Assembly (NCBI GenBank): GCA_965368975.1
Contig: CBDUPA010000019.1
Coordinates: 64,001-128,000, forward strand
From: an uncultured bacterium
Lineage (GTDB): Bacteria > Acidobacteriota > Thermoanaerobaculia > Multivoradales > JAHZIX01
Reading direction: 5' to 3'
Length of the DNA stretch: 64,000 nt
Shown here: positions 1 to 64,000 of the stretch, in pieces
How positions within the stretch are numbered: the stretch's first letter is position 1
How the letters are laid out: every line of letters starts with the position of its first letter
Made by a program: the position numbers and the translations under genes
The notes under the pieces: model-generated
The model's database searches: none
The model's input: only the letters and a program-made list of their open reading frames with translations
What the model was told of the DNA's origin: nothing

Positions 1-2131
1 GAACGCCCTTCGGTCGGCCGGTCGAGCCGGAGGTGTAGAGCAGATAGGCTACGGCATCGTCAGGAACCGTATCGCCAGATACCACATCGCCAGGTACCGC
101 ATCGCCAGACAGCGCCGCAGCCCGCTCGATCAGGACCGCTGGCGCACCGTCCACCACGTCCAGCACAGACAGGCCGTTGGGCTCGGCCCCCGACAGGTTC
201 TCCAGTTCAGACAAGCGTCCCGCGGCCGGCCCACCGGTCACCAGGAAGCGCGGTCGGGCGTCCTGCAGCAGCGCTTCGAGCCGCGCCGCCGGATACGCCG
301 GATCGAGCGGCAGGTAGGCTCCACCGGCCGTCTGGATGGCGAGGATCGTCAGCGGCAGCTGGACCCTCCGGTCGAGCAGGACGGCGACCGGCACATCTGG
401 CCCGACGCCCTGCTGGCGCAGCTCTTTGGCGAGTGCATCTGCGCCCGCGACCAGCGCACCGTAGCTCAGGTGGCAGCGCCGACGTGGATCGAACACCGCG
501 ATGGCATCGGCTCGAGCCGCGACCTGCTCCCGCACGGCCTCGACGAAGCCCGAACAGCCACCATAGGCCGAGCAACGGGCCTGGCGCGCGGCGCCGCTCC
601 ACTCGTAGAGCACCTGTTGCCGCTTGGCCGGCGAGGGCGCCAGTAGCTCAGACAGCCGAGCACTCGGGTTCTCGACCGCGGCCAGGAGCAGCTCGCGCCA
701 GCGACGCATCAGGCGGCGCATCGAGGTGCGATCGAAGAGCTCGGAAGCGTATTCCAGGGAGCCGACGATGGCGCCGGCTTCCTCTTGCAGGCTGAGCGTC
801 AGCTCGAAGGCGGCGCTACCGTTGTCGGCCGGCAGCAGTTCGAGGCGCAGCCGCTCCACTTCGAGCCGCGTCGCGGGCAAGTTCTGCAGCACCAGCATGG
901 CCTGGAACAGCGGCGTGCGACTGAGGTCGCGGCGCGGTTGCAGCGCCTCGACCAGGCGCTCGAACGGCAACTCCTGGTGGGCGTAGGCGTCGAGGGTCGT
1001 ACGCCGGACTCGGTGCAGTAGCTGCTGGAAGGTCGGATCGCCGTGCAGATCGCCGCGCAACACCAGGGTATTGACGAAGCAGCCGATCAGCGGCTCGCTC
1101 CAGGGCTGGTCGCGGCCGGCGATCGGTGACCCGAGCAGCAGGTGCTGCTGGCCAGCAAAATGCCCCAGGGCGGCCTGAAACGCCGCCAGCAGCACCATGA
1201 ACAGGGTCCCTTCGCTCTGCCGTGCCAGCTGGTGCAAGCCGTCACCGAGGCCTTCCGGCAAGGCCACCGGCAGCTGCGCCCCGCGCAGATCGGTCAGCCG
1301 CGGTCGCGGTCGGTCGGACGGCAGGTCCAGCGTCGTCGGCACGCCCGCCAGGACGGTACGCCAGTGATCGAGCTCCGCTTCCAGCAAGTCGCCATCGAGC
1401 CGCTCGCGCTGCCAGTGTGCAAAGTCAGCGTATTGCAGAGGCAGCGGCGCCGGCTCGGTGCCGGCATAGGCCGCCCCGAGCTCGCGCAGCAGCAGTCCGA
1501 GCGACCAACCATCGCCCGCGATGTGGTGCAGGCAGAGCAAGAGTCCGTGCTGCGCGACCCCATCTCCAGAGACGGCCCCGGAGACGGCTTCGGGAGCCGT
1601 GAGGCGCACCAGCAAGGCCCGCAGCAAGACGCCCGAAGTGAGATCGAAGGAGCCCGCGGACTGGCGCCGGATCAGCTCCGGCAGCAGCCGCTGTGCCCGT
1701 GGCAGGTCCAGGCCACCGAGGTCGACCACCGGCAGGGCTGGAAGTCCGGGCGGCACGATCTCCTGCATCGGTTCGGCCACACCCGCGACCGTGACCAGAC
1801 GGAAGCTCGTGCGCAGCGCTTCGTGCCGTCGAACCACGGCCGCCACGGCGTCGCGCAGTCGTCGAGGATCCAGGTCTCCGTGCAGGTGCACGGCGCACGG
1901 CAAGTTGTACGCCGCCTGCCCCGGGCTCAGCTGTTCGAGGAACCAGAGTCGCTGCTGGGCAAAGGAGAGACGCGCCGGTGCCTGCGGATCCGGGCGGCGA
2001 GGCGGTGGTTCGGCGGTCGAAGGCCGGATGCCCTCGGCGGCCAGGAGTTCCTCGAACTCCTCCAACTGCTCCGCCGACAGATCATCGACATCCAACAAGT
2101 CTTCAAAGTCGGCAACGTCGTCAAACCTCAT
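1..2131 (-). CDS. NRPS, 5' part (acidic N-terminal leader, C domain, start of A domain); truncated by the window's left edge
   Basis: Not in the ORF track because it has no stop inside the window. Manual translation from ATG 2131 (in-frame TGA just upstream at 2135-2137) gives MRFDDVADFEDLLDVDDLSAEQLEEFEELLAAEG...RLSFAQQRLWFLEQL (C1 motif) and LCLHHIAGDGWS (~1505-1535). The A3 motif AYLLYTSGSTGRPKGV at ~2-49 is in the same frame. Confidence 0.93.
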   Translation of the reverse strand, partial: MRFDDVADFEDLLDVDDLSAEQLEEFEELLAAEGIRPSTAEPPPRRPDPQAPARLSFAQQRLWFLEQLSPGQAAYNLPCAVHLHGDLDPRRLRDAVAAVVRRHEALRTSFRLVTVAGVAEPMQEIVPPGLPALPVVDLGGLDLPRAQRLLPELIRRQSAGSFDLTSGVLLRALLVRLTAPEAVSGAVSGDGVAQHGLLLCLHHIAGDGWSLGLLLRELGAAYAGTEPAPLPLQYADFAHWQRERLDGDLLEAELDHWRTVLAGVPTTLDLPSDRPRPRLTDLRGAQLPVALPEGLGDGLHQLARQSEGTLFMVLLAAFQAALGHFAGQQHLLLGSPIAGRDQPWSEPLIGCFVNTLVLRGDLHGDPTFQQLLHRVRRTTLDAYAHQELPFERLVEALQPRRDLSRTPLFQAMLVLQNLPATRLEVERLRLELLPADNGSAAFELTLSLQEEAGAIVGSLEYASELFDRTSMRRLMRRWRELLLAAVENPSARLSELLAPSPAKRQQVLYEWSGAARQARCSAYGGCSGFVEAVREQVAARADAIAVFDPRRRCHLSYGALVAGADALAKELRQQGVGPDVPVAVLLDRRVQLPLTILAIQTAGGAYLPLDPAYPAARLEALLQDARPRFLVTGGPAAGRLSELENLSGAEPNGLSVLDVVDGAPAVLIERAAALSGDAVPGDVVSGDTVPDDAVAYLLYTSGSTGRPKGV
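71..110 (-). repeat. In-frame 15-bp tandem repeat (~2.7 copies) just before the A3 motif
   Basis: Plus strand atcgccagataccac / atcgccaggtaccgc / atcgccagac. Confidence 0.75.
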
Positions 2132-2221
2132 CTCTCAGCGCCTCGTCCTAGGAAATTCATCGAAACGGTCCACTCCTCACAACGCCGTGGACACGAGATC
2201 ATTCCGTCACTTCACTCTTGA

Positions 2222-5200
2222 TCATTCCGTCTCTTCGCTCTTGCGACTCACCCGCTGCAGCGCCCGCGCGATGACCTCTGCCTGCCCCGGCCGTGACTCG
2301 TGGGCGATGACAGCTTTGGCCAGTTCACCGACAGTCGGCCGCGCCAGCTCGAAGAAGGCTGGCAGCGGGAACTCGACGCGGAAAGTGCGGCGGACGCGAC
2401 TGACGATCCGCGTCGCCAGCAGCGAGTGACCGCCCAGATCGAAGAAGTCGTCGTCGACTCCGACCCGCTCGACGCCCAGCACACGCCGCCAGATCCCGCA
2501 CAGCACCGCTTCTACTGCTGTACGTGGTGCGACGAAGAGAGTTCCCGTGGCCGTTCCGTCCGGTTGCGGCAGCGCGCGGCGGTCGAGCTTGCCATTGGCA
2601 TTCACCGGCAGCTCTGCCAGGCGGACGAACGCAGACGGTACCATGTAGCTCGGCAGCCGCTGCAACAGGAACATTCGCAACTCGCTGGAGATGTCGACCA
2701 AGGAAGTGCCAGCTGCAGCCACATCAGCCTCCGTATCCCCCACCGGGACGACATAGGCCAGCAAGCGCTGGCCACCGGTCGCGGCCAGGGTCGGGTCAGC
2801 AGCCGCGACCACCGCCGCTTGGCGCACGTCGGGGTGGCTTTCCAGCACGGCCTGCACTTCGCCCGGCTCGACGCGGAAACCACGGATCTTGACCTGGAAG
2901 TCGGCGCGATCCAGGTATTCGATCTCGCCGTCCACGCGCCAGCGCGCCAGGTCACCACTGCGGTACAGACGCGCACCGGCGGCGGCCACGCGGCCGGCGA
3001 GTGGATGCGGCCGGAAGCGGTCCGCGGTCAAGGCCGCGCGTGCCAGGTAGCCCCGCGCCAGGCAATCGCCCCCGATCCACAGCTCGCCCGTCGTGCCCAG
3101 CGCCACGGGGTACAAGTCCGATCCGAGGATCTGGATCTGCGTGTTGGGCAAGGGTACACCGATCGGTGGTCGTGCCGGCCACTGCTCGGGCTCTCTCTGG
3201 GACTCGGGCTGGCCGGGGCCGCGCCGGAAGTAGCGCGCGGTGACCACGTGGCTCTCCGACGGACCGTAGTAGTTGCCCAGAACCAGCTCCGGACGCTGCT
3301 CGAACAGCCGGCGTACCAGCGGCGTTACGTGCTGCTGCTCCCCAGCGGTGATCAGCGCGCTGAGCGACGACGCCGGCCAGCGCCCCTCCGCCGCTTCCTC
3401 CGCGAGCTGCTGCAGCAAGACGACCGGTACCAGCGCCTTGTCGACCCGCTGGCGCTCCAGGTAGTCGGTGACCTTCGGCACATCGCGGCGCGCCGCATCG
3501 TCCAGGAAGCACAGCGTGCCGCCAGTGACCCAGGCCAGGAAGGTCTCGTTGTAGCAGGCGTCGAAGCCGACCGGCGAGAAGCCGAACACGCGCGGGCGAT
3601 CCCCAGTGTGCCAGGCCGCCTGGTCCCAGGCCACCAGGTTGCTCATCGCCCGGTGGCTGAGCTGGACGCCCTTGGGCCGGCCGGTCGAGCCGGAGGTGTA
3701 GATGACGTAGAACAGGTGGTCGGGATGCAGTTCGGGCGGCGGCAGAAGGGCCTTTCGGCCTCCTTGCTGCCGACCCGTTTCGGGCACGGGTACTGCAGCC
3801 GTCACGCGATCGAGCGTATCGAGTTCCACAACTTGTAGGTGCGGCAGCGCCGCGAAGCGGGACCGTAGTGACGAATTCCCTTCCGTATTGAGCACCAAGA
3901 GCCTGGCACCGCTGTCCTGCAGTTGGAACTCGAGCCTTTCCGGCGGAACCTCTGGGTCCAGCGGTACGCACGTGGCGCCCGCGAGCAAGACGCCGAGCAT
4001 GGACACCAGGAGTCCCGTCGAACGCGGCAGGCAGAACGCTACCGGCACGTCCGGCCCGGCGCCGAGGGCCCGCAGCTGGTAGGCGAGATCCTCGGCGCGA
4101 GCTCGCAGCTGCCCGTAGCTCAGCTGGCGCTCCGTGTGCGAGCCTACCGTCAGCGCCAGTGCGTCCGGGGTGCGCGCGGCCTGGGCGAGCCAGGCGGCGG
4201 GCAGCAAGCGCCGCTCCGGCGCCAGCTCGAGCCGGGTGTCGTTGCGCTCGACCACCAGCAGCTGACGCTCGGCCGGACTGAGCCGCGGCAGGTCGCCCAG
4301 CTGTTCTGCCGACACATCCGGACCCGACAAACCCTCCAACAAGCGTTGCAGCTGGCCGAGCAAACGCAGCGCGGTCGTGGCGTCAAAACGTTCCGGATCG
4401 TAGAGCAAGCGCAGGCTGAGCCGGTCGCCCGGCGCCGCCACCAAGGTCAGCGGGTAGTTCGTCTGCTCCGCCATCTCGACCCCGCGCAGGCCCAGCCCAC
4501 CCCCGGCAGCGGACGCGCTCGCGCCGACCGGGAAGTTCTCGTACACCAGGATGCTGTCGAACAAGGGCTGCCCCGGCGGCACGCCACTCCAGGCTTGCAG
4601 CTGCGCCAGCGGGCTGTACTCGAAGCGGCGCAGGGCCGCCAATTCCTCGTGCAGCGCGCGCAACCAGTCCGCCGTCTTGGCGCTGGGCGACACCTGCCGA
4701 CGGACTGGCAAGATGTTGATGAACAGCCCCACCGTCTCCTGCAGACCCGGCAACGGCGCCGAGCGTCCTGCCGTGATGGCGCCGAAGACGACTTCCGTCT
4801 CACTGTCGCCTCCAGTGCTTCCGCCACGCGCGCCGCGCTGTCCCCACAACGTCTGGGCCAGCAACAAGGCCCAGGCTCCCTGCAACAGCGAGTTGGTGGT
4901 GATGCGCAACTGGCGGGCGCGCGCCTCGAGATCTTCGCTCAGCTGCGGCGTCAGGAAGCTGCGGTGCTCGTGCTGCGAACCACCCGTGCTGCCCTCACGC
5001 GCCGGACGATCGGCCGGCAGTGGCGTCGGCGCGGCGATGTCGGCCAGGCGCGATCGCCAGAACTCCTCGGCCTCGCCCGACGCCAGGCGCGGTTGCAACC
5101 AGGCGACGAAGTCGCGGAAGCGACCGGCAGGCGGCGCGATCTCGACGCGCTGCCGCTGACGGGCGGCGCGATAGAACTCGAACAACTCGCGCAGCAGGAT

Positions 5201-8200
5201 CGGCGTCGACCAGCCGTCGAGCAACGCATGGTGGTAGCTCCAGATCAGGGCTCGCTCCCCGGCCCCCAAGCGCAGCAGGGCGAGCCGGAACAGCGGGGCG
5301 GCGGGCAGACGGAACGCGCGCAGACGGTCGGCCACCAGCAGACGATCGAGGGCACGGCGCTGGTCGACGGGTGGTAGGTCACTCCAGTCGCTCACCGTCC
5401 AGGGCAGGGCCACGGCCTCCGCGGGCAGGACGACCTGCAGAGGTTCGTCGAACTGCAGCCAGAAGGCCGTGCGCAGGGCCGGGTGGCGTTCGAGCAGGCG
5501 GCCCCAGGCGGAATACAGGGCCCGCTCGTCGAGGGTCGAACCCGCAGCGCCCTCACCGCCAAAGCGCAGCACCAACTGCTGCACGTAGACGCCGGAGCGC
5601 GGCGCGCGCAGACTGTGGAACAGCATGCCTTGCTGCATCGGCGTCGCCGGGTAGAGATCCTCCAGGCGTCCACCGACGACCGTCACAAGTTCGTCCAGCT
5701 CGGTCGCTCGCAACACGGCGAGCGGGAAGTCCGAAGGCGTATAGCCTCCAGCGTCCGGTTGCAGGCAGTGCGCGACCAGACCATGTAGATGCTCGGCGAA
5801 GGAAGCCGCCACGCGCTCGAGCACATCCTGCGCACCGCGTCGGCGGTCGTAGCGCAAGCGTAGTTGCAGGCGCGGCTGCTGCATTGGCTGCTGTTCTGGC
5901 CCCTCAGCCGCGCCGGCGACGACCTGGGCGTCGACCATCAGCGCGTGACTGCGGCGCAGCCTGGGACTGGCATCGGGGCCGGCCGACTCGGCCGCGGCAC
6001 GCCACGGCGCTTCACCCTCTGCCGCCACGCCGCCGCCGCGGTGCAACTGGCCGAGGTAGTTGAACAGCACCTCCGGCTGCCGTACTGATGGGGGCAACGA
6101 CGGGGCCATCGACGCCAGCCGCTCGCGCACCAGGCCGAAGGCGAGCCCGCCGGCCGGCAGCGTCCGCAGCTGTTCCTTGATCGCCTTGAGTGCGGCTCCC
6201 AGGTCGAGTCCCGCCTCTCCTGCCGGGCCACGCGCAGCACCCAGGTCGAGCAAGACGGGATAGAGCGAGGTCAACCAACCCACCGTGCGGCTGAGATCTG
6301 GAGCCGCAGCCTCGTCGGCGCGCAGGGAAGTCAAGGCTTCGGCGTCACGACCGTGCCCTTCGAGGTCCAGCCACAGGCGATCTTCCCCGCTCCACTCGGC
6401 GCAGGCCAAGGTCAAGGCGGTGAGCAAGATCTCATCGACGCGCATGCGGTAGGCGGCACCGGCGCGCTGCAGCAGGTCACGGGTGGTCGCGCCATCCAGT
6501 TCGACGCTCACCGACGCCTCGTCGGCGCGGATTCCGTTCTCAGTCGGGGCATCGCCGCTCTGGGCCAGGGGTAGTGGCGGTGGCAACCGCTTGTGCAGCC
6601 GGCGCCAGTAACTCGCCACCGCTGCTAGCGGTTCAGCTGCATCGAAGCTCTGCAACCACTCGGACCAGGCACGGAAGCTGGTACCGACCCCCGCAACCGC
6701 GGCGAGCGGATCGCGTCCGGCGCGCACCGCCGTCAACACCGTCGCCAGGTCCTGCAGCAGGATGCGCCAGGAGACGCCGTCGACCACCAGGTGGTGGGCG
6801 CCCAACCACAGGCGTTGCTCGCGCCCACCGAGACGGATCAGCACCGCGCGCAGCAGCGGGCCGCGCGTCAGGTCGAAACTTCGCTGGAGGCAGGTGGTCA
6901 GCTGCTCCACTGCCGCGGGCTCCGGCATGCGCCCAAGATCGACCACGGCCCCGGCCGACGACGCCAGGTGCGACGCTCGCTGCGCCGACGCCAGCACCGG
7001 CCGCCAGGCTCCGTCGACCGCCCCGTCCAGCACCTCGAGCCGCAGCCGTAGCGCGTCGTGACGCTCGAACAGCACGCGCAGGACGGTGAACAACTCCGGT
7101 GCCGCCAAGGGCTGCGCCGGCTGCAGCAGGAGCGCCTGGTTGAAGTGGTGCCCGGGGTGCTCCGGTCGTTCCAGGTGCAGCTCCTGGCCACCCTGGCGCA
7201 GATGATCCAGGAACCAGGCCTGGATCGGCGTCGGCGGCACTGGACCAGCGGCCGAGGCACTGTGCACCAGCTCGACCTCGTCCAGGCCGACCGCGGCGGC
7301 GGCCTGGGCGGCGATCGTGGGATGCTCGAACAGCTGAGCCGGCGTCAGGCCGAGCCCGGCGGACCGCGCGCGTGCCACGACCTGCAGCGCCAGGATCGAG
7401 TCCCCGCCCTGGGCGAAGAAGTCGTCGTGGATGCCGAACGGCCCCGCTCCGAGCACTTCCTGCCAGATCGTCGCCAGTGCGCTTTCCCGGTCGTTCGATG
7501 GCGCCGCCTCCCCTTGTACCTCACTTGCTTGCACCCCAGGAGCCGGCAGCGCCTTGCGGTCGACCTTGCCGTTGGGCAGCAGGGGCAGTTCCGGCAGCCG
7601 CACCCACAGCGCCGGCACCATGTAGTCCGGTAGACGGGTGCCCAACTGCGCGCGCAGGTCGGCGACCCACTCGCTCTCGGAAGCCGGCGGCGCGTCCGTC
7701 GCCACGTAAGCCACTAGGCGCGCGGGGCTGTCGGCAGCCTGCGCCGGTCGCCAGGCGGTCACGACGATGTCGCGCACCGTCACGTCGCCCACAGGTGCCA
7801 GAGTCGCCAGAGCGGCCTCGATCTCACCGAGCTCGATGCGCAGGCCGCGGATCTTGACCTGGTGGTCGAGGCGACCCAGGAACTCGATCTCACCGTCGGC
7901 CAGGGTGCGCGCCAGGTCGCCGGTGCGGTACAAGCGTCCGCGGTATTGCTTGTGCGTGCCCTCCGGCACGCGATTTCCCTGGTGCGTACCGTCCGGTACG
8001 AACGAAGAAGCCGTGCGGGCCGGGCGGCCGAGGTAGCCGCGAGCCAGCTGGACGCCACCGATGTGCAGCTCGCCAGCGACGCCGATCGGCACCGGAGCGC
8101 CACGGCGATCGAGCAGCAGGATGCGGGTGTTCGCGACCGGCCGGCCGATGGCGGCCGAGCTGCCCGTCTCGTCAAGGCGGCAGGGATGGTGCGTGACGTC

Positions 8201-11200
8201 CACGGCCGCCTCGGTCGGTCCATACAGGTTGTACAGCCCCGCGCCAGGTCGGCGCTCGAGCAGGCGCCGCGCGAGCGCCGCCGGCAGCGCTTCACCACTG
8301 GCCACCACGCGGCGCAGGGAGGTGCACAGTTGCAGGCCGGGTTCTTCGACGAAGACCTGCAACATCGACGGCACGAAGTGCAGCGTGGTCACCGCCTGGC
8401 GCACGATCAAGCGAGCCAGGTAGCCGGGGTCCTTGTGACCCGCCGGCTTGGCCAGGACCAGTCGCACGCCTTCGAGCAGCGGCCAGAAGAACTCCCATAC
8501 CGAGACGTCGAAGCTGGCCGGCGTCTTCTGCAACACCACGTCACCTGCCGCCAGGCCGTACTGCTGCTGCATCCAGTGCAGGCGGTTGCAGATGGCACGA
8601 TGGCTGTTCATGGCGCCCTTGGGCTTGCCGGTCGAGCCGGAGGTGTAGATGACGTAGGCGAGATTCTCCGGGCGCCTATCGGCCAGGCTCGTCGAAGCGG
8701 TTTGGCTCGTCGAAGCAGTGGGTACATGCAGCGAGCCGTCGCCGTGTAACTCGACGATCACCCCTCCCGCCGTGACAGCAGCGGACTCGACCGCCGGTGC
8801 CAGCCCCGGTGCGGTCACCAATAGCCCTCTATCTTCGTTCGCAGCGGCGCTCCAGGCATCTCCGAGCATGAAGGTCAACCGTTCGCTTGGATAGTCGGGG
8901 TCCAGCGGCACGTAGGCCGCACCAGAACGGAGGATGCCGAGCAGCGCCACCACCAGTTCCAGCGAGCGCGGCATGCAGACGGCGATCACGGACTCAGGAC
9001 CGGCACCCTGCTCTCGCAGGCACTCTGCCAGCGTCTCGGCTCGGCTGAGCAATTCGTCGTAGCTCAACCAGTGCTGACCGCACTGGACCGCGATCGCTTG
9101 CGGCCACTGCCCAGCCCGGGCGCCAATGCGCGCATCCAGCACGGCCGGTTCGCTGACCGGCACTGGCGGATGGGCTGGCGGCAGTTCTGCCGGCAACAGT
9201 GCAGGTGTCTCGTTCCACTCGCGCAGCACCTGCTGTTCCTGCGCCACGGACAGCCAGGGCAAGTCCGCCAGCGGCACCTGCGGCTGCGCCACGCCGGCAG
9301 CCAGCAAACGTTGCCAGGCAGCCATCCAGCGACGCACGGTGGTGGCGTCGAAGAGTGCCAGGCTCCAATCGGCGATGGCTCGGTAGGTGCCTGCTCCGGC
9401 GGGCTCGACGGTCAGCGACAGGTCGAAGCGTGCCTGCGCGGTCTCGACCTCCAGCGGTCGCACCGCCAGCCCGGGCAAGCTCAGGTGCACCGGCGGCACG
9501 TTCTGCAACACGAAGAGCACCTGAAACAACGGTGTCCGGCTGCGATCACGACGCGGTTGCAGCGCCGCGACGAGCTGTTCGAAGGGCAGGTCTTGGCGCT
9601 CCTGCGCGGCTAGCGTCTCGTCGCGCACCCGCGTGACCAGTTGACCGAAACCGTCCGCGGCCGCCAGGTCGCTGCGCAGCACCAGCGTGTTGACAAAGCA
9701 GCCCTGGAGCGTCTCCAGTTCGGGCCGCGGACGACCAGCGACCGGCGTGCCCACCGCCACATCGGCGCGCGCGGCGAGGCGGCCGAGCAGGAGCTGGAAG
9801 CCGGCGAGCAGGGTCATGAACAGCGTGCTGCCACGGCTGCCGGCAAACGCCTCCAGACTTTGCGTCAGCGACGCCGGCAGCGGCAGGGCCAGGCGTCCAC
9901 CGGTGAAGCTCTGCTGCGCCGGCCGCGGTCGGTCGCTCGGCAGGTCCAGCGGTTCCAGGCCCCTCAGCTGCTGGCGCCACCAGTCGAGCTGCGCTGCCGC
10001 GCCGCCGGCGTCGAACCAGGCACGCTGCCACGCCGCATAATCGGCGTATTGCAGACTTTCCTCGGCAGGCGCCGAGGCAGCCGGCTGAGCAACCTGCCCA
10101 CCAAGCTGACGGCTGTGCTGCCGCTGGTATTCCTCCACCACCTCGCGCACCAGCAAGCCGACGGACCAGCCGTCGGTCACCGCGTGGTGCAGCACCAACA
10201 ACAAGGTGTGCGTTGCCGGCTCCTGGCGCACCAGCAACCAGCGGTGCAGCGGTGCGCGCCGCAAGTCGAAGGGTCGCGCGCCGGCCAGCTGTGCCAGGCG
10301 TCGTGCTTCAGCCGAGCGTCGCGACGGCGCCAGGTGGTGCAGGTCCAGGCACGGAACCGAAACGCCCGTGGCGGCCGGGGCGATGACCTGCCGCAGCCTT
10401 CCCTCCTCGTCGGCGTCGAGGTGGCTGTGCAACACTTCGTGCCGGGCCACCACCGCACGCACCGCCCGATTCAGGAGAGCGCCATGCAGAAGGGCACGAT
10501 TCAAGACGGCACCCTTCGAGCCCGCCTCGTCTTCCGACGTGGACTCCAACCTGCTGGCGAACACCACGTTGTAGGCGGCGCGCCCGTCCAGTGCCCCTTC
10601 AGGCTGGCCAGCTTGCACTTGCCGTGCCTCCAAGGGCCCGTCAGGCAGGGGAGCGAGCAAGCGATCGAGCACCCAGAAGCGCTGCTGCGCGAACGAGGCC
10701 GGCAGTACCTGGTCGCGGGAGATACGGCGTAGCGGCGGCCCCACCGAGGTGCGCCCCGAAGCCTCCTCTGAGACGGAACCCGCCTCGCGTAGACGCTGCG
10801 CCAGGGCCGCGACGGTGCCGGCCCGGAAGATGTCCCCCAAGCGCAGCGACACTTCGGCTCCGACCCCGGACTCCGACGCCATATCGCGACGCAGGCGGCC
10901 GAGCAGGCGCGTGGCGAGCAGGGAGTGGCCACCGAGGGCGAAGAAGTCGGCGTCACGGCCGCTCACCGGCACTTCGAGCAACTCGCTGAACAGCGCCGCC
11001 AAGCGCGTTTCCAGCTCGTCGCGCGGCGGCCCACCGGCGTCCGCACCGCCGGTGCCGGCGGCCAGCAGGTCGCTGTCCGGCGCGGGCAGCGCCTTGCGGT
11101 CGACCTTGCCGCTGGTGTTGAGCGGCAGGGCGTCGAGCTGCACGAAGGCGGCGGGGATCATGTAGTCGGGCAGGGTGTCCGCTAGCCGCTGGCGCAGGTC

Positions 11201-14200
11201 ACTGGGGTCCTGCGTCGAGGAGGCAGTCAGGTAGGCGATCAGGCGTGAATCGCCGCCCGCCGTGCGCTGGGCGACGACCACCGCGTCCGCGACTTCCGGC
11301 AGGCGTCGCAGCACGTCTTCGATCTCCCCCAACTCGATGCGCAGGCCCCGTACCTTGACCTGAAAATCGATGCGTCCCAGAAAGTCGATCGCACCGTCGC
11401 CGCGATGGCGAGCCAGGTCGCCCGTGGCGTAGGCACGGGCGCCGCCGGTACCGTCCTCCGGGAAGGGATCGGGACGGAACGCGGCGGCGGTCAGCGCCGG
11501 TCGACGCAGGTAGCCGCGCCCCACGTTGACGCCGGCGATCCACAGCTGCCCCGGCACCAGCGCCGCCACCGGTCGCAGGCTGGCGTCCAGGAGGTGGATA
11601 CGCGTGTTGGCGATCGGTCGACCGATGGGCAGCGTCGTGGCGCTCGGGCGGCAGGTCCAGCGCGTCACGTCGACCGCGGCCTCGGTCGGACCGTAGAGAT
11701 TCTCCAGCCGCGCGCCGCGACGGGGATCCAGCTGTGCCAGCGTGCGCTCGGCCAGGGACACGGGCAGCGCTTCTCCACTGGTCACCACCAGGCGCGGCCC
11801 CCAGGGTCGCTGGGTAGCCTCTTCCGGTGCCGCGTCCACGTAGAGCTGCAACATCGACGGCACGAAGTGCAGCACGCTGATGCCAGCGCGCCGGATCAGC
11901 GCTGCCAAGTACGCCGGATCGCGGTGGCCTCCGGGTCGCGCCAGTACCAGGCGTGCGCCTTCGAGCAGGGGCCAGAAGAGTTCCCACACGGAGACATCGA
12001 ACGTCACCGGCGTCTTCTGCAACACGACGTCGCCCGGGCCCAGCTCGTAGGCCGTTTGCATCCAGCGCAGGCGGTTGTCGATGCTGCGATGGCTGATCAT
12101 CGCCCCCTTCGGCTTGCCGGTCGAGCCGGAGGTGTAGATGACATAGGCGAGCTGGTCCGCCCCGGCATCCGCCGGCACGAGTTGGTCTGCCCCGGCATCC
12201 GCCGGCACGAGTTGGTCTGCCCCGGCATCCGCCGGGATCCGGGCCACCGCGTCCGGCGAGCGTGCACCCGCAGGGCTCGACACGTCCAGCTCCAGGCACG
12301 GCGGTGCCGGCTGCGGCAGCAATGGCCGTAGGGCATCGACCCGCGCGCGCAGCGCCGCGACGGTCACGATGGCGACGGGCTCCGCGTCGCCGACGATCTC
12401 GGCCAGGCGCGTCGGCGGATGCTCCGGGTCCAGTGGCAGATAGGCACTGCCGCTGAGCAGCGTGCCGAGCAGTGCGATTGACAGCTCCGCCGAACGCTCC
12501 AGGCACAGCGCCACGCGGCGGTCGGGACCGGCACCGAGGGCCTGCAGGCGCGCCGCCAGGTGGCAGGCTCGACGCCAGAGTTCGGCGTAACTCACATGCT
12601 GAAGACCGGCGACCAGGGCGACCACGTCCGGCAGGCGTTCGACCGTGGCGGCGACGCGCCGATGCAGGTAGCGGGATCCGTCGGCCGGCCACGTGACACG
12701 CGTGTCGTTCCAGGCGTAGCGCAGCTGGTGGTGCTCAGCGCGGCTGAGCAGCGACCGCGCATGGCGCGGCAGGTCGGGCTCTGCGGAAGCCGCCACCAGC
12801 GCCTCCAGCGTCCGCCGGTACCAACCCGCCCACTGGCGCACCTGGGCCGGGTGCAGGCGCTCACGCCGGTATTGCAGCTCCAGCGTCGGCCGGCCGTCGC
12901 CGGCATTGCGGCCGGTCTGCACCATGAGCGTGAAGTCGGTCTCGGCGAAGGTGTGGACCGCCAGCGTCTCGAGACGCTCGGCGAGGTTGTCGGCCGAGGC
13001 CAGAACGTGGAAGTGGATGTAGTTGAAGGCCACTTCGAACAAGGCACTGCCGTCCGCCAGCCGCCGTTGCAGCTCGGCCAAGGGCAGGCGGCGATACGGC
13101 AGCATGGCCACTTCGGCGTCGTAGACCGAGCGAATCAGCTGACGCCAGCTGCCCCCGTGCCGCGCCGACGGCAGGCGCAGGCGCAGCGGCAGGGTGTTGA
13201 GGAACAAGCCCATCGTGCGTTCGCTGTCGGCACCTTCCGGACGCCCGTTGCTGACCAGACCGGTCATCACGTCGCGGCTGCCGCTCAGCTGCTCCAGGAC
13301 GTGCAGGTGAACGGCCAGCAACACGGACTTGAGCGTCACGCCGATAGCGCGCGCCAGGGCCTCGAGCGCCGCCGTGTCCGGCATCGGTACCTCGATCACG
13401 TCGACGCCTGGCGGCTGGTCGGCCAAAGTCCCGGCACGAGGCAGGCGCAGCATCTCGGCCCCCGCCAGCTGGCGGCTCCAGAAATCCCAGGCCTCGCGAC
13501 TCGGCTCTCGATTGGCCAGCATCTGCCGCTCCAGCTGCACGAAGTGCCTGTACGGTGGTGCTGGCGGTGTTGCGTCCCGGGAGGCGGTACCAAGCAGCCG
13601 CTGGACCTCGGAGAAGACCTCGGTCAACCAGCTGGCGATGCTCCAGCCATCGATGATCGCGTGGTGCTCGCTCCAGCCGAAGACGAAGCTGCCGTCCCCG
13701 TAGGGCAACAGCCAGACCCGCAGCAGCGGTGGTCGACGGACGTCGAAACGCGCTCGCTGCTCGGCCTCGAAGCGCCGCGCCCGCTGGCGCTCGCGGTCCT
13801 CGGGTGCCAGCGCCGACAGGTCGCAGACGCTGAAGCGCACCGGTGCCCGTCGCGCCACGAGCTGCAGCGGCTCGTCGAACCTGTCGAGATCGAAGCTGGT
13901 GCGCAGCGCCGGATGCCGGTCGGTCACCGCTTCCAGCGCCCGTTGCAGGGTTCCGGGGTTCACGTCGCCGCGCAGGTGCAGGGCCGAGACGTTGTGGTAG
14001 ACCGCTCCCGGCTCGGCAGAAGGTTCGGCAGCTGTATCGGGGCTCGCGTGCTCGGTGAAGTAAAGCATGCCGAGCTGCAGCGCCGACACCGGATAGGCGT
14101 CCTCCAGCTCCGTTTCCCGGTCTTGCAACCGCTGCCGGTCGGCGTTCGTCAGCAACTCGAAGGGGCCGGCCCAAGCCTCCTGATCCGGCGCCGCGCCCTC

Positions 14201-17200
14201 TGCCTGTTCAGCGCCCATCACCCGTGAAACCGTCGCCAGCTGGGCCACCGTCGAGTGCGTGAAGAGGTCGCCGAAGCCGATCTCCAATCCTTGCTCGGCC
14301 GCCTGGGCCCCGACGCGCAAGCTGAGGATCGAATCGCCGCCGAGGCTGAAGAAGTTGTCGTGACGCCCGACCCGCTCCAGGCCCAGCACGCGGGCGAACA
14401 CCGCCGCCAGCCGGATCTCCGTCTCCTCCACCGGGGCCTCGTAGGCGATTTCGCGGCTCAGCCCACCGTCCGGCGCCGGCAGAGCGCGCCGATCGACTTT
14501 GCCGTTGGGCAACAAGGGCAAGGCGTCGAGACGCAGCCACAGCGCCGGCACCATGTAGTCCGGCAGGCGGCTGCGCAGGTGAGCTCGGAGGTCTTCCTGC
14601 CAGCTGTCTTCGCCGCGGGTGTCCGACGCGTCCAGGACCACGTAGGCCACCAGGCGCGCGCTGCCGGCAGAGCCCCCGGTGCGGTGCGCGACCACCACGG
14701 CGTCGCGCACCCGCGGGTGCTCGTCGAGCGCCGCTTCGATCTCGCCCAGCTCGATGCGCAACCCGCGGATCTTGACCTGGTGGTCGATACGCCCGAGGAA
14801 GTCGATCTCGCCATCCGGCTTGTAGCGGGCCAGGTCACCCGTCCGGTAGAGACGCGCGCCCCGGTCCAAGCTCTCCCCTTCTCCTCCCCGAGCTGGAACG
14901 AACACTTCCGCCGTCTTGGCAGGGCGTCGCCAGTAGCCGCGAGCCAGCTGGACGCCGCCGATGTGCAGCTCACCACCGACCCCGATCGGTACCGACTCAC
15001 CTTGACGGTCGAGCAGCAGAATTCGCGTGTTGGTCACCGGCCGGCCGATGGGCACACCGGCAGCGAGCTCGTCCGGCGTGCAGCAGTGGTAGGTGACGTC
15101 GACGGCGGCTTCGGTGGGACCGTAGAGATTGTGGAGACCGGCTCCCGGCAAGCCAGCATCGCTCAGGAGCGGCAAGGGCAAGCGCTGCAACAGGCGACGC
15201 GCCAGGGGACCCGAGAGCGCTTCACCGCTGGTCACGACGCGGCGCAGCGAACGGCACGCCGGCAGATCCGGCTGGTCGACGAAGACCTGCAGGAGCGACG
15301 GCACGAAGTGCAGCGTGGTGATCGCCTGGCGGCGGATCAGCCAGGTCAGGTAGGCCGGATCCTTGTGCCCGCCGGGCTTGGCCAGCACCAGGCGCACGCC
15401 TTCGAGCAGCGGCCAGAAGAACTCCCACACCGAGACGTCGAAGCTGGCTGGCGTCTTCTGCAACACCACGTCGCCCGCATCGCCACCTGTACCCGGAGTG
15501 CCGGCATTCAGCTGGTACTGCTGCTGCATCCAGGCCAGGCGGTTGCAGATCGCGCGGTGGCTGTTCATCGCGCCCTTGGGCTTGCCGGTCGAGCCGGAGG
15601 TGTAGATGACGTACGCGAGATGCTCCGGCTTCGACTCCGTCCACGGCTGCATCTCATCGGGGGCCGCGGCCAGGTCGGTGTGCGAGTCCGGCATCTCGAC
15701 GCCACCGTCCGGCGCCAAGCGCAGCACCGCGGCACCACGATCGACGGCCTGCTGTTGCAGCTGCGGCACGGCGTGGGGCTGCACGAGCAGAATGCCACCC
15801 TGGTCGCTACTCTGCTCGCTGCCCTGGTCGCTGGTGGGGTCGTCGTGGCCCAGTTGGTTGGCCCAGGCATCGTCGAGCATGAAGGCAAGGCGCTCGTGCG
15901 GATAGTCGGGATCGAGAGGGACATAGGCCGCTCCGGCGCGCAGCACGCCGAGCAGGGCGACCATCAACTCCGGCGAGCGCTGTAGACACACCGCCACTAC
16001 CTGGTCCGGGCCAGCCCCGACTCGACGCAGCCGCGCGGCCAGCGCCGTGGCACGGCGATCCAGCTCGCCAAAGCTGAGCCAACGCCGGCCGCAGACGACG
16101 GCGGTCCGCTCCGGCACTCGACGCGCGCGGGCGGCGATGCGTTCGTGCAGCACTGCGGGTTCCCGGCCGGGGTGCTCGGCAAGGTTGGGCGTCTCGTTCC
16201 ACTCGATGAGGAGCTGATGACTCTCGGACTTGCCGAGCAGCGACAGCGCCTCGATCGGCAAGTTCGCCCGTGAAGAGTCCTCCTCGCCGACCGACGCCAG
16301 ACCTTCGAGCAGACGGAGCAAGTGCCCGAGCAGTCGCAGCGCCTCGGTCGACACGAAACGCGAGCGCTGGGACAGCAGGCGCAGTTCCAGACGCTGGTCG
16401 CGCCCCGGCACCACCAGCAGGCTGAGCGGATAGTGCGGCTGTTCGCGTGCCGCCACCTCCTCGACCTGCAAGCTCGAAGGCTCGTTGGATGCGCTGTGAT
16501 CGGCTTCCAAGGGATAATTCTCGAACGCCAGCAAGGTCTCGAACAGCGACCGGCCGGCCGGCACCTGGCTCCAGGCCTGCAGCCGCGCCGGAGGCGTCGC
16601 CTCGTAGGCCCGCTGCTCGACCTGGGCCCGCTGCAACGCCTGCAGCCAGGGAACCAGCGGTCGACCGTCGAAGTGCACGCGCACCGGCAGCGTGTTGATG
16701 AACAGGCCAACCATCTCTTCGATACCCGGCAGCGGCGCCGAACGACCCGCGGTCACGGCACCAAAGACGACATCGGGAACACCTCCATCCGATGCCCCCT
16801 CCGTAACACCGGCATGCACCGCCAGCAAGCGGGCCCAGGCGCCCTGGAACAACGTGTTGAGGGTCAGACGGTGGCGGCGTGCGAAGGCTTCGAGTGCCTG
16901 TACCAGGTCGTGGGACAGCGGCTGTCGACGGTCGTCGAACGCATGGCCTTCGTCGGCTCTTCCATCACCAGAGGCCACAACAGCACCCGACGTCGGCCCT
17001 GACGCCGGCAGGGGCGTCGGCTCGTCGAAGCCGGCCAGGTAGGCGCGCCAGAAACGCTCCTCGGCCGTCGCGTCGCGACCTTCCAGGTACTCGGCGTAGC
17101 GCTGGAACGGTGGTGGTGGCGGCGCCAGTGCGGCGCCGGCATAGAGCGCCCGCACTTCGCCCAGCAAGCGCGGCAGCGACCAGCCGTCCATCAACGCGTG

Positions 17201-20200
17201 GTGATGACTCCACAGGAAGCGGTAGCGCGTCGCCCCCTCCGCCTGTGAAGACGTCAACGCTGCGAACTCACGCGCCAGCAGCAGCCGCATCAGCGGCGCG
17301 GCACCGGCGGCAAAACCCTGGCGACGGTCGGCGTCGGCGAGGCCCTGCCACTCTGCCACACGGACAGGTTCCGGCAAGCGGCTCAGGTCGACTACCTGCA
17401 GCGGCAGCGGGTGCAGCGCCAGCGGGGATCCGCCGTCCGCCAAAGAATCTGACCAGGAATCCGACCAGGACGGCCACGCCCGCACCGCCTGCAGCGGCGT
17501 CTCGGTGTCGAGCGCGAAGAAGCCGGTGCGCAGGACCGCGTGGCGCTCGAGTAGCTGGTGCCAGGCGCGGTGGAAGGCCTGCACATCGAGGCCCGGGGCC
17601 AGGCGCAGCGTCAGCTGCTGGACGTAGAGCCCCTGGCCCGGCGCGCGCAAGCTGTGGAATAGCATGCCCTGCTGCATCGGCGTCACGGGATAGATGGCTT
17701 CGGGACGCCGGCCGTCGAGCGTCATGCGGACTAGCAGGTCGCGTGCGGCTGCCGCCAGCTCTTCGAGTGCCGAGGTCAGGCCATCGAGCAGCAGCTCGAC
17801 GGTCGCCCGCTGATGCCGGCTCGGCGCATAGCGCAGCGTCATTTCCAGGCGACCTTCGCGCACCGCGGCTTGCAGCTCCAACGCCAGGGGCCGCGGCAGC
17901 TCGGGGTCGACCTGCGGGCCGATCCAGGCCGGCACGTCCAGCCTCGGCTCCCAGAGCTGCGAACCGCCGGCAGCGTCGAGACGTCCCAGGTAGTTGAAAC
18001 CCAGGGTCGGCCGCGCCTTGGGGATCGGCGTCGGGAGCCCCTGCAGCACGCCCCATTCCGCGCGGCCATCCAGGCCGGCCAAGGCCCCCATTTCTGAGGA
18101 ATGACCGTCTGAGGCATGACTATCCGTAGCGTCACCCGGCCCGGGAGCGACACCGCGACGCAGCTCGTCCTGCGCCGTCCGTACCTTTTGTAGCGCCTCT
18201 GCCGGCTTCGCCGTGCCAGCACTCGCAGGCTGCAGCACCAGCGGAGTCTGCACGGTGAACCAGCCCGCGGTTCGGCTGACGTCGAGGGCACCGTCCAGCA
18301 ACACGTCGCGACCGTGGCCTTCGAGCTCGACCAGCAGAACCGGATGCCGCCGGTGCTGGCCTTCTGCCGGGCCGTCTGCTGGCTTCTCGAGTGGCTCCGC
18401 CTGCAGGTGTCGCGGCCAGGCGCGCAGCAGGGCGCTGAGCACGGCGTCGGCCAGGCTGCCGCCGTAGACACTCAGCGCATCCGTCAGCAGCGTTCCGGTG
18501 AGGTCGGTACTGAGGCGCCGCTCGACGCTCGCCTGCCGACCGAAGGTGTCAACTTCGGGCGAAGCAGTTTCGCGAGCAGCTCGGACATCTTCGGGCAGGT
18601 GCAGCACCGGCGCCGCCAGGTATGCCGCCCAGGCTGCCGCCCGTGCGGGAGCTTCCGGTGCCGCCGCGAGCTCGGCCAGGTGGCGACTCCAGGCGGTCCA
18701 GGGCGCCGTCTTGGGTGGTAGTCGACGCTCCAGGACGAGTGATTCCAGGTCGTCGAGCAGCAGGCGCCACGAGACCGCGTCGACCACCAGGTGGTGGCAC
18801 AGCCAGATCAGATACTCCTGAATGGGCGACTCCTCACGAGGAGATACACCCAGGACATGCAGCAGCCGCACCAGCGGTCCGCGTGCCGCGTCGAACGACG
18901 CCTGCGCTCGCGTCGCCAGGCGCTGCGCTTCGGCGGGCCGCCTCTCGGCGGGCAGGCCGCGCAGGTCGAGACAGGCGTACGGCGTTTCCGCGCGCGCCAG
19001 CGGCGGCAGGATCAGCGGCTCGCCAGCATTGTCCTCGGTTGCGGAGGCCCCTTCCGCCGGGACCCGCCAGACCAGGCGCAGCGCGTCGTGGTGACGCAGC
19101 AGACGGCCGAGCGCTCGATCGAGATGCCCCGGAGACACCTGGCGAGACGGCTGCAGCAACAAGGCTTGGTTGAAGTGAGCGGGCGCCCCGAGATTTCGCC
19201 ACCAGCGCTGGATCGGGGTCGGCGGTGTTGGGCCACTCACGGGACCCTGCTCCGCCTCGGGGCGAGCGCGCTCGGGCGACGCTTGCAGGTGCGCGGCCAG
19301 GCGGGCGACGCTCGGGTGTGCGAAGACGTCGCGCGCGTCCAGCTGCACTCCGGCTTGCTGCGCGCGGGCCACCAGCTGGATGGTCAGGATGGAGTCACCA
19401 CCCAGGGCGAAGAAATCGGCCTCGGCGTCGAAGGCTTCCAGATCCAGTTCCGCGCCTGCTGCCTGCAGGCCCAGCACTTGGATCCAGATCTCGGCCAGGC
19501 GACGCTCGAGGTCGCCCGCGGGTGGCCGGCCTACGGTACGGGTCGCACCCGCAGCACTCCCAACCCCGCCAAGCGCCGCCGAGCTGAGCTGCGGTGCCGG
19601 CAAGGCTTTCATGTCGAGCTTGCCACTGGCCAGCAAGGGCACGGTGTCCAGCACCACGAAGGCGGCCGGCACCGCGTAGTCCGGCAGGTGGGCCGCCGCC
19701 AGCTGGCGCAGGTCGTCGGCGGCCGGATCGGCGCTGCCCGCCGGCGTCACGTAGGCGGTCAGCAGGCGCTCGCCGGGGTGATCCTTGCGCAGCACCACCG
19801 CCGCCTCGCGCACCGCCGGGTGCTGGCGCAGCACGGCCTCGATCTCGGCCGGTTCCAGGCGGAAGCCGCGCAGCTTGATCTGGCGGTCGGCACGGCCCAG
19901 GAACTCCAGCTCGCCGCGAAAATCGCGCCGGGCCAGGTCTCCGGTGCGATAGAGCCGGCCACCTGCCACGCTGGCTTCGACGCCATCCGGAACGAACGCT
20001 TCGATGCCATCCGGAACAAACACCGTCGCCGTCTGCGCCGGACGGCCGAGATAGCCGCGTGCCACGCCGGGCCCACCGAGCACCAACTCGCCAGCGACGC
20101 CGCGCGGCACCGGTTGCTGGCCCAGTGCCTCCGCACCTGTCGCCAGCAGGTACAGGCGGACTCCGGCCAGGGGGTGTCCCAAGCGCAGGTTGCCCTGGCT

Positions 20201-23200
20201 TGCCGGAGCGGCGCCAGCGGAACGGCGCAGCACGTCCAGGTTGCGCGCCTCGATGGCGGTCGCGGTGACGGTGGTTTCGGTCGGGCCATAGGACGACAAG
20301 AAGTCCATCGGCCAGGGTGCCAGCCCGGCCCAGGTGCGCAGGTGCGCGTGTGGCACGCTCTCGCCACCGGTCAGGCACAGGCGCAGACGGCGCGGCAGCG
20401 GCAGGCCGTGGGCCGCCGTGTCGTCGACCCAGGCGCGCCACAGCGCAGCCGGCAGGTCGAGCACCGTCAAGCCATGGCGCGCGGCGTAGCCGAGCAGAGC
20501 CCGCCCGACCAGCAGGCGCGGCTGGCGCGGGATCAGCAACCCGGCACCGGCGCCGAGCGCCGGGAAGGTCTGCAGAACCGAGGCGTCGAAGCTGAGCGGC
20601 GCGAAGAGCATCAGGCGGTCCGCGGGAGTGAGCGCGAGCTGCCGGCGGAAGGTGGCGGCGAAGCCACCGGCGGAGGCCTGGCTGATCACGACGCCCTTGG
20701 CGGCACCCGTGGTGCCGGAGGTGTAGATCACGTAGGCGGCCGCCTGCGGATGGACCAGGCCCTGCTCCACCGCGACCGCCGCCGCATCCACCTCGTCGGC
20801 ATCGTCCTGAGGAGCGTCGTCCGACGTGGCATCCTCCAAGCGTGCCACCGTGGCGACACCCAACTCGGCCGCGAGAGCGGCATGCTCGGCGTCGGTCAAG
20901 ACCACGGCGAAGGCGGCGTCGGCGGCGAGCTGCTGCAAGCGCGACGGCGGAGCTTGGGGATCCACCGGCACGTACGCGGCGCCCGCCATGAGCACGCCGA
21001 GAATGCCGGTGAGGGCCCGCGGCGTGCGCTCGGCGAGCAGGCCGACGCGATCGTCCAGGCCGACCCCGGCCGCGCGCAGTCTGCCGGCGACGGCACGCGC
21101 GCCACAGACGAGCGCGGCGAAGCTGAGGTGGTGACGACCGGCGAGCAGGGCCACGGCGTCCGGACGCTGCGTCGCCTGCGCCACGACCGGCCCGTGTAGG
21201 CTGGGGCCGTGTAGGCTGGGGTCGGGCGAGTGAGGTACCGGGAGACCCTGGTATTCGAACAACAGTGCCTGGCGCTCGGTCGGCGGCAAGGCAGGCAGTG
21301 CCCCGAGTCGTGTCTCGCTGTCGACCGCCGCCGGCAACACCGTCCCGAGCAGCCAGTGCAGCTGGTGCAGCAGGGCACCGACCGCGACCGGCTCGAAGGC
21401 CTGCCACTGCGCGTCCAACTTCAGGTGCAAGCCCGCCGCCGCGCCGTCGGCACCCGCCGCCGGCTCGGCGATCAGGGTCAGGGGATAGTTCGTCTGCTCG
21501 CGCATGTGGGCGCGCCGGACGCGCAAGTCCTGCCCAGCCTGCTGGCTGGCGAGACGGTCGACCGGGTAGTTTTCGAACACCAGCAAGGTGTCGAACAGCT
21601 GCTCACCGGCAGGCAGGGGGCTCCAGCGCTGGACGTCGGCGAGCGCGACGTACTCGTGCTCGCGCACCTGCGCCTGTCGCGTCTGCTGCTGGTGCAGCCA
21701 CGACGTCACACGCTGGCTCGGTGCCAGGCTCAGGCGCACCGGCAAGGTGTTGATGAACAGCCCGACCATCTGGTCGATGCCGGACAGGTCAGCCTCGCGT
21801 CCCGACGACACGGCGCCGAAGACGATGTCCCGGTCGCCGCTGAAGCGTCCCAGCACCAGGCCCCAGGCTGCCTGCACCCAGGTGTTGAGCGTGACCCCGG
21901 CGTGGCGCGCGGCGGCGCTGACGGCCTCGGCCTGAGCGGCGCTCAGGTGCACCGAGCGCGCGAAATGGCCACCGTCTTGCTTGCCGGTCTCGGAACGGTC
22001 GTCCGTGCCCGCTTCCGCGGTGCTTGCTTCCACGGGCCGCTGTACAGCCAGCCGCGTGGGGGCACGCAAGCCGTCCAGGGTCGTGCGCCAGAACGTCTCC
22101 GCGGCGGCAGGATCACGCTCGGCCAGATCGCGCTCAGCCAACCAGGCGATGAAGTCGCGGTACGGACGAGCCGGAGCCAGGGACGTCGATGCGCCTCTCC
22201 GGCCTTCGCCCGTGGCGCGGGCACGACTTCCTGCCGCATAATGGGCAAGATCACCCGCCAGATCCCGGATCAGCAGGGCCATGGACCAGCCATCGAGCAG
22301 CAGGTGGTGGTGACTGCACAGCAACGCCGGTCCTTCCTCAGCGCGCGAGATCCACAGTAGGCGCAGCAAGGGCGGTCTCTGCAGGTCGAAGCCATGGCGG
22401 CGATCGGCAGCCAGCAGCTGGTCGAGTGCCCACGCGCAATCGTCGGTGCGCAGACCGTCGAGTTCGATACGGCTCCAGGGCAGCGGCACCTGGCGGTAGA
22501 CCGCCTGCAACGGCTGCGACCGATCCAGCCCCAGGATGCCGGTGCGCAACATCGGCTGCCGCGCCAGCAGTCGACGCCAGGCGGCAGCCATTGCGAGAGG
22601 AAGCGCCGCGGCGTCGAAGCTACCGTCGGTTTGCGGCTCCAGTTCGAGCAACATCTGCCCGACGTAGGCACCGTCGGTGGGGGCCTGCAGGCTGTGAAAA
22701 ATCATGCCGCGCTGCATCGGTGCCAGCGGATACAGATCCTCGATCGCTCCCCCCGCACGCTCTTGCAGCGACAGCAGCTGCGCGGTCTCGGCGGGATTGT
22801 CCGCGAAGCCCGCCAGCGGCACGTCCTCGGGCCACAGGCGCAGAGCCTGGGCCGAGTCGCCGTACTGCACCAGCTCGGCCAGGCGCTGACGGAAGCGCTC
22901 GGCACGCGCCGGCATGCTCGCCCCGGCTTCAGCGCCGTCCGGATAGGTCCAGCGCAAGCACAGCCGGCCTTCGATCACCGCGCCGTTGATCTCGTACGCG
23001 TGCGGACGCGGCTGCCGTGGGCTGCGCAGGCTCCGCACGGGTCGATCCAGAGGCTGCCACCGTCCCGCCTCTCCGGAACCGGACTGGCCGGAACCGGCCC
23101 GGCCGCTGCCCGTCAAGCCAGCGCCACCTGCCTGGCCGAGATAGTTGAACACCAGGTGCCGGGGCGGCAGGTTGGCCAGTGCCTTGGACGCGTGCGGCGG

Positions 23201-26200
23201 TCCCAGGTAGCGCACGATGCCGAAGGGAATGCCCCCCTCCGGCAGGGCTCGCAGCTGCCGCCGCACGCTGCGCAGGTCCGCGGCCGCCTCCGGCGCTTCA
23301 TCCAGGGGCAGCAAGACCGGGAACAACGCGGTGAACCAGCCGGCGACGTCGCTGCACTCGACACCGGGCAGATCGCGCCCGTGCCGCTCCAGGTCCAGCC
23401 AAAGAGCTGTGCTTTCGGCGCGGTCGGGCCAGGCGCGCGCCAGCACAGCGAGCAAGACCTCGTCGACCTTCATGCGCAGACGGCTGCTTACCGGACCGAG
23501 CAGACGCGTGGTCAGCTCGCGGTCGAACTCGACGTCGAGACTGGCGGTGCGCTGTGGCTCGGCGGCTTCGACCGCCGTGGGCAGAATCGTCGACGGACGT
23601 GACCCCAACCACGGCTCCAGCCAGCACAGCGCGCCGTCCAGGGTGCGGGAATCGTGCGCCAGACGGACCTGGGCCTGCGCCCAGTCGCGGAAGCTCGCCG
23701 ACGACCGTGCCGCAGCCCCGAACTCGCTGCCTGCCGCGGAGGCCAGAGCCGCGTAGCCCGCAGCCACATCGGAGAGCAGCAGACGCCAGGTCACGCCATC
23801 GACCACCAGGTGGTGGGCACACCACAGCAGCTCGGCCGGCGCGGTGCCGTAGGTGAGCAAGAGCACGCGCAGCAGCGGCCCGCGCGCGAGGTCGAAGCGA
23901 CCCTGAAGGGCCTCGCCCAGGCGCCGGGCTTCCGACTCACGCGCGGCCGGCGCCAGGCGTTCGAGATCGACATGCACCAGGCTGTCGAGCTGGCGCGCTT
24001 CAGCTCGCGACGCGTAGCGCTGCTGCCAGGTGCCACCGTCCTTGCCCGGACGCTGATCGAAGCGCAGACGCAGCGCGTCGTGACGTTCGGGCAGCTGCCG
24101 CAAGACCCGTCGCAGCAACGCCGGATCGAGCGGCGGATCGCCAGCGTCGCGCAGCCACCACGCCTGGTTGAAGTGGTGCGGGTCGCGCACGCCGGGACGC
24201 AGGAACCAGTGCTGGATCGGCGTCAGCGGAACCGGCCCCTCGAGCAGCCTGTCGGAACTGGGAGTGGTGGCGAAAGCTGGACCGGACTCGGCGACAGCGA
24301 CTCCCCCGCTACCCTGCTCCACGCCACTCTGCTGCAGGAGGGCCGCCAGCGCTCCCAGCGTCGGGTGCTCGAAGAGTTGACGCGGCGTCAGCGTGAGGCC
24401 GGCCTTGCGCGCCTGCGACACGACCTGGATGCTGAGGATCGAGTCGCCACCCAGCTCGAAGAAATGGGCATCGGCTCCCGGCAGGGTCTCCAGCCCCAGA
24501 ACCTGCTGCCACACTTCGGCCAGGCGAGCCCCCGTCGAGCCGAGCGTCGCAGAGGCCTCGGCCGTTCGCTCGAGGGCCGTGTCCTGCGCAGCTCCGTCCA
24601 TGGCCGTGCCTTCCATGGCCGTGCCTTCCATAGGGAGTGACCGCCGCGCCAGTTGGCTGCGGTCCACCTTGCCGTTGGGCAGCTGCGGCAAGGTCTCCAG
24701 CATCTCGATGCGCGACGGCACCATGTAGACCGGTAGACGGGTCCCGAGATGTGCCAGCAGGCGTCGACGCAGGCCATCCTCGTCCGGACTGTTCGCGACG
24801 CTGTCGCCTCGCTCCGCGGCCGGCTCGACGTAGGCGACCAAGCGCGTGCCCGCGTGCACCACGGTCACCGCGCGGCGCACCTCCGGGTGGCCGGCCAGCA
24901 GCGACTCGATCTCGCCCAGCTCGATGCGGAACCCGCGCAGCTTCACCTGGTGGTCGAGACGGCCCAGGTAGTCGAGTCGACCGTCGGCCAGGCGCCGCAC
25001 CAGATCGCCAGTGCGGTACATCCGCGAACCGCCTATTCTCAGCGCGGCACCATCACGGTCCGATTCGTGCCTGCACGGGCGTCCAGCGGCCAGCCCGGTG
25101 GCCAGCCCAGCGGCGAGTGCCGTAGCAAGTACTGGCACCGCGGGCAGGAAACGCTCAGCGGTCAGTGCCGGCCGCCCCAGGTAGCCGCGAGCGAGTCCGC
25201 CACCACTGAGATGCAGATCTCCCGCGACGCCGACCGGCTGCACGCGCGCATGGCGATCGAGAACGGCGGCGGTGGTCCCGGGCAGCGGCAGACCGAGTGT
25301 CACGCGCACGCCGTCTGGCGTGGACTTCAGCCGCGTGCCGGTCGAATAGGTCGTGTCTTCGGACGGGCCGTAGAGGTTGCGCAGCTCGACCCGCGGACGC
25401 AGCTGCAGCAGCTGCCCCGCAAGCGTCGGCGGCAACGGCTCTCCCGCCAGGTTGACCGCAGCCAGCGCCGGCGGCAGTGCGGCTTCTCCGTCTTGCTCCA
25501 GCGCCACCAGGGCGGTGAGTGCCGAGGGCACCGTGTTGACCAGCGAGACGCGCGCGGCGGCACGCAGGTGCGGCAGCTGCAAGGCGTTGGCCGCGAGCAC
25601 GACGCTGCCGCCGTGGACCAGCGGCGTGAAGAGTTCGAACACCGACAGGTCGAAGCACACCGACGTCGCCGCCAGGGTGCCCGCGAGCTGCGCCGCCGTG
25701 AAGGTCTGCCCGGCCCAGCGCATGCGCGCCACGGCCCGCCTGTGCTCGATCGCCACTCCCTTGGGCTTGCCGGTCGAGCCCGAGGTATAGATGACGTACG
25801 CTAGGCGCTCCGGACGGCTGTGATCCGGGAAGTTGTCCAGAGAATCGGCCAGGCTCGCCCCGGTCCGCTGCTCCTCCTCTGCGAGCGACACCTCTGCGAG
25901 CGACACCTCCACCAGCAACGCCGGATCCACCACCTCCACACCCGACGAACTCTCGCCACCGTCGCTGATCAGCAGCAGCGCGGCACCGGAGTCCTGCAGC
26001 ATGAAGACGGTGCGCTCGGCCGGATAGGCCGGATCGAGGGGGACATAGGCCGCCCCGGCGCGCAGCACGCCGAGCAGGCTCTCGACCAGCAGCGGTGTTC
26101 GCGGCAAGGCGACGCCGACGCGGGGCTCCGCCTCGGAACCCGTCAAGGCCTCCGCTGGCGCGATTCGGTCTGCGACCCCGGTAGCAATGCGGCCGGCACG

Positions 26201-29200
26201 GCGCCACAACTCGCGGTAGCTCACGTGCCGGGAACCGGCGACCAGGGCCACGGCCTCCGGCACGCGTCCAGCACTGGCGGCGACCAGCGAGGCGAGAGTC
26301 TCGCTAGCAAGAATGTCGCCGGTAGCCTTCCGCAGCGAGGCGGGGCCGTGCCACTCCTGGGCGAGCTGATGGCACTCGGCCGGGCTGAGCAGCTCGAGCC
26401 GTCGCAGGCGTTGTTGCGGCTCGGCCGCGAAGCCGGCAAGCAGCTGTCGATAGTGACCGAGCAGGCGCCGGATCGTCGTCGCGTCGACAAGGGCCGGCCG
26501 GTACTCGGCATCGAGACGCAGCGTACGAACACCGGCACCGTCCCGCAGCGGCGTGACGCTCAGACTGAGGTCGTACTTGGCGCCTCCAGCCGCGACCGAC
26601 AGCGGTCTCACTTCGACGCCCGGCAAGCCCACCGGAGCCGCCGACGGTGCCTCGGTGTTCTGCAGCACCAGCAGGGTTTGGATCAGGGGCTCGCGGTCGA
26701 GTCGACGTTCCGGCTGCAACGCCGCCACCAGCTGACTGAAGGGCAGATCCTGGTGGGCGTAGGCTTCGAGCGTCACGGCGCGCACGCGCTCTAGCACCTC
26801 GGCGACCGTCGGTCCGCCGGACGTCGTCGAGCCACCGAGATCGAGGCGCAGAGGCAAGGTGTTGACGAACACACCGAGCAGCGGTTCCAGCTGCTGCTGC
26901 GTGCGTCCCGCCACCGGCGTGCCGACGGCCAGGTCGGTCGCGGGATCGCCAGCGCCGCCGTGGCGGCTGAGCAGTTCGCCGAAGGCAGCCAGCAGCACCA
27001 TGAAGACCGTCAAGCCAGAACCAGTCAAGCCCGACGAGCGTGTCAGCTCTTCGATGGCAGCGGTCTCGGCCGGCGTCAGCGTCTCCAACAAGCGAGCACC
27101 ACGCGCCGCCTCAGCCGTGTCGACCGTCGACCGTGGACGATCGACCGGCAGTTCGACCGGCGGCGGCGGCGGATCCAGCCGGCGGCGCCAGACGCGCAAC
27201 AAGTCTTGCAGCCGTTCGCCCTGGAGCTGGCGGCGCTGAGCGACGGCGAAGTCGGCGTACTGCAGAGGCAGGGGTGGGATGGAGGCCGCTTCGTCGCCAT
27301 AGAAGGCACCGACCTCAAGCCACAGGCGATGCCACGACCAGCCGTCGGCGACGGTGTGGTGCAGCTCGATCAACAAGCGGTGCTTCGGCTCAGAGAGGTG
27401 CTTTGTGGCGGAGTCAGGAGCCGAGGGCAAGCGCAGCAACACAGTGCGCAGCAAGGGACCGCGCGAGAGATCGAAGCGACGCCCGGCCGCGCGGGCCAGC
27501 AGCTGGTCCGCGAGTGTGCCCACTGCGATAGCCGCCACTTCGGAACTGCTCCCCGCCAGCGCCCCTAGGTCGACGACAGGCAGCGCGGTACTCGCGCGCA
27601 CGATCGGCGACGAGGCGGGCAGGATCTCCTGGTAGGGACGCCCGTCCAGTTCGGGCAAGCGCGTGCGCAGCACTTCGTGCCGCTCGACGACCCGCCGCAA
27701 CGCCGCGCGCAAGCGCGCCACGTCCAGACGGCCGCGCAGCTCCAGGGCCGCCGGCAAGTTGTACGCGGTGCCACTGTCTTCCAGGCGCTCCAGGAACCAC
27801 AGGCGCTCCTGGGCAAAGCTCAGGGGCGGATGCTGGGGTCGCGGCGGTAGCAGGTCCAGATCGAGGTCGACCGCATCGAGAGGGATGACTCGATCGGCCT
27901 CGGCTGCGGCCGACAAGCCAGGGTCCCGCGCCTCGAGCAAGCCCGCCAGGGCGTGGGGCGTCGACGCCGTGAACAGCTCAGGCAACGACAGCTCGGCCCC
28001 GATTTCGTCGCGCAGCAGCGACAGGAAGCGGGTGGCGAGCAGGGAGTCGCCGCCCAGCTCGAAGAAGTCATCCTGCGCACCGACCTCGGGCACGCCCAGC
28101 AAACGGCCGAGCAGCGCGGCGATGCGGCCGGCGACAGTATCGTCGATGTCCGAGGGCGCAACGGCCGACGAAGCGACCTCCACCTCCGCGTCGACTCGCA
28201 GGGGCATTGAAGGGGCCGAATGGGGCTGGGCGGGGCCCGTCTCGCCAGCCCACAGCGGTGCTATGCCGTCCAGCTCGACCCAATGACGCTGCCGCTGGAA
28301 GGCGGTTCCCGGCAGGTGCCGGCGCCGCGGTGTCTGGGTCGCCGAGCCGTCGAAACGCTGCCAATCGACATCGGCGCCCGCCAACCACAGACGTCCCAGC
28401 GCCTCCAGTGCACGGGCTCGATCGTCCTCCTGGGCCTCGGCAGCATCGCTTTGCCGGCGCATCGACGCAATGGCGGTCACCGGCTTTCGGCTCGGGACAT
28501 CACTCTTGGGTTGCAGGCCATCCTGTCGCAGCGTCTGGCGCGCCAGGCTGCCGAGGGTGCGGCCCGGTCCGACTTCCAGTAGCACCAGGTCCTCGAGTTG
28601 ACTCAGGCACTCGACGCCGTCGGCGAAGCGTACGGACCGGCGCAGGTGACGGGCCCAGTAGTCCGGATCCTGGGTCTGCTCGGCGGTCACCCAGTCGCCG
28701 GTCAGGTTGGAGATGTACGGCAGGGTGGGTGGACGCAGCTCGACGCGGCCGACCGCTTCGGCGAAGGCAGCGCAAATCGGCTCCATCATCGCCGAGTGGA
28801 AGGCGTGGTCGGTCGGCAGGCGGCGGCAGCTGATGCCGTCCGCTTCGAGCCGCGCCTGCATCGCTTCGACCGCCGCGACCGGCCCGGTCAGCACGCACAC
28901 GGACGGTGCATTCACGGCCGCGACTTCGACCCGCTCGCCTGGGTTACCAGCTTCGTCCTGGGACGCTTGCAGGTAGCGCGCTTCGATGTCGCTGCCGGCA
29001 GCCGCCACGCTGACCATGGCACCACCGTCCAGCGGCTCCATCAATTCTCCACGCAGCGCCATCAGGTCGAGCGCGTCGCGCAAGCTCAGCACGCCGGCCA
29101 GCGTCGCAGCCGCGTACTCGCCGACGCTATGGCCGAGCAGCGCTACCGGTTCGATCCCCCAGTGCTGCCACAGTCGCGCCAGTGCCACCTCGACCAGCAG

Positions 29201-32200
29201 CAACGCTGGCTGCGCCCAGCGCGTGCGCCGCAGCTGTGCCGCGGCCTCGCTGTCGTCGGCGGGCGCGTGCAGCAGGGTGCGCAGATCAAGCCCCAGGCGC
29301 GAGCGCAGGTGCTCGGCTCCCTCGTCGATCCAGCGCCGGTACTCGGGCTCGGTCTCGTACAGGGCCGCGCCCATGCTGGGGAACTGGCTCCCCTGCCCCG
29401 GCAGCAGGAAGGCGACGCGCGGCCGGGCACTGCCGGCGGTGATCGCGCGCAGGTGTGCAGGCACGTCGCGGCTGCGCAGCGCGCGCATGGCTCCGGCCAC
29501 ATCGCGGCACACCACCAGGCGACGTGTCGGCCAGCGTGGACGGCCGCTGCGCAGCGTATGCGCCACATCCGCCAGATCGGGGGCGGCCAGATCGGGGGCG
29601 ATGCGCTCGGAGACGACCTGCTCGTCCAGCCAGGTCGCCAAGTCCTCGCAAGTGGTGTGCAGGGCCGCCGGTGTGTGCGCCGATAACAGCAGCAGGTGCC
29701 AGGCGTCCCCGGCGGCGCTCTCGGCGGGTGGCTTCGGCTCGTCGGCGACAGCTCCGGCGATCGCGGAAGGTGCCTGCTGCAGCACGACGTGCGCGTTGGT
29801 GCCGCCGAGCCCGAAGGCACTGACACCCGCACGGCGCGGCAGCTCGGAGGACGGCCAGGACTCGGCCTGGCCGCTGACGTAGAAAGGCCCCTCCTCGAAG
29901 GGAGCCGCCGGATTGGCCGTCTCGAAGCCGGCGGTCGGCGGTACGACGCCATGACGCAGCGCCAGCACCGTCTTGATCAGGCCAGCGATCCCCGCCGCCG
30001 CGCCCAGGTGACCGATGCTCGCCTTGACGGCACCCAGGGGTCGCCGGTCGTCGACCTCGGCGAACGCCCGGTTGAGCGCCGACACTTCGATCGGATCGCC
30101 CAGCTGCGTGCCCGTGCCGTGCGCCTCGACATAGCCGATCGTGGCCGCCTCGACCGCAGCGTCGGCGTGCGCGGCCGCGATCACGCGGGCTTGGGCCTCG
30201 ATGCTCGGGGCGGTGAAGCCGGCTTTGTGCTTGCCGTCGTTGTTGACCGCCGAGCCCAGCACGAGGGCATGAATCGGGTCCCCCGAGGCCAAGGCATCAT
30301 CGAGCCGACGCAAGGCCACCAAGCCAGCACCACTACCCCAGACGGTGCCGTCGGCCGCCGCATCGAAGGCTCGGCAGCGACCACTCAGCGCATCGATGCC
30401 GCCTTCTTCGTACAGATAGCCCGTGACCTGCGGCACCTTGATCGACACACCACCGGCCAGGGCCAGGTCGCAGTCACCCGCGCGCAGTGCACGGCACGCC
30501 AGGTGCACCGCCACCAGGGCGGTGGAACACGCCGTCTGGACGCTGACGGCGGGGCCGCTGAGCCCCAGGCGGTAAGCCAGCTGGGTGACGAAGTAATCAC
30601 GGTCCGCGCCCATCGCCAGCTGGTAGGCGCCCACCTCGCGCAGCAGGTTGGGATCGCGTTGCAGGTAGTGCAAGAAGTAGGTGGAGAGCGTGCCACCGGC
30701 GAAAACGCCGATCGAGCCGGCAAAGCGTTCGGGATCGACCGCAGCATCGTCGAGAGCGAGACGCGCGGTCTCGAGCAACAACCGCACCTGCGGATCGAGC
30801 AGCTGAGCCTGACGCGGCGTCAGCCCGAAGTGCTCGGCGTCGAAGTCCTCGACACCGTCGAGCACGCCCCGACCGCGCACCAACTTCGGATGCGTCACCA
30901 GCTCGGCAGGCAGGCCCGCCGCCAGCAACTCTTCGTCGGTGAAGCGGCGCACCGCCTCGCGACCGTCGAGCAGCTGCCGCCAGAAGGCGTCGACATCGGG
31001 CGCACCCGGGAACCGGCCCGCCATGCCGACGATGGCGATCGGTACGGCACTCTCGCCAACACCGGCACTGGCACTGGCACTGGCACCGGCCGGCCGAGAC
31101 GCTTGCAGCACCTGGGCTCGGACCGCCGGCTCCGACGTCTCCAGCAGGCGTGCCAGGTAGCGAGCCTGCCCGCGCACCGTCGGATGCGCGAACAGCTCGA
31201 CCAGCGGCAGCTCACGGCCCGCCAGCTGCTGCAAGCGCGCGTGCAGACGCACCAGCAGCAGCGAGTGACCGCCGAGGTCGAAGAAACTGGCTTCCGGGTC
31301 GACCGCTGGCACTTCGAGCAACTCGGCCCACAACGCCTCGATGTCGCGCTCCAGCCGTTCTTCCGGCGTCGAGCCGGGCAGCAGCGGCGCGGCGGCCAGT
31401 TCGGCTCCAGAAACGGCTCCAGGCACTACCTGTGCCGACGAAGCCAGTACCGACGAAGCCAGTACCGACGAAGCCAGTGCCGACGAAGCCAGCGCCGGCA
31501 GACGCTGGGCCAGGGCGCGGCGATCGACCTTGGCGTTGGCGGTCAGCGGTAGTCGATCGAGGACCTCGAAGGCCGCGGGCACCATGTAGGCCGGCAGACG
31601 CTGCAGCAACGCGGCGCGTACCGCTCCGGGGTCGATCCCGCCCGTGGCAACGGCCCCCGCCGATCCCGCCTGGGGCACAAGGAACGCGACCAGGCGACTG
31701 GCCACTCCCAGCTGCGGTCCCCTCAGCCCAGTACTACTGCTCGGGCCCTGCGCCAGCACCACCGCCTCGCGCACCTCTGGCAGGGCCACTAGGACCGCTT
31801 CGATCTCCGCCGGTTCGACGCGGAACCCGCGAATCTTGATCTGCTTGTCCCGGCGACCGGCGAACGCGACTTCGCCATTGGGTAGATAGCGGCCGAGATC
31901 GCCGGATCGATAGAGGCGAATCTGCGACTGGGTGCGGGCAGCGTCAGGATGGACTACATCCGGTGTGAACGCCAGAGCCGTGGCGCGGGGATCGTCCAGG
32001 TAGCCGCGCGCCAGGTGCGGACTGCGCACGGCGATCTCGCCCAATTCGCCGACGCCCGCCGGGCGGTGGTCGCGATCCAGCACCAGCAACTGCACATCGC
32101 GCATGCCGTGCCCGAGCGGCAGCACGGGACGCGCAACATCGGCCGCCGAGGCGACGTGGTACGAAACCGCTCGCTGGGTCTCGGTCGAGCCGTAGAGGTT

Positions 32201-35200
32201 GACCACGGTGACCGACGGCGCCAGCTGCCGCAGGCGCTCGACATCGCGACCACGCAGCGCCTCTCCCACCAGCAGGACTCGGCGCAGCGCGGGCAGGCGC
32301 ACTGGTTGCGCACGGACAGCCTGCGCACGGACAGCCTGCGCACGGATCGTGTCGCCTTCGCACAAGACCTGTCCCAGCGCTGGCGTCAAGTGAGCGACCG
32401 TCACCCCGACCTCGGCCATCCAGGCGGCCAGCCGACCGGCAGCGGTCAAGTCTCGGGGATCGGGAACGGCGAGCTCAGCGCCCAGGAAAATCGGCGTGAA
32501 CAGGTCGCGCTGCAGCGGATCGTGACCAAGGCCAGAGAGCAGGCTGAAACGGTCGTCCGGTCCCATTTCCAGCGTCGCGCACTGCCAGGGCAGGAAGTGA
32601 GTCAGCGGTCCGTGGCGCCCCTCGATTCCCTTGGGGACGCCAGTGGAGCCGGAGGTGAAGGCGACCAGCGCCAGGTCTTCGGGACCGATCTCGACGTCGG
32701 GCACGGCGGTTCCGGTCGTCGGTAGGCCTGTCGTCGGCAACTTCTGGACGAAGTCGAGGGTCTCGGCTTGGCTGCCGACCGGCAGCTGCAGCAGGGAGGC
32801 CGTGCGCTGCTGGCACCAGGTCGCGACACTGGGACCCTCTTCGTCGCGCGCCGGCGCCAGGCTAGACAGCACCGCGGTTTCTGCCGCTGGTGGCAAGAGT
32901 TCCAACACGGCGCTCGGTCGCGCCGCATCGAGCATCTGAGCACGACGCACGGCTGGCCACGCCGGGTCGAGCAGGACCAGCGCGGCCCCCGCCTTGAGAA
33001 CGCCGAGGACCGCCGGCAGCAACACCGCGGCACGCCACGTCAGGATCGCCACGCGGTCGCCGCGCCGTACCTCGTGCGCCACCAGCCAAGCCGCCAGCGC
33101 GTCACTGACGACCGCGACCTCGCCATAGCTCCAAACGCCGTGTCGATCCCGCACCAGGGGCCTCTCCGGCTGGCGACGCGCGTGCTCGGCGAAGTGCTGG
33201 TGGATCGGGCCGTGCCAGCTGGTCTCCAGGATCTGTCGTGGGTCTGGCAGCAGCTGCGCCGCCTCGACAGTGCGCAAAGGCAATGCCGCCAGCTGCTGAT
33301 CAGGGTCCGCCACTGCCGCCGTCAGCAGCGTTGCCAGCTGGCGGGGCCAATCCTCCATGCGCGCGGCGTCGAACAGCGCGGCGTCGTAGTGTAGCTCCCA
33401 GCGCAAGCCGCCATCCGCCAGTTCCTCAATGTAGAAGGTGACGTCGAACTTGGCCGGCAGTTCCGGCGGCGTCAGCAGGTCGACCTCCAAACCGGCCAGC
33501 GTCGGCGTCACCGGCGGCAGGTTGAGCAGGTTGACGAAGACCTGGAACAGGGGCGTTCGAGCCGGGTCCCGCTCCGGGCGCAAGCGCTCCAGCAGCGCCT
33601 CGAACGGGACGTCCTGATGCCCGAAGGCCCCGATTGCGGCGGAACGGACGCGTTCCAGGAGTTGCAGGAAGCTCAGCCGAGGCGTCACCTGGGCCCGCAG
33701 CACCAGGCTGTTGAGAAATAGGCCCACGATGCTCTCGGTCTCGACGTGCTGGCGCCCGGCCACCGGCGTGCCGATCGCGATGTCCGTCTGACCGCTGTGG
33801 CGGGCCAGCAAGACCTGGATCGCCGCCGTCAGCACCATGAACAGCGTCGCTCCGCCGCGCCGCGCCAGCGCCCGCACGCCATGGACCAGGGTCGCGGGCC
33901 AGTGTTGATGAACACTGCCACCCGAGGCATCGGGGTCTCGTCGCGGCGGTCGTGGACGGTCGGTGGGGAGTTCGAGGACTTCCAGCCCCTCCAACGTCTC
34001 GGACCACCAGTCGAGCTGTGCCTGTGCCCGCCGGGCGACAAAGCCGCGCTGCCAGAGCGCGAAGTCGGGGTACTGCAGGCGCGCGGGCGATTCCGTGTGC
34101 CTCGCGCCCTGTCGCTCTCCTGGGCGCTCGCCTGGCTGGTCGTTTGGCTGGTCGCCTGACTGGTCGCCTGGCTGGCCCGCCTGCCAGCCCGCCTGCAGAT
34201 CACGCATCATGAGCCCGAGCGACCAGCCGTCGGCGGCGATGTGGTGAACGTTGAGGTGCAGGTGGTGCCGGTCACTAGCCAACCGCAGCAGCAGTGCCTT
34301 CAGCACCGGGCCGCGCGACAGGTCGAACGACCGGCCACCATGCGCCGCGCCCAGTTGCCGCGCCACGGCGTCGGCTTCGGCGGCATGCGCATGAGAAAGC
34401 GTCAAGCGGCGCAGATCGATCACGGGCAGCCGTAGCGCCGCCGGCTCCTGCACGATCTGCCGAGGCTCATCGCTGGTATTGGACACGAAGACCGTGCGCA
34501 GCGCCTCGTGGCACGCCACCAGGTGGTCGAGCGCGGCGCTCAGCCTGGCGACCTGGAAGGTCCCGATCAGTCGCAGACCCGCGGCAATGTTGTACGCCGC
34601 GGACCCGACCTGGAGTCGGTCGAGCAACCACAGACGTTGCTGCGAGTACGACAGGGGAAGTTCGCGCAGCCCTGGCGGCCGGACGGTAGGGGCTTCCTCG
34701 TAGGTTACCTCTTCGATGGAGGCCTGCTCGATGCCCACTTCCCCGATAGGGACCTGCTCGACGGATGCCTGCTCGATGGCTACTGGCGGCGCTGGCACGG
34801 AGAGCGGCAGCTCGGACCAGCGCAGCAAGGCTTGTCGCCGCGCGCCGGCCGGCAGGCTAGGGAGTTGGAGATGGGGTAGCTGCTCGAGCGGCGTGTCGGG
34901 CTGCGCCAGAATCACCTCGAGCAGGTTGGCGATGTCATCCACCCAGCGCAGTGCCGTCGCGTCGTCGAACAGGTCACGAGCGAAGGTGAGCTCACCGCGC
35001 AAGCCCTCGGGCCAGCGCTGCACCATCAGGGTGAGGTCGAACTTCTCCGCCGGCAGGACGGGCGCGGCCGAGACGTCGAGGCCATGCAAGGCAGGTGGCT
35101 CGAGCACCCGGTCATTCCACGCCAGCATGGTCTGGAACAGGGGCGAGCGGCTGCGCTCCGGTCTGGTTTCGAGCGCCTCGGCCAGGCGTTCGAAGGGCAG

Positions 35201-38200
35201 CAGGCCGTGCGCAAAGACGTCGAGCACCCGGCGGCGGACCGTCTCCAGCAGGGCGGCGAACCCATCGCCCTCAGGGTTTCCTTGCGCCGGTACCCGCACC
35301 ACCAGCGTGTTGGCGAAGTAGCCGATCAACGGCTCGAACTCGGGGCGTTCGCGTCCCGCGATCGGGAAGCCGATGGCCACTTCCGCCTGCCCAGCATGAC
35401 GCCCGAGCAACAGCCCCCAGGTAGCCAGTAGCACCATGAAGGGCGTCGCGTCTTGCTGGGCCGCGAAGCGTTCCAGGCGCTCCAGCAGCTCTGGCGACCA
35501 GCCGAGCGGCAGCAAGCTGGAACGGTGGCTCGGCCGCGCCGGCCGTGGCCGATCGGTCGGCAGGTCGAGGACCGGCAAACCGGAGAGTCGCGGACGCCAC
35601 CAGGCCAGTTCGTGCTCCACCACGTCGGAGCTCAGCAAGCGCCGCTGCCAGACCGCATAGTCAGCGAACTGGAACTGCAAGGCCGGCAGCGCCTCGGAAC
35701 CGCCATGACAGAGAGCGTTGTAGAACCACTCCAGTTCCTGCAGCAACACCGCCACCGACCAACCGTCCGCGGCAATGTGGTGCAGGTTGAGACCCAGCAC
35801 ACAGTCGTCGCTCGCCGTGCGCCAGACGGTGGCCCGCATCAGGGGACCGGCGGCCAAGTCGAAGGGCTGGCGTGCCGCCGCTGCCAGAGGCGGAGCAACA
35901 CCGGGGACCTCGGTCAGGTCGACGACCTGCACGGGAAACCGGGCCGGCAGCGCGCCGGCAGGCTGAATCACTTGTACCGGCGAACCGCCGGCGGTGCGCA
36001 TGACGGTTCGCAGACTCTCGTGCCGAGCGACCACGAGGGCCAGAGATCTCTCCAGGACCCGCACCTTCAGGTCCCCGCGCAGGCGTAGCCCCACGGGGAT
36101 GATGTAGGCCCCGGTTGCCGAGCCCAGGCGGTCGAGCAGCCACATGCGTTCCTGACCGAACGACAGCGGCGGCAGGTCCTCCGGCACACCGCTGGCACCT
36201 CGACTCAGTGCGACCAAGGGCGTCGCCGCCAGGCTGGCGGCACTGTTGGTTCTCGAGGCGGTTCTCTCAGTACCCGCCTCAGCCTCAGTGATCGCTCCCG
36301 ACGCCGCGTGATCGACTCCCGGGATCGTTGCCAGGGTGGCCGCCAGGTCGGCGACCACGGGCGCTTGAAAGATCGTCTCGAGCGGTACCTCGACGTGGAG
36401 TTCGAGCCGCAGCCGCGCGGCCAGGCGTGTCGCCAGCAGCGAGTGTCCACCAAGCTCGAAGAAGTCGTCGCCGCGCCCCACGTGCTGGCGCTGCAGAACC
36501 TCGCCGACGGCCCGGGCCACCAGAACTTCCAGCCCTCCACGCGGAGCCTCATAGGCCTCGCCCACTGTCTGCATGGCGCGCGCGGCCAGCAGCTTGCGAT
36601 CGACCTTGTGATTGGCGGTCAGCGGCAGCGCATCGAGCCGTTGCAAGGCGGACGGCACCATGTAAGGCGGCAGCCGCCGGCCGAGCTGGCTGCGCAGGAG
36701 TGTCTCGTCGAGATTGCCAGCGCCGGGTGCCGGCACCACGAAAGCCACCAGGCGCGCGTGGTGTTCCTCCCCCACCACCAGCACGGCCGCCTCGTCGACG
36801 CCCTCCTGCTGGCGCAGGGCCGCCTCGATCTCGCCCAACTCGATGCGAAAGCCGCGGACCTTGACCTGGTGGTCGAGGCGGCCGAGGAAGTCGAGCCGCC
36901 CATCGGCGCGCAGGCGGCCCAGGTCGCCGGTGCGGTACATGCGGGCCCCCACCTGGCGCCTGCCGCACGCGAGCTCACTGGTGGACACCGCCGCCGGCAC
37001 GTCGAGCTGTGGCACGAAGGCCATGGCCGTGGCCGCCGCCCGTCGCAAGTAGCCGCGCGCAACGCCGGCACCCCCGAGCACGATCTCGCCCGCAGCGCCC
37101 AGCAGCACCGGCCGCTGCGTCCGATCCAGCAAGTAGATTGCCACGCCATCGACCGGCCGGCCGATGGGCGGCACGCCTACAGCGCCTTCGGGCACCCAGC
37201 CATAGGAGGCCACGACGGAACTCTCCGTCGGCCCGTAGTTGTTGACCAATTCGAACGGCAAGCCAGGCCGTGGCGCCGCGTGCAGACGATCGGCTCCGGT
37301 CAACAGCAGGGACAGTCGCGCGCCACGCGGCCACGACAAGCGCATCAGCTCTTCAGCCAGCGGTGACACCAGGAAGGTCGACTCGGCACCGCGCGTCAGG
37401 AACCAGTCGCGCAGTCGCGGAGGATCGCTGACCGCAGCGTCGGAGGGTACCTGCAAGGTCGCGCCGCAGGTCAACACCGACCACAGGTCCCAGACCGCGA
37501 CGTCGAAGCCCAGGCCCGAGACGAGCGTGGCGCTGCGGCGGGCGCCCGGCTGGTCTGGCCCCCCGATCGCATACCGGCGCTGGTGCCAGTCGATCAGGTT
37601 CGCCAGCCCAGCGTGGTGCACCTGCACGCCCTTGGGTCGCCCGGTGGAGCCGGAGGTGAAGATCATGTACGCCAGCTGTTGGGGCTCCGGGGCCTGTAAC
37701 TGAGGGGCCTGTAACTGAGGGGCCTGTAGCTGAGGGGCCTGTAGCTGAGGCGTTGGGCCTCGCCACGGTGTACCTTCCGGTTCGACCGCGGTCAGCACGC
37801 GAGCCGGCAGCTTCCCGGGCATCTCATCGAGCCGAGCCTCGGTCGTGATCAGGATCGGGTCGCGCCCGTCGAAGGCCGCCAGGTCCTCCAGCACCGCCTG
37901 TAACCGCTCGACCGGCAAGGCAAAGTCGAGCGGCACATAGGCTCCGCCGGCGTAGAGGACGGCCAGGGCGGCCGTGACGTAGTCGGCACCGCGCGGCAGT
38001 AGCACGGCGACCGGGGTTTCAAAGCCGACATCCAATACACGCAGTCGCCCGGCCAGCGCCTGCGCGCGCTGGTCCAGGCAACGGTAGGTGACGCCCAGAT
38101 CGAGCCCCCGGCCAGCGCCCGCCACCGCAGTATCGACCGCGTCCGTGCCTGCGTCCGCGACCCAGACGGCTACCGCGTCCGGGACTTGACGCGCAGCAGC

Positions 38201-41200
38201 TGCCACGCGCTGCGGGATGGCCTGGAAACGAGCACCATCATCGCGGGGTCTCGGCTCGAAGGCAGCGTGGTTCCACTCCAGCAGCCACTGGTGACGCTGG
38301 GCCACCGTCAGCAGCGGCAAAGCGGCAACCGGGGTCGAGGGTGCGGTCAGCGCCGCCTGCAGCAGGTGCTCCCAAGCCCCCAGCCAGCGCTGCACGGTGC
38401 TGGCATCGAACAGGTCGCTGGCCGCGAGCAGCGACGCGGCGAGGCTGGACCTGGGCCCGGACGGCACCATGGCCAACCGCAGCACCAAGTCGAAGGTGGC
38501 CGACCGCTCCGGCAGTTCGATGGATTCGAGAGTCAGGCCGCCATCCCCGGGGCCACCCATCTTCAAGGTTCCCCCGGCCAACCCGAGCGCGAAGGCGGCG
38601 AGGCCGGCGTCTTGCGCCAGTCGTGGACGCTGCAGCGTCAGCATGGTCTGGAACACCGGCGAGCGCCCCGGGTCGCGTTCCGGATGCAGCACTTCGGCCA
38701 GGCGTGGGAACGGCAGCTCCGCGTGCGCCAGGGCCGCGACGACGCGGTCGCGTACCTGCCGCAACAAGCCGCCAAAGTCGAGCCCTTCCGAGCTTGTACC
38801 CAGATCCACCGCGATCGCCAGGGGGTTGACGAAGTAGCCCACCAACGGTGCCCACTCGCCCCGGCGACGACCCGCCGAAGGGATGCCGACAATCAACCGC
38901 CGCTGGCCAGTGAGGCGACCCAGCAAAACGGCCCAACTGGCCAGCAGTACCGTCAGCGGCGTCGCTTCGGCGGCGCGCGCAACAGTACTCACCGAAGACT
39001 CTTCGAGGGCCAAGCGGCGCGTCACCGCCAGCCCGCGCTGACTCGGCTGTGCCGGTCTGGGGCGATCAGTCGCCAGGTCGAGCACCAGCGGCACGTTCGC
39101 CAGGCGCTGTCGCCACCAGGCTTCCAGCTCTTCGCCCTGGTCGACGAGACAGCGTGTCTCATCGCGCACGAAGTGACCGTAGTCCGCGGGGAGCGGCGCA
39201 AGCTCCAGAGGCAGTACCTCGGCGGCGCACAGCTCACCGAGCTCACGAACCAGCACGCTCAAGGACCAGAAGTCCGCGATGAGATGGTGAATGACCAACA
39301 CCAGCACGGCCGAACCGTCCGCCGTCGAGGCCCCCTCCTCCTCGAGCAGGGCGACGCGTACCAGGGGCCCTGCCTCGAGATCGAAGGGCCGGTCAATCAG
39401 AGCTTCGAGCGCCTCGGGAGTGGCCCGGGGAGTAGCCCCGGCACCGACGACCAGCTCCGGTACCACCTGTCGTCGCACCCGTCGCAGGTCTCCCTCAGGA
39501 GCCGTGAAGGTGGTGCGTAGCTCGCCGTGACGCTGGGCCAAGAGCGCCAGGATCCCTCGTAGGCGGGGCTCGCTTGGCGCAGGGGAAATCCGAGCCGCGG
39601 CCGCGATGTGATAGGCAGCGGCGCGCGGTGCCTGGCGCGCTAACAACCAGAGGGCGCGTTGGCCGTAGGAGGGGTCTTCGTCTTCGTCGCCGAGATCGTC
39701 CTTGCTCGACGCCGGCGTCTCAGCTTCCCGACCCTGTCCCGGCCCCGGTTGGATCGCCGCCAGCAGTCGGGAGGCCAGACCCTTGAGATCCAGATCGCCG
39801 AGTAGCACATCGACCGGAACCTCGACACCGAAGTCTTGCTGCACCCCATGCTGCAGCTGCACGACATCCAACGAGTCCAGGCCCAAAGAGGTGAGCGGCT
39901 GATCCGCGCGCACAGCACTCAGCGGCTGATCCGCCGCCGCCGCCAAGCGACGCTTGAGTTCCAGGCGCAGCAGCGGACCGCGTTCGTCCTCGTCCATGGC
40001 CAGGAGCAGCGCGCGATCGATGCGCAGCTCATCCCCGTCGTCTGACACGGTGTCGCTCTGCCGAGTACCGTCCTGCGGCGTCTCGGACTGCACCGCCGCG
40101 GGACGCGCCGCACCGCTCCGTGCCACCACGTTCAAGCTCTCGTCGAGGTAGCCACGGCGGCAGGCATGACGCTGGATCTTGCCGCTCGACGTCTTGGGCA
40201 CGCTGCCGGTGCGCAGCAGCACGATTTCGTGCAAGCGCACCTCGTGCCCCTCGGCCAGGGCCTGCCGCACGGCGTCGAAGATCTCCTCGTTGGACGCGTC
40301 GGGATGGCGCACCACCTCCGCGACATAGACCAGTGCCTCGCCGCCCGCGGCTTCGTCACCCGTCGGATCGACCGCGAAGGCGGCGGAACAACCAGCCCGC
40401 AGGGCACTGTGCGCCGCCTCGGCGGTGGCTTCCAGATCCTGTGGATAGTGGTTGCGCCCGCGCAGGATGATCAGGTCCTTGAGCCGGCCGGTGACGTAGA
40501 GTTCACCGTCTCGCAGGAAGCCGAGGTCACCTGTGCGCAGCCAGCCGTCCCTCTCTTGGGAAGAGCCGGCTAGATTTGCGTCGAAGGTCTCGGCGGTCAC
40601 CTCCGGCCGGCGCCAGTAACCACCCGCGACGCTCGGACCGCGCACCCAGATCTCCCCGACGGTGCCTTCGGCCACGGGTTGCGCGGTCTCGGGATCGACC
40701 AGGCGCACGTCCTGCGCGTGACGGTCGACGCGGCCGCTGCTGACCAGGGAGCGTGCCGTGCCGGCGTCCGCGCTCGCCGATGTACTTGGCTCGTCTCTGC
40801 CCTGCTTCGCCTGCCCCTGCTCCAGCGCCGCGGCGTCGAAGTCTCCGCGCACGAAGCCGCGTCCGGGCACCGCGCCGGTGACGAAGAGCGTCGCCTCGGC
40901 AAGTCCGTAGCACGGGAAGAAGATGTCGCGCCGGAAACCGCAGTCGGCGAAAGCATCGGCGAAGGCGTCAAGGGTGGCGGCACGCACCGGTTCGGCACCG
41001 TTGAAGGCCAGACGCCAACTCGACAGGTCGAGACCCGCTTTCTCTTCGTCGCTGACCTTGCGCGTGCACAACTCGTAAGCGAAGTTGGGGCCGCCGCTGG
41101 TAGTCGAACGGTACTTGCTGATCGCCTGCAGCCAGCGCACCGGCCGCTGCAAGAATGCGACGGGCGACATGAGGACACAGGAGGTCTGCAGATACAGCGG

Positions 41201-41971
41201 CTGCAGCACGTTCCCGATCAGCCCCATGTCGTGGTACATCGGCAGCCAGCCGGCGACGTGGACCTCCTCGCCATGGTCGAAAGCCCGGCGAATCAGTTCC
41301 TGATTGTGCAGCAAGTTCCCGTGACTCACCTGTACGCCCTTGGGCGCCGAGGTCGAGCCAGAGGTGTACTGCAAGAAGGCGAGGTCAGCAGCCTGCAGAC
41401 CGGGATCCCGCCAGACCTCCGGGGACGCTGGCGTCGGCTCGTCTTCGCCAACCGCATCGATGTCGAGCAGCGGCAAATCAGCGGGCCAGCCGTCGAACTT
41501 GGAGGTCAAGCGCTCAAGGCGCTGGTGCAACGCCGAGGTGGTCAGCGCCAGGGCCGGCTCGGAGTCCCGAACGATCGACAGTAGGCGCGGCAGGTGGTGC
41601 TTGGACCCCGGAGGATAGGCCGGAACGGCGACGGCACCCACGTACAAACAAGCAAAGAAACCGGTGATGAAGTCGAGCCCCGGCGGGCACAACAGCAGCA
41701 CGCGCTGCCGGCCCGCGTCGACCGCGAGCAGGCGCTGCGCCAGCGCCCGAGCTCGGCGATCCAGCTCGGCAGCGCCCAGCGTCTCTTCCACCATTTCCTG
41801 CTCGCCGGGACGCGGATCGCGCAGGAACGTGTAGAGCGCACGGCCGCTTTCCGGAGCATCGCTCTCCCCCGGAACATGGATATCCGCGGCCGCGCGCGTG
41901 CGCAGCAGCTCGACCAGGGTGCCACCCGTGAAGGCAGCCCCCTGATCCTTGTCTACACCTTTCCTAGCCAT
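2222..41971 (-). CDS. Giant hybrid FAAL/NRPS/PKS megasynthetase (~13,250 aa): FAAL-ACP, 8 NRPS modules, 1 PKS module, 3 E domains, no TE
   Basis: One uninterrupted ORF (track 2222..41998). Start is either ATG 41971 (GGGAGAG upstream) or GTG 41998 (GGAG upstream). Contains nine C-domain HHxxxD motifs, eight NRPS A domains plus a FAAL, carrier motifs GG(H/D)S, KS (TACS, HGTGT, GHLG), AT (GHSVG, HAFHS) and three E domains (HHLVVD). Confidence 0.97.
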   Translation of the reverse strand: MARKGVDKDQGAAFTGGTLVELLRTRAAADIHVPGESDAPESGRALYTFLRDPRPGEQEMVEETLGAAELDRRARALAQRLLAVDAGRQRVLLLCPPGLDFITGFFACLYVGAVAVPAYPPGSKHHLPRLLSIVRDSEPALALTTSALHQRLERLTSKFDGWPADLPLLDIDAVGEDEPTPASPEVWRDPGLQAADLAFLQYTSGSTSAPKGVQVSHGNLLHNQELIRRAFDHGEEVHVAGWLPMYHDMGLIGNVLQPLYLQTSCVLMSPVAFLQRPVRWLQAISKYRSTTSGGPNFAYELCTRKVSDEEKAGLDLSSWRLAFNGAEPVRAATLDAFADAFADCGFRRDIFFPCYGLAEATLFVTGAVPGRGFVRGDFDAAALEQGQAKQGRDEPSTSASADAGTARSLVSSGRVDRHAQDVRLVDPETAQPVAEGTVGEIWVRGPSVAGGYWRRPEVTAETFDANLAGSSQERDGWLRTGDLGFLRDGELYVTGRLKDLIILRGRNHYPQDLEATAEAAHSALRAGCSAAFAVDPTGDEAAGGEALVYVAEVVRHPDASNEEIFDAVRQALAEGHEVRLHEIVLLRTGSVPKTSSGKIQRHACRRGYLDESLNVVARSGAARPAAVQSETPQDGTRQSDTVSDDGDELRIDRALLLAMDEDERGPLLRLELKRRLAAAADQPLSAVRADQPLTSLGLDSLDVVQLQHGVQQDFGVEVPVDVLLGDLDLKGLASRLLAAIQPGPGQGREAETPASSKDDLGDEDEDPSYGQRALWLLARQAPRAAAYHIAAAARISPAPSEPRLRGILALLAQRHGELRTTFTAPEGDLRRVRRQVVPELVVGAGATPRATPEALEALIDRPFDLEAGPLVRVALLEEEGASTADGSAVLVLVIHHLIADFWSLSVLVRELGELCAAEVLPLELAPLPADYGHFVRDETRCLVDQGEELEAWWRQRLANVPLVLDLATDRPRPAQPSQRGLAVTRRLALEESSVSTVARAAEATPLTVLLASWAVLLGRLTGQRRLIVGIPSAGRRRGEWAPLVGYFVNPLAIAVDLGTSSEGLDFGGLLRQVRDRVVAALAHAELPFPRLAEVLHPERDPGRSPVFQTMLTLQRPRLAQDAGLAAFALGLAGGTLKMGGPGDGGLTLESIELPERSATFDLVLRLAMVPSGPRSSLAASLLAASDLFDASTVQRWLGAWEHLLQAALTAPSTPVAALPLLTVAQRHQWLLEWNHAAFEPRPRDDGARFQAIPQRVAAAARQVPDAVAVWVADAGTDAVDTAVAGAGRGLDLGVTYRCLDQRAQALAGRLRVLDVGFETPVAVLLPRGADYVTAALAVLYAGGAYVPLDFALPVERLQAVLEDLAAFDGRDPILITTEARLDEMPGKLPARVLTAVEPEGTPWRGPTPQLQAPQLQAPQLQAPQLQAPEPQQLAYMIFTSGSTGRPKGVQVHHAGLANLIDWHQRRYAIGGPDQPGARRSATLVSGLGFDVAVWDLWSVLTCGATLQVPSDAAVSDPPRLRDWFLTRGAESTFLVSPLAEELMRLSWPRGARLSLLLTGADRLHAAPRPGLPFELVNNYGPTESSVVASYGWVPEGAVGVPPIGRPVDGVAIYLLDRTQRPVLLGAAGEIVLGGAGVARGYLRRAAATAMAFVPQLDVPAAVSTSELACGRRQVGARMYRTGDLGRLRADGRLDFLGRLDHQVKVRGFRIELGEIEAALRQQEGVDEAAVLVVGEEHHARLVAFVVPAPGAGNLDETLLRSQLGRRLPPYMVPSALQRLDALPLTANHKVDRKLLAARAMQTVGEAYEAPRGGLEVLVARAVGEVLQRQHVGRGDDFFELGGHSLLATRLAARLRLELHVEVPLETIFQAPVVADLAATLATIPGVDHAASGAITEAEAGTERTASRTNSAASLAATPLVALSRGASGVPEDLPPLSFGQERMWLLDRLGSATGAYIIPVGLRLRGDLKVRVLERSLALVVARHESLRTVMRTAGGSPVQVIQPAGALPARFPVQVVDLTEVPGVAPPLAAAARQPFDLAAGPLMRATVWRTASDDCVLGLNLHHIAADGWSVAVLLQELEWFYNALCHGGSEALPALQFQFADYAVWQRRLLSSDVVEHELAWWRPRLSGLPVLDLPTDRPRPARPSHRSSLLPLGWSPELLERLERFAAQQDATPFMVLLATWGLLLGRHAGQAEVAIGFPIAGRERPEFEPLIGYFANTLVVRVPAQGNPEGDGFAALLETVRRRVLDVFAHGLLPFERLAEALETRPERSRSPLFQTMLAWNDRVLEPPALHGLDVSAAPVLPAEKFDLTLMVQRWPEGLRGELTFARDLFDDATALRWVDDIANLLEVILAQPDTPLEQLPHLQLPSLPAGARRQALLRWSELPLSVPAPPVAIEQASVEQVPIGEVGIEQASIEEVTYEEAPTVRPPGLRELPLSYSQQRLWLLDRLQVGSAAYNIAAGLRLIGTFQVARLSAALDHLVACHEALRTVFVSNTSDEPRQIVQEPAALRLPVIDLRRLTLSHAHAAEADAVARQLGAAHGGRSFDLSRGPVLKALLLRLASDRHHLHLNVHHIAADGWSLGLMMRDLQAGWQAGQPGDQSGDQPNDQPGERPGERQGARHTESPARLQYPDFALWQRGFVARRAQAQLDWWSETLEGLEVLELPTDRPRPPRRDPDASGGSVHQHWPATLVHGVRALARRGGATLFMVLTAAIQVLLARHSGQTDIAIGTPVAGRQHVETESIVGLFLNSLVLRAQVTPRLSFLQLLERVRSAAIGAFGHQDVPFEALLERLRPERDPARTPLFQVFVNLLNLPPVTPTLAGLEVDLLTPPELPAKFDVTFYIEELADGGLRWELHYDAALFDAARMEDWPRQLATLLTAAVADPDQQLAALPLRTVEAAQLLPDPRQILETSWHGPIHQHFAEHARRQPERPLVRDRHGVWSYGEVAVVSDALAAWLVAHEVRRGDRVAILTWRAAVLLPAVLGVLKAGAALVLLDPAWPAVRRAQMLDAARPSAVLELLPPAAETAVLSSLAPARDEEGPSVATWCQQRTASLLQLPVGSQAETLDFVQKLPTTGLPTTGTAVPDVEIGPEDLALVAFTSGSTGVPKGIEGRHGPLTHFLPWQCATLEMGPDDRFSLLSGLGHDPLQRDLFTPIFLGAELAVPDPRDLTAAGRLAAWMAEVGVTVAHLTPALGQVLCEGDTIRAQAVRAQAVRAQPVRLPALRRVLLVGEALRGRDVERLRQLAPSVTVVNLYGSTETQRAVSYHVASAADVARPVLPLGHGMRDVQLLVLDRDHRPAGVGELGEIAVRSPHLARGYLDDPRATALAFTPDVVHPDAARTQSQIRLYRSGDLGRYLPNGEVAFAGRRDKQIKIRGFRVEPAEIEAVLVALPEVREAVVLAQGPSSSTGLRGPQLGVASRLVAFLVPQAGSAGAVATGGIDPGAVRAALLQRLPAYMVPAAFEVLDRLPLTANAKVDRRALAQRLPALASSALASSVLASSVLASSAQVVPGAVSGAELAAAPLLPGSTPEERLERDIEALWAELLEVPAVDPEASFFDLGGHSLLLVRLHARLQQLAGRELPLVELFAHPTVRGQARYLARLLETSEPAVRAQVLQASRPAGASASASAGVGESAVPIAIVGMAGRFPGAPDVDAFWRQLLDGREAVRRFTDEELLAAGLPAELVTHPKLVRGRGVLDGVEDFDAEHFGLTPRQAQLLDPQVRLLLETARLALDDAAVDPERFAGSIGVFAGGTLSTYFLHYLQRDPNLLREVGAYQLAMGADRDYFVTQLAYRLGLSGPAVSVQTACSTALVAVHLACRALRAGDCDLALAGGVSIKVPQVTGYLYEEGGIDALSGRCRAFDAAADGTVWGSGAGLVALRRLDDALASGDPIHALVLGSAVNNDGKHKAGFTAPSIEAQARVIAAAHADAAVEAATIGYVEAHGTGTQLGDPIEVSALNRAFAEVDDRRPLGAVKASIGHLGAAAGIAGLIKTVLALRHGVVPPTAGFETANPAAPFEEGPFYVSGQAESWPSSELPRRAGVSAFGLGGTNAHVVLQQAPSAIAGAVADEPKPPAESAAGDAWHLLLLSAHTPAALHTTCEDLATWLDEQVVSERIAPDLAAPDLADVAHTLRSGRPRWPTRRLVVCRDVAGAMRALRSRDVPAHLRAITAGSARPRVAFLLPGQGSQFPSMGAALYETEPEYRRWIDEGAEHLRSRLGLDLRTLLHAPADDSEAAAQLRRTRWAQPALLLVEVALARLWQHWGIEPVALLGHSVGEYAAATLAGVLSLRDALDLMALRGELMEPLDGGAMVSVAAAGSDIEARYLQASQDEAGNPGERVEVAAVNAPSVCVLTGPVAAVEAMQARLEADGISCRRLPTDHAFHSAMMEPICAAFAEAVGRVELRPPTLPYISNLTGDWVTAEQTQDPDYWARHLRRSVRFADGVECLSQLEDLVLLEVGPGRTLGSLARQTLRQDGLQPKSDVPSRKPVTAIASMRRQSDAAEAQEDDRARALEALGRLWLAGADVDWQRFDGSATQTPRRRHLPGTAFQRQRHWVELDGIAPLWAGETGPAQPHSAPSMPLRVDAEVEVASSAVAPSDIDDTVAGRIAALLGRLLGVPEVGAQDDFFELGGDSLLATRFLSLLRDEIGAELSLPELFTASTPHALAGLLEARDPGLSAAAEADRVIPLDAVDLDLDLLPPRPQHPPLSFAQERLWFLERLEDSGTAYNLPAALELRGRLDVARLRAALRRVVERHEVLRTRLPELDGRPYQEILPASSPIVRASTALPVVDLGALAGSSSEVAAIAVGTLADQLLARAAGRRFDLSRGPLLRTVLLRLPSAPDSATKHLSEPKHRLLIELHHTVADGWSWHRLWLEVGAFYGDEAASIPPLPLQYADFAVAQRRQLQGERLQDLLRVWRRRLDPPPPPVELPVDRPRSTVDTAEAARGARLLETLTPAETAAIEELTRSSGLTGSGLTVFMVLLAAFGELLSRHGGAGDPATDLAVGTPVAGRTQQQLEPLLGVFVNTLPLRLDLGGSTTSGGPTVAEVLERVRAVTLEAYAHQDLPFSQLVAALQPERRLDREPLIQTLLVLQNTEAPSAAPVGLPGVEVRPLSVAAGGAKYDLSLSVTPLRDGAGVRTLRLDAEYRPALVDATTIRRLLGHYRQLLAGFAAEPQQRLRRLELLSPAECHQLAQEWHGPASLRKATGDILASETLASLVAASAGRVPEAVALVAGSRHVSYRELWRRAGRIATGVADRIAPAEALTGSEAEPRVGVALPRTPLLVESLLGVLRAGAAYVPLDPAYPAERTVFMLQDSGAALLLISDGGESSSGVEVVDPALLVEVSLAEVSLAEEEQRTGASLADSLDNFPDHSRPERLAYVIYTSGSTGKPKGVAIEHRRAVARMRWAGQTFTAAQLAGTLAATSVCFDLSVFELFTPLVHGGSVVLAANALQLPHLRAAARVSLVNTVPSALTALVALEQDGEAALPPALAAVNLAGEPLPPTLAGQLLQLRPRVELRNLYGPSEDTTYSTGTRLKSTPDGVRVTLGLPLPGTTAAVLDRHARVQPVGVAGDLHLSGGGLARGYLGRPALTAERFLPAVPVLATALAAGLATGLAAGRPCRHESDRDGAALRIGGSRMYRTGDLVRRLADGRLDYLGRLDHQVKLRGFRIELGEIESLLAGHPEVRRAVTVVHAGTRLVAYVEPAAERGDSVANSPDEDGLRRRLLAHLGTRLPVYMVPSRIEMLETLPQLPNGKVDRSQLARRSLPMEGTAMEGTAMDGAAQDTALERTAEASATLGSTGARLAEVWQQVLGLETLPGADAHFFELGGDSILSIQVVSQARKAGLTLTPRQLFEHPTLGALAALLQQSGVEQGSGGVAVAESGPAFATTPSSDRLLEGPVPLTPIQHWFLRPGVRDPHHFNQAWWLRDAGDPPLDPALLRRVLRQLPERHDALRLRFDQRPGKDGGTWQQRYASRAEARQLDSLVHVDLERLAPAARESEARRLGEALQGRFDLARGPLLRVLLLTYGTAPAELLWCAHHLVVDGVTWRLLLSDVAAGYAALASAAGSEFGAAARSSASFRDWAQAQVRLAHDSRTLDGALCWLEPWLGSRPSTILPTAVEAAEPQRTASLDVEFDRELTTRLLGPVSSRLRMKVDEVLLAVLARAWPDRAESTALWLDLERHGRDLPGVECSDVAGWFTALFPVLLPLDEAPEAAADLRSVRRQLRALPEGGIPFGIVRYLGPPHASKALANLPPRHLVFNYLGQAGGAGLTGSGRAGSGQSGSGEAGRWQPLDRPVRSLRSPRQPRPHAYEINGAVIEGRLCLRWTYPDGAEAGASMPARAERFRQRLAELVQYGDSAQALRLWPEDVPLAGFADNPAETAQLLSLQERAGGAIEDLYPLAPMQRGMIFHSLQAPTDGAYVGQMLLELEPQTDGSFDAAALPLAMAAAWRRLLARQPMLRTGILGLDRSQPLQAVYRQVPLPWSRIELDGLRTDDCAWALDQLLAADRRHGFDLQRPPLLRLLWISRAEEGPALLCSHHHLLLDGWSMALLIRDLAGDLAHYAAGSRARATGEGRRGASTSLAPARPYRDFIAWLAERDLAERDPAAAETFWRTTLDGLRAPTRLAVQRPVEASTAEAGTDDRSETGKQDGGHFARSVHLSAAQAEAVSAAARHAGVTLNTWVQAAWGLVLGRFSGDRDIVFGAVSSGREADLSGIDQMVGLFINTLPVRLSLAPSQRVTSWLHQQQTRQAQVREHEYVALADVQRWSPLPAGEQLFDTLLVFENYPVDRLASQQAGQDLRVRRAHMREQTNYPLTLIAEPAAGADGAAAGLHLKLDAQWQAFEPVAVGALLHQLHWLLGTVLPAAVDSETRLGALPALPPTERQALLFEYQGLPVPHSPDPSLHGPSLHGPVVAQATQRPDAVALLAGRHHLSFAALVCGARAVAGRLRAAGVGLDDRVGLLAERTPRALTGILGVLMAGAAYVPVDPQAPPSRLQQLAADAAFAVVLTDAEHAALAAELGVATVARLEDATSDDAPQDDADEVDAAAVAVEQGLVHPQAAAYVIYTSGTTGAAKGVVISQASAGGFAATFRRQLALTPADRLMLFAPLSFDASVLQTFPALGAGAGLLIPRQPRLLVGRALLGYAARHGLTVLDLPAALWRAWVDDTAAHGLPLPRRLRLCLTGGESVPHAHLRTWAGLAPWPMDFLSSYGPTETTVTATAIEARNLDVLRRSAGAAPASQGNLRLGHPLAGVRLYLLATGAEALGQQPVPRGVAGELVLGGPGVARGYLGRPAQTATVFVPDGIEAFVPDGVEASVAGGRLYRTGDLARRDFRGELEFLGRADRQIKLRGFRLEPAEIEAVLRQHPAVREAAVVLRKDHPGERLLTAYVTPAGSADPAADDLRQLAAAHLPDYAVPAAFVVLDTVPLLASGKLDMKALPAPQLSSAALGGVGSAAGATRTVGRPPAGDLERRLAEIWIQVLGLQAAGAELDLEAFDAEADFFALGGDSILTIQLVARAQQAGVQLDARDVFAHPSVARLAAHLQASPERARPEAEQGPVSGPTPPTPIQRWWRNLGAPAHFNQALLLQPSRQVSPGHLDRALGRLLRHHDALRLVWRVPAEGASATEDNAGEPLILPPLARAETPYACLDLRGLPAERRPAEAQRLATRAQASFDAARGPLVRLLHVLGVSPREESPIQEYLIWLCHHLVVDAVSWRLLLDDLESLVLERRLPPKTAPWTAWSRHLAELAAAPEAPARAAAWAAYLAAPVLHLPEDVRAARETASPEVDTFGRQASVERRLSTDLTGTLLTDALSVYGGSLADAVLSALLRAWPRHLQAEPLEKPADGPAEGQHRRHPVLLVELEGHGRDVLLDGALDVSRTAGWFTVQTPLVLQPASAGTAKPAEALQKVRTAQDELRRGVAPGPGDATDSHASDGHSSEMGALAGLDGRAEWGVLQGLPTPIPKARPTLGFNYLGRLDAAGGSQLWEPRLDVPAWIGPQVDPELPRPLALELQAAVREGRLEMTLRYAPSRHQRATVELLLDGLTSALEELAAAARDLLVRMTLDGRRPEAIYPVTPMQQGMLFHSLRAPGQGLYVQQLTLRLAPGLDVQAFHRAWHQLLERHAVLRTGFFALDTETPLQAVRAWPSWSDSWSDSLADGGSPLALHPLPLQVVDLSRLPEPVRVAEWQGLADADRRQGFAAGAAPLMRLLLAREFAALTSSQAEGATRYRFLWSHHHALMDGWSLPRLLGEVRALYAGAALAPPPPPFQRYAEYLEGRDATAEERFWRAYLAGFDEPTPLPASGPTSGAVVASGDGRADEGHAFDDRRQPLSHDLVQALEAFARRHRLTLNTLFQGAWARLLAVHAGVTEGASDGGVPDVVFGAVTAGRSAPLPGIEEMVGLFINTLPVRVHFDGRPLVPWLQALQRAQVEQRAYEATPPARLQAWSQVPAGRSLFETLLAFENYPLEADHSASNEPSSLQVEEVAAREQPHYPLSLLVVPGRDQRLELRLLSQRSRFVSTEALRLLGHLLRLLEGLASVGEEDSSRANLPIEALSLLGKSESHQLLIEWNETPNLAEHPGREPAVLHERIAARARRVPERTAVVCGRRWLSFGELDRRATALAARLRRVGAGPDQVVAVCLQRSPELMVALLGVLRAGAAYVPLDPDYPHERLAFMLDDAWANQLGHDDPTSDQGSEQSSDQGGILLVQPHAVPQLQQQAVDRGAAVLRLAPDGGVEMPDSHTDLAAAPDEMQPWTESKPEHLAYVIYTSGSTGKPKGAMNSHRAICNRLAWMQQQYQLNAGTPGTGGDAGDVVLQKTPASFDVSVWEFFWPLLEGVRLVLAKPGGHKDPAYLTWLIRRQAITTLHFVPSLLQVFVDQPDLPACRSLRRVVTSGEALSGPLARRLLQRLPLPLLSDAGLPGAGLHNLYGPTEAAVDVTYHCCTPDELAAGVPIGRPVTNTRILLLDRQGESVPIGVGGELHIGGVQLARGYWRRPAKTAEVFVPARGGEGESLDRGARLYRTGDLARYKPDGEIDFLGRIDHQVKIRGLRIELGEIEAALDEHPRVRDAVVVAHRTGGSAGSARLVAYVVLDASDTRGEDSWQEDLRAHLRSRLPDYMVPALWLRLDALPLLPNGKVDRRALPAPDGGLSREIAYEAPVEETEIRLAAVFARVLGLERVGRHDNFFSLGGDSILSLRVGAQAAEQGLEIGFGDLFTHSTVAQLATVSRVMGAEQAEGAAPDQEAWAGPFELLTNADRQRLQDRETELEDAYPVSALQLGMLYFTEHASPDTAAEPSAEPGAVYHNVSALHLRGDVNPGTLQRALEAVTDRHPALRTSFDLDRFDEPLQLVARRAPVRFSVCDLSALAPEDRERQRARRFEAEQRARFDVRRPPLLRVWLLPYGDGSFVFGWSEHHAIIDGWSIASWLTEVFSEVQRLLGTASRDATPPAPPYRHFVQLERQMLANREPSREAWDFWSRQLAGAEMLRLPRAGTLADQPPGVDVIEVPMPDTAALEALARAIGVTLKSVLLAVHLHVLEQLSGSRDVMTGLVSNGRPEGADSERTMGLFLNTLPLRLRLPSARHGGSWRQLIRSVYDAEVAMLPYRRLPLAELQRRLADGSALFEVAFNYIHFHVLASADNLAERLETLAVHTFAETDFTLMVQTGRNAGDGRPTLELQYRRERLHPAQVRQWAGWYRRTLEALVAASAEPDLPRHARSLLSRAEHHQLRYAWNDTRVTWPADGSRYLHRRVAATVERLPDVVALVAGLQHVSYAELWRRACHLAARLQALGAGPDRRVALCLERSAELSIALLGTLLSGSAYLPLDPEHPPTRLAEIVGDAEPVAIVTVAALRARVDALRPLLPQPAPPCLELDVSSPAGARSPDAVARIPADAGADQLVPADAGADQLVPADAGADQLAYVIYTSGSTGKPKGAMISHRSIDNRLRWMQTAYELGPGDVVLQKTPVTFDVSVWELFWPLLEGARLVLARPGGHRDPAYLAALIRRAGISVLHFVPSMLQLYVDAAPEEATQRPWGPRLVVTSGEALPVSLAERTLAQLDPRRGARLENLYGPTEAAVDVTRWTCRPSATTLPIGRPIANTRIHLLDASLRPVAALVPGQLWIAGVNVGRGYLRRPALTAAAFRPDPFPEDGTGGARAYATGDLARHRGDGAIDFLGRIDFQVKVRGLRIELGEIEDVLRRLPEVADAVVVAQRTAGGDSRLIAYLTASSTQDPSDLRQRLADTLPDYMIPAAFVQLDALPLNTSGKVDRKALPAPDSDLLAAGTGGADAGGPPRDELETRLAALFSELLEVPVSGRDADFFALGGHSLLATRLLGRLRRDMASESGVGAEVSLRLGDIFRAGTVAALAQRLREAGSVSEEASGRTSVGPPLRRISRDQVLPASFAQQRFWVLDRLLAPLPDGPLEARQVQAGQPEGALDGRAAYNVVFASRLESTSEDEAGSKGAVLNRALLHGALLNRAVRAVVARHEVLHSHLDADEEGRLRQVIAPAATGVSVPCLDLHHLAPSRRSAEARRLAQLAGARPFDLRRAPLHRWLLVRQEPATHTLLLVLHHAVTDGWSVGLLVREVVEEYQRQHSRQLGGQVAQPAASAPAEESLQYADYAAWQRAWFDAGGAAAQLDWWRQQLRGLEPLDLPSDRPRPAQQSFTGGRLALPLPASLTQSLEAFAGSRGSTLFMTLLAGFQLLLGRLAARADVAVGTPVAGRPRPELETLQGCFVNTLVLRSDLAAADGFGQLVTRVRDETLAAQERQDLPFEQLVAALQPRRDRSRTPLFQVLFVLQNVPPVHLSLPGLAVRPLEVETAQARFDLSLTVEPAGAGTYRAIADWSLALFDATTVRRWMAAWQRLLAAGVAQPQVPLADLPWLSVAQEQQVLREWNETPALLPAELPPAHPPVPVSEPAVLDARIGARAGQWPQAIAVQCGQHWLSYDELLSRAETLAECLREQGAGPESVIAVCMPRSLELVVALLGILRSGAAYVPLDPDYPSERLTFMLGDAWSAAANEDRGLLVTAPGLAPAVESAAVTAGGVIVELHGDGSLHVPTASTSQTASTSLADRRPENLAYVIYTSGSTGKPKGAMNSHRAICNRLHWMQQQYGLAAGDVVLQKTPASFDVSVWEFFWPLLEGVRLVLAKPAGHKDPGYLARLIVRQAVTTLHFVPSMLQVFVEEPGLQLCTSLRRVVASGEALPAALARRLLERRPGAGLYNLYGPTEAAVDVTHHPCRLDETGSSAAIGRPVANTRILLLDRRGAPVPIGVAGELHIGGVQLARGYLGRPARTASSFVPDGTHQGNRVPEGTHKQYRGRLYRTGDLARTLADGEIEFLGRLDHQVKIRGLRIELGEIEAALATLAPVGDVTVRDIVVTAWRPAQAADSPARLVAYVATDAPPASESEWVADLRAQLGTRLPDYMVPALWVRLPELPLLPNGKVDRKALPAPGVQASEVQGEAAPSNDRESALATIWQEVLGAGPFGIHDDFFAQGGDSILALQVVARARSAGLGLTPAQLFEHPTIAAQAAAAVGLDEVELVHSASAAGPVPPTPIQAWFLDHLRQGGQELHLERPEHPGHHFNQALLLQPAQPLAAPELFTVLRVLFERHDALRLRLEVLDGAVDGAWRPVLASAQRASHLASSAGAVVDLGRMPEPAAVEQLTTCLQRSFDLTRGPLLRAVLIRLGGREQRLWLGAHHLVVDGVSWRILLQDLATVLTAVRAGRDPLAAVAGVGTSFRAWSEWLQSFDAAEPLAAVASYWRRLHKRLPPPLPLAQSGDAPTENGIRADEASVSVELDGATTRDLLQRAGAAYRMRVDEILLTALTLACAEWSGEDRLWLDLEGHGRDAEALTSLRADEAAAPDLSRTVGWLTSLYPVLLDLGAARGPAGEAGLDLGAALKAIKEQLRTLPAGGLAFGLVRERLASMAPSLPPSVRQPEVLFNYLGQLHRGGGVAAEGEAPWRAAAESAGPDASPRLRRSHALMVDAQVVAGAAEGPEQQPMQQPRLQLRLRYDRRRGAQDVLERVAASFAEHLHGLVAHCLQPDAGGYTPSDFPLAVLRATELDELVTVVGGRLEDLYPATPMQQGMLFHSLRAPRSGVYVQQLVLRFGGEGAAGSTLDERALYSAWGRLLERHPALRTAFWLQFDEPLQVVLPAEAVALPWTVSDWSDLPPVDQRRALDRLLVADRLRAFRLPAAPLFRLALLRLGAGERALIWSYHHALLDGWSTPILLRELFEFYRAARQRQRVEIAPPAGRFRDFVAWLQPRLASGEAEEFWRSRLADIAAPTPLPADRPAREGSTGGSQHEHRSFLTPQLSEDLEARARQLRITTNSLLQGAWALLLAQTLWGQRGARGGSTGGDSETEVVFGAITAGRSAPLPGLQETVGLFINILPVRRQVSPSAKTADWLRALHEELAALRRFEYSPLAQLQAWSGVPPGQPLFDSILVYENFPVGASASAAGGGLGLRGVEMAEQTNYPLTLVAAPGDRLSLRLLYDPERFDATTALRLLGQLQRLLEGLSGPDVSAEQLGDLPRLSPAERQLLVVERNDTRLELAPERRLLPAAWLAQAARTPDALALTVGSHTERQLSYGQLRARAEDLAYQLRALGAGPDVPVAFCLPRSTGLLVSMLGVLLAGATCVPLDPEVPPERLEFQLQDSGARLLVLNTEGNSSLRSRFAALPHLQVVELDTLDRVTAAVPVPETGRQQGGRKALLPPPELHPDHLFYVIYTSGSTGRPKGVQLSHRAMSNLVAWDQAAWHTGDRPRVFGFSPVGFDACYNETFLAWVTGGTLCFLDDAARRDVPKVTDYLERQRVDKALVPVVLLQQLAEEAAEGRWPASSLSALITAGEQQHVTPLVRRLFEQRPELVLGNYYGPSESHVVTARYFRRGPGQPESQREPEQWPARPPIGVPLPNTQIQILGSDLYPVALGTTGELWIGGDCLARGYLARAALTADRFRPHPLAGRVAAAGARLYRSGDLARWRVDGEIEYLDRADFQVKIRGFRVEPGEVQAVLESHPDVRQAAVVAAADPTLAATGGQRLLAYVVPVGDTEADVAAAGTSLVDISSELRMFLLQRLPSYMVPSAFVRLAELPVNANGKLDRRALPQPDGTATGTLFVAPRTAVEAVLCGIWRRVLGVERVGVDDDFFDLGGHSLLATRIVSRVRRTFRVEFPLPAFFELARPTVGELAKAVIAHESRPGQAEVIARALQRVSRKSEETE
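2300..5665 (-). other. Module C(DCL)-A(Pro/imino-acid-like)-T
   Basis: C motif HHALLDGWS. A domain has FDACYNE, LITAGEQ and NYYGPSESHVVT (Pro-clade motifs; code ~DANLIAYVVK). T motif GGHSL at ~2428. Confidence 0.7.
5760..10705 (-). other. Module C(LCL)-A(Ser)-T-E (D-Ser)
   Basis: C motif HHAVTDGWS; code DVWHVSLVDK; T motif GGDSI at ~7400; E motif HHLVVDGVSW at ~6785. Confidence 0.8.
10790..14105 (-). other. Module C(modAA, dehydrating type)-A(Ser)-T
   Basis: C domain with DAYPVSALQLGM, SEHHAIIDGWS (~13655), GLFLNTLPLR and FNYIHFHV (~13005-13028). A code DVWHVSLVDK. T motif GGHSL at ~10925. Confidence 0.75.
12148..12235 (-). repeat. In-frame 30-bp tandem repeat, ~3 copies (PADAGADQLV)
   Basis: cgag(c/t)tggtc(c/t)gccccggcatccgccggca repeated immediately before the A3 motif of the second Ser A domain. 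Confidence 0.92.
14230..17700 (-). other. Module C(DCL)-A(Ser)-T
   Basis: C motif HHALMDGWS; code DVWHVSLVDK (Ser type); T motif GGDSI at ~14330, not followed by an E domain. Confidence 0.8.
17750..22740 (-). other. Module C(DCL)-A(unknown)-T-E
   Basis: C motifs DLYPLAPMQRGM and HHLLLDGWS; code ~DALDLGSVTK; T motif GGDSI; E motif HHLVVDAVSW at ~18785. Confidence 0.75.
21192..21221 (-). repeat. In-frame 15-bp tandem duplication (PSLHG x2)
   Basis: ccgtgtaggctgggg x2. Confidence 0.85.
24597..24631 (-). repeat. In-frame 15-bp tandem repeat (MEGTA x2+)
   Basis: tccatggccgtgcct x2 plus tccat, in the A-T linker. Confidence 0.85.
25876..25909 (-). repeat. In-frame 15-bp tandem duplication (EVSLA x2)
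   Basis: cctctgcgagcgaca x2 plus cctc. Confidence 0.85.
27930..31050 (-). other. PKS module KS-AT(malonyl)-ACP, with no KR, DH or ER
   Basis: KS triad VQTACS (~30530), EAHGTGT, SIGHLGAAAG. AT GHSVG (~29125) and HAFHS (~28800, malonyl type). ACP GGDSL at ~28045. No GxGxxG KR motif and no room for a KR between AT and ACP. Confidence 0.9.
31435..31494 (-). repeat. In-frame 15-bp tandem repeat x4 ((A/V)LASS)
   Basis: ccgacgaagccag(ta/tg/cg) x4, in the A-T linker. Confidence 0.92.
32307..32346 (-). repeat. In-frame 15-bp tandem repeat (RAQAV x2.7)
   Basis: tgcgcacggacagcc x2 plus tgcgcacgga, inside the LYS2-like A domain. Confidence 0.88.
36330..39670 (-). other. Module 1: C-A(Leu-like)-T
   Basis: C motif HHLIADFWS (~39270-39290). 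By-eye code DVWFLGNVVK, close to the Leu code DAWFLGNVVK. T motif GGHSL at ~36445. Confidence 0.7.
37689..37750 (-). repeat. In-frame 15-bp tandem repeat x4 (PQLQA)
   Basis: ggggcctgta(a/g)ctga x4, just before the A3 motif of module 1. Confidence 0.93.
39750..41971 (-). other. Loading unit: fatty acyl-AMP ligase (FAAL) + ACP
   Basis: LAFLQYTSGSTSAPKGVQVSHGNL, WLPMYHDMGLIG, CYGLAEATLFV, GRLKDLIILRGRNHYPQDLE and PKTSSGKIQR are FAAL signatures. ACP motif LGLDSL at ~39870-39885. Confidence 0.92.
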
Positions 41972-42043
41972 CTGAAATCTCTCCCATCTCCCCGACACAC
42001 CCCTACTCCGTGAATCAAATAGAAAGAGAACGCGAAAGGATTA

Positions 42044-43051
42044 TCAGCCCTTGTGCCTTTGGTGCGCCGCGAGCGCCGACTTGGCGATACCTGCGGCGTC
42101 GAGGCCAAAGTGCGCCAAGTGCACGTCGTGCGTTCCGAGAACCGGCGAGAAGGTATCCGGAATTCCGAGGATCTTCATCGGTGTCGGCCGGCGCGTGGCC
42201 AGAGTCTCGGCCACCGCACCACCCAGGCCGCCATAGACGTTGTGCTCCTCGACGGTGAGGATCAGGCCGGTCTCCTCTGCCGCCTGCTCCAGCAACTCGG
42301 CGTCGATCGGCTTGATGCTGTACATGTCGATGACGCGTGCGTCGATACCCTGCTCGGCCAGCTTGGCCGCCGCCTTCAGGCTCTCCGGCACCACCGCGAT
42401 GCCGGCGGCAACCAGCGTCAGGTCCTTGCCGTCGCGCAGTACATGGCCCTTGCCGATCTCGAAGCTGGCGTTCTCGTCGTAGACCTGCTCAGCATCGTCC
42501 ATACCGATGCGCAAGAAGGTCGGCCCCTCGTACTCGACGCAGGCCATCGTCAGGTGGTAGGTCGCCACACCGTCGGCCGGTGCCACGACGGTCATGCCGG
42601 GCAGCGCACGACCAATGGCGATATCCTCAATGGCGTGGTGGGTCGGACCTGAGAAGCCCGACTGCATGCCGGCGAAAGTGCCGAAGATCTTGACGTTGGT
42701 GTTGTGGTAGCAGATCTCCAGGCGCACCTGCTCACAAGCACGCATCAAGGCGAAGTCGGCGAAGGTGTTGACCATCGGAATCTTGCCGCGCAACGCCAGG
42801 CCCGAGGCGACGCCGATCAGGCTGGCCTCGGCGATGCCGACGTCGATCCAGCGGTCCGGGAACTCGTCGCGAAAGTCGAAGCCGAAGAAGTCGCCCAGGT
42901 CGGCCTCGACCGACCACACGCGTTCGTCCTGCTGGCCGGCGTGCAGCTGGCCCAGACGGTTGGTGCGCACGGTCGACAGGCCGTACTTCTCGATCCACGC
43001 GGCACTGCCGGGTGCCGGCTCCGTTGTAGGAGGTGTCAGACGGCGACTCAT
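42044..43051 (-). CDS. Split transketolase C-terminal (beta; pyrimidine-binding + C-terminal) subunit, copy 2
   Basis: 335 aa; DVGIAEASLIG (ThDP-activating Glu), RACEQVRL, GPTHHAIED, GKDLTLVAAG, SIKPID, TVEEHNVYGGLG. ATGA overlap with the upstream N-subunit stop at 43048-43051. Confidence 0.9.
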   Translation of the reverse strand: MSRRLTPPTTEPAPGSAAWIEKYGLSTVRTNRLGQLHAGQQDERVWSVEADLGDFFGFDFRDEFPDRWIDVGIAEASLIGVASGLALRGKIPMVNTFADFALMRACEQVRLEICYHNTNVKIFGTFAGMQSGFSGPTHHAIEDIAIGRALPGMTVVAPADGVATYHLTMACVEYEGPTFLRIGMDDAEQVYDENASFEIGKGHVLRDGKDLTLVAAGIAVVPESLKAAAKLAEQGIDARVIDMYSIKPIDAELLEQAAEETGLILTVEEHNVYGGLGGAVAETLATRRPTPMKILGIPDTFSPVLGTHDVHLAHFGLDAAGIAKSALAAHQRHKG

Positions 43052-43908
43052 GATGCACTCCGCGGCCGGATGGCCTCCAAATCCTTGAACGCCTGCTCGC
43101 GCTGCTCGGCATTCATCTTGCCATAGTGCCAGGCGTGGTTACCCTCGGCGTAGGAGATGGACTTGCCCTTGACGGTCTGCGCGATGATCACCGACGGCTT
43201 ACCGGAGGTGAACGGAATGTCGTGCAGCGCGGAACTCAGCGCCTCGACATCGTGGCCGTCGATCTCGCGCGCGTCCCAGCCGAAGGCGCGCCACTTCTCG
43301 GCGAACGGCTCCAGCGACATGATGTCCTCGGTCTTGCCGTCTTCCTGCACGAAGTTGCGGTCGACGATCGCCACCACGTTGTCCAGCTTGTAGTGTGCGG
43401 CGGTCATCGCGGCCTCCCAGATCGAGCCTTCCTGGCACTCACCGTCGCCCAGAACGACGTAGACACGCCGGTCTTCGCCGTCGTGCTTGGCGGCCAGCGC
43501 GATGCCGTTGCCTACGCCCAAACCGTGGCCCAGCGAACCGGTCGCCAGCTCGATGCCCGGAATCGCCTTCGACGGATGGCCAGCCAGACGGCCGCCGGTC
43601 TTCTTGTACTCCTTCAGCTCCTCCACCGGGAAGAAGCCACGCTCGGCCATGGCGGCATAGAGCGACGCGCTGGAGTGCCCCTTGCTGAAGATGAAGTAGT
43701 CGCGGTCTTCCCACTTCGGGTTGCTGGGATCGACGCGCACCACGCCGTCGAAGAGCAGCACGGTGAGGATCTCTACCGACGACATCGAGCCGCCCAGGTG
43801 GGCGCCCGGCGAGTCGGCGCACATCCGGACGATGTGTTCGCGCAGGGTATAAGCGATGGCGCGCAGGTCGTCCGCGGAGGCGGCATTGGTGGCGCTGGCG
43901 GTAGGCAT
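43048..43908 (-). CDS. Split transketolase N-terminal (alpha; ThDP-binding) subunit
   Basis: Likely start ATG 43908 (AAGGAG at 43915-43920), 286 aa; the track's longer ORF overlaps the aminotransferase. Motifs GAHLGGSMS, FSKGHSS, LAGHPS, ATGSLGHG, GDGECQEGSIWEA...DRN (ThDP/Mg motif), TVKGK...AWH. Confidence 0.92.
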   Translation of the reverse strand: MPTASATNAASADDLRAIAYTLREHIVRMCADSPGAHLGGSMSSVEILTVLLFDGVVRVDPSNPKWEDRDYFIFSKGHSSASLYAAMAERGFFPVEELKEYKKTGGRLAGHPSKAIPGIELATGSLGHGLGVGNGIALAAKHDGEDRRVYVVLGDGECQEGSIWEAAMTAAHYKLDNVVAIVDRNFVQEDGKTEDIMSLEPFAEKWRAFGWDAREIDGHDVEALSSALHDIPFTSGKPSVIIAQTVKGKSISYAEGNHAWHYGKMNAEQREQAFKDLEAIRPRSAS

Positions 43909-43999
43909 AGGTTGCTCCTTCAGGCGTATATTGACGATGCTCTTTCGATATGTTTCTTCAGCAATTCCGGACCAGATTAGGCAGTTCAGAACAGCCAGG

Positions 44000-45334
44000 T
44001 CAGAACAACACGACCTCGCCCTCCCAGGGCTCGCGGTACTCGATCGACTTGGCGTAGCGCACGAACTCATCGCGGTTGGCGAACACCTTCTCGAACGCCG
44101 CGGCGTACAGGTCGACGTTGGCCGGCTCCATGAAGCTGGCCATACACAAGCGCTTGCCAACCAGCATCGTGCTGCGAATGACGTCCAACGTCTGCGGGTA
44201 GTCGTGGATGTCGTACTGAATGTCGCGCGAGTTGTGGCCACACGACCACGGGCAGCCACGGCCGTACCCGTCCTTGTTCTGGAACAGGTGCTGCCCCGGC
44301 AGTGGACGCGTCTGGTAGTGGATCAGCGGCACGCCCTCGGCCGCCATCACGTCGTCCAACGCCTTGCGCATCACGCCGGCATCCAGATCGAGGCCCGCCT
44401 CCTCCGGCTTCACGCGGAAGCGGAAGTGGTGGTAGACGTGGGTGCTGCCCTCGGGCACGTGGGGCGCTTCGAGTCCCGGTATGGCATCGAAACAAGCACG
44501 CAGCCGATCGGCGCCGGCTTGAACCCGCGCGATGTAGTCGTCGTAGCGGTCGAGCTGGCTGAGCGTGAACGCCGCCAGGATGCTGCTGAAACGGTAGTTC
44601 CAGCCCATGGTCATGGCGTTGTAGTCTCGCTCCTGCCCCTTGACCACCTTCTCACCGAACATCTTGACCATGTCGGCTCGGTCGCGCAGATCGCTGTCGT
44701 TGGTGGTGAACAGACCACCCTCGCCGGCCGTCGCGAGGTTCTTGCCGGCCATGATGCTGTACGTGCCCATGTCGCCGACATTGCCGGCCTGCTTGCCCTT
44801 GTAGAGGGCACCCGGTGCCTGTGCGTTGTCCTCGATCACCTTGACGCCGTGGCGGTGGGCGATCTCGATGATCGGATCCATGTCCGCCGGTAGGCCGTGG
44901 AGATGCACCGCGATGATCGCCTTGGTGCGATCGGTGATGTGCTGCTCGAGCTTCGTCGGATCGAGGGTATAGGTGCGCGGATCGACATCGGCGAACACCG
45001 GTAGGCCCTGGTGGTGGATGATCGCCGAGGCCGAAGCCAGGAACGACAGCGCCGGCACGATGACCTCGTCACCCGGCTCCACTCCCGCCGCCACCACCGC
45101 CGCGTGCAACGCCGCGGTACCGCTGTTGACCGCGATGCAGTACTTGCTGCCCACGTAGTTGGCCCAGCGCTCTTCGAGCGCCGGCACGTCGTGCGTGTTG
45201 ATCCAGCTCAAGTTGCCGGTACGCAGGCTGTTCGAGACGGCTTCGATGTCAGCTTCATCGACGATCGGCCAGGTCTCGGTGATCGCACCCGTGGCGACAG
45301 CGGGCGAGCCGCCGTGAATCGCTAGTTGACTCAT
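44000..45334 (-). CDS. DegT/DnrJ/EryC1/StrS-family PLP aminotransferase
   Basis: 444 aa; AVNSGTAALH, PGDEVIVP, VFADVDP, VHLHG, IEDNAQAPGA (PLP Asp), YSIMAGKNLATAGEGG (Schiff-base Lys), GWNYR. Confidence 0.93.
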   Translation of the reverse strand: MSQLAIHGGSPAVATGAITETWPIVDEADIEAVSNSLRTGNLSWINTHDVPALEERWANYVGSKYCIAVNSGTAALHAAVVAAGVEPGDEVIVPALSFLASASAIIHHQGLPVFADVDPRTYTLDPTKLEQHITDRTKAIIAVHLHGLPADMDPIIEIAHRHGVKVIEDNAQAPGALYKGKQAGNVGDMGTYSIMAGKNLATAGEGGLFTTNDSDLRDRADMVKMFGEKVVKGQERDYNAMTMGWNYRFSSILAAFTLSQLDRYDDYIARVQAGADRLRACFDAIPGLEAPHVPEGSTHVYHHFRFRVKPEEAGLDLDAGVMRKALDDVMAAEGVPLIHYQTRPLPGQHLFQNKDGYGRGCPWSCGHNSRDIQYDIHDYPQTLDVIRSTMLVGKRLCMASFMEPANVDLYAAAFEKVFANRDEFVRYAKSIEYREPWEGEVVLF

Positions 45335-45345
45335 TCCATGTGCTC

Positions 45346-46350
45346 CTAAGCTGACTTTCGTTCCAGCACCTGCTTGGCGGTGGCGGCGATCGAAGCCGCG
45401 TCCATGCCGTACCAGGGCAACATCTCTTCTTGCGGACCAAACTTCTCGGGGAAGGCGTTGTCGAGCCCGACACGTGCCAGCGGCACCGGAGCGTGCTGCA
45501 TCAGCACCTCCGCGACCGCGCAGCCCAACCCCGCGTAGATGTTGTGGTCCTCCACCGTCACCGCCGCGCCGCAGGCCGCCGCCGCTTCGGCGATCGCCTC
45601 GCCATCGAGCGGCTTGAGCGTGTGCACGTTAACCAGCCGAGCCCCGATACCGTCGGCTCGCAGCTGCTCGACCGCCGCTTGCGCCTCGGCCACCATGAGG
45701 TTGCCGGTGGCGAAGATGGCAATGTCGTCACCGTCGCTCAGTTGCACGGCCTTGCCGATCTGGAAGTCGTAGTCGTCCTGGTACACCTGCGGCGTCTCGG
45801 CACGGCCGACCCGGATGTACACCGGACCGTCGTGCTCAAAGGCTGCTCGTGTCGCCTTGTACGTCTCGATCGAGTCAGCCGGCGACAGCACCACGAAGTT
45901 GGGCAACGCCCGCGTGATCGCGTAGTCCTCGATGCAGTAGTGCGTGCTCGCCGCCAGGCCACCCGAAGTGCCGGAGTAGTAGCCGATCAGCTTGACGTTC
46001 GAGTTGTGGTAGGCGATGGCCAGTCGCACCTGCTCGCAGGCGCGCATGATCAGGAACGAAGCGAAGGAATTGACGAAGGGAACCTTACCGCGTTTGGACA
46101 TGCCCGCAGCGCAACCAACCAGGTCGGCCTCAGAAATACCCAGTTGCACCCAGCGCTTCGGGAACACCTCGTGGAAGGGAACCGACGGCATGCCGAGGTC
46201 ACCTTCCAGCGAGTAGAGGCGCTCGTCCTCGTAGGCCAGTTCCAGCTGTGCCATGCGGCACACTTGGCGGCTGGAAAGCCCATAGTGGTCGAGCCATGCC
46301 CCGGAGCCGGGACGCAACTCTTCCGGCCGAGACCAGTTGGTCTGAATCAT
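45346..46350 (-). CDS. Split transketolase C-terminal (beta) subunit, copy 1
   Basis: Likely start ATG 46350 (or GTG 46353) behind GGAGGAG, ~334 aa; LGISEADLVG, RACEQVRL, STHYCIED, GPVYIRVGR, TLKPLD, TVEDHNIYAGLG. Confidence 0.9.
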   Translation of the reverse strand: MIQTNWSRPEELRPGSGAWLDHYGLSSRQVCRMAQLELAYEDERLYSLEGDLGMPSVPFHEVFPKRWVQLGISEADLVGCAAGMSKRGKVPFVNSFASFLIMRACEQVRLAIAYHNSNVKLIGYYSGTSGGLAASTHYCIEDYAITRALPNFVVLSPADSIETYKATRAAFEHDGPVYIRVGRAETPQVYQDDYDFQIGKAVQLSDGDDIAIFATGNLMVAEAQAAVEQLRADGIGARLVNVHTLKPLDGEAIAEAAAACGAAVTVEDHNIYAGLGCAVAEVLMQHAPVPLARVGLDNAFPEKFGPQEEMLPWYGMDAASIAATAKQVLERKSA

Positions 46351-46413
46351 CACTGCTCCTCCAATTGTAGATGCCCGATAGCGGACCAAAGTAAATCAAG
46401 GGAAACGGCGGCC

Positions 46414-46441
46414 ATTGTATCGCTTCGCGGAACGAGTTCAA
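46414..46441 (-). promoter_or_regulatory. Candidate sigma70-type promoter for the transketolase/aminotransferase/megasynthetase operon
   Basis: Minus strand TTGAAC (46441-46436), 16-nt spacer, TACAAT (46419-46414), in a locally AT-rich patch ~65 bp upstream of the first cassette gene. Confidence 0.5.
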
Positions 46442-46763
46442 GCTTCAGACTACCGATTCGCGCTCAACTGCCATTCCGGATCCCCGAAAGACACGAGCTG
46501 ATACGGAGATCGAGGTCGGAAGTTGGGTCCGTAGACCAGTCCCTCGTCCTCGAGCACGGACCACTCTTCACGCCAGCCCAGCCGTCGAAGACAGCGACGG
46601 CCGGAGCCGGAGCTCACCGTATGGGCCGTCGGCGGCCCGTGCACCGGCGGTGGATGCCCAAGGATCTCGAGAACCGCGACCTGCCTGTAACGGCGTCACA
46701 TCCGGCGAAGTCCCATGAGCGAGCCAATCGGATAGACTCGAGGCCTCTCAACCGAGACCGAAA

Positions 46764-47588
46764 ATGAAACCGATCTCAGCACCGGAGTCTCCCGACATGC
46801 CGGCCGGCCAGCCCGCCTGGGCGACTCCTGTCTCGCACGACGCTCACGGAACGTTCGCCGACCTGGACCTCGACGGCATGCGGCACCGCCTGCGCTGGAT
46901 TCCACCGGGAACCTTCCTGGCAGGATCTCCCCCCAGCGAAGGCGGCCGCTATGCCTGGGAAGGGCCACAGACCGAAGTGACGCTACAAGGCTTCTGGCTG
47001 GGGGAAACCCCCTGCACGCAAGACGTCTGGCAAGCGGTGACCGGAGACAATCCGAGCAAGTTCGTCTCTCCGCGACGCCCGGTCGAACAGGTCAGCTGGG
47101 ACCAGTGCGTCGCCTTCCTGGAGCAGTTGAAGACCCGAGTGCCGTCGCTAGAGCCGCGCCTGCCCACCGAGGTGGAGTGGGAATATGCCTGCCGTGCCGG
47201 AACCTCGACCAGCACCTATGCCGGCGAGTTGGAGATCCTGAGCCCGTACAACGCGCCACTGCTCGATGAGATCGCCTGGTACGCGGGCAACAGCTGCCAC
47301 GACTTCGACCTGGACGCTGGTGTCGACGCGACCCGCTGGGCAGACAAGCAATATCCGGGCGACCAGGCCGGTACACGCCTCGTCGCGTCGAAGCGGCCCA
47401 ACCCCTGGGGTCTCTATGACATGTTGGGCAACGTCCTGGAGTGGTGCCAGGACACGGTCGGCTCCAAGCGCGTCAGCCGTGGTGGTTCCTGGAGCTACAG
47501 CGCTCGCTGCCTGCGCGCCGCCTACCGTGGCTGGTGGCCACCCAACTCGCGCTTCTGCGATCTCGGCTTCCGGCTCGCGCTCAGCTAA
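46764..47588 (+). CDS. FGE-sulfatase (SUMF1/EgtB/PvdO-like, C-type-lectin fold) domain protein
   Basis: 274 aa; WIPPGTFLAGS, EGPQTEVTL..FWLGETPCTQ, RPVEQVSW, RLPTEVEWEYACRAG, PNPWGLYDMLGNVLEWC, RGGSW...R...R...LGFRL. No FGE CxxxxC catalytic motif and no obvious signal peptide. Confidence 0.9.
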   Translation: MKPISAPESPDMPAGQPAWATPVSHDAHGTFADLDLDGMRHRLRWIPPGTFLAGSPPSEGGRYAWEGPQTEVTLQGFWLGETPCTQDVWQAVTGDNPSKFVSPRRPVEQVSWDQCVAFLEQLKTRVPSLEPRLPTEVEWEYACRAGTSTSTYAGELEILSPYNAPLLDEIAWYAGNSCHDFDLDAGVDATRWADKQYPGDQAGTRLVASKRPNPWGLYDMLGNVLEWCQDTVGSKRVSRGGSWSYSARCLRAAYRGWWPPNSRFCDLGFRLALS

Positions 47589-50500
47589 GACATCGCACCA
47601 CCACCTCCGCCACCGACACCACTGTCGGCTCCTTGAGCAGGGTGAAGTGGTTGCCGGCCAGGTCGGTGCGGCGTACCTCTCCGAGACACCCATTCCAGGG
47701 CTCGTCCGCTGGCCCCGTGCCGAGCATGCGCGTCGTCGCCTCGGCGCGCACGAACTCCGCAGCGCCAGCATAGGAGCCTGCCCGGTAGTTGTAGAGCAAG
47801 TGGACGTTGCGGCGGAACAACTCGACGAGTTCCTCCAGGTGCTCGGAGCCGGAACCCGGCGGCAGCGCCCCGGCCGCGACGGCGGCGTTGGCGAGAATAC
47901 CGAGGCGGTCTTCTTGCGCGGCTTGGCGCAGTTTGCCTTGCAGCTCGGGCAACAGCGACCGGCTCGTCAGGTCGGCCAAGAAGGTCGCCATCAGCGTCGG
48001 CTCATCCCAGTCGCGCTGCTCGCTAGAAGACTGCGCAACATCCGGCGTGGCGTCGATCATCACCAGCAACTCGACCTGCTCGCCCGCGGCTTCCAGCTGC
48101 CGCGACATCTCGAACGTCAGCACCGCACCCATCGACCAGCCGCCGAGACGGTACGGGCCTTCAGGCTGCACGCGCCGCACCTCGTCCAGGTATCTCGACG
48201 CCAGCGCCTCGAAGTCGTCGAAGCGCTCCCCCACCGGCGGACTCTGCAGGCCGTAGACCGGCAGCTCCTGCACCCGTGTACCGAGGTGCCGCGTCAAATC
48301 GAGGTAAGACAGGACGTTGCCACCGACCGGGTGCGCCAGGAACAGCGGCCGCTCCCCGTCTCCACCCTCAGAGGCAACTTCGCGCAGCGGCACCAAGATC
48401 TCGCGCTCACTCGGGTGCCAGTCACCGCGCAGGCGGGCCGCCAGGCCTTCGATCGTCGGCGTCTCGAACAGACTCGCGACGGCGACCTGGATGCCAAACT
48501 GCTGCTGCAAGCCGGCCGTCAAACGCACGGCCAGCAGCGAGTGACCACCGAGGTCGAAGAAGCTGTCGCGCACGCCGAAGCCGCCGTGGCCGAGCAACTC
48601 CTGCCACAGCTCCATCAGCTCGGCTTCCAACTCGTCTCTGGGTGCGACGCTGTCGGCCGAGGCTTCGGTGCCGAGATCGGCACGCGCGGTCAGGCTGCGA
48701 CGGTCAGCCTTGCCGCTGGGGGTGAGAGGGAACTCCTCCAGCACCAACACCCGTGCCGGCACGAAGTGCGCCGGCAGACTGTCGACCAGGCGGGCGCGCA
48801 GCGTGTCGCCCATCGCATCTCCCTGCGGACGAGCGCCGGGCTCGACCTCGAGAGTCACGAAAGCGAGGATACGCGCAGCACCCGTGCCGGCATGCTGGAC
48901 GACAGCAACGGCTTGGCGCACCTCCGCGTGCTCCTCCAGCGCTGCCTCGATTTCCCCCAGCTCGACGCGGAAGCCGCGCACCTTCACCTGGTGGTCGCGC
49001 CGGCCGAGGCAATCCATCGTGCCGTCCATGCGCCAGCGGATCAGGTCGCCCGTCGTGTACAGGCGCTCGCCTGGTACCTCAGAGAACGGGTTGGGACGGT
49101 ACGAACCAGCGGTGATCATCGGTCGATCAATGTAGCCGAGCGACAGGCCGGTACCGCCCAGGAACAGCTCGCCCGGCACGCCGAAGGGTGCCAGGTTGCC
49201 GACCTGGTCCAGCACGTAACCGCGGCAGCCGGGCAGCGTACGACCGACACGCATGGCCTGCAGGTCCGGCGGCAGGCGCCAAGAGGTCGAGAAGGTGGTG
49301 TCCTCGGACGGACCGTAGAGGTTGTAGACATCCAGCTGCGGGCGCTTGTAGCGCGGCCGGGCGTCGAAGATGGTGCGCGCCAGCGACAGTGCCACCGGTT
49401 CGCCGGCCAGGTTCAGCGCCTCGACGGACGCGGGCAGCGGCGCGACGGCGAGCAACTCGGTGGCGACGGACGGCACGGTGTCGACCAGCGTCACCCGTTC
49501 GGCGGATTCGAGCGTCGGCAGTTCCAGTGCATCGCGCACCAGGATCGCGCAGCCGCCGGTCGACAGCGGCGCGAACAGTTCGAAGACGGAGATGTCGAAG
49601 CTCACCGACGTCGCCGCCAGGACGTTGGACAGCTGCGTCGGCGTGTAGGTCGCTACCGCCCAGCGCAGCATGTCCAGCGCCGAGGTGTGACGGATCATGA
49701 TGCCCTTGGGACGGCCGGTCGAGCCCGAGGTGTAAATGATGTGCGAGGAGCCGAAGGGCGGGATCGGTTCGGGCCGCGGTAGCGCGTCACCAGCCTCCAC
49801 CGCTTTCGGTTCAAGAATGCGGACGCGCTCCTGGTAGTGCTCGGGGATCAGCTCGACGGTCGATGGCTGGCACAGCACGATCTCGGCATGACTGTCCTCG
49901 ATCAACCAGCGCAGACGCTCGGCCGGGTAGGCAGGGTCGAGCGGCACGTAGGCGGCACCAGCATAGAGCGCACCGATCATCGAAGCCACCATGCGCGGCG
50001 TGCGCCACAGGCAGACGCCGACGCGGGCACCTGGCTCAACGCCCGCTTGGCGCAGGCTCTCGGCGACGGCGGCGCTCTGGCGCAGCAGCTCGGCATACGT
50101 GATGTGGTGCTTGCCCGCCACCAGCGCGATGCGCTCCGGCAGCTCGGCGGCCCGTGCCAGGAACGGCTGGTGCAGACCGCTGGTGTCGTCGGGGATCCAG
50201 GCGGTCGGCGCGTCGGGCTCCTGCGAGTACTCGTGGAGCAACTGGTGCTGCTGAGCGCGGCTGTTGAACGGCAGCTGACGCCAGTCGCGCTCGGGGGCTT
50301 GGAGCGCCGCGTCGAGCAGACGTGTGAAACCCTCGACCCAGCGCACCATCGTCGTGCGGTCGAACAGGTCGGCGTTGTAGATCAAGGTCCCCGCGATCAC
50401 AGGACCGGAGCCATCTCTTCCGGAGCTAGCCGGCGCGGCAGGCACTTCCCCCAGCATCCACATCATCTCGAACTGCGTCTGGACGCTGCTGGTGGCCAGC

Positions 50501-53500
50501 GGCTGCCACGTGGTATCGCCGATATCCAGGTTGCCCTGCGGCAGGTTTTGCAGCGCCAGCAGCACCTGGAACAAAGGCGTGCGGCTCAGGTCGCGCTCGG
50601 GTGCCAGCTCGTCGACCAGGCGCTCGAACGGCACGCTTTGGTGCGCGTAGGCTTCCAGCGTGCGCTCGCGCGCCTGCGCCAGCAGGTCGCCGAAGCCACT
50701 GGCCTGCGACAGCTGCCCGCGCAGCACCAGGGTGTTGATGAAGAAGCCGATCAGACCCTCCAGCTCGACGCGCTCGCGACCTGCGATCGGGCTGCCGACG
50801 GTGAGGTCAGCGGTGTTGCTGATGCGCGCCAGCAGCATCTGCAGGCCGGCGAGAAGCGCCATGAAGGAGGTGACCCCCTGGCGCCGGGCCAGAGTGCGTA
50901 GCGCTTCGGAGGTGGCCTCCGGCAAGCGCACCGGGACGGCACCGCCACGGCCGGTGGATACCGGCGGGTGCGGCCGGTCAGTCGGCAGCTCCAGCGGCTC
51001 GACGCCGCCCAGGCGGTCGCGCCAGTAGTCGACCTGCGCTTCCAGCACCTCGTCGACCAGGTGGCGACGCTGCCAGGCGGCGTAGTCGGTGTACTGCACA
51101 GGCAGCGCGGGTAGGTCGGGCGCGACCGGTTCGGCTTTGGACAGGTCGATGCTGCTTTCGGAAGTGCCATCAGCTTGACTGAAGAAGGCATAGGCAACGC
51201 TCAGCTCGCGCACCAGGATGCCCATCGACCAACCGTCCGTGACGATGTGGTGCTGCGTCAGCGCCACAACCTGCTCCTCGACGCCTTCCTCGGTCGTGCC
51301 CAGGCGCAGTAGCAAGGTGCGCAGCATCGGGCCGCGCTGCAAGTCGAACGGCAGCACCCGCTGGCGCTGCGATAGCGACTGCGCCAACGCGGTCAGCGTG
51401 TCCTCCCCGGAGTCCGTGTCCTCCCCGGAATCCGAGGCGCGCAGTCGACTCAGGTCGACCACCGGCCAGGCGACGCGGCCCGGGGGCAGCACGCGCTGCA
51501 CGGGCACGCCGGCCGATGTCTCCTCGAATACCGTGCGCAAGCTCTCGTGCCGGCGCACCACTGTGCTCAGGGCCGCCGCCAGCGCCTGGTGATCGAGCTG
51601 GCCCTCGACGCGCAGGGCATTGCTCAGGTGATAGGCCGGCGAGCCGGGCCGCAGCTTCTCGAGGAACCACAGGCGCTGCTGCGCGAACGACAGCGGCGGC
51701 GGTTCCAGCGGCACGCCTCGGGCATCGCGCGGCAGCGGCTCCAGCGGTGCGTCCAGCGTCGCGGCGCCGCGCTGGCCGGTACTCTGGAGTCGCTCGACAG
51801 CGGTCGCCAACGCCGCGACGGTCGGAGCGTCGAAGAGGGCGCGTACCGGCAGCTCGACGTCGAGCTGGTCGCGCAGCCGCGCCACGACCTGCGTCGCCAC
51901 CAGCGAGTGCCCGCCCAGCTCGAAGAAACTGCCTTGACGCGGCACGCTCTCGACGCCCAGCAGGTCAGACCAGATGCCGGCGACCAACTCTTCCATCGGC
52001 GAGGCCGGCGGCTCGAACCCGGCCTCTCCCGCCGTCGGCGCGGTCGCGACGGCCAGCGCTTCAAGGGCGCGGCGGTCGACCTTCTCGTTGGCGGTCAGAG
52101 GCAGCTGCTCCAACACCTCGAGACGCGACGGCACCATGTAGGCCGGCAAGCGCTCGCTCAGGGTGGCGCGCAAGGAATCGATGTCCAGGGATGTAACGCC
52201 GGAGGTGACCCACGCGAATAGCTGCTGCCCGCGCAGCAAGACCGCCGCCTCGCGCACCGCCGGATGCAGCGCCAGCACCGCCTCGATCTCGCCCAACTCC
52301 ACACGGAAGCCGCGGATCTTGACCTGGTGGTCGATGCGACCCAGGAAGTCGACTTCGCCACTGGCCCGCCAGCGCACCAGGTCGCCGGTGCGGTACAGCC
52401 TGTGACCGGTGGCGTGCACTTCGTCAACACCCATAGCGTCAGCGTGGCGCGACGCGCCGAACGGATCCGGCACGAAGGCACAGGCCGTCAAGGCCGGCCG
52501 GTCGAGATAGCCGCGTGCCAGCTGGCCGCCACCGAGCACCAATTCGCCGGCGGCACCGATCGGCTGCGGCCGCAGGTGACGGTCGAGGATGCGTACTTCG
52601 ACGTCGGGCAACGGCCGGCCGATCGACGGTAGCTGCGCGTCGACCCTGCCCCCAGTCCTATCTTCCAGAGCAACGCGGCCTTCCATGGCAACACGACCGG
52701 CGGTGGCGACGATGGTGTTCTCGGTCGGACCGTAGTGGTTCCACAGCGTGAACGGCAGGGCCGCATCCGGACGACGACGCAGGCGGTCGCCGCCGGTCAG
52801 CACGTGACGCAGGCGGGCCGAGCCGGCCCCCGTCAGCGCGTCCCAGTCGAGGTCGAGCATCAGTTCCAGCACCGGTGTCGCCAGGAAACCACTCTCGACC
52901 TGCTCGGCGATCAACCAGGCAGCCAACGCCTCGGGCCGCGCTCGGTCGGCGGCGGCAGGCAGGCACAGGCAGGCACCGTGCGCCAGGCTGGACCACACTT
53001 CCCAAACGGTGGCGTCGAACGCAAGACCTGCGGTGGCCGAGGTGCGCACGCCCGGCCCCGGCGCATAGCGGGCGGCGTGCCAGGCCATCAAGCGGGCCAG
53101 CGTGCCATGGCTCACCGCCACGCCCTTGGGTAGGCCAGTCGAGCCGGAAGTGTAGATGACGTACGCCAGTTGCTCCGGTACTGCTGGCGGGGGCGGTGAC
53201 GGCAAGCCAGCTTCGACATCGTCGGCGGGTGCGGCTCGTTCGAGATCTTCGAGCGTCAGCAGACGGACGGGGCGTCGCTCTTGCGGCCCCTGCTCTTCCC
53301 CACCGACCACCACAGCAGCCTGCGCCAGCGCCGCCTCGATCGCCGCGACCCGGTGAGCGTCGACCAGGAGCAGCGGACCCTCTTCCTGGGCACCATCTTC
53401 CTGGGCACCATCGTCCAGGGCACTCTCTTGACTGTCATGAATCTGGAACAACAGACGGTCCGGGGGCGTCTCGGGATCGAGCGGCACATAGGCGCCACCG

Positions 53501-56500
53501 GCTTCCAGCACCGCTTGCAGCGCGATCGGCAGATCCGGCGAGCGTTCCAGCAGCACCGCGATTCGACGCTCGGGCCCCACCCCCAGACGGCGCAAACCGC
53601 TGGCCACGGTGGCGGCACGACGGCGCAAGGTCCCGTAGCTCAAGACCTGTAGTTGACCGCCGTCGCCGACCATCGACACCGCCACGGCGTCCGGCTGGCG
53701 CTCGGTCCAGCTCGCGAGCTGCGCGTGCACGGCGGCACCCTCCGCAGCGGCCGCGAAAGTACCGCCCCACTCGAAAAGCAGCGCGTGCCGCTCGGAGGAT
53801 CCGAACAACGGCAGGCGGTCGAGGGACGTCGCATCGCCCGCATCGCCCTGCACGGTATCGCCCTTCACCAGAGCCCCCAGCAGCTCGGCGAACTGGCTGA
53901 GCCAGCGACGCGCCGTAGTGGCATCAAACAGATCCGTGTTGTAGGTCAGCGTCGCGCCGAGATCGCCGTCCGGTCGCTCGACGAAGGTCCAGGTCAGCTC
54001 GAAACGGGCGGAGGCGAAGTTGAGCGGCTGCGCTTCGAGCTGCAGGCCCTCGTCCAGCGGTTGCGAGCCCGGCGGCAGGTTCTGCAGCGCCAGCATGACC
54101 TGGAACAGCGGCGTACGGCTGGCGTCGCGGTCAGGTTCGAGCGCCTGCACCAGGCGTTCGAACGGCAGATCCTGGTGCGCGTAGGCCTCCAGGGTGCGCT
54201 CGCGCGCCTGCGCCAGCAACGCCGCGAAGCTGTCCAGGCCGCCCAGTTCGCCACGCAGCACCAGCGTGTTGATGAAGAAACCGATCAGTCCCTCGGTCTC
54301 GACGCGTGTGCGGCCGGCGATCGGGGTGCCGACGTTGATGCTCTGCTGCCCGGTCACCCGGCTGAGCAGCACTTGCAGCGCCGAGATCAGCACCATGAAC
54401 AGCGTCGCGCCGTGACGCCGGGCCAGCGCCCGCAGTGCCTCGGCGGTATCGGCGTCCAGGCGTAGCGGCACGCCGGCGCCGCGGGTGGTGGCCATCGCCG
54501 GGCGTGGACGGTCGGGCACCAGATCGAGTGGCTGGCTATCGCCGAGCCGCCGGCGCCAGACTTCCAACTGTGCCTCCAGCGCCTCACCGCGCAGCCAGCT
54601 CTGCTGCCAGGCAGCAAAGTCGGCGTATTGGATCGGTAGCGGTTGCCAGACCGACAGCGGTGCCCCGTCCGGCTGCTCGCCCGCCGCCAGGGCACGGTAG
54701 CCGGCGCTCAGCTCGCGCACCAGGATGCCGGACGACCAGCCATCACTGATGATGTGGTGCTGGGTCAGGCCCAGGGTATGCAGCGGCTCGCGGTCTTCCC
54801 CTGTAGCCTCACTGCTAGCCTCATCGGTGCTGCAGATCAGCAACACGCAGCGCGCCAGCGGACCGCGCCGCAGGTCGAAGGGACGGCTGCTGTTGTCGTC
54901 GAGCAGCGCCTGGCGGGTGCTATCCAGGTCGTCGGTCGTCAGAGCACCCAGGTCGACGACGCCCCAGGTGCGGGGCGCCAGCGGCGCGATGATCTGGACC
55001 GGCTGGCTGGCCTTCTTGCCATCGGCACTCTTGCCGTCGGCGAGCTCAAAGGTGCGCTCTTCGAAAGTGGTGCGCAGGCTCTCCTGACGCTCGACCACCG
55101 CGTCGAGAGCCGACAGCAGCGCACGGCGGTCGAGGACGCCGCGCAGGCGCAGAGCCGACGGCATGTTGTAGGTGCTGGTCCCTGGCTGCAGGCGATCGAG
55201 GAACCACAGCCGTTGCTGTGCAAAGGAGAGTGGCGGCGGGTCCACCGGAATCGCAGCACCGCCAGGAACACCAGCGGGCACGCGTCGCGGCAGTGCTTCC
55301 AGCGGTGGTGCCGCGGCTTGCTCGCTCTTCATCGCTTCCTGCACGCGCAGGGCCAGTGACGCCACAGTCGGGGCCTCGAACAGCGCACGCACCGGCAGCT
55401 CGACGTTCAGCTGCTCCCGCAGGCGTGAGATCACCTGCGTGGCAATCAGCGAGTGTCCACCCAGCTCAAAGAAGTTGCCCTGCCGTGGCACCGCGTCGAC
55501 GCCGAGCAGGTCGCTCCAGATGCCCGCGACCAGCTCTTCGGTGGGCGTCGCCGGCAGCCGCTCCGCCACCAGTTCCGCCTCACCCTCGGCCGTCAGCGAC
55601 AGCGGCAGCGCCTGCAGCGCACGGCGGTCGACCTTGTCGTTGGCGGTCAGCGGTAGCTCGTCCAGGAACTCGATGCGCGCCGGCACCATGTAGGGCGGTA
55701 GCTGGGTGGCGAGCGCATCGCGCAGGTCCTGCCCTTGAGCGCCACGGCCGGCAGCCGCGACGTCTTCGAGCAGGGTCACCCAGCCGACCAGCTGCTCCCC
55801 GCGCAGCAGCACCACCGCCGTGCGCACCGCTGGCTGCGCGTTGAGCGCCGCCTCGATCTCGCCCAGCTCGACGCGGAAGCCACGCACCTTGACCTGGTGG
55901 TCGATGCGGCCGAGGAAGTCGATCTCGCCGCTGGGCAGCCAGCGCACCAGATCACCGGTGCGGTAGAGGCGGAGACCAGCCCCGGGGCGGGCGAACGGAT
56001 CGGGGACGAAGGCGGCCGCGGTGAGAGCCGGGCGACCGAGGTAGCCGCGCGACACCTGGCCGCCGCCGAGCGCCAGCTCGCCGGGGACGCCGATCGGTCG
56101 CGGCTGCAACTGCGCATCGAGCACATAGGCGTCGACCGCGGGCAGCGGGCGGCCGATCGATGGAGGCCGCGATTCTTCTCCACCGGTGTCGAGCGCCACG
56201 CGGCCGAAGGTCGCGACCACGGTGTTCTCGGTCGGGCCATAATTGTTCCACAGCATGAACGGCAAGCCCGGCTGCGGACGGCGGCGTAGGCGATCGCCAC
56301 CGGTCAACACGTGGACCGTCGCGGCGCCCTGCCACAGCGCCTCGTCGACGCCGAGCATCAATTCCAGCACCGGTGTGGTCAGGAAGCCACTCTCGATCTG
56401 CTCGGCGACCAACCAGCTCACCAGTTCCTCGGGACGCGCGCGATCGGCGTCGGCGGGCTGGCAGATGGTGGTGCCATGCACCAGGCCGACCCACACTTCC

Positions 56501-59500
56501 CAGACGGTGACGTCGAAGGCCAGGCCGGCGGCGGCCAGCGTGCGCGTGCCCGGCCGCAGATCGAAAGTCTCGGCGTGCCAGGCCAGCAGGCGCGCCAGCG
56601 TGCCATGACTGACAGCGACACCCTTGGGCACACCCGTCGATCCCGAGGTGTAGATGACATACGCCAGCTGGAGCGGGTCGACGATAGCCGGCCCCATCTC
56701 GTGGCGCACAGCACCGTGGCGCACAGCACCGTGACCCTGCGTGCGCAGCTGATCCAGCGACACGACTTCGATCTCGCTATCGAGCTGGCCCAGCTGCGCA
56801 TCGACGAGATCACGATCGACGAGAACCAGCGGCCTCACGTCGCGCGCCTGGCTGTCCAGAATCTGGAAGTTCAGCCGCTCGACTGGCGTCTCCGGATCCA
56901 GCGGCACGTAGGCAGCTCCGACCTCCAGCACCGCTTGCAGAGCCACCATCAGGTCCGGCGAGCGGCGCAGCAGCACGGCGATGCGCCGTTCGGTCGGGTC
57001 CACGTTCAGGGCCGCGAAGCGACGACGCAGCCCGGCAGCTACAGCGGCGGCACGACGACGCAACGTACCGTAGGTGAGAAGCTGCTCGGAAGTCGAAGTC
57101 TCAGAGCCGCTCTCGGAGCTTGCGTAGAGCGACACCGCCACGGCATCCGGCTGTTCGGCTGCCCACTCAGCAACGCGCAGGTGGACCGCCTTCAGCTGAC
57201 GGCCATCGACGTACTCCCAGCCTCGCTCCCTGGGCGTCCCCGGTCGGACGGCTTCCGTCCGGACGGGAGCCACAGCCCGGCGGTGCGACCACGTTCCACA
57301 CCACTCCCGCAGCAGAGCATGACGCTCCGCCGGGCCGAGCAAGCTCAAGGTGTTCCACGGACGTTCAACCGCAGTGGTACCCGCCTCGAAAGCACTGCCA
57401 CCCGCTTCTCCAGCCATGCCAAGCGCTTGCACCAGGTGCCGGAAGTGGCCCGCCCAGCGACGCGCGGTGGTGGCGTCGAACAGGTCTGAGTTGTAGGTCA
57501 GCGTCACGCCCAGCTGCTCGTCCGGACGCTCGACGAAAGTCCAGGTCAGCTCGAAGCGCGCCGCCACCAGGTTCAGTGGCTGCGGCTCCAGCGACAACTC
57601 GGCGTCCATCGCCACGCTCTGCCGTGGCACGTTCTGCAGCGCCAGCATGACCTGGAACAGCGGTGTGCGACTGAGGTCGCGGTCCGGCTCCAGCGCCTGC
57701 ACCAGCTGCTCGAAGGGTACGTCCTGGTGCGCGTAGGCTTCCAGGGTGCGCTCGCGCGTCTGCGCCAGCAGCCGCGAGAACGAGTTGCCGCCAGCAGCGT
57801 CATCGCTGGCATCACCGTCGAGGTCACCGCGCAGCACCAAAGTGTTGATGAAGAAGCCGATCAGCCCCTCTGTCTCGATACGGTTGCGACCAGCGACCGG
57901 CGTGCCGACGTTGATCTGAGACTGGCCGCTGAGGCGCGCCAGCAGGACCTGCAGCGCCGTCACCAGCACCATGAAGAGCGTCGCGCCGTGGCGCTGCGCC
58001 AGCGCCCGCAGGGCACGCGTGGCGGGTGCCGGTAGCAGCAGCGGCAGTGCCGCGCCGCGCGTGGTGGTGAGCGCCGGGCGTGGGCGGTCAGTAGCGAGAT
58101 CGAGCGGCGTGCTACCACTCAAGCGCTGGCGCCACACTTCCAACTGCGCGTCCAGCACCTCACCCTGCAGCCAGGCACGCTGCCAGGCGGCGAAGTCGGC
58201 GTACTGGATCGGTAGCGGCGGTAGCTGGGCGGCCACTTGCGACGCCGTCTCGGCGGCGTAGAAGGCGCTCAGCTCGCGCACCAGGATGCCGGTCGACCAG
58301 CCGTCGCTGACGATATGGTGCTGGGTGATGCCCAGCGGATGCAGGTCGTCGGCATCGATCAGCAGCAGGCAGCGCAGCAGCGGACCACGTTGCAGATCGA
58401 AGCTCTGGCCACCGCTGGTGTTGAGCAGGCGCGTACTCAAACGCTCGCGCCGCGCCGGCTCCAGACGTCGCAGGTCGACCACCGACCACACGCGCGGCAC
58501 GCGTGGGCTGATCCACTGCACCGGCTGCTCACTGCCCGCGCCCGCGGCACCCGGCGTGTCAGGCAAACGGGGCGTACGAGGCAGGCGGAAGGTAGTGCGC
58601 AACCCTTCGTGGCGCCGCACGACGGCAGCCAACGCGCGCAGCAAGGCACCACGGTCGAGCGTGCCGCGCAGGCGCAGGGCCGACGGCATGTTGTAGGCGG
58701 TGGTTCCGGGCTGCAAGCTGTCGATGAACCACAGACGCTGCTGTGCGAACGACAGCGGCGGCGGTTCGACGGGCACGGCGAGCGCTCCCGGCCCCGCTCC
58801 CTCTCTGCCCAGTTCGGCACCCGGCACAGCTCGCTGCAAGGGCTCCATCGACGGTGGCTGCGCCGAGCCGTCAGGACCACGGGAGATCTCTTCTTGCAGC
58901 CGGCGCGCCAGGGCGGCCAGCGTCGGCGCTTCGAAGATGGCGCGCACCGGCAGCTCGACCGCCAGCTGCTCGCGCACCCGCGACACCAGCTGCGTGGCCA
59001 GCAGCGAATGGCCGCCCAGCTCGAAGAAGTTGCCTTGACGTGACACCGCCGGCACGGCCAGCAGGTCGCGCCAGACGCCGGCCAGCAGCTCCTCCATCGG
59101 CGACGACGGCAGTTCCTCGGGCGCCACCGCTTCTGGCCTTGCCAATGGCCGAGCTGCCAGCGCGCGGCGATCGACCTTGGCGCTCGAGCTCAGGGGCAGC
59201 TCTTCGAGCACCTCGATCACCGCCGGCACCATGTAGGCGGGCAGACGCTCTCCCAGCCATTGGCGCAGCAGCGGCACGTTGGTGGCGGCGTCAGTGGTGT
59301 CGCTCAGGTAGGCGACCAGCTGCGGCGGCTCGCCCTTGGCGGCGTCGCCAGCCACCACGACGCCCGCGCGTCGCACCGACGGGAAGCTCTCCAGCACCGC
59401 TTCGATCTCTTCCAGCTCGATACGGAAACCGCGCAGCTTGACCTGGTGATCGCGCCGCCCCAGGTAGACCAGCGTGCCATCGACGCGCCAGCGCACCAGA

Positions 59501-62500
59501 TCACCAGTGCGATAGAGACGGCCTGCTCGCGAGTGCGCAGCAGCGGACAGGAACGGATCCGGAATGAACGCTTCGGCGGTGCGCGCCGGCTGCCCGAGAT
59601 AGCCGCGCGCGACGCCGGCACCGCCGATGGCCAGTTCCCCGACCGCGCCGAGCGACTGCGGCAGCAGGGCGGGACCAAGGACACGGACGGTCACGTCGAG
59701 CAGCGGACGACCGAGGTGCGGCGAGGTCTCTGGAAGAAAGCCATCGCCATCGCGCATGACGGCAGCGGTCGCGTCGACCGTCGTCTCGGTCGGACCATAA
59801 ACGTTGACACCCTGCAAGCGCGAACCCTGCCCCGGCGACAGCTGACGCCACAATTCCGGCGTCACCGCCTCGCCGCCCACCAGCACGCGACGCTCGCCGC
59901 CACCGCCCAGGCGCGCCGCCCCGACGCTCGCCAGCACGCTGCTCAGCTGGCTGGGCGTGGCGTCGAAGACGTGCAGGCGGCTCTCCTCCACCCAAGCGGC
60001 GAAGGATGCCGGTTCGAGGCGCTGCGCTTCGTCGACCAGGTAGAGCGTGTGCCCGTCGGCCAGCTGCAGCCACTGCTTGACCGAGGCGTCGAAGGCGACG
60101 GAAGCGTTGAGGCCGACGCGCAGACCTTGCAAGATCGTCGAGCCGTCGCGGGGCACTTCCGCATAGATCGCCCGGCGCAATGCCCGCTGCAAGTTGGCCA
60201 GGCCACCGTGCGTTACCATCACGCCCTTTGGACGGCCGGTCGACCCTGAGGTGTAGAGGACGTACGCCAGGCTGTCCGGTGTCCATGCTGGCATCCAGGC
60301 GGGCAGTGAGTGGACCCCGTCGCGCGAGGGTTCCGCCGCGATCGCCGCGGCATCGTCGAGCACCAGCAACGGCGCCGCCTCGTCCAGCACCTGGCGTCGA
60401 CGCTGCGCCGGCCAGCCTGGCTCGACCGGCACATAAGCCGCACCGGACGCCAGCACACCGAGCAGCGCCAGAATCAATTCCGGCGAGCGCGGCAAGCGCA
60501 CCGCGACGCGCGTCTCGGCACCAGCGCCCCGAGCCCGCAGGCAAGCCGCCACAGCGTCGACGCGCGCGGCAGCGGCGGCAAAGCTCAGGTGACGGCGACC
60601 GTGCACCAGGGCTACAGCATGCGGCCGAGCGGTGGCAACGGCGGTGAAGCGAACCGGCCAGGGTTCGAAGACGCGCGCCACCACGGGAGCCATATCGCTC
60701 CACTCCGTGAGGGTCTGCTGCGCCTCGGCCGGCGCCAGCAAGGGGAGCGCCCAGATGTCGGTCTCCGGTGCCGCGGCCAGGCGCTGCAGCAGATGCTCGA
60801 AGGCAGCGCGCAGCCGACGGGCCGTGGTGGCGTCGTAGAGGTCGCTGTTGTAGCCCAGCCCGACGCGCCAGCCCTCCGGCGTCTCACCGACGTTCCAGTT
60901 CAGCTCGAACTTGACCTGTTGGTTGTCGGCGGCGAACGGCCGCAGCTCGACATCGCCGGACAGCTCGCCCTGTGGCGTAGGCGTGTTCTGCAACACCAGC
61001 ATGACCTGGAACAGCGGCGTGCGCGACATGTCGCGCTCGATGTCCAGCTCGTCGACCAGGCGCTCGAAGGGCACGTCCTGGTTGCCGTAGGCTTCCATCG
61101 TGCGTTCGCGCACCTGCGCCAGCAGCTCCCGCCCGCTGAGGCCGCGCGCCAGTTCGCCACGAAATACCAGCGTGTTGATGAAGAAGCCGATCAAGGCTTC
61201 CACCTCGACCCGCGTGCGGCCGGCGATCGGACTGCCGACGGTGACGTCACGCTGGCTGCCGAAGCGCGCCAGCAGCAGTTGCAGCGTCGCCAGCAGGACC
61301 ATGAACGGTGTCGCCTGGTGGTCACGACCGAGCTGACGCAAAGCGTCGTTGCTGGCTTCGGTGAACGGCTGGATGACGACCCCGCCGCGCTGCGTCAGGC
61401 GCGCCGGCCGCGGTCGGTCACTGGCCAGCGCCAAGGGCTCGACACCCTGCAAGCGTCGACGCCAGGTGTCGAGCTGACGTCCGAGCACGTCGCCTTCCAG
61501 GTAGCGGCGCTGCCATACGGCGTAGTCGGCGTACTGCACGAGCAGCGGCGGCAAGGCCGCGGAGCTGGAGCGGTAAAAGGCCGTCAGCTCGCGCACCAGG
61601 ATGCCGATCGACCAGCCGTCGCTGACGATGTGATGCTGGGTCAGTGCGAGTGCATGCCGCGCGGCTCCAATCGCCACCAGCAAGCAGCGCACCAGCGGCC
61701 CGTCCTGCAGGTCGAACGGCCGCGTGCTCTCGCCGACGATCAGCCGCCGCGTCTCGACCTCTCGCGCCTCGGCGTCTAGGCCCCCGAGGTCGACCAGCGC
61801 CCAGGCGCGCGCCGGGTGCGGTTGGATCCACTGCACGGGTTCGCCGGCCACCTCGCCGAACACCGTGCGCAGGCTCTCTTGGCGCTGCATCACCTGGCCC
61901 AGGGCGTCGAACAAGGCGCGCCGGTCGAGCGGTCCTTCGACCTCCATGGCAGCGGGCATGTTGTACGCGCTCGACCCCGGCTGCAGGCGGTCGAGGAACC
62001 ACAGGCGCTGCTGGGCGAACGAGACCGGCGGCGGCACTTCGGGAACGCCGCGAGCGTCACGCGCCAACGGCTCGATCGGTGCCAGCGCGGCGGCACCGTC
62101 GCCACCGGCCTGCAATTGCTGCAGGCGGCGCGCCAGGGCGGCGACGGTCGGCGCCTCGAACACCGCTCGCACCGGCAGCTCGACGGCCAGCTGCTGGCGC
62201 AGGCGCGACACGACCTGCGTCGCCATCAGCGAGTGACCGCCGAGTTCGAAGAAGTTGCTCTGCCGTCCCACGGCCTCGACGCGCAGGACCTCGATCCAGA
62301 CACTGGCCACCAGCTCTTCGATCGGCGAGCGCGGCGACTCGAGCACAACCTCGGGCCCGGCCTCGAGCGGTCGATTCGTCAACGTGCGGCGATCCACCTT
62401 GCCGCTCGGCGTCAAGGGGAACTCGTCGATCACCAGGATCTGTGCCGGTACGAATTGCGCCGGCAGCGTGCCGCTCAGTTCGGCGCGCAGGCGATCGGGC

Positions 62501-64000
62501 TGCAGTGCCGGCCCATTGTCGGCCGCGGGCTCGTTCTCTCGGCGGCCCTCCCGCGGATCCGCGTTCGACGTGACGTAGGCCACAACCCGCGCTGAGCGAC
62601 TGCCGGCGTCACGCACCAGGGCGACCGCCTGGCGTACCGCCGGCAGCGCTTCGAGCGCCGCCTCGATCTCGCCCAGCTCGATGCGGAAGCCGCGCACCTT
62701 CACTTGGTGGTCACGGCGGCCCAGGCACTCCAACTGGCCGTCGGCGCGCCAGCGCGCCAGGTCGCCGGTGCGGTACAGACGCGCACCAGCCTCGGCAAGC
62801 ACACCAGCCTCGGCTGCAAAGGCATGCGGCACGAAGACCGACGCCGTCTTGCCCGGGCGCCCCAGGTAACCCCGCGCCAGACCGTCGCCGCCCAGGTACA
62901 GCTCGCCCGGAACGCCGGGCAACTGCAGCCGGCCCTCGGCATCGACGACATAGGCCTTACTACCCGCCAGGACGCGACCAACCCGCATCTGCTCGACGTC
63001 CGGCGGCACGCGGTAGGCCGTCGAATAGGTGGTGTCTTCCGATGGGCCGTAGAGGTTCCACAACTCCGGCGCGGGTCGGTTCTCGGCCGCGGACTGCGCG
63101 CTGATGGCACGGATCAAGCTCACCGCCAGTGGCTCGCCCGCCAGGTTGACCACGCGCACCGACGGCGGCAGCGGCGCCACCGCCAACAACTCGGTGACCA
63201 CCGAGGGTACGCTGTTGACCAGCGTCACCCGCGACGCCGCCGGCAGCGACGGCAAGGACAGCGCGTCCTGGGCCAGCACCACGCAGCCGCCGTACGACAG
63301 CGGTGCAAACACCTCGAACACCGAGATGTCGAAGCTCGCCGAGGTCGCGGCCAGCACGTGGTCGAGGTGACGTCCGTACGTCTTCACCGACCACCGCAGC
63401 AACTGAAGCGCCGCGCCGTGACGGATCACCACGCCCTTGGGTCGACCGGTGGAACCGGAAGTGTAAATCACGTAGGCGGCAGCGTTTACATCCCGTGCAG
63501 AGACACTCTCCAAAGAGGTGCCCAAAGAGATACCAGTCGATTCCCGAGAGGTACTCGCCAATGGCTCCAGGACTTCGACCGTACCGGTGAACTCGGCCGA
63601 TAGCAGCCCAACGGTGGCGGGCTCGGCCAGCACGACGGCGGCATCGCTGTTTTCGATCAGCCAGCGCAGACGCTCAGCGGGATAGGCTGGATCGAGCGCC
63701 ACATAGACGGCGCCGCGGCGCAGCACGGCGAGCAGGGCCGCCGGCAGCCGAGACGTGCGCCGCAAGCAAACGCCCACGCGGGGTTCGGGACCAGCGTCCA
63801 GCAGGTGACGGTCCAGGCGCGCGGCGATGCGGGCGGACTCTCGCTCCAGCTCGCGGTAGCTCAGGTGCACCCGGCCGGCGACCAGCGCGACGCGCTCGGG
63901 CACCACTTCGGCCTGGGCCAGGAAGGGCTCGTGCAGACCCGTGAACTCGTGCAGGCCCTCCGGCAGCCGTGCAGCCTCCCCCACCCACTCGACCAGCAAC
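47581..64000 (-). CDS. NRPS, 3' part (A-T-C-A-T-C-A-T-C-A-T-C-A-T-TE); start lies beyond the right edge
   Basis: At least 5472 aa open. Five A3 motifs YTSGSTG; four LCL-type C domains (SFAQQRLWF; QHHI(V/I)(S/T)DGWS); five T domains GGHSL; TE with HPVGG, GWSMG and GNHF. By-eye codes DIFNNALTYK (Ala-like), DAKDLGVVDK (Glu), DVWFLGNVVK and DAWFLGHIVK (Leu-like), DIFDNALTFK (Ala-clade variant). Confidence 0.96.
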   Translation of the reverse strand, partial: LLVEWVGEAARLPEGLHEFTGLHEPFLAQAEVVPERVALVAGRVHLSYRELERESARIAARLDRHLLDAGPEPRVGVCLRRTSRLPAALLAVLRRGAVYVALDPAYPAERLRWLIENSDAAVVLAEPATVGLLSAEFTGTVEVLEPLASTSRESTGISLGTSLESVSARDVNAAAYVIYTSGSTGRPKGVVIRHGAALQLLRWSVKTYGRHLDHVLAATSASFDISVFEVFAPLSYGGCVVLAQDALSLPSLPAASRVTLVNSVPSVVTELLAVAPLPPSVRVVNLAGEPLAVSLIRAISAQSAAENRPAPELWNLYGPSEDTTYSTAYRVPPDVEQMRVGRVLAGSKAYVVDAEGRLQLPGVPGELYLGGDGLARGYLGRPGKTASVFVPHAFAAEAGVLAEAGARLYRTGDLARWRADGQLECLGRRDHQVKVRGFRIELGEIEAALEALPAVRQAVALVRDAGSRSARVVAYVTSNADPREGRRENEPAADNGPALQPDRLRAELSGTLPAQFVPAQILVIDEFPLTPSGKVDRRTLTNRPLEAGPEVVLESPRSPIEELVASVWIEVLRVEAVGRQSNFFELGGHSLMATQVVSRLRQQLAVELPVRAVFEAPTVAALARRLQQLQAGGDGAAALAPIEPLARDARGVPEVPPPVSFAQQRLWFLDRLQPGSSAYNMPAAMEVEGPLDRRALFDALGQVMQRQESLRTVFGEVAGEPVQWIQPHPARAWALVDLGGLDAEAREVETRRLIVGESTRPFDLQDGPLVRCLLVAIGAARHALALTQHHIVSDGWSIGILVRELTAFYRSSSAALPPLLVQYADYAVWQRRYLEGDVLGRQLDTWRRRLQGVEPLALASDRPRPARLTQRGGVVIQPFTEASNDALRQLGRDHQATPFMVLLATLQLLLARFGSQRDVTVGSPIAGRTRVEVEALIGFFINTLVFRGELARGLSGRELLAQVRERTMEAYGNQDVPFERLVDELDIERDMSRTPLFQVMLVLQNTPTPQGELSGDVELRPFAADNQQVKFELNWNVGETPEGWRVGLGYNSDLYDATTARRLRAAFEHLLQRLAAAPETDIWALPLLAPAEAQQTLTEWSDMAPVVARVFEPWPVRFTAVATARPHAVALVHGRRHLSFAAAAARVDAVAACLRARGAGAETRVAVRLPRSPELILALLGVLASGAAYVPVEPGWPAQRRRQVLDEAAPLLVLDDAAAIAAEPSRDGVHSLPAWMPAWTPDSLAYVLYTSGSTGRPKGVMVTHGGLANLQRALRRAIYAEVPRDGSTILQGLRVGLNASVAFDASVKQWLQLADGHTLYLVDEAQRLEPASFAAWVEESRLHVFDATPSQLSSVLASVGAARLGGGGERRVLVGGEAVTPELWRQLSPGQGSRLQGVNVYGPTETTVDATAAVMRDGDGFLPETSPHLGRPLLDVTVRVLGPALLPQSLGAVGELAIGGAGVARGYLGQPARTAEAFIPDPFLSAAAHSRAGRLYRTGDLVRWRVDGTLVYLGRRDHQVKLRGFRIELEEIEAVLESFPSVRRAGVVVAGDAAKGEPPQLVAYLSDTTDAATNVPLLRQWLGERLPAYMVPAVIEVLEELPLSSSAKVDRRALAARPLARPEAVAPEELPSSPMEELLAGVWRDLLAVPAVSRQGNFFELGGHSLLATQLVSRVREQLAVELPVRAIFEAPTLAALARRLQEEISRGPDGSAQPPSMEPLQRAVPGAELGREGAGPGALAVPVEPPPLSFAQQRLWFIDSLQPGTTAYNMPSALRLRGTLDRGALLRALAAVVRRHEGLRTTFRLPRTPRLPDTPGAAGAGSEQPVQWISPRVPRVWSVVDLRRLEPARRERLSTRLLNTSGGQSFDLQRGPLLRCLLLIDADDLHPLGITQHHIVSDGWSTGILVRELSAFYAAETASQVAAQLPPLPIQYADFAAWQRAWLQGEVLDAQLEVWRQRLSGSTPLDLATDRPRPALTTTRGAALPLLLPAPATRALRALAQRHGATLFMVLVTALQVLLARLSGQSQINVGTPVAGRNRIETEGLIGFFINTLVLRGDLDGDASDDAAGGNSFSRLLAQTRERTLEAYAHQDVPFEQLVQALEPDRDLSRTPLFQVMLALQNVPRQSVAMDAELSLEPQPLNLVAARFELTWTFVERPDEQLGVTLTYNSDLFDATTARRWAGHFRHLVQALGMAGEAGGSAFEAGTTAVERPWNTLSLLGPAERHALLREWCGTWSHRRAVAPVRTEAVRPGTPRERGWEYVDGRQLKAVHLRVAEWAAEQPDAVAVSLYASSESGSETSTSEQLLTYGTLRRRAAAVAAGLRRRFAALNVDPTERRIAVLLRRSPDLMVALQAVLEVGAAYVPLDPETPVERLNFQILDSQARDVRPLVLVDRDLVDAQLGQLDSEIEVVSLDQLRTQGHGAVRHGAVRHEMGPAIVDPLQLAYVIYTSGSTGVPKGVAVSHGTLARLLAWHAETFDLRPGTRTLAAAGLAFDVTVWEVWVGLVHGTTICQPADADRARPEELVSWLVAEQIESGFLTTPVLELMLGVDEALWQGAATVHVLTGGDRLRRRPQPGLPFMLWNNYGPTENTVVATFGRVALDTGGEESRPPSIGRPLPAVDAYVLDAQLQPRPIGVPGELALGGGQVSRGYLGRPALTAAAFVPDPFARPGAGLRLYRTGDLVRWLPSGEIDFLGRIDHQVKVRGFRVELGEIEAALNAQPAVRTAVVLLRGEQLVGWVTLLEDVAAAGRGAQGQDLRDALATQLPPYMVPARIEFLDELPLTANDKVDRRALQALPLSLTAEGEAELVAERLPATPTEELVAGIWSDLLGVDAVPRQGNFFELGGHSLIATQVISRLREQLNVELPVRALFEAPTVASLALRVQEAMKSEQAAAPPLEALPRRVPAGVPGGAAIPVDPPPLSFAQQRLWFLDRLQPGTSTYNMPSALRLRGVLDRRALLSALDAVVERQESLRTTFEERTFELADGKSADGKKASQPVQIIAPLAPRTWGVVDLGALTTDDLDSTRQALLDDNSSRPFDLRRGPLARCVLLICSTDEASSEATGEDREPLHTLGLTQHHIISDGWSSGILVRELSAGYRALAAGEQPDGAPLSVWQPLPIQYADFAAWQQSWLRGEALEAQLEVWRRRLGDSQPLDLVPDRPRPAMATTRGAGVPLRLDADTAEALRALARRHGATLFMVLISALQVLLSRVTGQQSINVGTPIAGRTRVETEGLIGFFINTLVLRGELGGLDSFAALLAQARERTLEAYAHQDLPFERLVQALEPDRDASRTPLFQVMLALQNLPPGSQPLDEGLQLEAQPLNFASARFELTWTFVERPDGDLGATLTYNTDLFDATTARRWLSQFAELLGALVKGDTVQGDAGDATSLDRLPLFGSSERHALLFEWGGTFAAAAEGAAVHAQLASWTERQPDAVAVSMVGDGGQLQVLSYGTLRRRAATVASGLRRLGVGPERRIAVLLERSPDLPIALQAVLEAGGAYVPLDPETPPDRLLFQIHDSQESALDDGAQEDGAQEEGPLLLVDAHRVAAIEAALAQAAVVVGGEEQGPQERRPVRLLTLEDLERAAPADDVEAGLPSPPPPAVPEQLAYVIYTSGSTGLPKGVAVSHGTLARLMAWHAARYAPGPGVRTSATAGLAFDATVWEVWSSLAHGACLCLPAAADRARPEALAAWLIAEQVESGFLATPVLELMLDLDWDALTGAGSARLRHVLTGGDRLRRRPDAALPFTLWNHYGPTENTIVATAGRVAMEGRVALEDRTGGRVDAQLPSIGRPLPDVEVRILDRHLRPQPIGAAGELVLGGGQLARGYLDRPALTACAFVPDPFGASRHADAMGVDEVHATGHRLYRTGDLVRWRASGEVDFLGRIDHQVKIRGFRVELGEIEAVLALHPAVREAAVLLRGQQLFAWVTSGVTSLDIDSLRATLSERLPAYMVPSRLEVLEQLPLTANEKVDRRALEALAVATAPTAGEAGFEPPASPMEELVAGIWSDLLGVESVPRQGSFFELGGHSLVATQVVARLRDQLDVELPVRALFDAPTVAALATAVERLQSTGQRGAATLDAPLEPLPRDARGVPLEPPPLSFAQQRLWFLEKLRPGSPAYHLSNALRVEGQLDHQALAAALSTVVRRHESLRTVFEETSAGVPVQRVLPPGRVAWPVVDLSRLRASDSGEDTDSGEDTLTALAQSLSQRQRVLPFDLQRGPMLRTLLLRLGTTEEGVEEQVVALTQHHIVTDGWSMGILVRELSVAYAFFSQADGTSESSIDLSKAEPVAPDLPALPVQYTDYAAWQRRHLVDEVLEAQVDYWRDRLGGVEPLELPTDRPHPPVSTGRGGAVPVRLPEATSEALRTLARRQGVTSFMALLAGLQMLLARISNTADLTVGSPIAGRERVELEGLIGFFINTLVLRGQLSQASGFGDLLAQARERTLEAYAHQSVPFERLVDELAPERDLSRTPLFQVLLALQNLPQGNLDIGDTTWQPLATSSVQTQFEMMWMLGEVPAAPASSGRDGSGPVIAGTLIYNADLFDRTTMVRWVEGFTRLLDAALQAPERDWRQLPFNSRAQQHQLLHEYSQEPDAPTAWIPDDTSGLHQPFLARAAELPERIALVAGKHHITYAELLRQSAAVAESLRQAGVEPGARVGVCLWRTPRMVASMIGALYAGAAYVPLDPAYPAERLRWLIEDSHAEIVLCQPSTVELIPEHYQERVRILEPKAVEAGDALPRPEPIPPFGSSHIIYTSGSTGRPKGIMIRHTSALDMLRWAVATYTPTQLSNVLAATSVSFDISVFELFAPLSTGGCAILVRDALELPTLESAERVTLVDTVPSVATELLAVAPLPASVEALNLAGEPVALSLARTIFDARPRYKRPQLDVYNLYGPSEDTTFSTSWRLPPDLQAMRVGRTLPGCRGYVLDQVGNLAPFGVPGELFLGGTGLSLGYIDRPMITAGSYRPNPFSEVPGERLYTTGDLIRWRMDGTMDCLGRRDHQVKVRGFRVELGEIEAALEEHAEVRQAVAVVQHAGTGAARILAFVTLEVEPGARPQGDAMGDTLRARLVDSLPAHFVPARVLVLEEFPLTPSGKADRRSLTARADLGTEASADSVAPRDELEAELMELWQELLGHGGFGVRDSFFDLGGHSLLAVRLTAGLQQQFGIQVAVASLFETPTIEGLAARLRGDWHPSEREILVPLREVASEGGDGERPLFLAHPVGGNVLSYLDLTRHLGTRVQELPVYGLQSPPVGERFDDFEALASRYLDEVRRVQPEGPYRLGGWSMGAVLTFEMSRQLEAAGEQVELLVMIDATPDVAQSSSEQRDWDEPTLMATFLADLTSRSLLPELQGKLRQAAQEDRLGILANAAVAAGALPPGSGSEHLEELVELFRRNVHLLYNYRAGSYAGAAEFVRAEATTRMLGTGPADEPWNGCLGEVRRTDLAGNHFTLLKEPTVVSVAEVVVRCLS
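47590..48360 (-). other. Type I thioesterase domain
   Basis: RPLFLAHPVGGNVLSY, GPYRLGGWSMG (nucleophile elbow), LAGNHFTLL (catalytic His). Confidence 0.9.
51397..51432 (-). repeat. In-frame 18-bp duplication (DSGEDT x2)
   Basis: cgtgtcctccccgga(g/a)tc x2, inside a C domain. Confidence 0.85.
53381..53412 (-). repeat. In-frame 15-bp duplication (DGAQE x2)
   Basis: tcttcctgggcacca x2. Confidence 0.85.
56701..56733 (-). repeat. In-frame 15-bp duplication (HGAVR x2)
   Basis: gtggcgcacagcacc x2 plus gtg. Confidence 0.85.

Follow-up and report, generated by a model that had tools for sequence, protein, structure and literature searches.

The locus described here raises the question of why an adenylation (A) domain resembling the fungal alpha-aminoadipate reductase Lys2 lies within a bacterial elongation module, and through which carboxyl group such a domain would load its substrate. 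In the window, by which we mean the whole 64,000-nucleotide stretch of DNA analysed, the domain forms part of a 13258-aa hybrid NRPS-PKS open reading frame (ORF) running from 41998 to 2222 on the minus strand (ORF call and translation). Pfam matches, with epimerase (E) and condensation (C) domains distinguished by motif and identity, give the domain order FAAL-T-C-A-T-C-C-A(Lys2-type)-T-KS-AT-ACP-C-A-T-E-C-A-T-E-C-A-T-C-A-T-C-A-T-E-C-A-T. The region directly upstream of this ORF, at 42044-46389, encodes a split set of transketolase genes together with an aminotransferase of the DegT family, and A-domain matches in the genome as a whole number at least 149 over 7.1 Mb. The features on which our argument draws are as follows.

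2222..41998, minus strand: hybrid NRPS-PKS ORF, 13258 aa (ORF list and Pfam on tiles)
34877..36169, minus strand: Ca, the first of two tandem condensation domains, aa 1944-2374, HHIAADGWSV (Pfam)
33272..34663, minus strand: Cb, the second condensation domain, aa 2446-2909, HHIAADGWSL, next to the Lys2-type A domain on its upstream side (Pfam)
31529..33193, minus strand: Lys2-type ('HDP') adenylation domain, aa 2936-3490, code DPRHLVLRAK (Pfam AMP-binding and AMP-binding_C)
32498..32536, minus strand: A4 motif, with code positions D235, P236 and R239 (translation)
32159..32200, minus strand: A5 motif, common to Lys2, with code positions L322, R330 and A331 (translation)
31154..31345, minus strand: carrier (T) domain of the Lys2-type module, serine motif GGHS (Pfam)
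29924..31042, minus strand: ketosynthase (KS), Cys-His-His intact (TACST, HGTGT, IGH; Pfam and motifs)
28439..29410, minus strand: acyltransferase (AT), GHSVG and HAFH motifs (Pfam and motifs)
27935..28126, minus strand: ACP, GGDSL (Pfam and motifs)
26363..27832, minus strand: condensation domain after the ACP, passing the ACP-bound chain to the next amino acid (code DLFNNALTYK)

The Lys2-type module is thus preceded by two condensation domains and followed by a PKS module, whose AT carries an HAFH motif that we take to be of malonyl type and in which neither Pfam nor motif inspection found a KR, DH or ER between AT and ACP. The possibility that Ca is an epimerase was considered and rejected, as it lacks an FNYLG motif and is 21-23% identical to the three E domains versus 39-40% to C1, Cb, C3 and C7; judged by its sequence, Ca is a C-type domain. 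Low-complexity in-frame repeats occur within and just past the Lys2-type A domain.

The A domain itself retains core motifs A3, A5, A7 and A8 in intact form, together with the A10 lysine. In the A4 motif HDP replaces FDxS, which yields D235, P236 and R239, and H278 is found in the sequence TVAHLTP; the combination of D235-P236-R239 with H278 is also present in 10/10 genuine Lys2 ORFs. The preliminary description had placed the domain at 31510-33210, in agreement with the Pfam span, and the four motifs that it quoted all fall in one open frame in the minus-strand translation of 31000-33700. Its code, DPRHLVLRAK, was obtained again on a motif-anchored reading, with the ten residues numbered as in PheA. 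Among NCBIfam models the best match was the Lys2 profile TIGR03443 (450.5 bits, E 1.1e-134), ahead of TIGR01733, which models A domains in general (342.6 bits). As controls, two ordinary A domains from this ORF scored 181.9 and 200.5 bits against TIGR03443 and 359.5 and 418.4 bits against TIGR01733, the order of the two models being reversed. The likeness to Lys2 is not a product of chance. The match covers only profile positions 233-733, and its 450.5 bits lie below the curated cut-off of 1030.1, so that the domain is not a Lys2 equivalog in the sense of this model. Nor does it show the A-T-R architecture, as Pfam gave no NAD_binding or reductase match after the T domain, where KS-AT-ACP is found instead.

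The same observations bear on whether the domain functions at all. It could be inactive or skipped, with the tandem C domains the remains of a decayed module, given that a C-C arrangement may arise through loss of an A-T pair and that low-complexity repeats lie in this region, in frame. We consider this highly improbable, as motifs A3, A5, A7, A8 and A10 are preserved, the carrier serine and the Cys-His-His of the KS are likewise in place, and no stop breaks the giant ORF.

For direct comparison, genuine Lys2 sequences were sought. A near-length homologue search returned bacterial fragments only among its best 120 matches, with no Lys2, and Lys2 was therefore reached through a motif scan, in which metagenome contigs were searched with a degenerate pattern that matched 27 loci. 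All six of the ORFs tested scored 1941-2418 bits against TIGR03443 (cut-off 1030.1), and their sequences match the Lys2 motifs that the preliminary description had cited. The Lys2 code reads DPRHFVMRAK in 9/10 ORFs and DPRHFVMRSK in the remaining one. Compared with DPRHFVMRAK, the window code is identical at 8/10 positions (D235, P236, R239, H278, V301, R330, A331 and K517) and differs by F299L and M322L. Overall identity between the window domain and Lys2 A domains is 36-41%, a range into which one of the window's ordinary A domains also falls (36.5%).

The place of the domain was also examined in phylogenetic trees. They contain Lys2 and lack McyE, ACVS A1 and Zmn16 sequences, and no root was inferred; a whole-library representative search, which ranks by summed A-domain scores and so favours megasynthases, served only as a sequence pool. 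In a quick tree of 116 rows, HDP domains and Lys2 form a clade of 78 rows (SH-aLRT 100), within which the window domain falls in a 48-row subclade (SH-aLRT 96) made up of 34 TETQRA-type domains, 10 Lys2 sequences and 4 others. A more careful tree of 55 rows has this topology too: it separates the 20 ordinary A domains, among them the remaining 12 from the window, at 100/100, and supports the grouping of TETQRA-type domains with Lys2 (25 rows) at 93/99, while the exact place of Lys2 within the clade has modest support, from 85/70 to 92/91. On its sequence, the window domain is a known kind of domain, belonging to the Lys2/'DPRH' clade. The likeness to Lys2 claimed in the preliminary description is thus borne out by motifs, code, TIGR03443 score and trees, and the A-domain phylogeny that it had called for sets the domain with Lys2 (the only one of its proposed references included) and apart from ordinary A domains. 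Its framing as a fungal domain inside a bacterial module was misleading, as the clade is large and bacterial, with fungal Lys2 nested inside, and the description overlooked both the hand-over to a KS and the two preceding C domains.

Members of this clade are found in many Thermoanaerobaculia/Acidobacteriota MAGs and are common in uncultured Acidobacteriota. Exactly this code, DPRHLVLRAK, is shared by six further domains spread over five unrelated proteins, and also by L003 and L004. Where the downstream context is visible, the Lys2-type domain hands on to a KS in 7/13 loci (in the window as KS-AT-ACP, with no KR) and an ordinary C domain in 5/13. Other resources were searched as well: solved structures in the PDB included no close relative, the best matches being generic NRPS A domains, the ESM Atlas returned generic A-domain clusters only, and full-text literature searches found no mention of the codes DPRHFVMRAK, DPRHSGVVGK and DPRHLVLRAK or of the motif TETQRA. 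Three leads were discarded, namely PvdL as a Lys2-type relative (E 3.6e-8 on the A3-A6 stretch), the NRPS on a B. gladioli BSR3 plasmid as the bolagladin cluster (it is a different cluster, whose HDP-type domain is of the TETPQ subtype) and a relation to myxoprincomide, which led nowhere.

Common clade membership suggests that the window domain, like Lys2, loads an acidic amino acid by way of the side-chain carboxyl. Lys2 adenylates the delta-carboxyl of aminoadipate, as Ehmann et al. reportedly showed in 1999, and loading through the distal carboxyl is common to all characterised DPRH-type domains documented in this analysis (Lys2 and Zmn16 A1). We therefore consider it probable that this intact Lys2/'DPRH' A domain, in module 2 of a lipopeptide-polyketide line, loads an acidic alpha-amino acid via the distal carboxyl, a regiochemistry predicted from homology. 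Side-chain loading of a dicarboxylic amino acid had already been proposed from the sequence, and this proposal gains support by analogy, through the chemistry of Lys2 and the code and Asp linkage of Zmn16 A1.

The substrate would be 2-aminoadipate, glutamate or, less likely, aspartate, and could be held via its alpha-amino and alpha-carboxylate groups by D235, R239, H278 and R330. As to the supply of aminoadipate, neither LAT (TIGR03251) nor LysX (TIGR02144), the two routes searched, gave a match above cut-off in the genome. The upstream C domain would join a fatty-acyl-Leu-like chain to the substrate alpha-amine, the KS would add one malonyl unit to the side-chain thioester, generating a beta-keto acyl-ACP, and the next C domain would couple this beta-keto acyl chain to an Ala-like residue. 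With the backbone passing through the side chain, the product would bear a free alpha-carboxylate.

Specificity may nevertheless have drifted within so large and uncharacterised a bacterial clade, and a domain of Lys2 descent could have been retuned to the ordinary alpha-carboxyl of some amino acid, for instance Asn, Asp or another polar residue. The module would then form a normal peptide bond, with a gamma-amino-beta-keto unit arising at the KS. The ordinary C domains that follow in 5/13 loci are consistent with this reading, as is the general frequency of amino acid plus malonate units in NRPS-PKS hybrids, and a 2025 survey places the code DPRHVSLLAK under 'Asn-activating' domains (PMC12283262). 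Such retuning nonetheless appears unlikely, given the eight code residues held in common with genuine Lys2 and the side-chain link found for the only bacterial DPRH domain whose product has been solved. In addition, the upstream NRPS in the window uses an ordinary-type acidic code, DAKDLGVVDK, presumably of Glu type, which implies that alpha-loaded acidic residues here use another type of domain.

It is also conceivable that, in place of a simple acidic amino acid, the domain accepts a diamino-dicarboxylate, a beta-amino acid or the product of the adjoining transketolase and DegT aminotransferase genes. The position of those genes directly upstream points this way, two C domains before the A domain could serve a substrate with two nucleophiles, and the window code departs from Lys2 at two pocket positions. 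These two changes are conservative, however, the identical code occurs in the unrelated proteins noted above, and the other DPRHLVLRAK modules have a single upstream C domain, and we regard an unusual substrate as improbable.

A wider interpretation can be offered tentatively, as a possibility short of an even chance. A bacterial Lys2-type clade, with fungal Lys2 nested within it and recurrently wired to PKS modules in Acidobacteriota, may support chain growth through the side chain of Aad or Glu plus malonyl, placing a 2-amino-omega-oxo-dicarboxylate with a free alpha-carboxylate in the backbone, and the fungal lysine enzyme may have a bacterial NRPS origin. We know of no described natural product with such a building block. 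The repeated transfer to a KS points to a specific amino-diacid-ketide unit, so far uncharacterised, with a free alpha-carboxylate that could play a part in binding metals or recognising a target, and the nesting of Lys2 among bacterial NRPS domains is relevant to the way in which fungi came by this enzyme of the lysine pathway. Furthermore, predictors call DPRH-type domains 'Aad', yet the sole solved bacterial case is side-chain-linked Asp, and structure predictions for NRPS-rich Acidobacteriota genomes will be wrong at such positions until one member is assayed.

Among known systems, Lys2 shares with the window domain the HDPxQRD and HLTPAxGQ motifs, an A5-type motif, most of the code and a common clade, but works in primary metabolism as a stand-alone A-T-R enzyme and reduces its thioester, whereas the window module is C-C-A-T, has no reductase and delivers the thioester to a KS. 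VinN-type enzymes (VinN, BolO), which adenylate a beta-carboxyl, are free-standing and load separate ACPs, whereas the window A domain is embedded in the 13258-aa ORF; moreover, PDB chains named 'Non-ribosomal peptide synthetase' such as 3wvn, which we take to be VinN, match it at E 9.4e-32 and are outranked by many ordinary NRPS A domains, and it is not of VinN type. McyE, which contributes D-iso-Glu to microcystin and reportedly has a DPRH-type code, resembles the locus in having an elongation-module A domain beside PKS parts and an iso-linked acidic residue, but McyE has its PKS part before the A domain and contains a fused aminotransferase domain, whereas in the window the PKS module comes after. 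The window domain joins those carrying a DPRH-type code inside a multimodular NRPS, in a C-A-T context, and here the zeamine synthetase domain Zmn16 A1 offers a further counterpart, compared by its published code. That code, DPRHLALLAK, was predicted to specify '2-aminoadipic acid' (PMC3547906), and the first residue of prezeamine is a side-chain-linked Asp by NMR, written 'gamma-aspartate' (PMC5811116); by the authors' statement, the fabclavine counterpart is of the same type. Zmn16 A1 differs in its starter position, in being followed by C rather than KS, in its substrate Asp and in two code residues (L rather than R at 330, A rather than V at 301), but it resembles the window domain in being an A domain of a bacterial NRPS and in its DPRH code, 8/10 identical to the window code, and its residue is linked through the side chain.

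The Lys2-type adenylation (A) domain of the window is the second amino-acid A domain of a giant NRPS-PKS open reading frame (ORF), in DNA of approximately 70% G+C. The features that define its setting are:

41998 to 2222, minus strand: open frame of 13258 aa (ORF translation)
33272-36169, minus strand: two complete tandem C-type domains, aa 1944-2374 and 2446-2909 (condensation-domain comparison)
31529-33193, minus strand: Lys2-type A domain, aa 2936-3490 (Pfam)
47581-63999, minus strand: second NRPS with five A domains, ending T-TE, its start beyond the window edge (Pfam)

Pfam was run on three long pieces and 53 overlapping tiles of the ORF, and C and E domains were told apart by comparing the condensation-type domains, giving the order FAAL-T-C-A-T-C-C-A-T-KS-AT-ACP-C-A-T-E-C-A-T-E-C-A-T-C-A-T-C-A-T-E-C-A-T. 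Every motif quoted in the preliminary description was seen in the translation, where A3, A5, A7, A8 and the A10 lysine of the Lys2-type domain are all intact, and motif anchoring, in PheA numbering, returned the code DPRHLVLRAK. All 12 other complete A domains in the window carry codes of the ordinary kind, found both in the giant ORF (DVWFLGNVVK, DLFNNALTYK, DALDLGSVTK, DVWHVSLVDK three times, DANLIAYVVK) and in the second NRPS just upstream (DIFNNALTYK, DVWFLGNVVK, DAWFLGHIVK, DIFDNALTFK and DAKDLGVVDK, the last a Glu-type code). Two in-frame low-complexity repeats were also observed on the minus strand: IRAQAVRAQAVRAQPVR at 32297-32347, within the Lys2-type A domain, after the code-278 region and ahead of A5, and ALASSALASSVLASSVLASS at 31436-31495, in the A-T linker of the same module.

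The resemblance to Lys2 was examined with profiles, genuine Lys2 genes and phylogenetic trees, and held in each. Among NCBIfam models, the Lys2 equivalog TIGR03443 fits the A-T stretch best, scoring 450.5 bits (profile positions 233-733 of 1390) against 342.6 bits for the generic A-domain model TIGR01733, while two control A domains of the same ORF score 181.9 and 200.5 bits with TIGR03443 and 359.5 and 418.4 bits with TIGR01733, respectively. Metagenome contigs were scanned for Lys2 genes using a degenerate DNA pattern that encodes a 12-residue peptide quoted in the preliminary description. This matched 27 loci on contigs of 33-66% G+C, most being uninterrupted ORFs of 1357-1576 aa and the others shorter or cut by contig ends. 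All six ORFs tested passed the TIGR03443 cut-off of 1030.1 bits (1941-2418 bits, full A-T-R length) and are genuine aminoadipate reductases. The codes of ten such ORFs were DPRHFVMRAK (nine) and DPRHFVMRSK (one), in agreement with the preliminary description. The window code equals the former at 8 of 10 positions and differs by two conservative changes, F299L and M322L. The Lys2 signal lies in motifs and pocket more than in bulk identity, since the domain is 36-41% identical to Lys2 and 30-36.5% identical to the ordinary A domains of the window; identity to its nearest bacterial relatives is 54%.

For phylogenetic analysis, an HMM based on the window's own A domains was used to excise the A domains of every protein retrieved. 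A tree of 106 domains placed all domains bearing the HDP A4 motif in one clade (SH-aLRT 100, branch length 0.42), which also takes in two rows missed by the motif pattern and is separate from 38 ordinary domains. When ten Lys2 domains were added (116 rows), Lys2 (support 100) fell inside the HDP clade, now of 78 rows at 100, and both Lys2 and the window domain lay in a subclade of 48 rows (support 96) whose hallmark is the A5 motif TETQRA. In a more careful tree of 55 rows, a branch supported at 100/100 separates 20 ordinary domains, among them the other 12 of the window, from the rest, and the TETQRA-type domains together with Lys2 (25 rows) are supported at 93/99. This split argues against clustering with ordinary alpha-activating A domains, the outcome named beforehand as a refutation, and the window domain groups instead with Lys2, in trees from which McyE and ACVS A1 are absent. 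Where Lys2 branches among the bacterial rows of the unrooted 55-row tree is only modestly supported (85/70 to 92/91), with the bootstrap not fully settled. That some bacterial A domains are sisters of the fungal aminoadipate reductases was noted earlier by Bushley and Turgeon (2010; PMC2823734).

The domain had been presented as a fungal LYS2-like one inside a bacterial module, a framing that misleads, as the motif is widespread in bacterial proteins and metagenome-assembled genomes (MAGs). It was found in at least 38 of 150 proteins from a representative search, some with two copies, and in at least 98 of the best 120 near-length matches, both counts being lower bounds because the pattern missed SALSHDP variants. 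Most motif-bearing near-length matches come from MAGs of Thermoanaerobaculia, other Acidobacteriota, Longimicrobium and Pyrinomonadaceae, and the exact code DPRHLVLRAK recurs in six domains of five of the 150 proteins. The nearest named genomes are Thermoanaerobaculia and Acidobacteriota MAGs (51% identity), and TIGR03443 matched at E <= 1e-90 in 8 of 21 genomes searched, comprising the window's own and 20 relatives. The window's own genome (7.1 Mb, 59 contigs, 99.3% complete) is unusually NRPS-rich: its A-domain matches at E <= 1e-30 number at least 149 and include open frames of 12957, 13272 and 14804 aa. Three of these matches are HDP-type: the window domain and two of a second subtype, which has TETPQ as its A5 motif and codes like DPRHFGFQVK.

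The TETPQ subtype was also seen in other settings. In Pseudomonas sp. (locus L014, 5803-8748; also L015 and L016) it forms part of a stand-alone 982-aa protein whose approximately 400 C-terminal residues have no Pfam match; the gene lies beside genes for catechol dioxygenase and phenol hydroxylase and a FecR/TonB receptor pair. On plasmid bgla_1p of Burkholderia gladioli BSR3 (locus L083, 7273-16818) it occurs in a C-A-T-C-A-T-TE synthetase, as the second A domain. A type I PKS and genes for an MbtH protein and two phytanoyl-CoA dioxygenases flank the synthetase; identification of this locus as the bolagladin cluster was rejected.

The domain belongs to a C-C-A-T elongation module; both the tandem C domains and the hand-over to a ketosynthase had been overlooked in the preliminary description. 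The tandem C domains are 40% identical to one another, both contain HHIAADGWS, and they are separated by a 72-aa linker alone, with no A-T in between. The first was considered as an epimerase and this was ruled out, as it shares 21-23% identity with the three E domains of the ORF and lacks their FNYLG motif. In a Kitasatospora locus (L029), two HHxxxDG motifs approximately 420 aa apart likewise precede an HDP-type A domain.

Downstream, the carrier domain of the Lys2-type module is fused to a PKS module, KS-AT-ACP, in which the KS has its Cys-His-His and the AT has GHSVG and HAFH, the latter a malonyl-type motif; Pfam found no KR, DH or ER in this module. The thioester on the Lys2-type module, whichever carboxyl it involves, would be extended to a beta-keto acyl-ACP and passed on to a C domain. 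What follows a TETQRA-type module is visible at 13 loci, a further locus (L092) stopping at a contig edge. A KS comes next, fused or in the next gene, in seven (the window, L085, L086/87, L089, L090, L004, L006) and a C domain in five (L003, L007, L008, L011, L088). The PKS module is KS-AT-ACP in the window and L090, KS-AT-KR-ACP in L004, KS-AT-KR-DH-ACP in L087 and L006, and KS-AT-?-ACP in L089. Neither KS nor C was recognised next in the remaining locus, L005 (Holophagales MAG, ORF 3-9173), where the ORF runs on past the A-T for approximately 950 aa that include a second carrier motif and match none of the KS, C and A profiles used. Counts from the protein pool are tabulated below. Neither these nor the locus counts are independent events, since the pool includes many contig fragments and the genomes that supplied the loci are related.

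Domain following an A domain in the protein pool
Type of A domain: KS; C; protein ends; other; total
Ordinary: 1; 668; 64; 50; 783
TETQRA-type: 2; 39; 77; 10; 128

Between the giant ORF and the TE-ending NRPS lie:

42044-46389, minus strand: four genes directly upstream of the giant ORF, encoding Transket_pyr+Transketolase_C, Transketolase_N, a DegT/DnrJ/EryC1 aminotransferase and a second Transket_pyr+Transketolase_C (Pfam)
46764-47588, plus strand: 274-aa ORF encoding an FGE-sulfatase (formylglycine-generating enzyme-like) domain; it separates the transketolase genes from the NRPS and runs opposite to both (Pfam)

Given the lack of a KR in the PKS module, one idea is that the neighbouring aminotransferase might act in trans on its beta-keto group.

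Lys2 adenylates the delta-carboxyl of 2-aminoadipate, and the microcystin synthetase McyE probably has a DPRH code. By analogy, it is fairly likely that the window domain loads an acidic alpha-amino acid via its distal carboxyl. The argument proceeds by homology, as a search of solved structures returned none from the Lys2/HDP clade. We infer that D235, R239, H278 and R330 of the window domain occupy equivalent positions. R330, V301 and A331, common to Lys2 and the window domain, would favour aminoadipate or glutamate over aspartate. Two routes of aminoadipate supply were searched for in the window's genome, and neither lysine 6-aminotransferase (TIGR03251) nor a LysX-type enzyme (TIGR02144) gave a match above cut-off, which counts against aminoadipate.

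Together these domains represent a large uncharacterised bacterial clade with frequent KS coupling, within which fungal Lys2 is nested, and are worth following. The kind of domain is itself already known: predictors assign 'Aad' to codes of this sort, and side-chain-linked acidic residues are found in both zeamine and microcystin. The side-chain-loading mechanism appears reasonable and, while unproven, has bacterial precedent: Zmn16 A1 of the zeamine synthetase combines a DPRH code (DPRHLALLAK, predicted '2-aminoadipic acid' in Table 2 of PMC3547906) with a first prezeamine residue that a passage of PMC5811116 gives as side-chain-linked aspartate by NMR. The D-Glu of microcystin is listed as D-iso-Glu among the abbreviations of PMC2174460.

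Follow-up and report, generated by a model that had tools for sequence, protein, structure and literature searches.

A split transketolase with one alpha and two different beta subunits and a Fic25-like aminotransferase adjoin a lipopeptide megasynthetase in an acidobacterial genome

The 64,000-nucleotide stretch of DNA analysed here, in the following called the window, contains a cassette of four genes encoding two transketolase (TK) beta subunits, one TK alpha subunit and a DegT aminotransferase, directly ahead of a lipopeptide megasynthetase. We see about an even chance that this quartet transfers a C2 ketol onto an aldehyde, probably aspartate semialdehyde (ASA), and then aminates the resulting ketone, thereby providing an amino-diol amino acid for the adjacent lipopeptide synthetase. 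We read the cassette as a form of the DADH-type route, ketol extension followed by transamination, that works without a carrier; both what it makes and what its second beta subunit contributes are inferred. No description of this cassette was found in the literature searched.

According to open reading frames and Pfam domains, all four genes lie on the minus strand in the order TKbeta1, DegT, TKalpha, and TKbeta2. TKbeta1 (45346-46350, 334 aa) and TKbeta2 (42044-43051, 335 aa) each consist of a Transket_pyr and a Transketolase_C domain, and TKbeta1 starts with an ATG that is preceded by GGAGGAG. The PLP-dependent, Fic25-like aminotransferase DegT (44000-45334, 444 aa) belongs to PF01041 (E 6.4e-85), and TKalpha (43048-43908, 286 aa) is the ThDP-binding (PP) half of a transketolase (Transketolase_N, E 1.3e-45). 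The genes are separated by 11 nt, by 91 nt and, between alpha and beta2, by a 4-nt overlap, and a further 72 nt lead to the ATG of the megasynthetase B1 at 41971, so that the co-oriented quartet with gaps below 100 bp ahead of a FAAL-initiated NRPS-PKS, as described in an earlier note on this DNA, was found as stated. The note had also placed a candidate promoter upstream of the cassette. Indeed, the divergent intergenic region 5' of TKbeta1 (46351-46763) contains one sigma-70-like match (46441-46414, minus strand), but 0.6 such matches are expected by chance, and the match is thus not above chance. As the upstream neighbor, an FGE-like gene, is divergently oriented, the cassette heads its own transcription unit.

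B1 (2222-41971, minus strand; 13,249 aa) begins with an AMP-binding domain and a DIP2-like FAAL C-domain, which are followed by an ACP, C-A-T modules and one KS-AT-ACP module that lacks a KR. In total it harbors eight A-T modules and extra C/E-like domains, whereas no TE is present. Substrates assigned to the A domains by their pocket residues did not enter the argument. The window ends within the synthetase gene B2 (2,346 aa), of which it contains the 5' part (1-2131, minus strand), and on the contig B2 is followed by B3 (12,943 aa) and by the genes RaceA and RaceB. An A domain is cut after the A3 motif on contig C29 and picks up near A4/A5 on C19, the contig of the window; no sequence overlap joins C29 to C19, and the reading frames are merely compatible.

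The closest solved relative of DegT in the PDB is Fic25 (8GYH/8GYJ, PMC11726168 for 8GYJ; E 4.9e-107, 361.6 bits, residues 1-425), the DADH aminotransferase of ficellomycin. Weaker PDB matches are Ser5 (E 9.5e-66) and perosamine synthase (E 6.6e-63). K198 of DegT, which falls on the active-site lysine motif in the alignment, is invariant in seven orthologs. Furthermore, the long α7-α8 loop of the Fic25 type is kept, as the alignment is ungapped over Fic25 residues 227-252, and the equivalents of Fic25 E237 and Y240 are retained. The link to vazabitide, azinomycin and ficellomycin chemistry, which the earlier note had drawn, is therefore strengthened by Fic25 being the best solved relative. To our knowledge, the sole characterized pathways that combine a TK with a Fic25-type aminotransferase make DADH, 2,6-diamino-5,7-dihydroxyheptanoate, as the precursor of aziridine warheads, from a substrate that is protected by a carrier protein or an acetyl group. 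For azinomycin, the literature gives the sequence from N-acetyl-glutamate semialdehyde via the TK AziC5/C6 and an aminotransferase to DADH and finally to sulfation (PMC9570651). As in the DADH pathways of azinomycin B, ficellomycin and vazabitide A with AziC7, Fic25 and Vzb9, respectively, the split TK adjoins a Fic25-type DegT in a cluster for a peptide natural product. However, the cassette has two beta subunits instead of one and no amino-group carrier protein, its host is acidobacterial according to the source names and not a Streptomyces, and in this genome it is accompanied by seven extra partner genes.

TKalpha is the only split-TK alpha in the genome, since the other Transketolase_N hit obtained by tblastn is a full-length housekeeping TK on contig C20. 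It retains the equivalents of H37, H77, H110, GDG/N185, and H258 of human TK, which comprise the ThDP/Mg site and the catalytic histidines. All three subunits have their best solved match in the split TK of Carboxydothermus hydrogenoformans (6YAK/6YAJ; alpha 1.3e-82, the best PDB match being 6YAK, beta1 4.1e-69, beta2 2.7e-71), which has the same two-gene architecture, but the cassette differs from it by the altered clefts of its betas and by one alpha for two betas. Complex prediction for alpha and beta1 gave a score of 0.56 (runs 0.56, 0.15, and 0.64; best of three controls 0.00). Of 157 solved complexes 116 attain the mark applied, as do two of 215 mismatched pairs, but at scores of up to 0.60 it is passed by just 18 of the 157 solved complexes and by both mismatched pairs. 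In these runs the contact agreement was at least 2% and the pLDDT of the partner at least 91. As the similar complex 6YAK is already solved, the pass may simply reproduce a known structure, and the prediction only weakly suggests that TKalpha may bind beta1.

The two beta subunits share 43-44% identity and differ in the active-site cleft. At the columns R318/S345/E366/H416/D424/Q428/R471/R474 (human TK numbering) ordinary split TKs read RSEHDHRR in 19 of 21 cases, whereas the beta1 clade reads R[Y/P]EYAHRR in 71 of its 81 members, and beta2 reads [VIFT].EFSHR[VML] in about 101 of 113 representatives. The remaining 10 beta1 members deviate solely at column 416 or 345, with both arginines present where aligned. 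In the PDB alignment, TKbeta1 of the cassette retains E366, R318, and R474, and its positions 416 and 424 are occupied by Y and A, respectively. TKbeta2 retains E366, with V, F, S, and M at positions 318, 416, 424, and 474, respectively. Thus, from the sugar-phosphate cleft set R318, S345, H416, D424, and R474, beta1 keeps R318 and R474 only and beta2 none, and both betas are devoid of the His and Asp by which sugar phosphates are read. The cofactor-activating Glu E366 is present in all 81 beta1-clade representatives and in all but two of the 113 of beta2, and His at 428 in nearly all beta copies. Both types form well-supported clades (SH-aLRT 96 for beta1, 99 for beta2), and the phylogenetic check against ordinary split TKs that the earlier note had called for groups them together apart from these (SH-aLRT 99). 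All four cassette genes are under purifying selection (dN/dS for G035 vs. G063: DegT 0.10, alpha 0.08, beta2 0.135, beta1 0.128). Selection on beta2 is relaxed in the minimal-type genus (dN/dS 0.44, G136 vs. G169), and the G169 beta2 has an insertion as well as R in place of H428. Proteins of Amycolatopsis, Lentzea, and Jatrophihabitans group with beta2 and carry the same signature; beta2 is the type shared with actinomycetes, where it is found with DegT, and no named actinomycete protein of the beta1 type is among the matches listed. Two different betas sharing one alpha, as proposed before, therefore hold up as distinct, conserved and selected subunits, which fits two active sites.

We take the positions D469, H461, and R520 of E. 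coli TK to be equivalent to three of these columns of the human enzyme. The engineered E. coli TK variants D469S/A/T, H461S, and R520V/Q have a raised activity on the non-phosphorylated propionaldehyde (PMC3657141), and the natural betas are substituted at the same three positions (A/S; Y/F; V/M/L in beta2). In contrast to these man-made, single-chain enzymes, which were assayed with hydroxypyruvate, the cassette enzymes are natural, split and known from sequence. A TK followed by a transaminase is also a designed route to 2-amino-1,3-diols (PMC5813273).

Out of 200 genomes from the same order, six contain an ortholog of DegT with 63-71% identity. In each of these, DegT is adjoined by TKalpha and a gene of the beta2 type, and a beta1-type gene is found in addition in four, which are those with contigs long enough. 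Among 21 metagenome loci, counted at a DegT identity of at least 56%, 19 have a TK subunit gene beside DegT, and the contigs of the remaining two stop at DegT. Moreover, both beta types occur in 11/11 loci of sufficient length, so that the rule of one alpha per beta is broken there as well as in this genome with its one alpha and two betas. In a phylum-wide sample, three of 400 genomes have a DegT match at E <= 1e-90, with 41-43% identity. A contig scan with the single DegT protein found no TK gene beside DegT relatives of 32-46% identity (0/80 loci), which is uninformative on the cassette, and the orthologs were taken from the genome search instead. The cassette proteins belong to >100 protein clusters from soils and sludges, and the DegT/beta2 part is also present in cultured Amycolatopsis and Lentzea. 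In the search for cassettes next to NRPS genes that the earlier note had suggested, NRPS genes lie inside the fetched DNA at eight loci, but not within the 17-21 kb fetched for L129, L134, and L139, all of which carry the extended cassette. Feeding an NRPS is thus not necessarily the role of the cassette at every locus.

The lack of an amino-group carrier protein, LysX, kinase or reductase gene, which had been noticed for the window, extends for the carrier protein to the whole genome. In profile searches of this 99.3% complete genome no LysW-type carrier was found and TIGR01206, TIGR00761, and TIGR01850 gave no match, with the positive controls detected, and LysX/Z/Y-like and AziC2-C4-like genes were not found either. 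LysW was also absent from all five further cassette-bearing genomes searched (0/5), and no scanned ORF has a LysW-like C-terminal tail, as judged by the motif that we presume to be typical of it. ArgB, ArgC, and ProA were not found in this genome, while Asd is present (426 bits against a cut-off of 301). An Asd-like gene on C29 was dismissed as a cluster member, as it sits in a phospholipid operon with a PS decarboxylase and a CDP-alcohol transferase. ArgC is present in three of the five other carriers of the cassette, in which N-acetylglutamate semialdehyde is thus a possible acceptor; as a universal acceptor it is weakened, since ArgC was not found in three of the six carriers overall.

Beyond the window, the same contig and C29 together carry seven conserved partner genes, which encode two Fe-ADHs, an aldehyde dehydrogenase (AldDH), a DoeA-like hydrolase (M24), two racemase-like proteins and an acyl-CoA ligase. 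The best NCBIfam match of FeADH1 is the choline dehydrogenase GbsB (E 1.8e-100, under the cut-off), and AldDH matches succinate-semialdehyde, betaine-aldehyde and aminobutyraldehyde dehydrogenases. The M24 protein matches best to the ectoine hydrolase DoeA (PDB 6TWK, E 4e-61; NCBIfam DoeA_2, E 1.5e-100). A DoeA-like protein beside an SSADH-like dehydrogenase resembles ectoine and hydroxyectoine catabolism (DoeA/EutD, Ssd/DoeC), but here these genes accompany a biosynthetic TK/DegT cassette, no other ectoine genes were seen, and all scores are below the NCBIfam cut-offs. For RaceA the PDB contains no relative by sequence, and the Atlas search returned the generic Asp/Glu-racemase family only. 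In the extended loci FeADH1-TKbeta1-FeADH2 and AldDH-M24-DegT are contiguous. A minimal cassette (G136, G169, L131, and L136) keeps both betas, with no orthologs of the Fe-ADHs, AldDH, M24 or racemase-like genes. Relatives of the minimal form carry a sulfotransferase alongside the cassette, similar to the aziridine-forming pathways; such a sulfotransferase is absent from this genome.

The genome offers neither beta an alternative partner, so that TKalpha can be assumed to pair with each of them, which would result in two kinds of active sites, one with the two-arginine anion clamp of beta1 and one, with beta2, that is clamp-less. The alpha2-beta-beta' assembly and the 2-amino-1,3-diol unit that the earlier note had proposed are putative as well. 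By analogy to AziC5/C6 and AziC7/Fic25, the TK would act first and the aminotransferase second. The acceptor would be a free amino-acid semialdehyde that primary metabolism supplies; ASA is favored, as the genome has Asd, whereas ArgB, ArgC, ProA, and LysW were not detected. In this genome the GbsB-like Fe-ADH and the SSADH-like AldDH might then oxidize the CH2OH of the product, on which the two racemase-like proteins and the DoeA-like hydrolase may also act, and the final product would be loaded into the NRPS line. As beta2 has no phosphate-binding residue, the C2 donor at its site is unexplained. A bolder and, as a whole, improbable version assumes a three-subunit TK with a shared alpha, a clamp-bearing beta1 and a clamp-less beta2, which together with the single Fic25-like aminotransferase forms a carrier-free cascade. 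Its two sites would either add two C2 units one after the other or act on two different classes of acceptors, and beta2 would use a non-phosphorylated donor, e.g., hydroxypyruvate, for whose regeneration the aminotransferase could draw on serine.

It is also conceivable, though rather doubtful, that the TK extends an acceptor that is not derived from an amino acid, either an aldehyde provided by the Fe-ADHs or one of the fatty or hydroxy type, and that amination follows. Where the cassette is of the extended form, the GbsB-like Fe-ADH and AldDH would then oxidize the CH2OH, which would give a β-hydroxy-α-amino acid for the NRPS. The relationships of FeADH1 (below cut-off) and AldDH and the contiguity of these genes with TKbeta1 and DegT, respectively, agree with this, as does the replacement of D424 by A or S, which fits aldehydes without a 2-hydroxyl. 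However, the minimal cassette keeps both betas without any of these genes, the substrates of Fic25-type enzymes are amino-acid-derived ketols, and the two arginines of beta1 suit a carboxylate or phosphate. One of the betas could alternatively be a non-catalytic, structural or regulatory paralog, leaving a single TK activity. Although the loss of all phosphate-clamp residues from beta2, its relaxed selection between G136 and G169, and the insertion and lost H428 in G169 point in this direction, we regard it as quite improbable, since both betas have the cofactor-activating Glu and nearly all copies His 428, the signatures of the two clades persist across 81 and 113 representatives, respectively, the comparison of G035 with G063 gives a dN/dS of 0.13 for either beta, and the DegT of actinomycetes is accompanied by the beta2 type, with no named beta1-type protein among the matches listed.

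Because DegT belongs to the sugar-aminotransferase family, the cassette might tailor a nucleotide-activated keto-sugar by a two-carbon branch and subsequent amination, thereby decorating the lipopeptide or the cell surface. This is very improbable, as DegT reaches 361.6 bits with Fic25 but at most 216 bits with any sugar aminotransferase in the PDB, and neither here nor in relatives did the scanned ORFs near the cassette include a nucleotidyltransferase, NDP-sugar (4,6-)dehydratase or glycosyltransferase. Likewise, for an AHBA/aminoshikimate route, AHBA synthase matches DegT with E 4.4e-38 only, against 4.9e-107 for Fic25, and no DAHP- or DHQ-synthase-like ORF is among the scanned neighbors. 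QncN/QncL and NapB/NapD supply a glycolyl (hydroxyethyl) unit for tetrahydroisoquinoline antibiotics, and the KR-less PKS module of the downstream synthetase could be served by the TK in the same manner. That the cassette does so is hardly credible, since the scanned neighbors contain no lipoyl/E2-type acyltransferase domain or free ACP, the dedicated aminotransferase would be without a role, and the cassette is also present where the fetched DNA showed no PKS module.

Compared to the DADH pathways, the cassette thus presents the same enzyme pair in the absence of a carrier and together with a second beta of different build, and it is a concrete candidate case of one ThDP alpha serving two active-site types. 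Its natural substitutions match the positions that engineers mutated to open TK to non-sugar aldehydes. Moreover, the cassette flags a building block to be sought in very large, unexplored lipopeptide assembly lines. If the three-subunit cascade is true, amino-polyol building blocks would be made by a hitherto undescribed route that is widespread in Acidobacteriota and also occurs outside this phylum.

The stretch 42044-46350 on the minus strand carries, as the earlier note had described, four co-oriented genes separated by less than 100 bp, with start codons taken from reading of the sequence: TKbeta1 (45346-46350, 334 aa) and TKbeta2 (42044-43051, 335 aa), two different beta halves of a split transketolase (TK) that each have the Pfam domains Transket_pyr and Transketolase_C, a DegT-family aminotransferase (44000-45334, 444 aa, Pfam PF01041), and TKalpha (43048-43908, 286 aa, Pfam Transketolase_N). 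Going from TKbeta1 via the aminotransferase and TKalpha to TKbeta2, successive genes are 11 nt apart, 91 nt apart and overlapping by 4 nt, and 72 nt separate TKbeta2 from the synthetase gene B1 (2222-41971, minus strand), a single ORF of 13,249 aa that starts with FAAL-ACP and continues with C-A-T modules and one KS-AT-ACP. Upstream of the cassette, between two synthetase units, lies a divergent gene for an FGE/sulfatase-modifying-factor-like protein (46764-47588, plus strand), and farther out another NRPS ends with a TE; therefore, the cassette heads its own unit. The proposed location between a promoter and a FAAL-initiated synthetase holds for the synthetase, but the promoter amounts to one consensus match where 0.6 are expected. 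The FGE-like gene is one of >30 tblastn matches (paralogous copies) across the genome.

For alpha, beta1 and beta2, the best solved relative is the split transketolase of C. hydrogenoformans (E 1.3e-82, 4.1e-69, and 2.7e-71, respectively). In alignment to human TK, alpha retains the equivalents of H37, H77, H110, the GDG...N metal site and H258, and both betas retain the cofactor-activating Glu (E366) as well as the aromatic pair packing on the pyrimidine. The alpha of the cassette is the sole alpha available to either beta in the genome. A predicted complex of alpha and beta1 lends weak support to this pairing (score 0.56, best of three controls 0.00; runs agreeing in at least 2% of contacts, partner pLDDT at least 91): 116 of 157 solved complexes attain the threshold, as do 2 of 215 mismatched pairs, but only 18 of the solved complexes and both mismatched pairs do so with a score of at most 0.60, and since a similar complex is already solved, the score may reflect likeness only. 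The aminotransferase has 8GYH/8GYJ as best solved relative (E 4.9e-107, 361.6 bits, residues 1-425), with Ser5 (E 9.5e-66) and perosamine synthase (6.6e-63) far behind, and it has both the lysine motif (K198) and the long loop by which Fic25 differs from Ser5. 8GYJ is Fic25, which turns carrier-bound ADOH into DADH in ficellomycin biosynthesis (PMC11726168).

In a tree of 73 beta proteins (quick search without bootstrap, SH-aLRT support), beta1 (96) and beta2 (99) form separate clades, which together with a small third group make up one clade (support 99) apart from the ordinary split TKs. The substrate cleft was compared by alignment to human TK at R318, S345, E366, H416, D424, Q428, R471, and R474. 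Ordinary split TKs read R S E H D H R R (19 of 21) and the beta1 clade reads R (Y/P) E Y A H R R (71 of 81, the other 10 differing only at 416 or 345), whereas beta2 reads (V/I/F/T). E F S H R (V/M/L) in about 101 of 113 proteins, the dot marking position 345, whose column is not reliably aligned. At 416 and 424, the His and the Asp that recognize a sugar phosphate and its 2-hydroxyl are thus missing from both beta types. The two phosphate-clamp arginines are both retained in beta1 and both lost in beta2. We take D469, H461, and R520 of E. coli TK to be the same three positions that are altered in the cassette betas, the arginine in beta2 only. The E. coli mutants D469S/A/T, H461S, and R520V/Q gain activity with propionaldehyde, as reported in PMC3657141.

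An orthologue of the aminotransferase with 63-71% identity is present in 6 of 200 other sampled genomes of the same order, in all six followed by TKalpha and a beta2-type gene, and in all four with long contigs also accompanied by a beta1-type gene. When metagenomes were scanned with an aligned set of seven DegT proteins, 22 loci were obtained, all but one at ≥56% identity; a TK subunit gene adjoins the aminotransferase gene in 19 of these 21, the contigs of the other two end at it, and the one remaining locus (50% identity) lacks a TK gene. Both beta types occur in all 11 loci that are long enough to show the full set. The quartet is a conserved unit. NRPS genes lie within the fetched DNA of eight loci, and none were found in the fetched DNA of the three long loci L129, L134, and L139. 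Among the matches listed, there are about 77 clusters of beta1-type proteins (at least 56% identity), >100 of beta2-type proteins and >119 of the aminotransferase (at least 57% identity). Where a source is named, it is Thermoanaerobaculia/Acidobacteriota or Geminicoccaceae, and for the aminotransferase and beta2 only also Amycolatopsis, Lentzea, Jatrophihabitans, or a Mycobacteriales MAG. The aminotransferase and beta2 homologues of Amycolatopsis acidicola, A. magusensis, Lentzea, and Jatrophihabitans show 57-61% identity. A literature search, to which subscription journals were mostly inaccessible, found no paper describing the cassette.

In two related genomes (G035, G063) the cassette has an extended form with the order acyl-CoA ligase, MacB, AldDH, M24, DegT, TKalpha, TKbeta2, RaceA, RaceB, FeADH1, TKbeta1, FeADH2, and the metagenome loci L129, L134, and L144 share the core order and add a GNAT-like protein and a LeuRS-editing-domain protein. 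In the genome under study these partner genes are scattered outside the window: RaceA (C19:19431-20183) and RaceB (C19:18699-19427) directly follow the third synthetase gene on C19, the contig of the window, which also carries FeADH1 (C19:10729-11877), and the acyl-CoA ligase, AldDH, M24, FeADH2, LeuRS-editing-like gene and two MacB genes are located on a second contig, C29, beside further NRPS genes. M24 is nearest to the ectoine hydrolase DoeA, FeADH1 to the choline dehydrogenase GbsB, and AldDH to succinate-semialdehyde and betaine-aldehyde dehydrogenases, all with scores below the curated cut-offs. The free-standing LeuRS-editing (CP1) domain protein (442-580 aa; C29:25165-26907, minus strand; L129:5430-6866; L134:6160-7488; L139:10667-12106) is repeatedly found next to the extended cassette, frequently together with a GNAT-like protein. 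A minimal form (genomes G136 and G169, loci L131 and L136) has only DegT, alpha, beta2, and beta1 plus a sulfotransferase, and orthologues of M24, Race, and FeADH1 were found nowhere in the genomes G136 and G169; thus, the quartet is the constant core. The sulfotransferase-like gene (247 aa, weak PF03567 match; L092:13649-14392, L131:14221-14961, L136:4073-4816, L090:4166-4906; 71-81% identity) comes after TKbeta1, is absent from the genome under study, and recalls the sulfation before aziridine closure in DADH pathways. Just upstream of the minimal cassette of G169 lie a class II lanthipeptide synthetase (DUF4135 and LanC-like, L092:4203-7493, minus strand) and an ABC transporter.

The earlier note had seen no amino-group carrier protein gene in the window, and this extends to the whole genome (99.3% complete): LysW (TIGR01206) had no match there or in any of five other carriers of the cassette, the controls being matched, and a scan for a LysW-like tail motif found none, either genome-wide or across 440 kb of related loci. 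Family models of ArgB, ArgC, and ProA also had no match in this genome and matched the control genomes; the organism may be without the usual glutamate-semialdehyde routes; ArgC is present in three of the five other carriers. Asd was found with 426 bits (cut-off 301). As no carrier or ArgB/C was found, the amino-acid semialdehyde whose synthesis can be recognized in this genome is aspartate semialdehyde, and we infer that it is the acceptor; its product would be 2,5-diamino-4,6-dihydroxyhexanoate. In the azinomycin route, as outlined in the review PMC9570651, AziC5/C6 extend N-acetyl-Glu semialdehyde, followed by amination, sulfation and aziridine closure, and for vazabitide an AmCP version of the route is proposed there.

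Three consecutive synthetase genes (13,249, 2,346, and 12,943 aa) run from 2222-41971 of the window (minus strand) along C19 to 20260 and comprise, by domain map, 21 A-T modules and one KS-AT-ACP, with no thioesterase at the end of this line. The neighboring line (C29 plus C19:111581-148059) has a TE at its end, its C29-C19 join being only compatible in reading frame; the two may be one assembly line or separate ones. Two A-domain pockets are unusual, DPRHLVLRA in module 2 of B1 (window 31000-32700, immediately preceding the PKS module) and DIESMGTVV in module 1 of B2, the second synthetase gene (C19 about 63500-64500). By specificity codes the latter looks lysine-like and is a candidate for a diamino acid. 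Two tandem near-identical Ser/Thr kinase-TPR genes (768 aa each; C19:222-2528 and 2584-4890, plus strand) are located at the contig start.

The best-supported reading is that the cassette represents a variant of the DADH-type route that works without a carrier. There are rival readings: the acceptor might not derive from an amino acid, with the product later oxidized to a beta-hydroxy amino acid, the cassette might supply glycolyl to the single PKS module of the line, or it might do sugar tailoring. One beta might also be non-catalytic; purifying selection acts on both betas, as dN/dS is 0.128 for beta1 and 0.135 for beta2 between G035 and G063 (aminotransferase 0.10, alpha 0.08), and 0.24 and 0.44 between G136 and G169 (0.28 and 0.21). 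The presence of two betas is compatible with two classes of acceptor, with two extensions in succession, and with a mixed alpha2beta1beta2 enzyme. In the carrier-independent DADH-type route, a TK of the one alpha with either beta would add a C2 ketol to an aldehyde without a 2-hydroxyl, the Fic25-like enzyme would then aminate the ketone of the extended product, and the aminated product would be passed to the neighboring assembly line.
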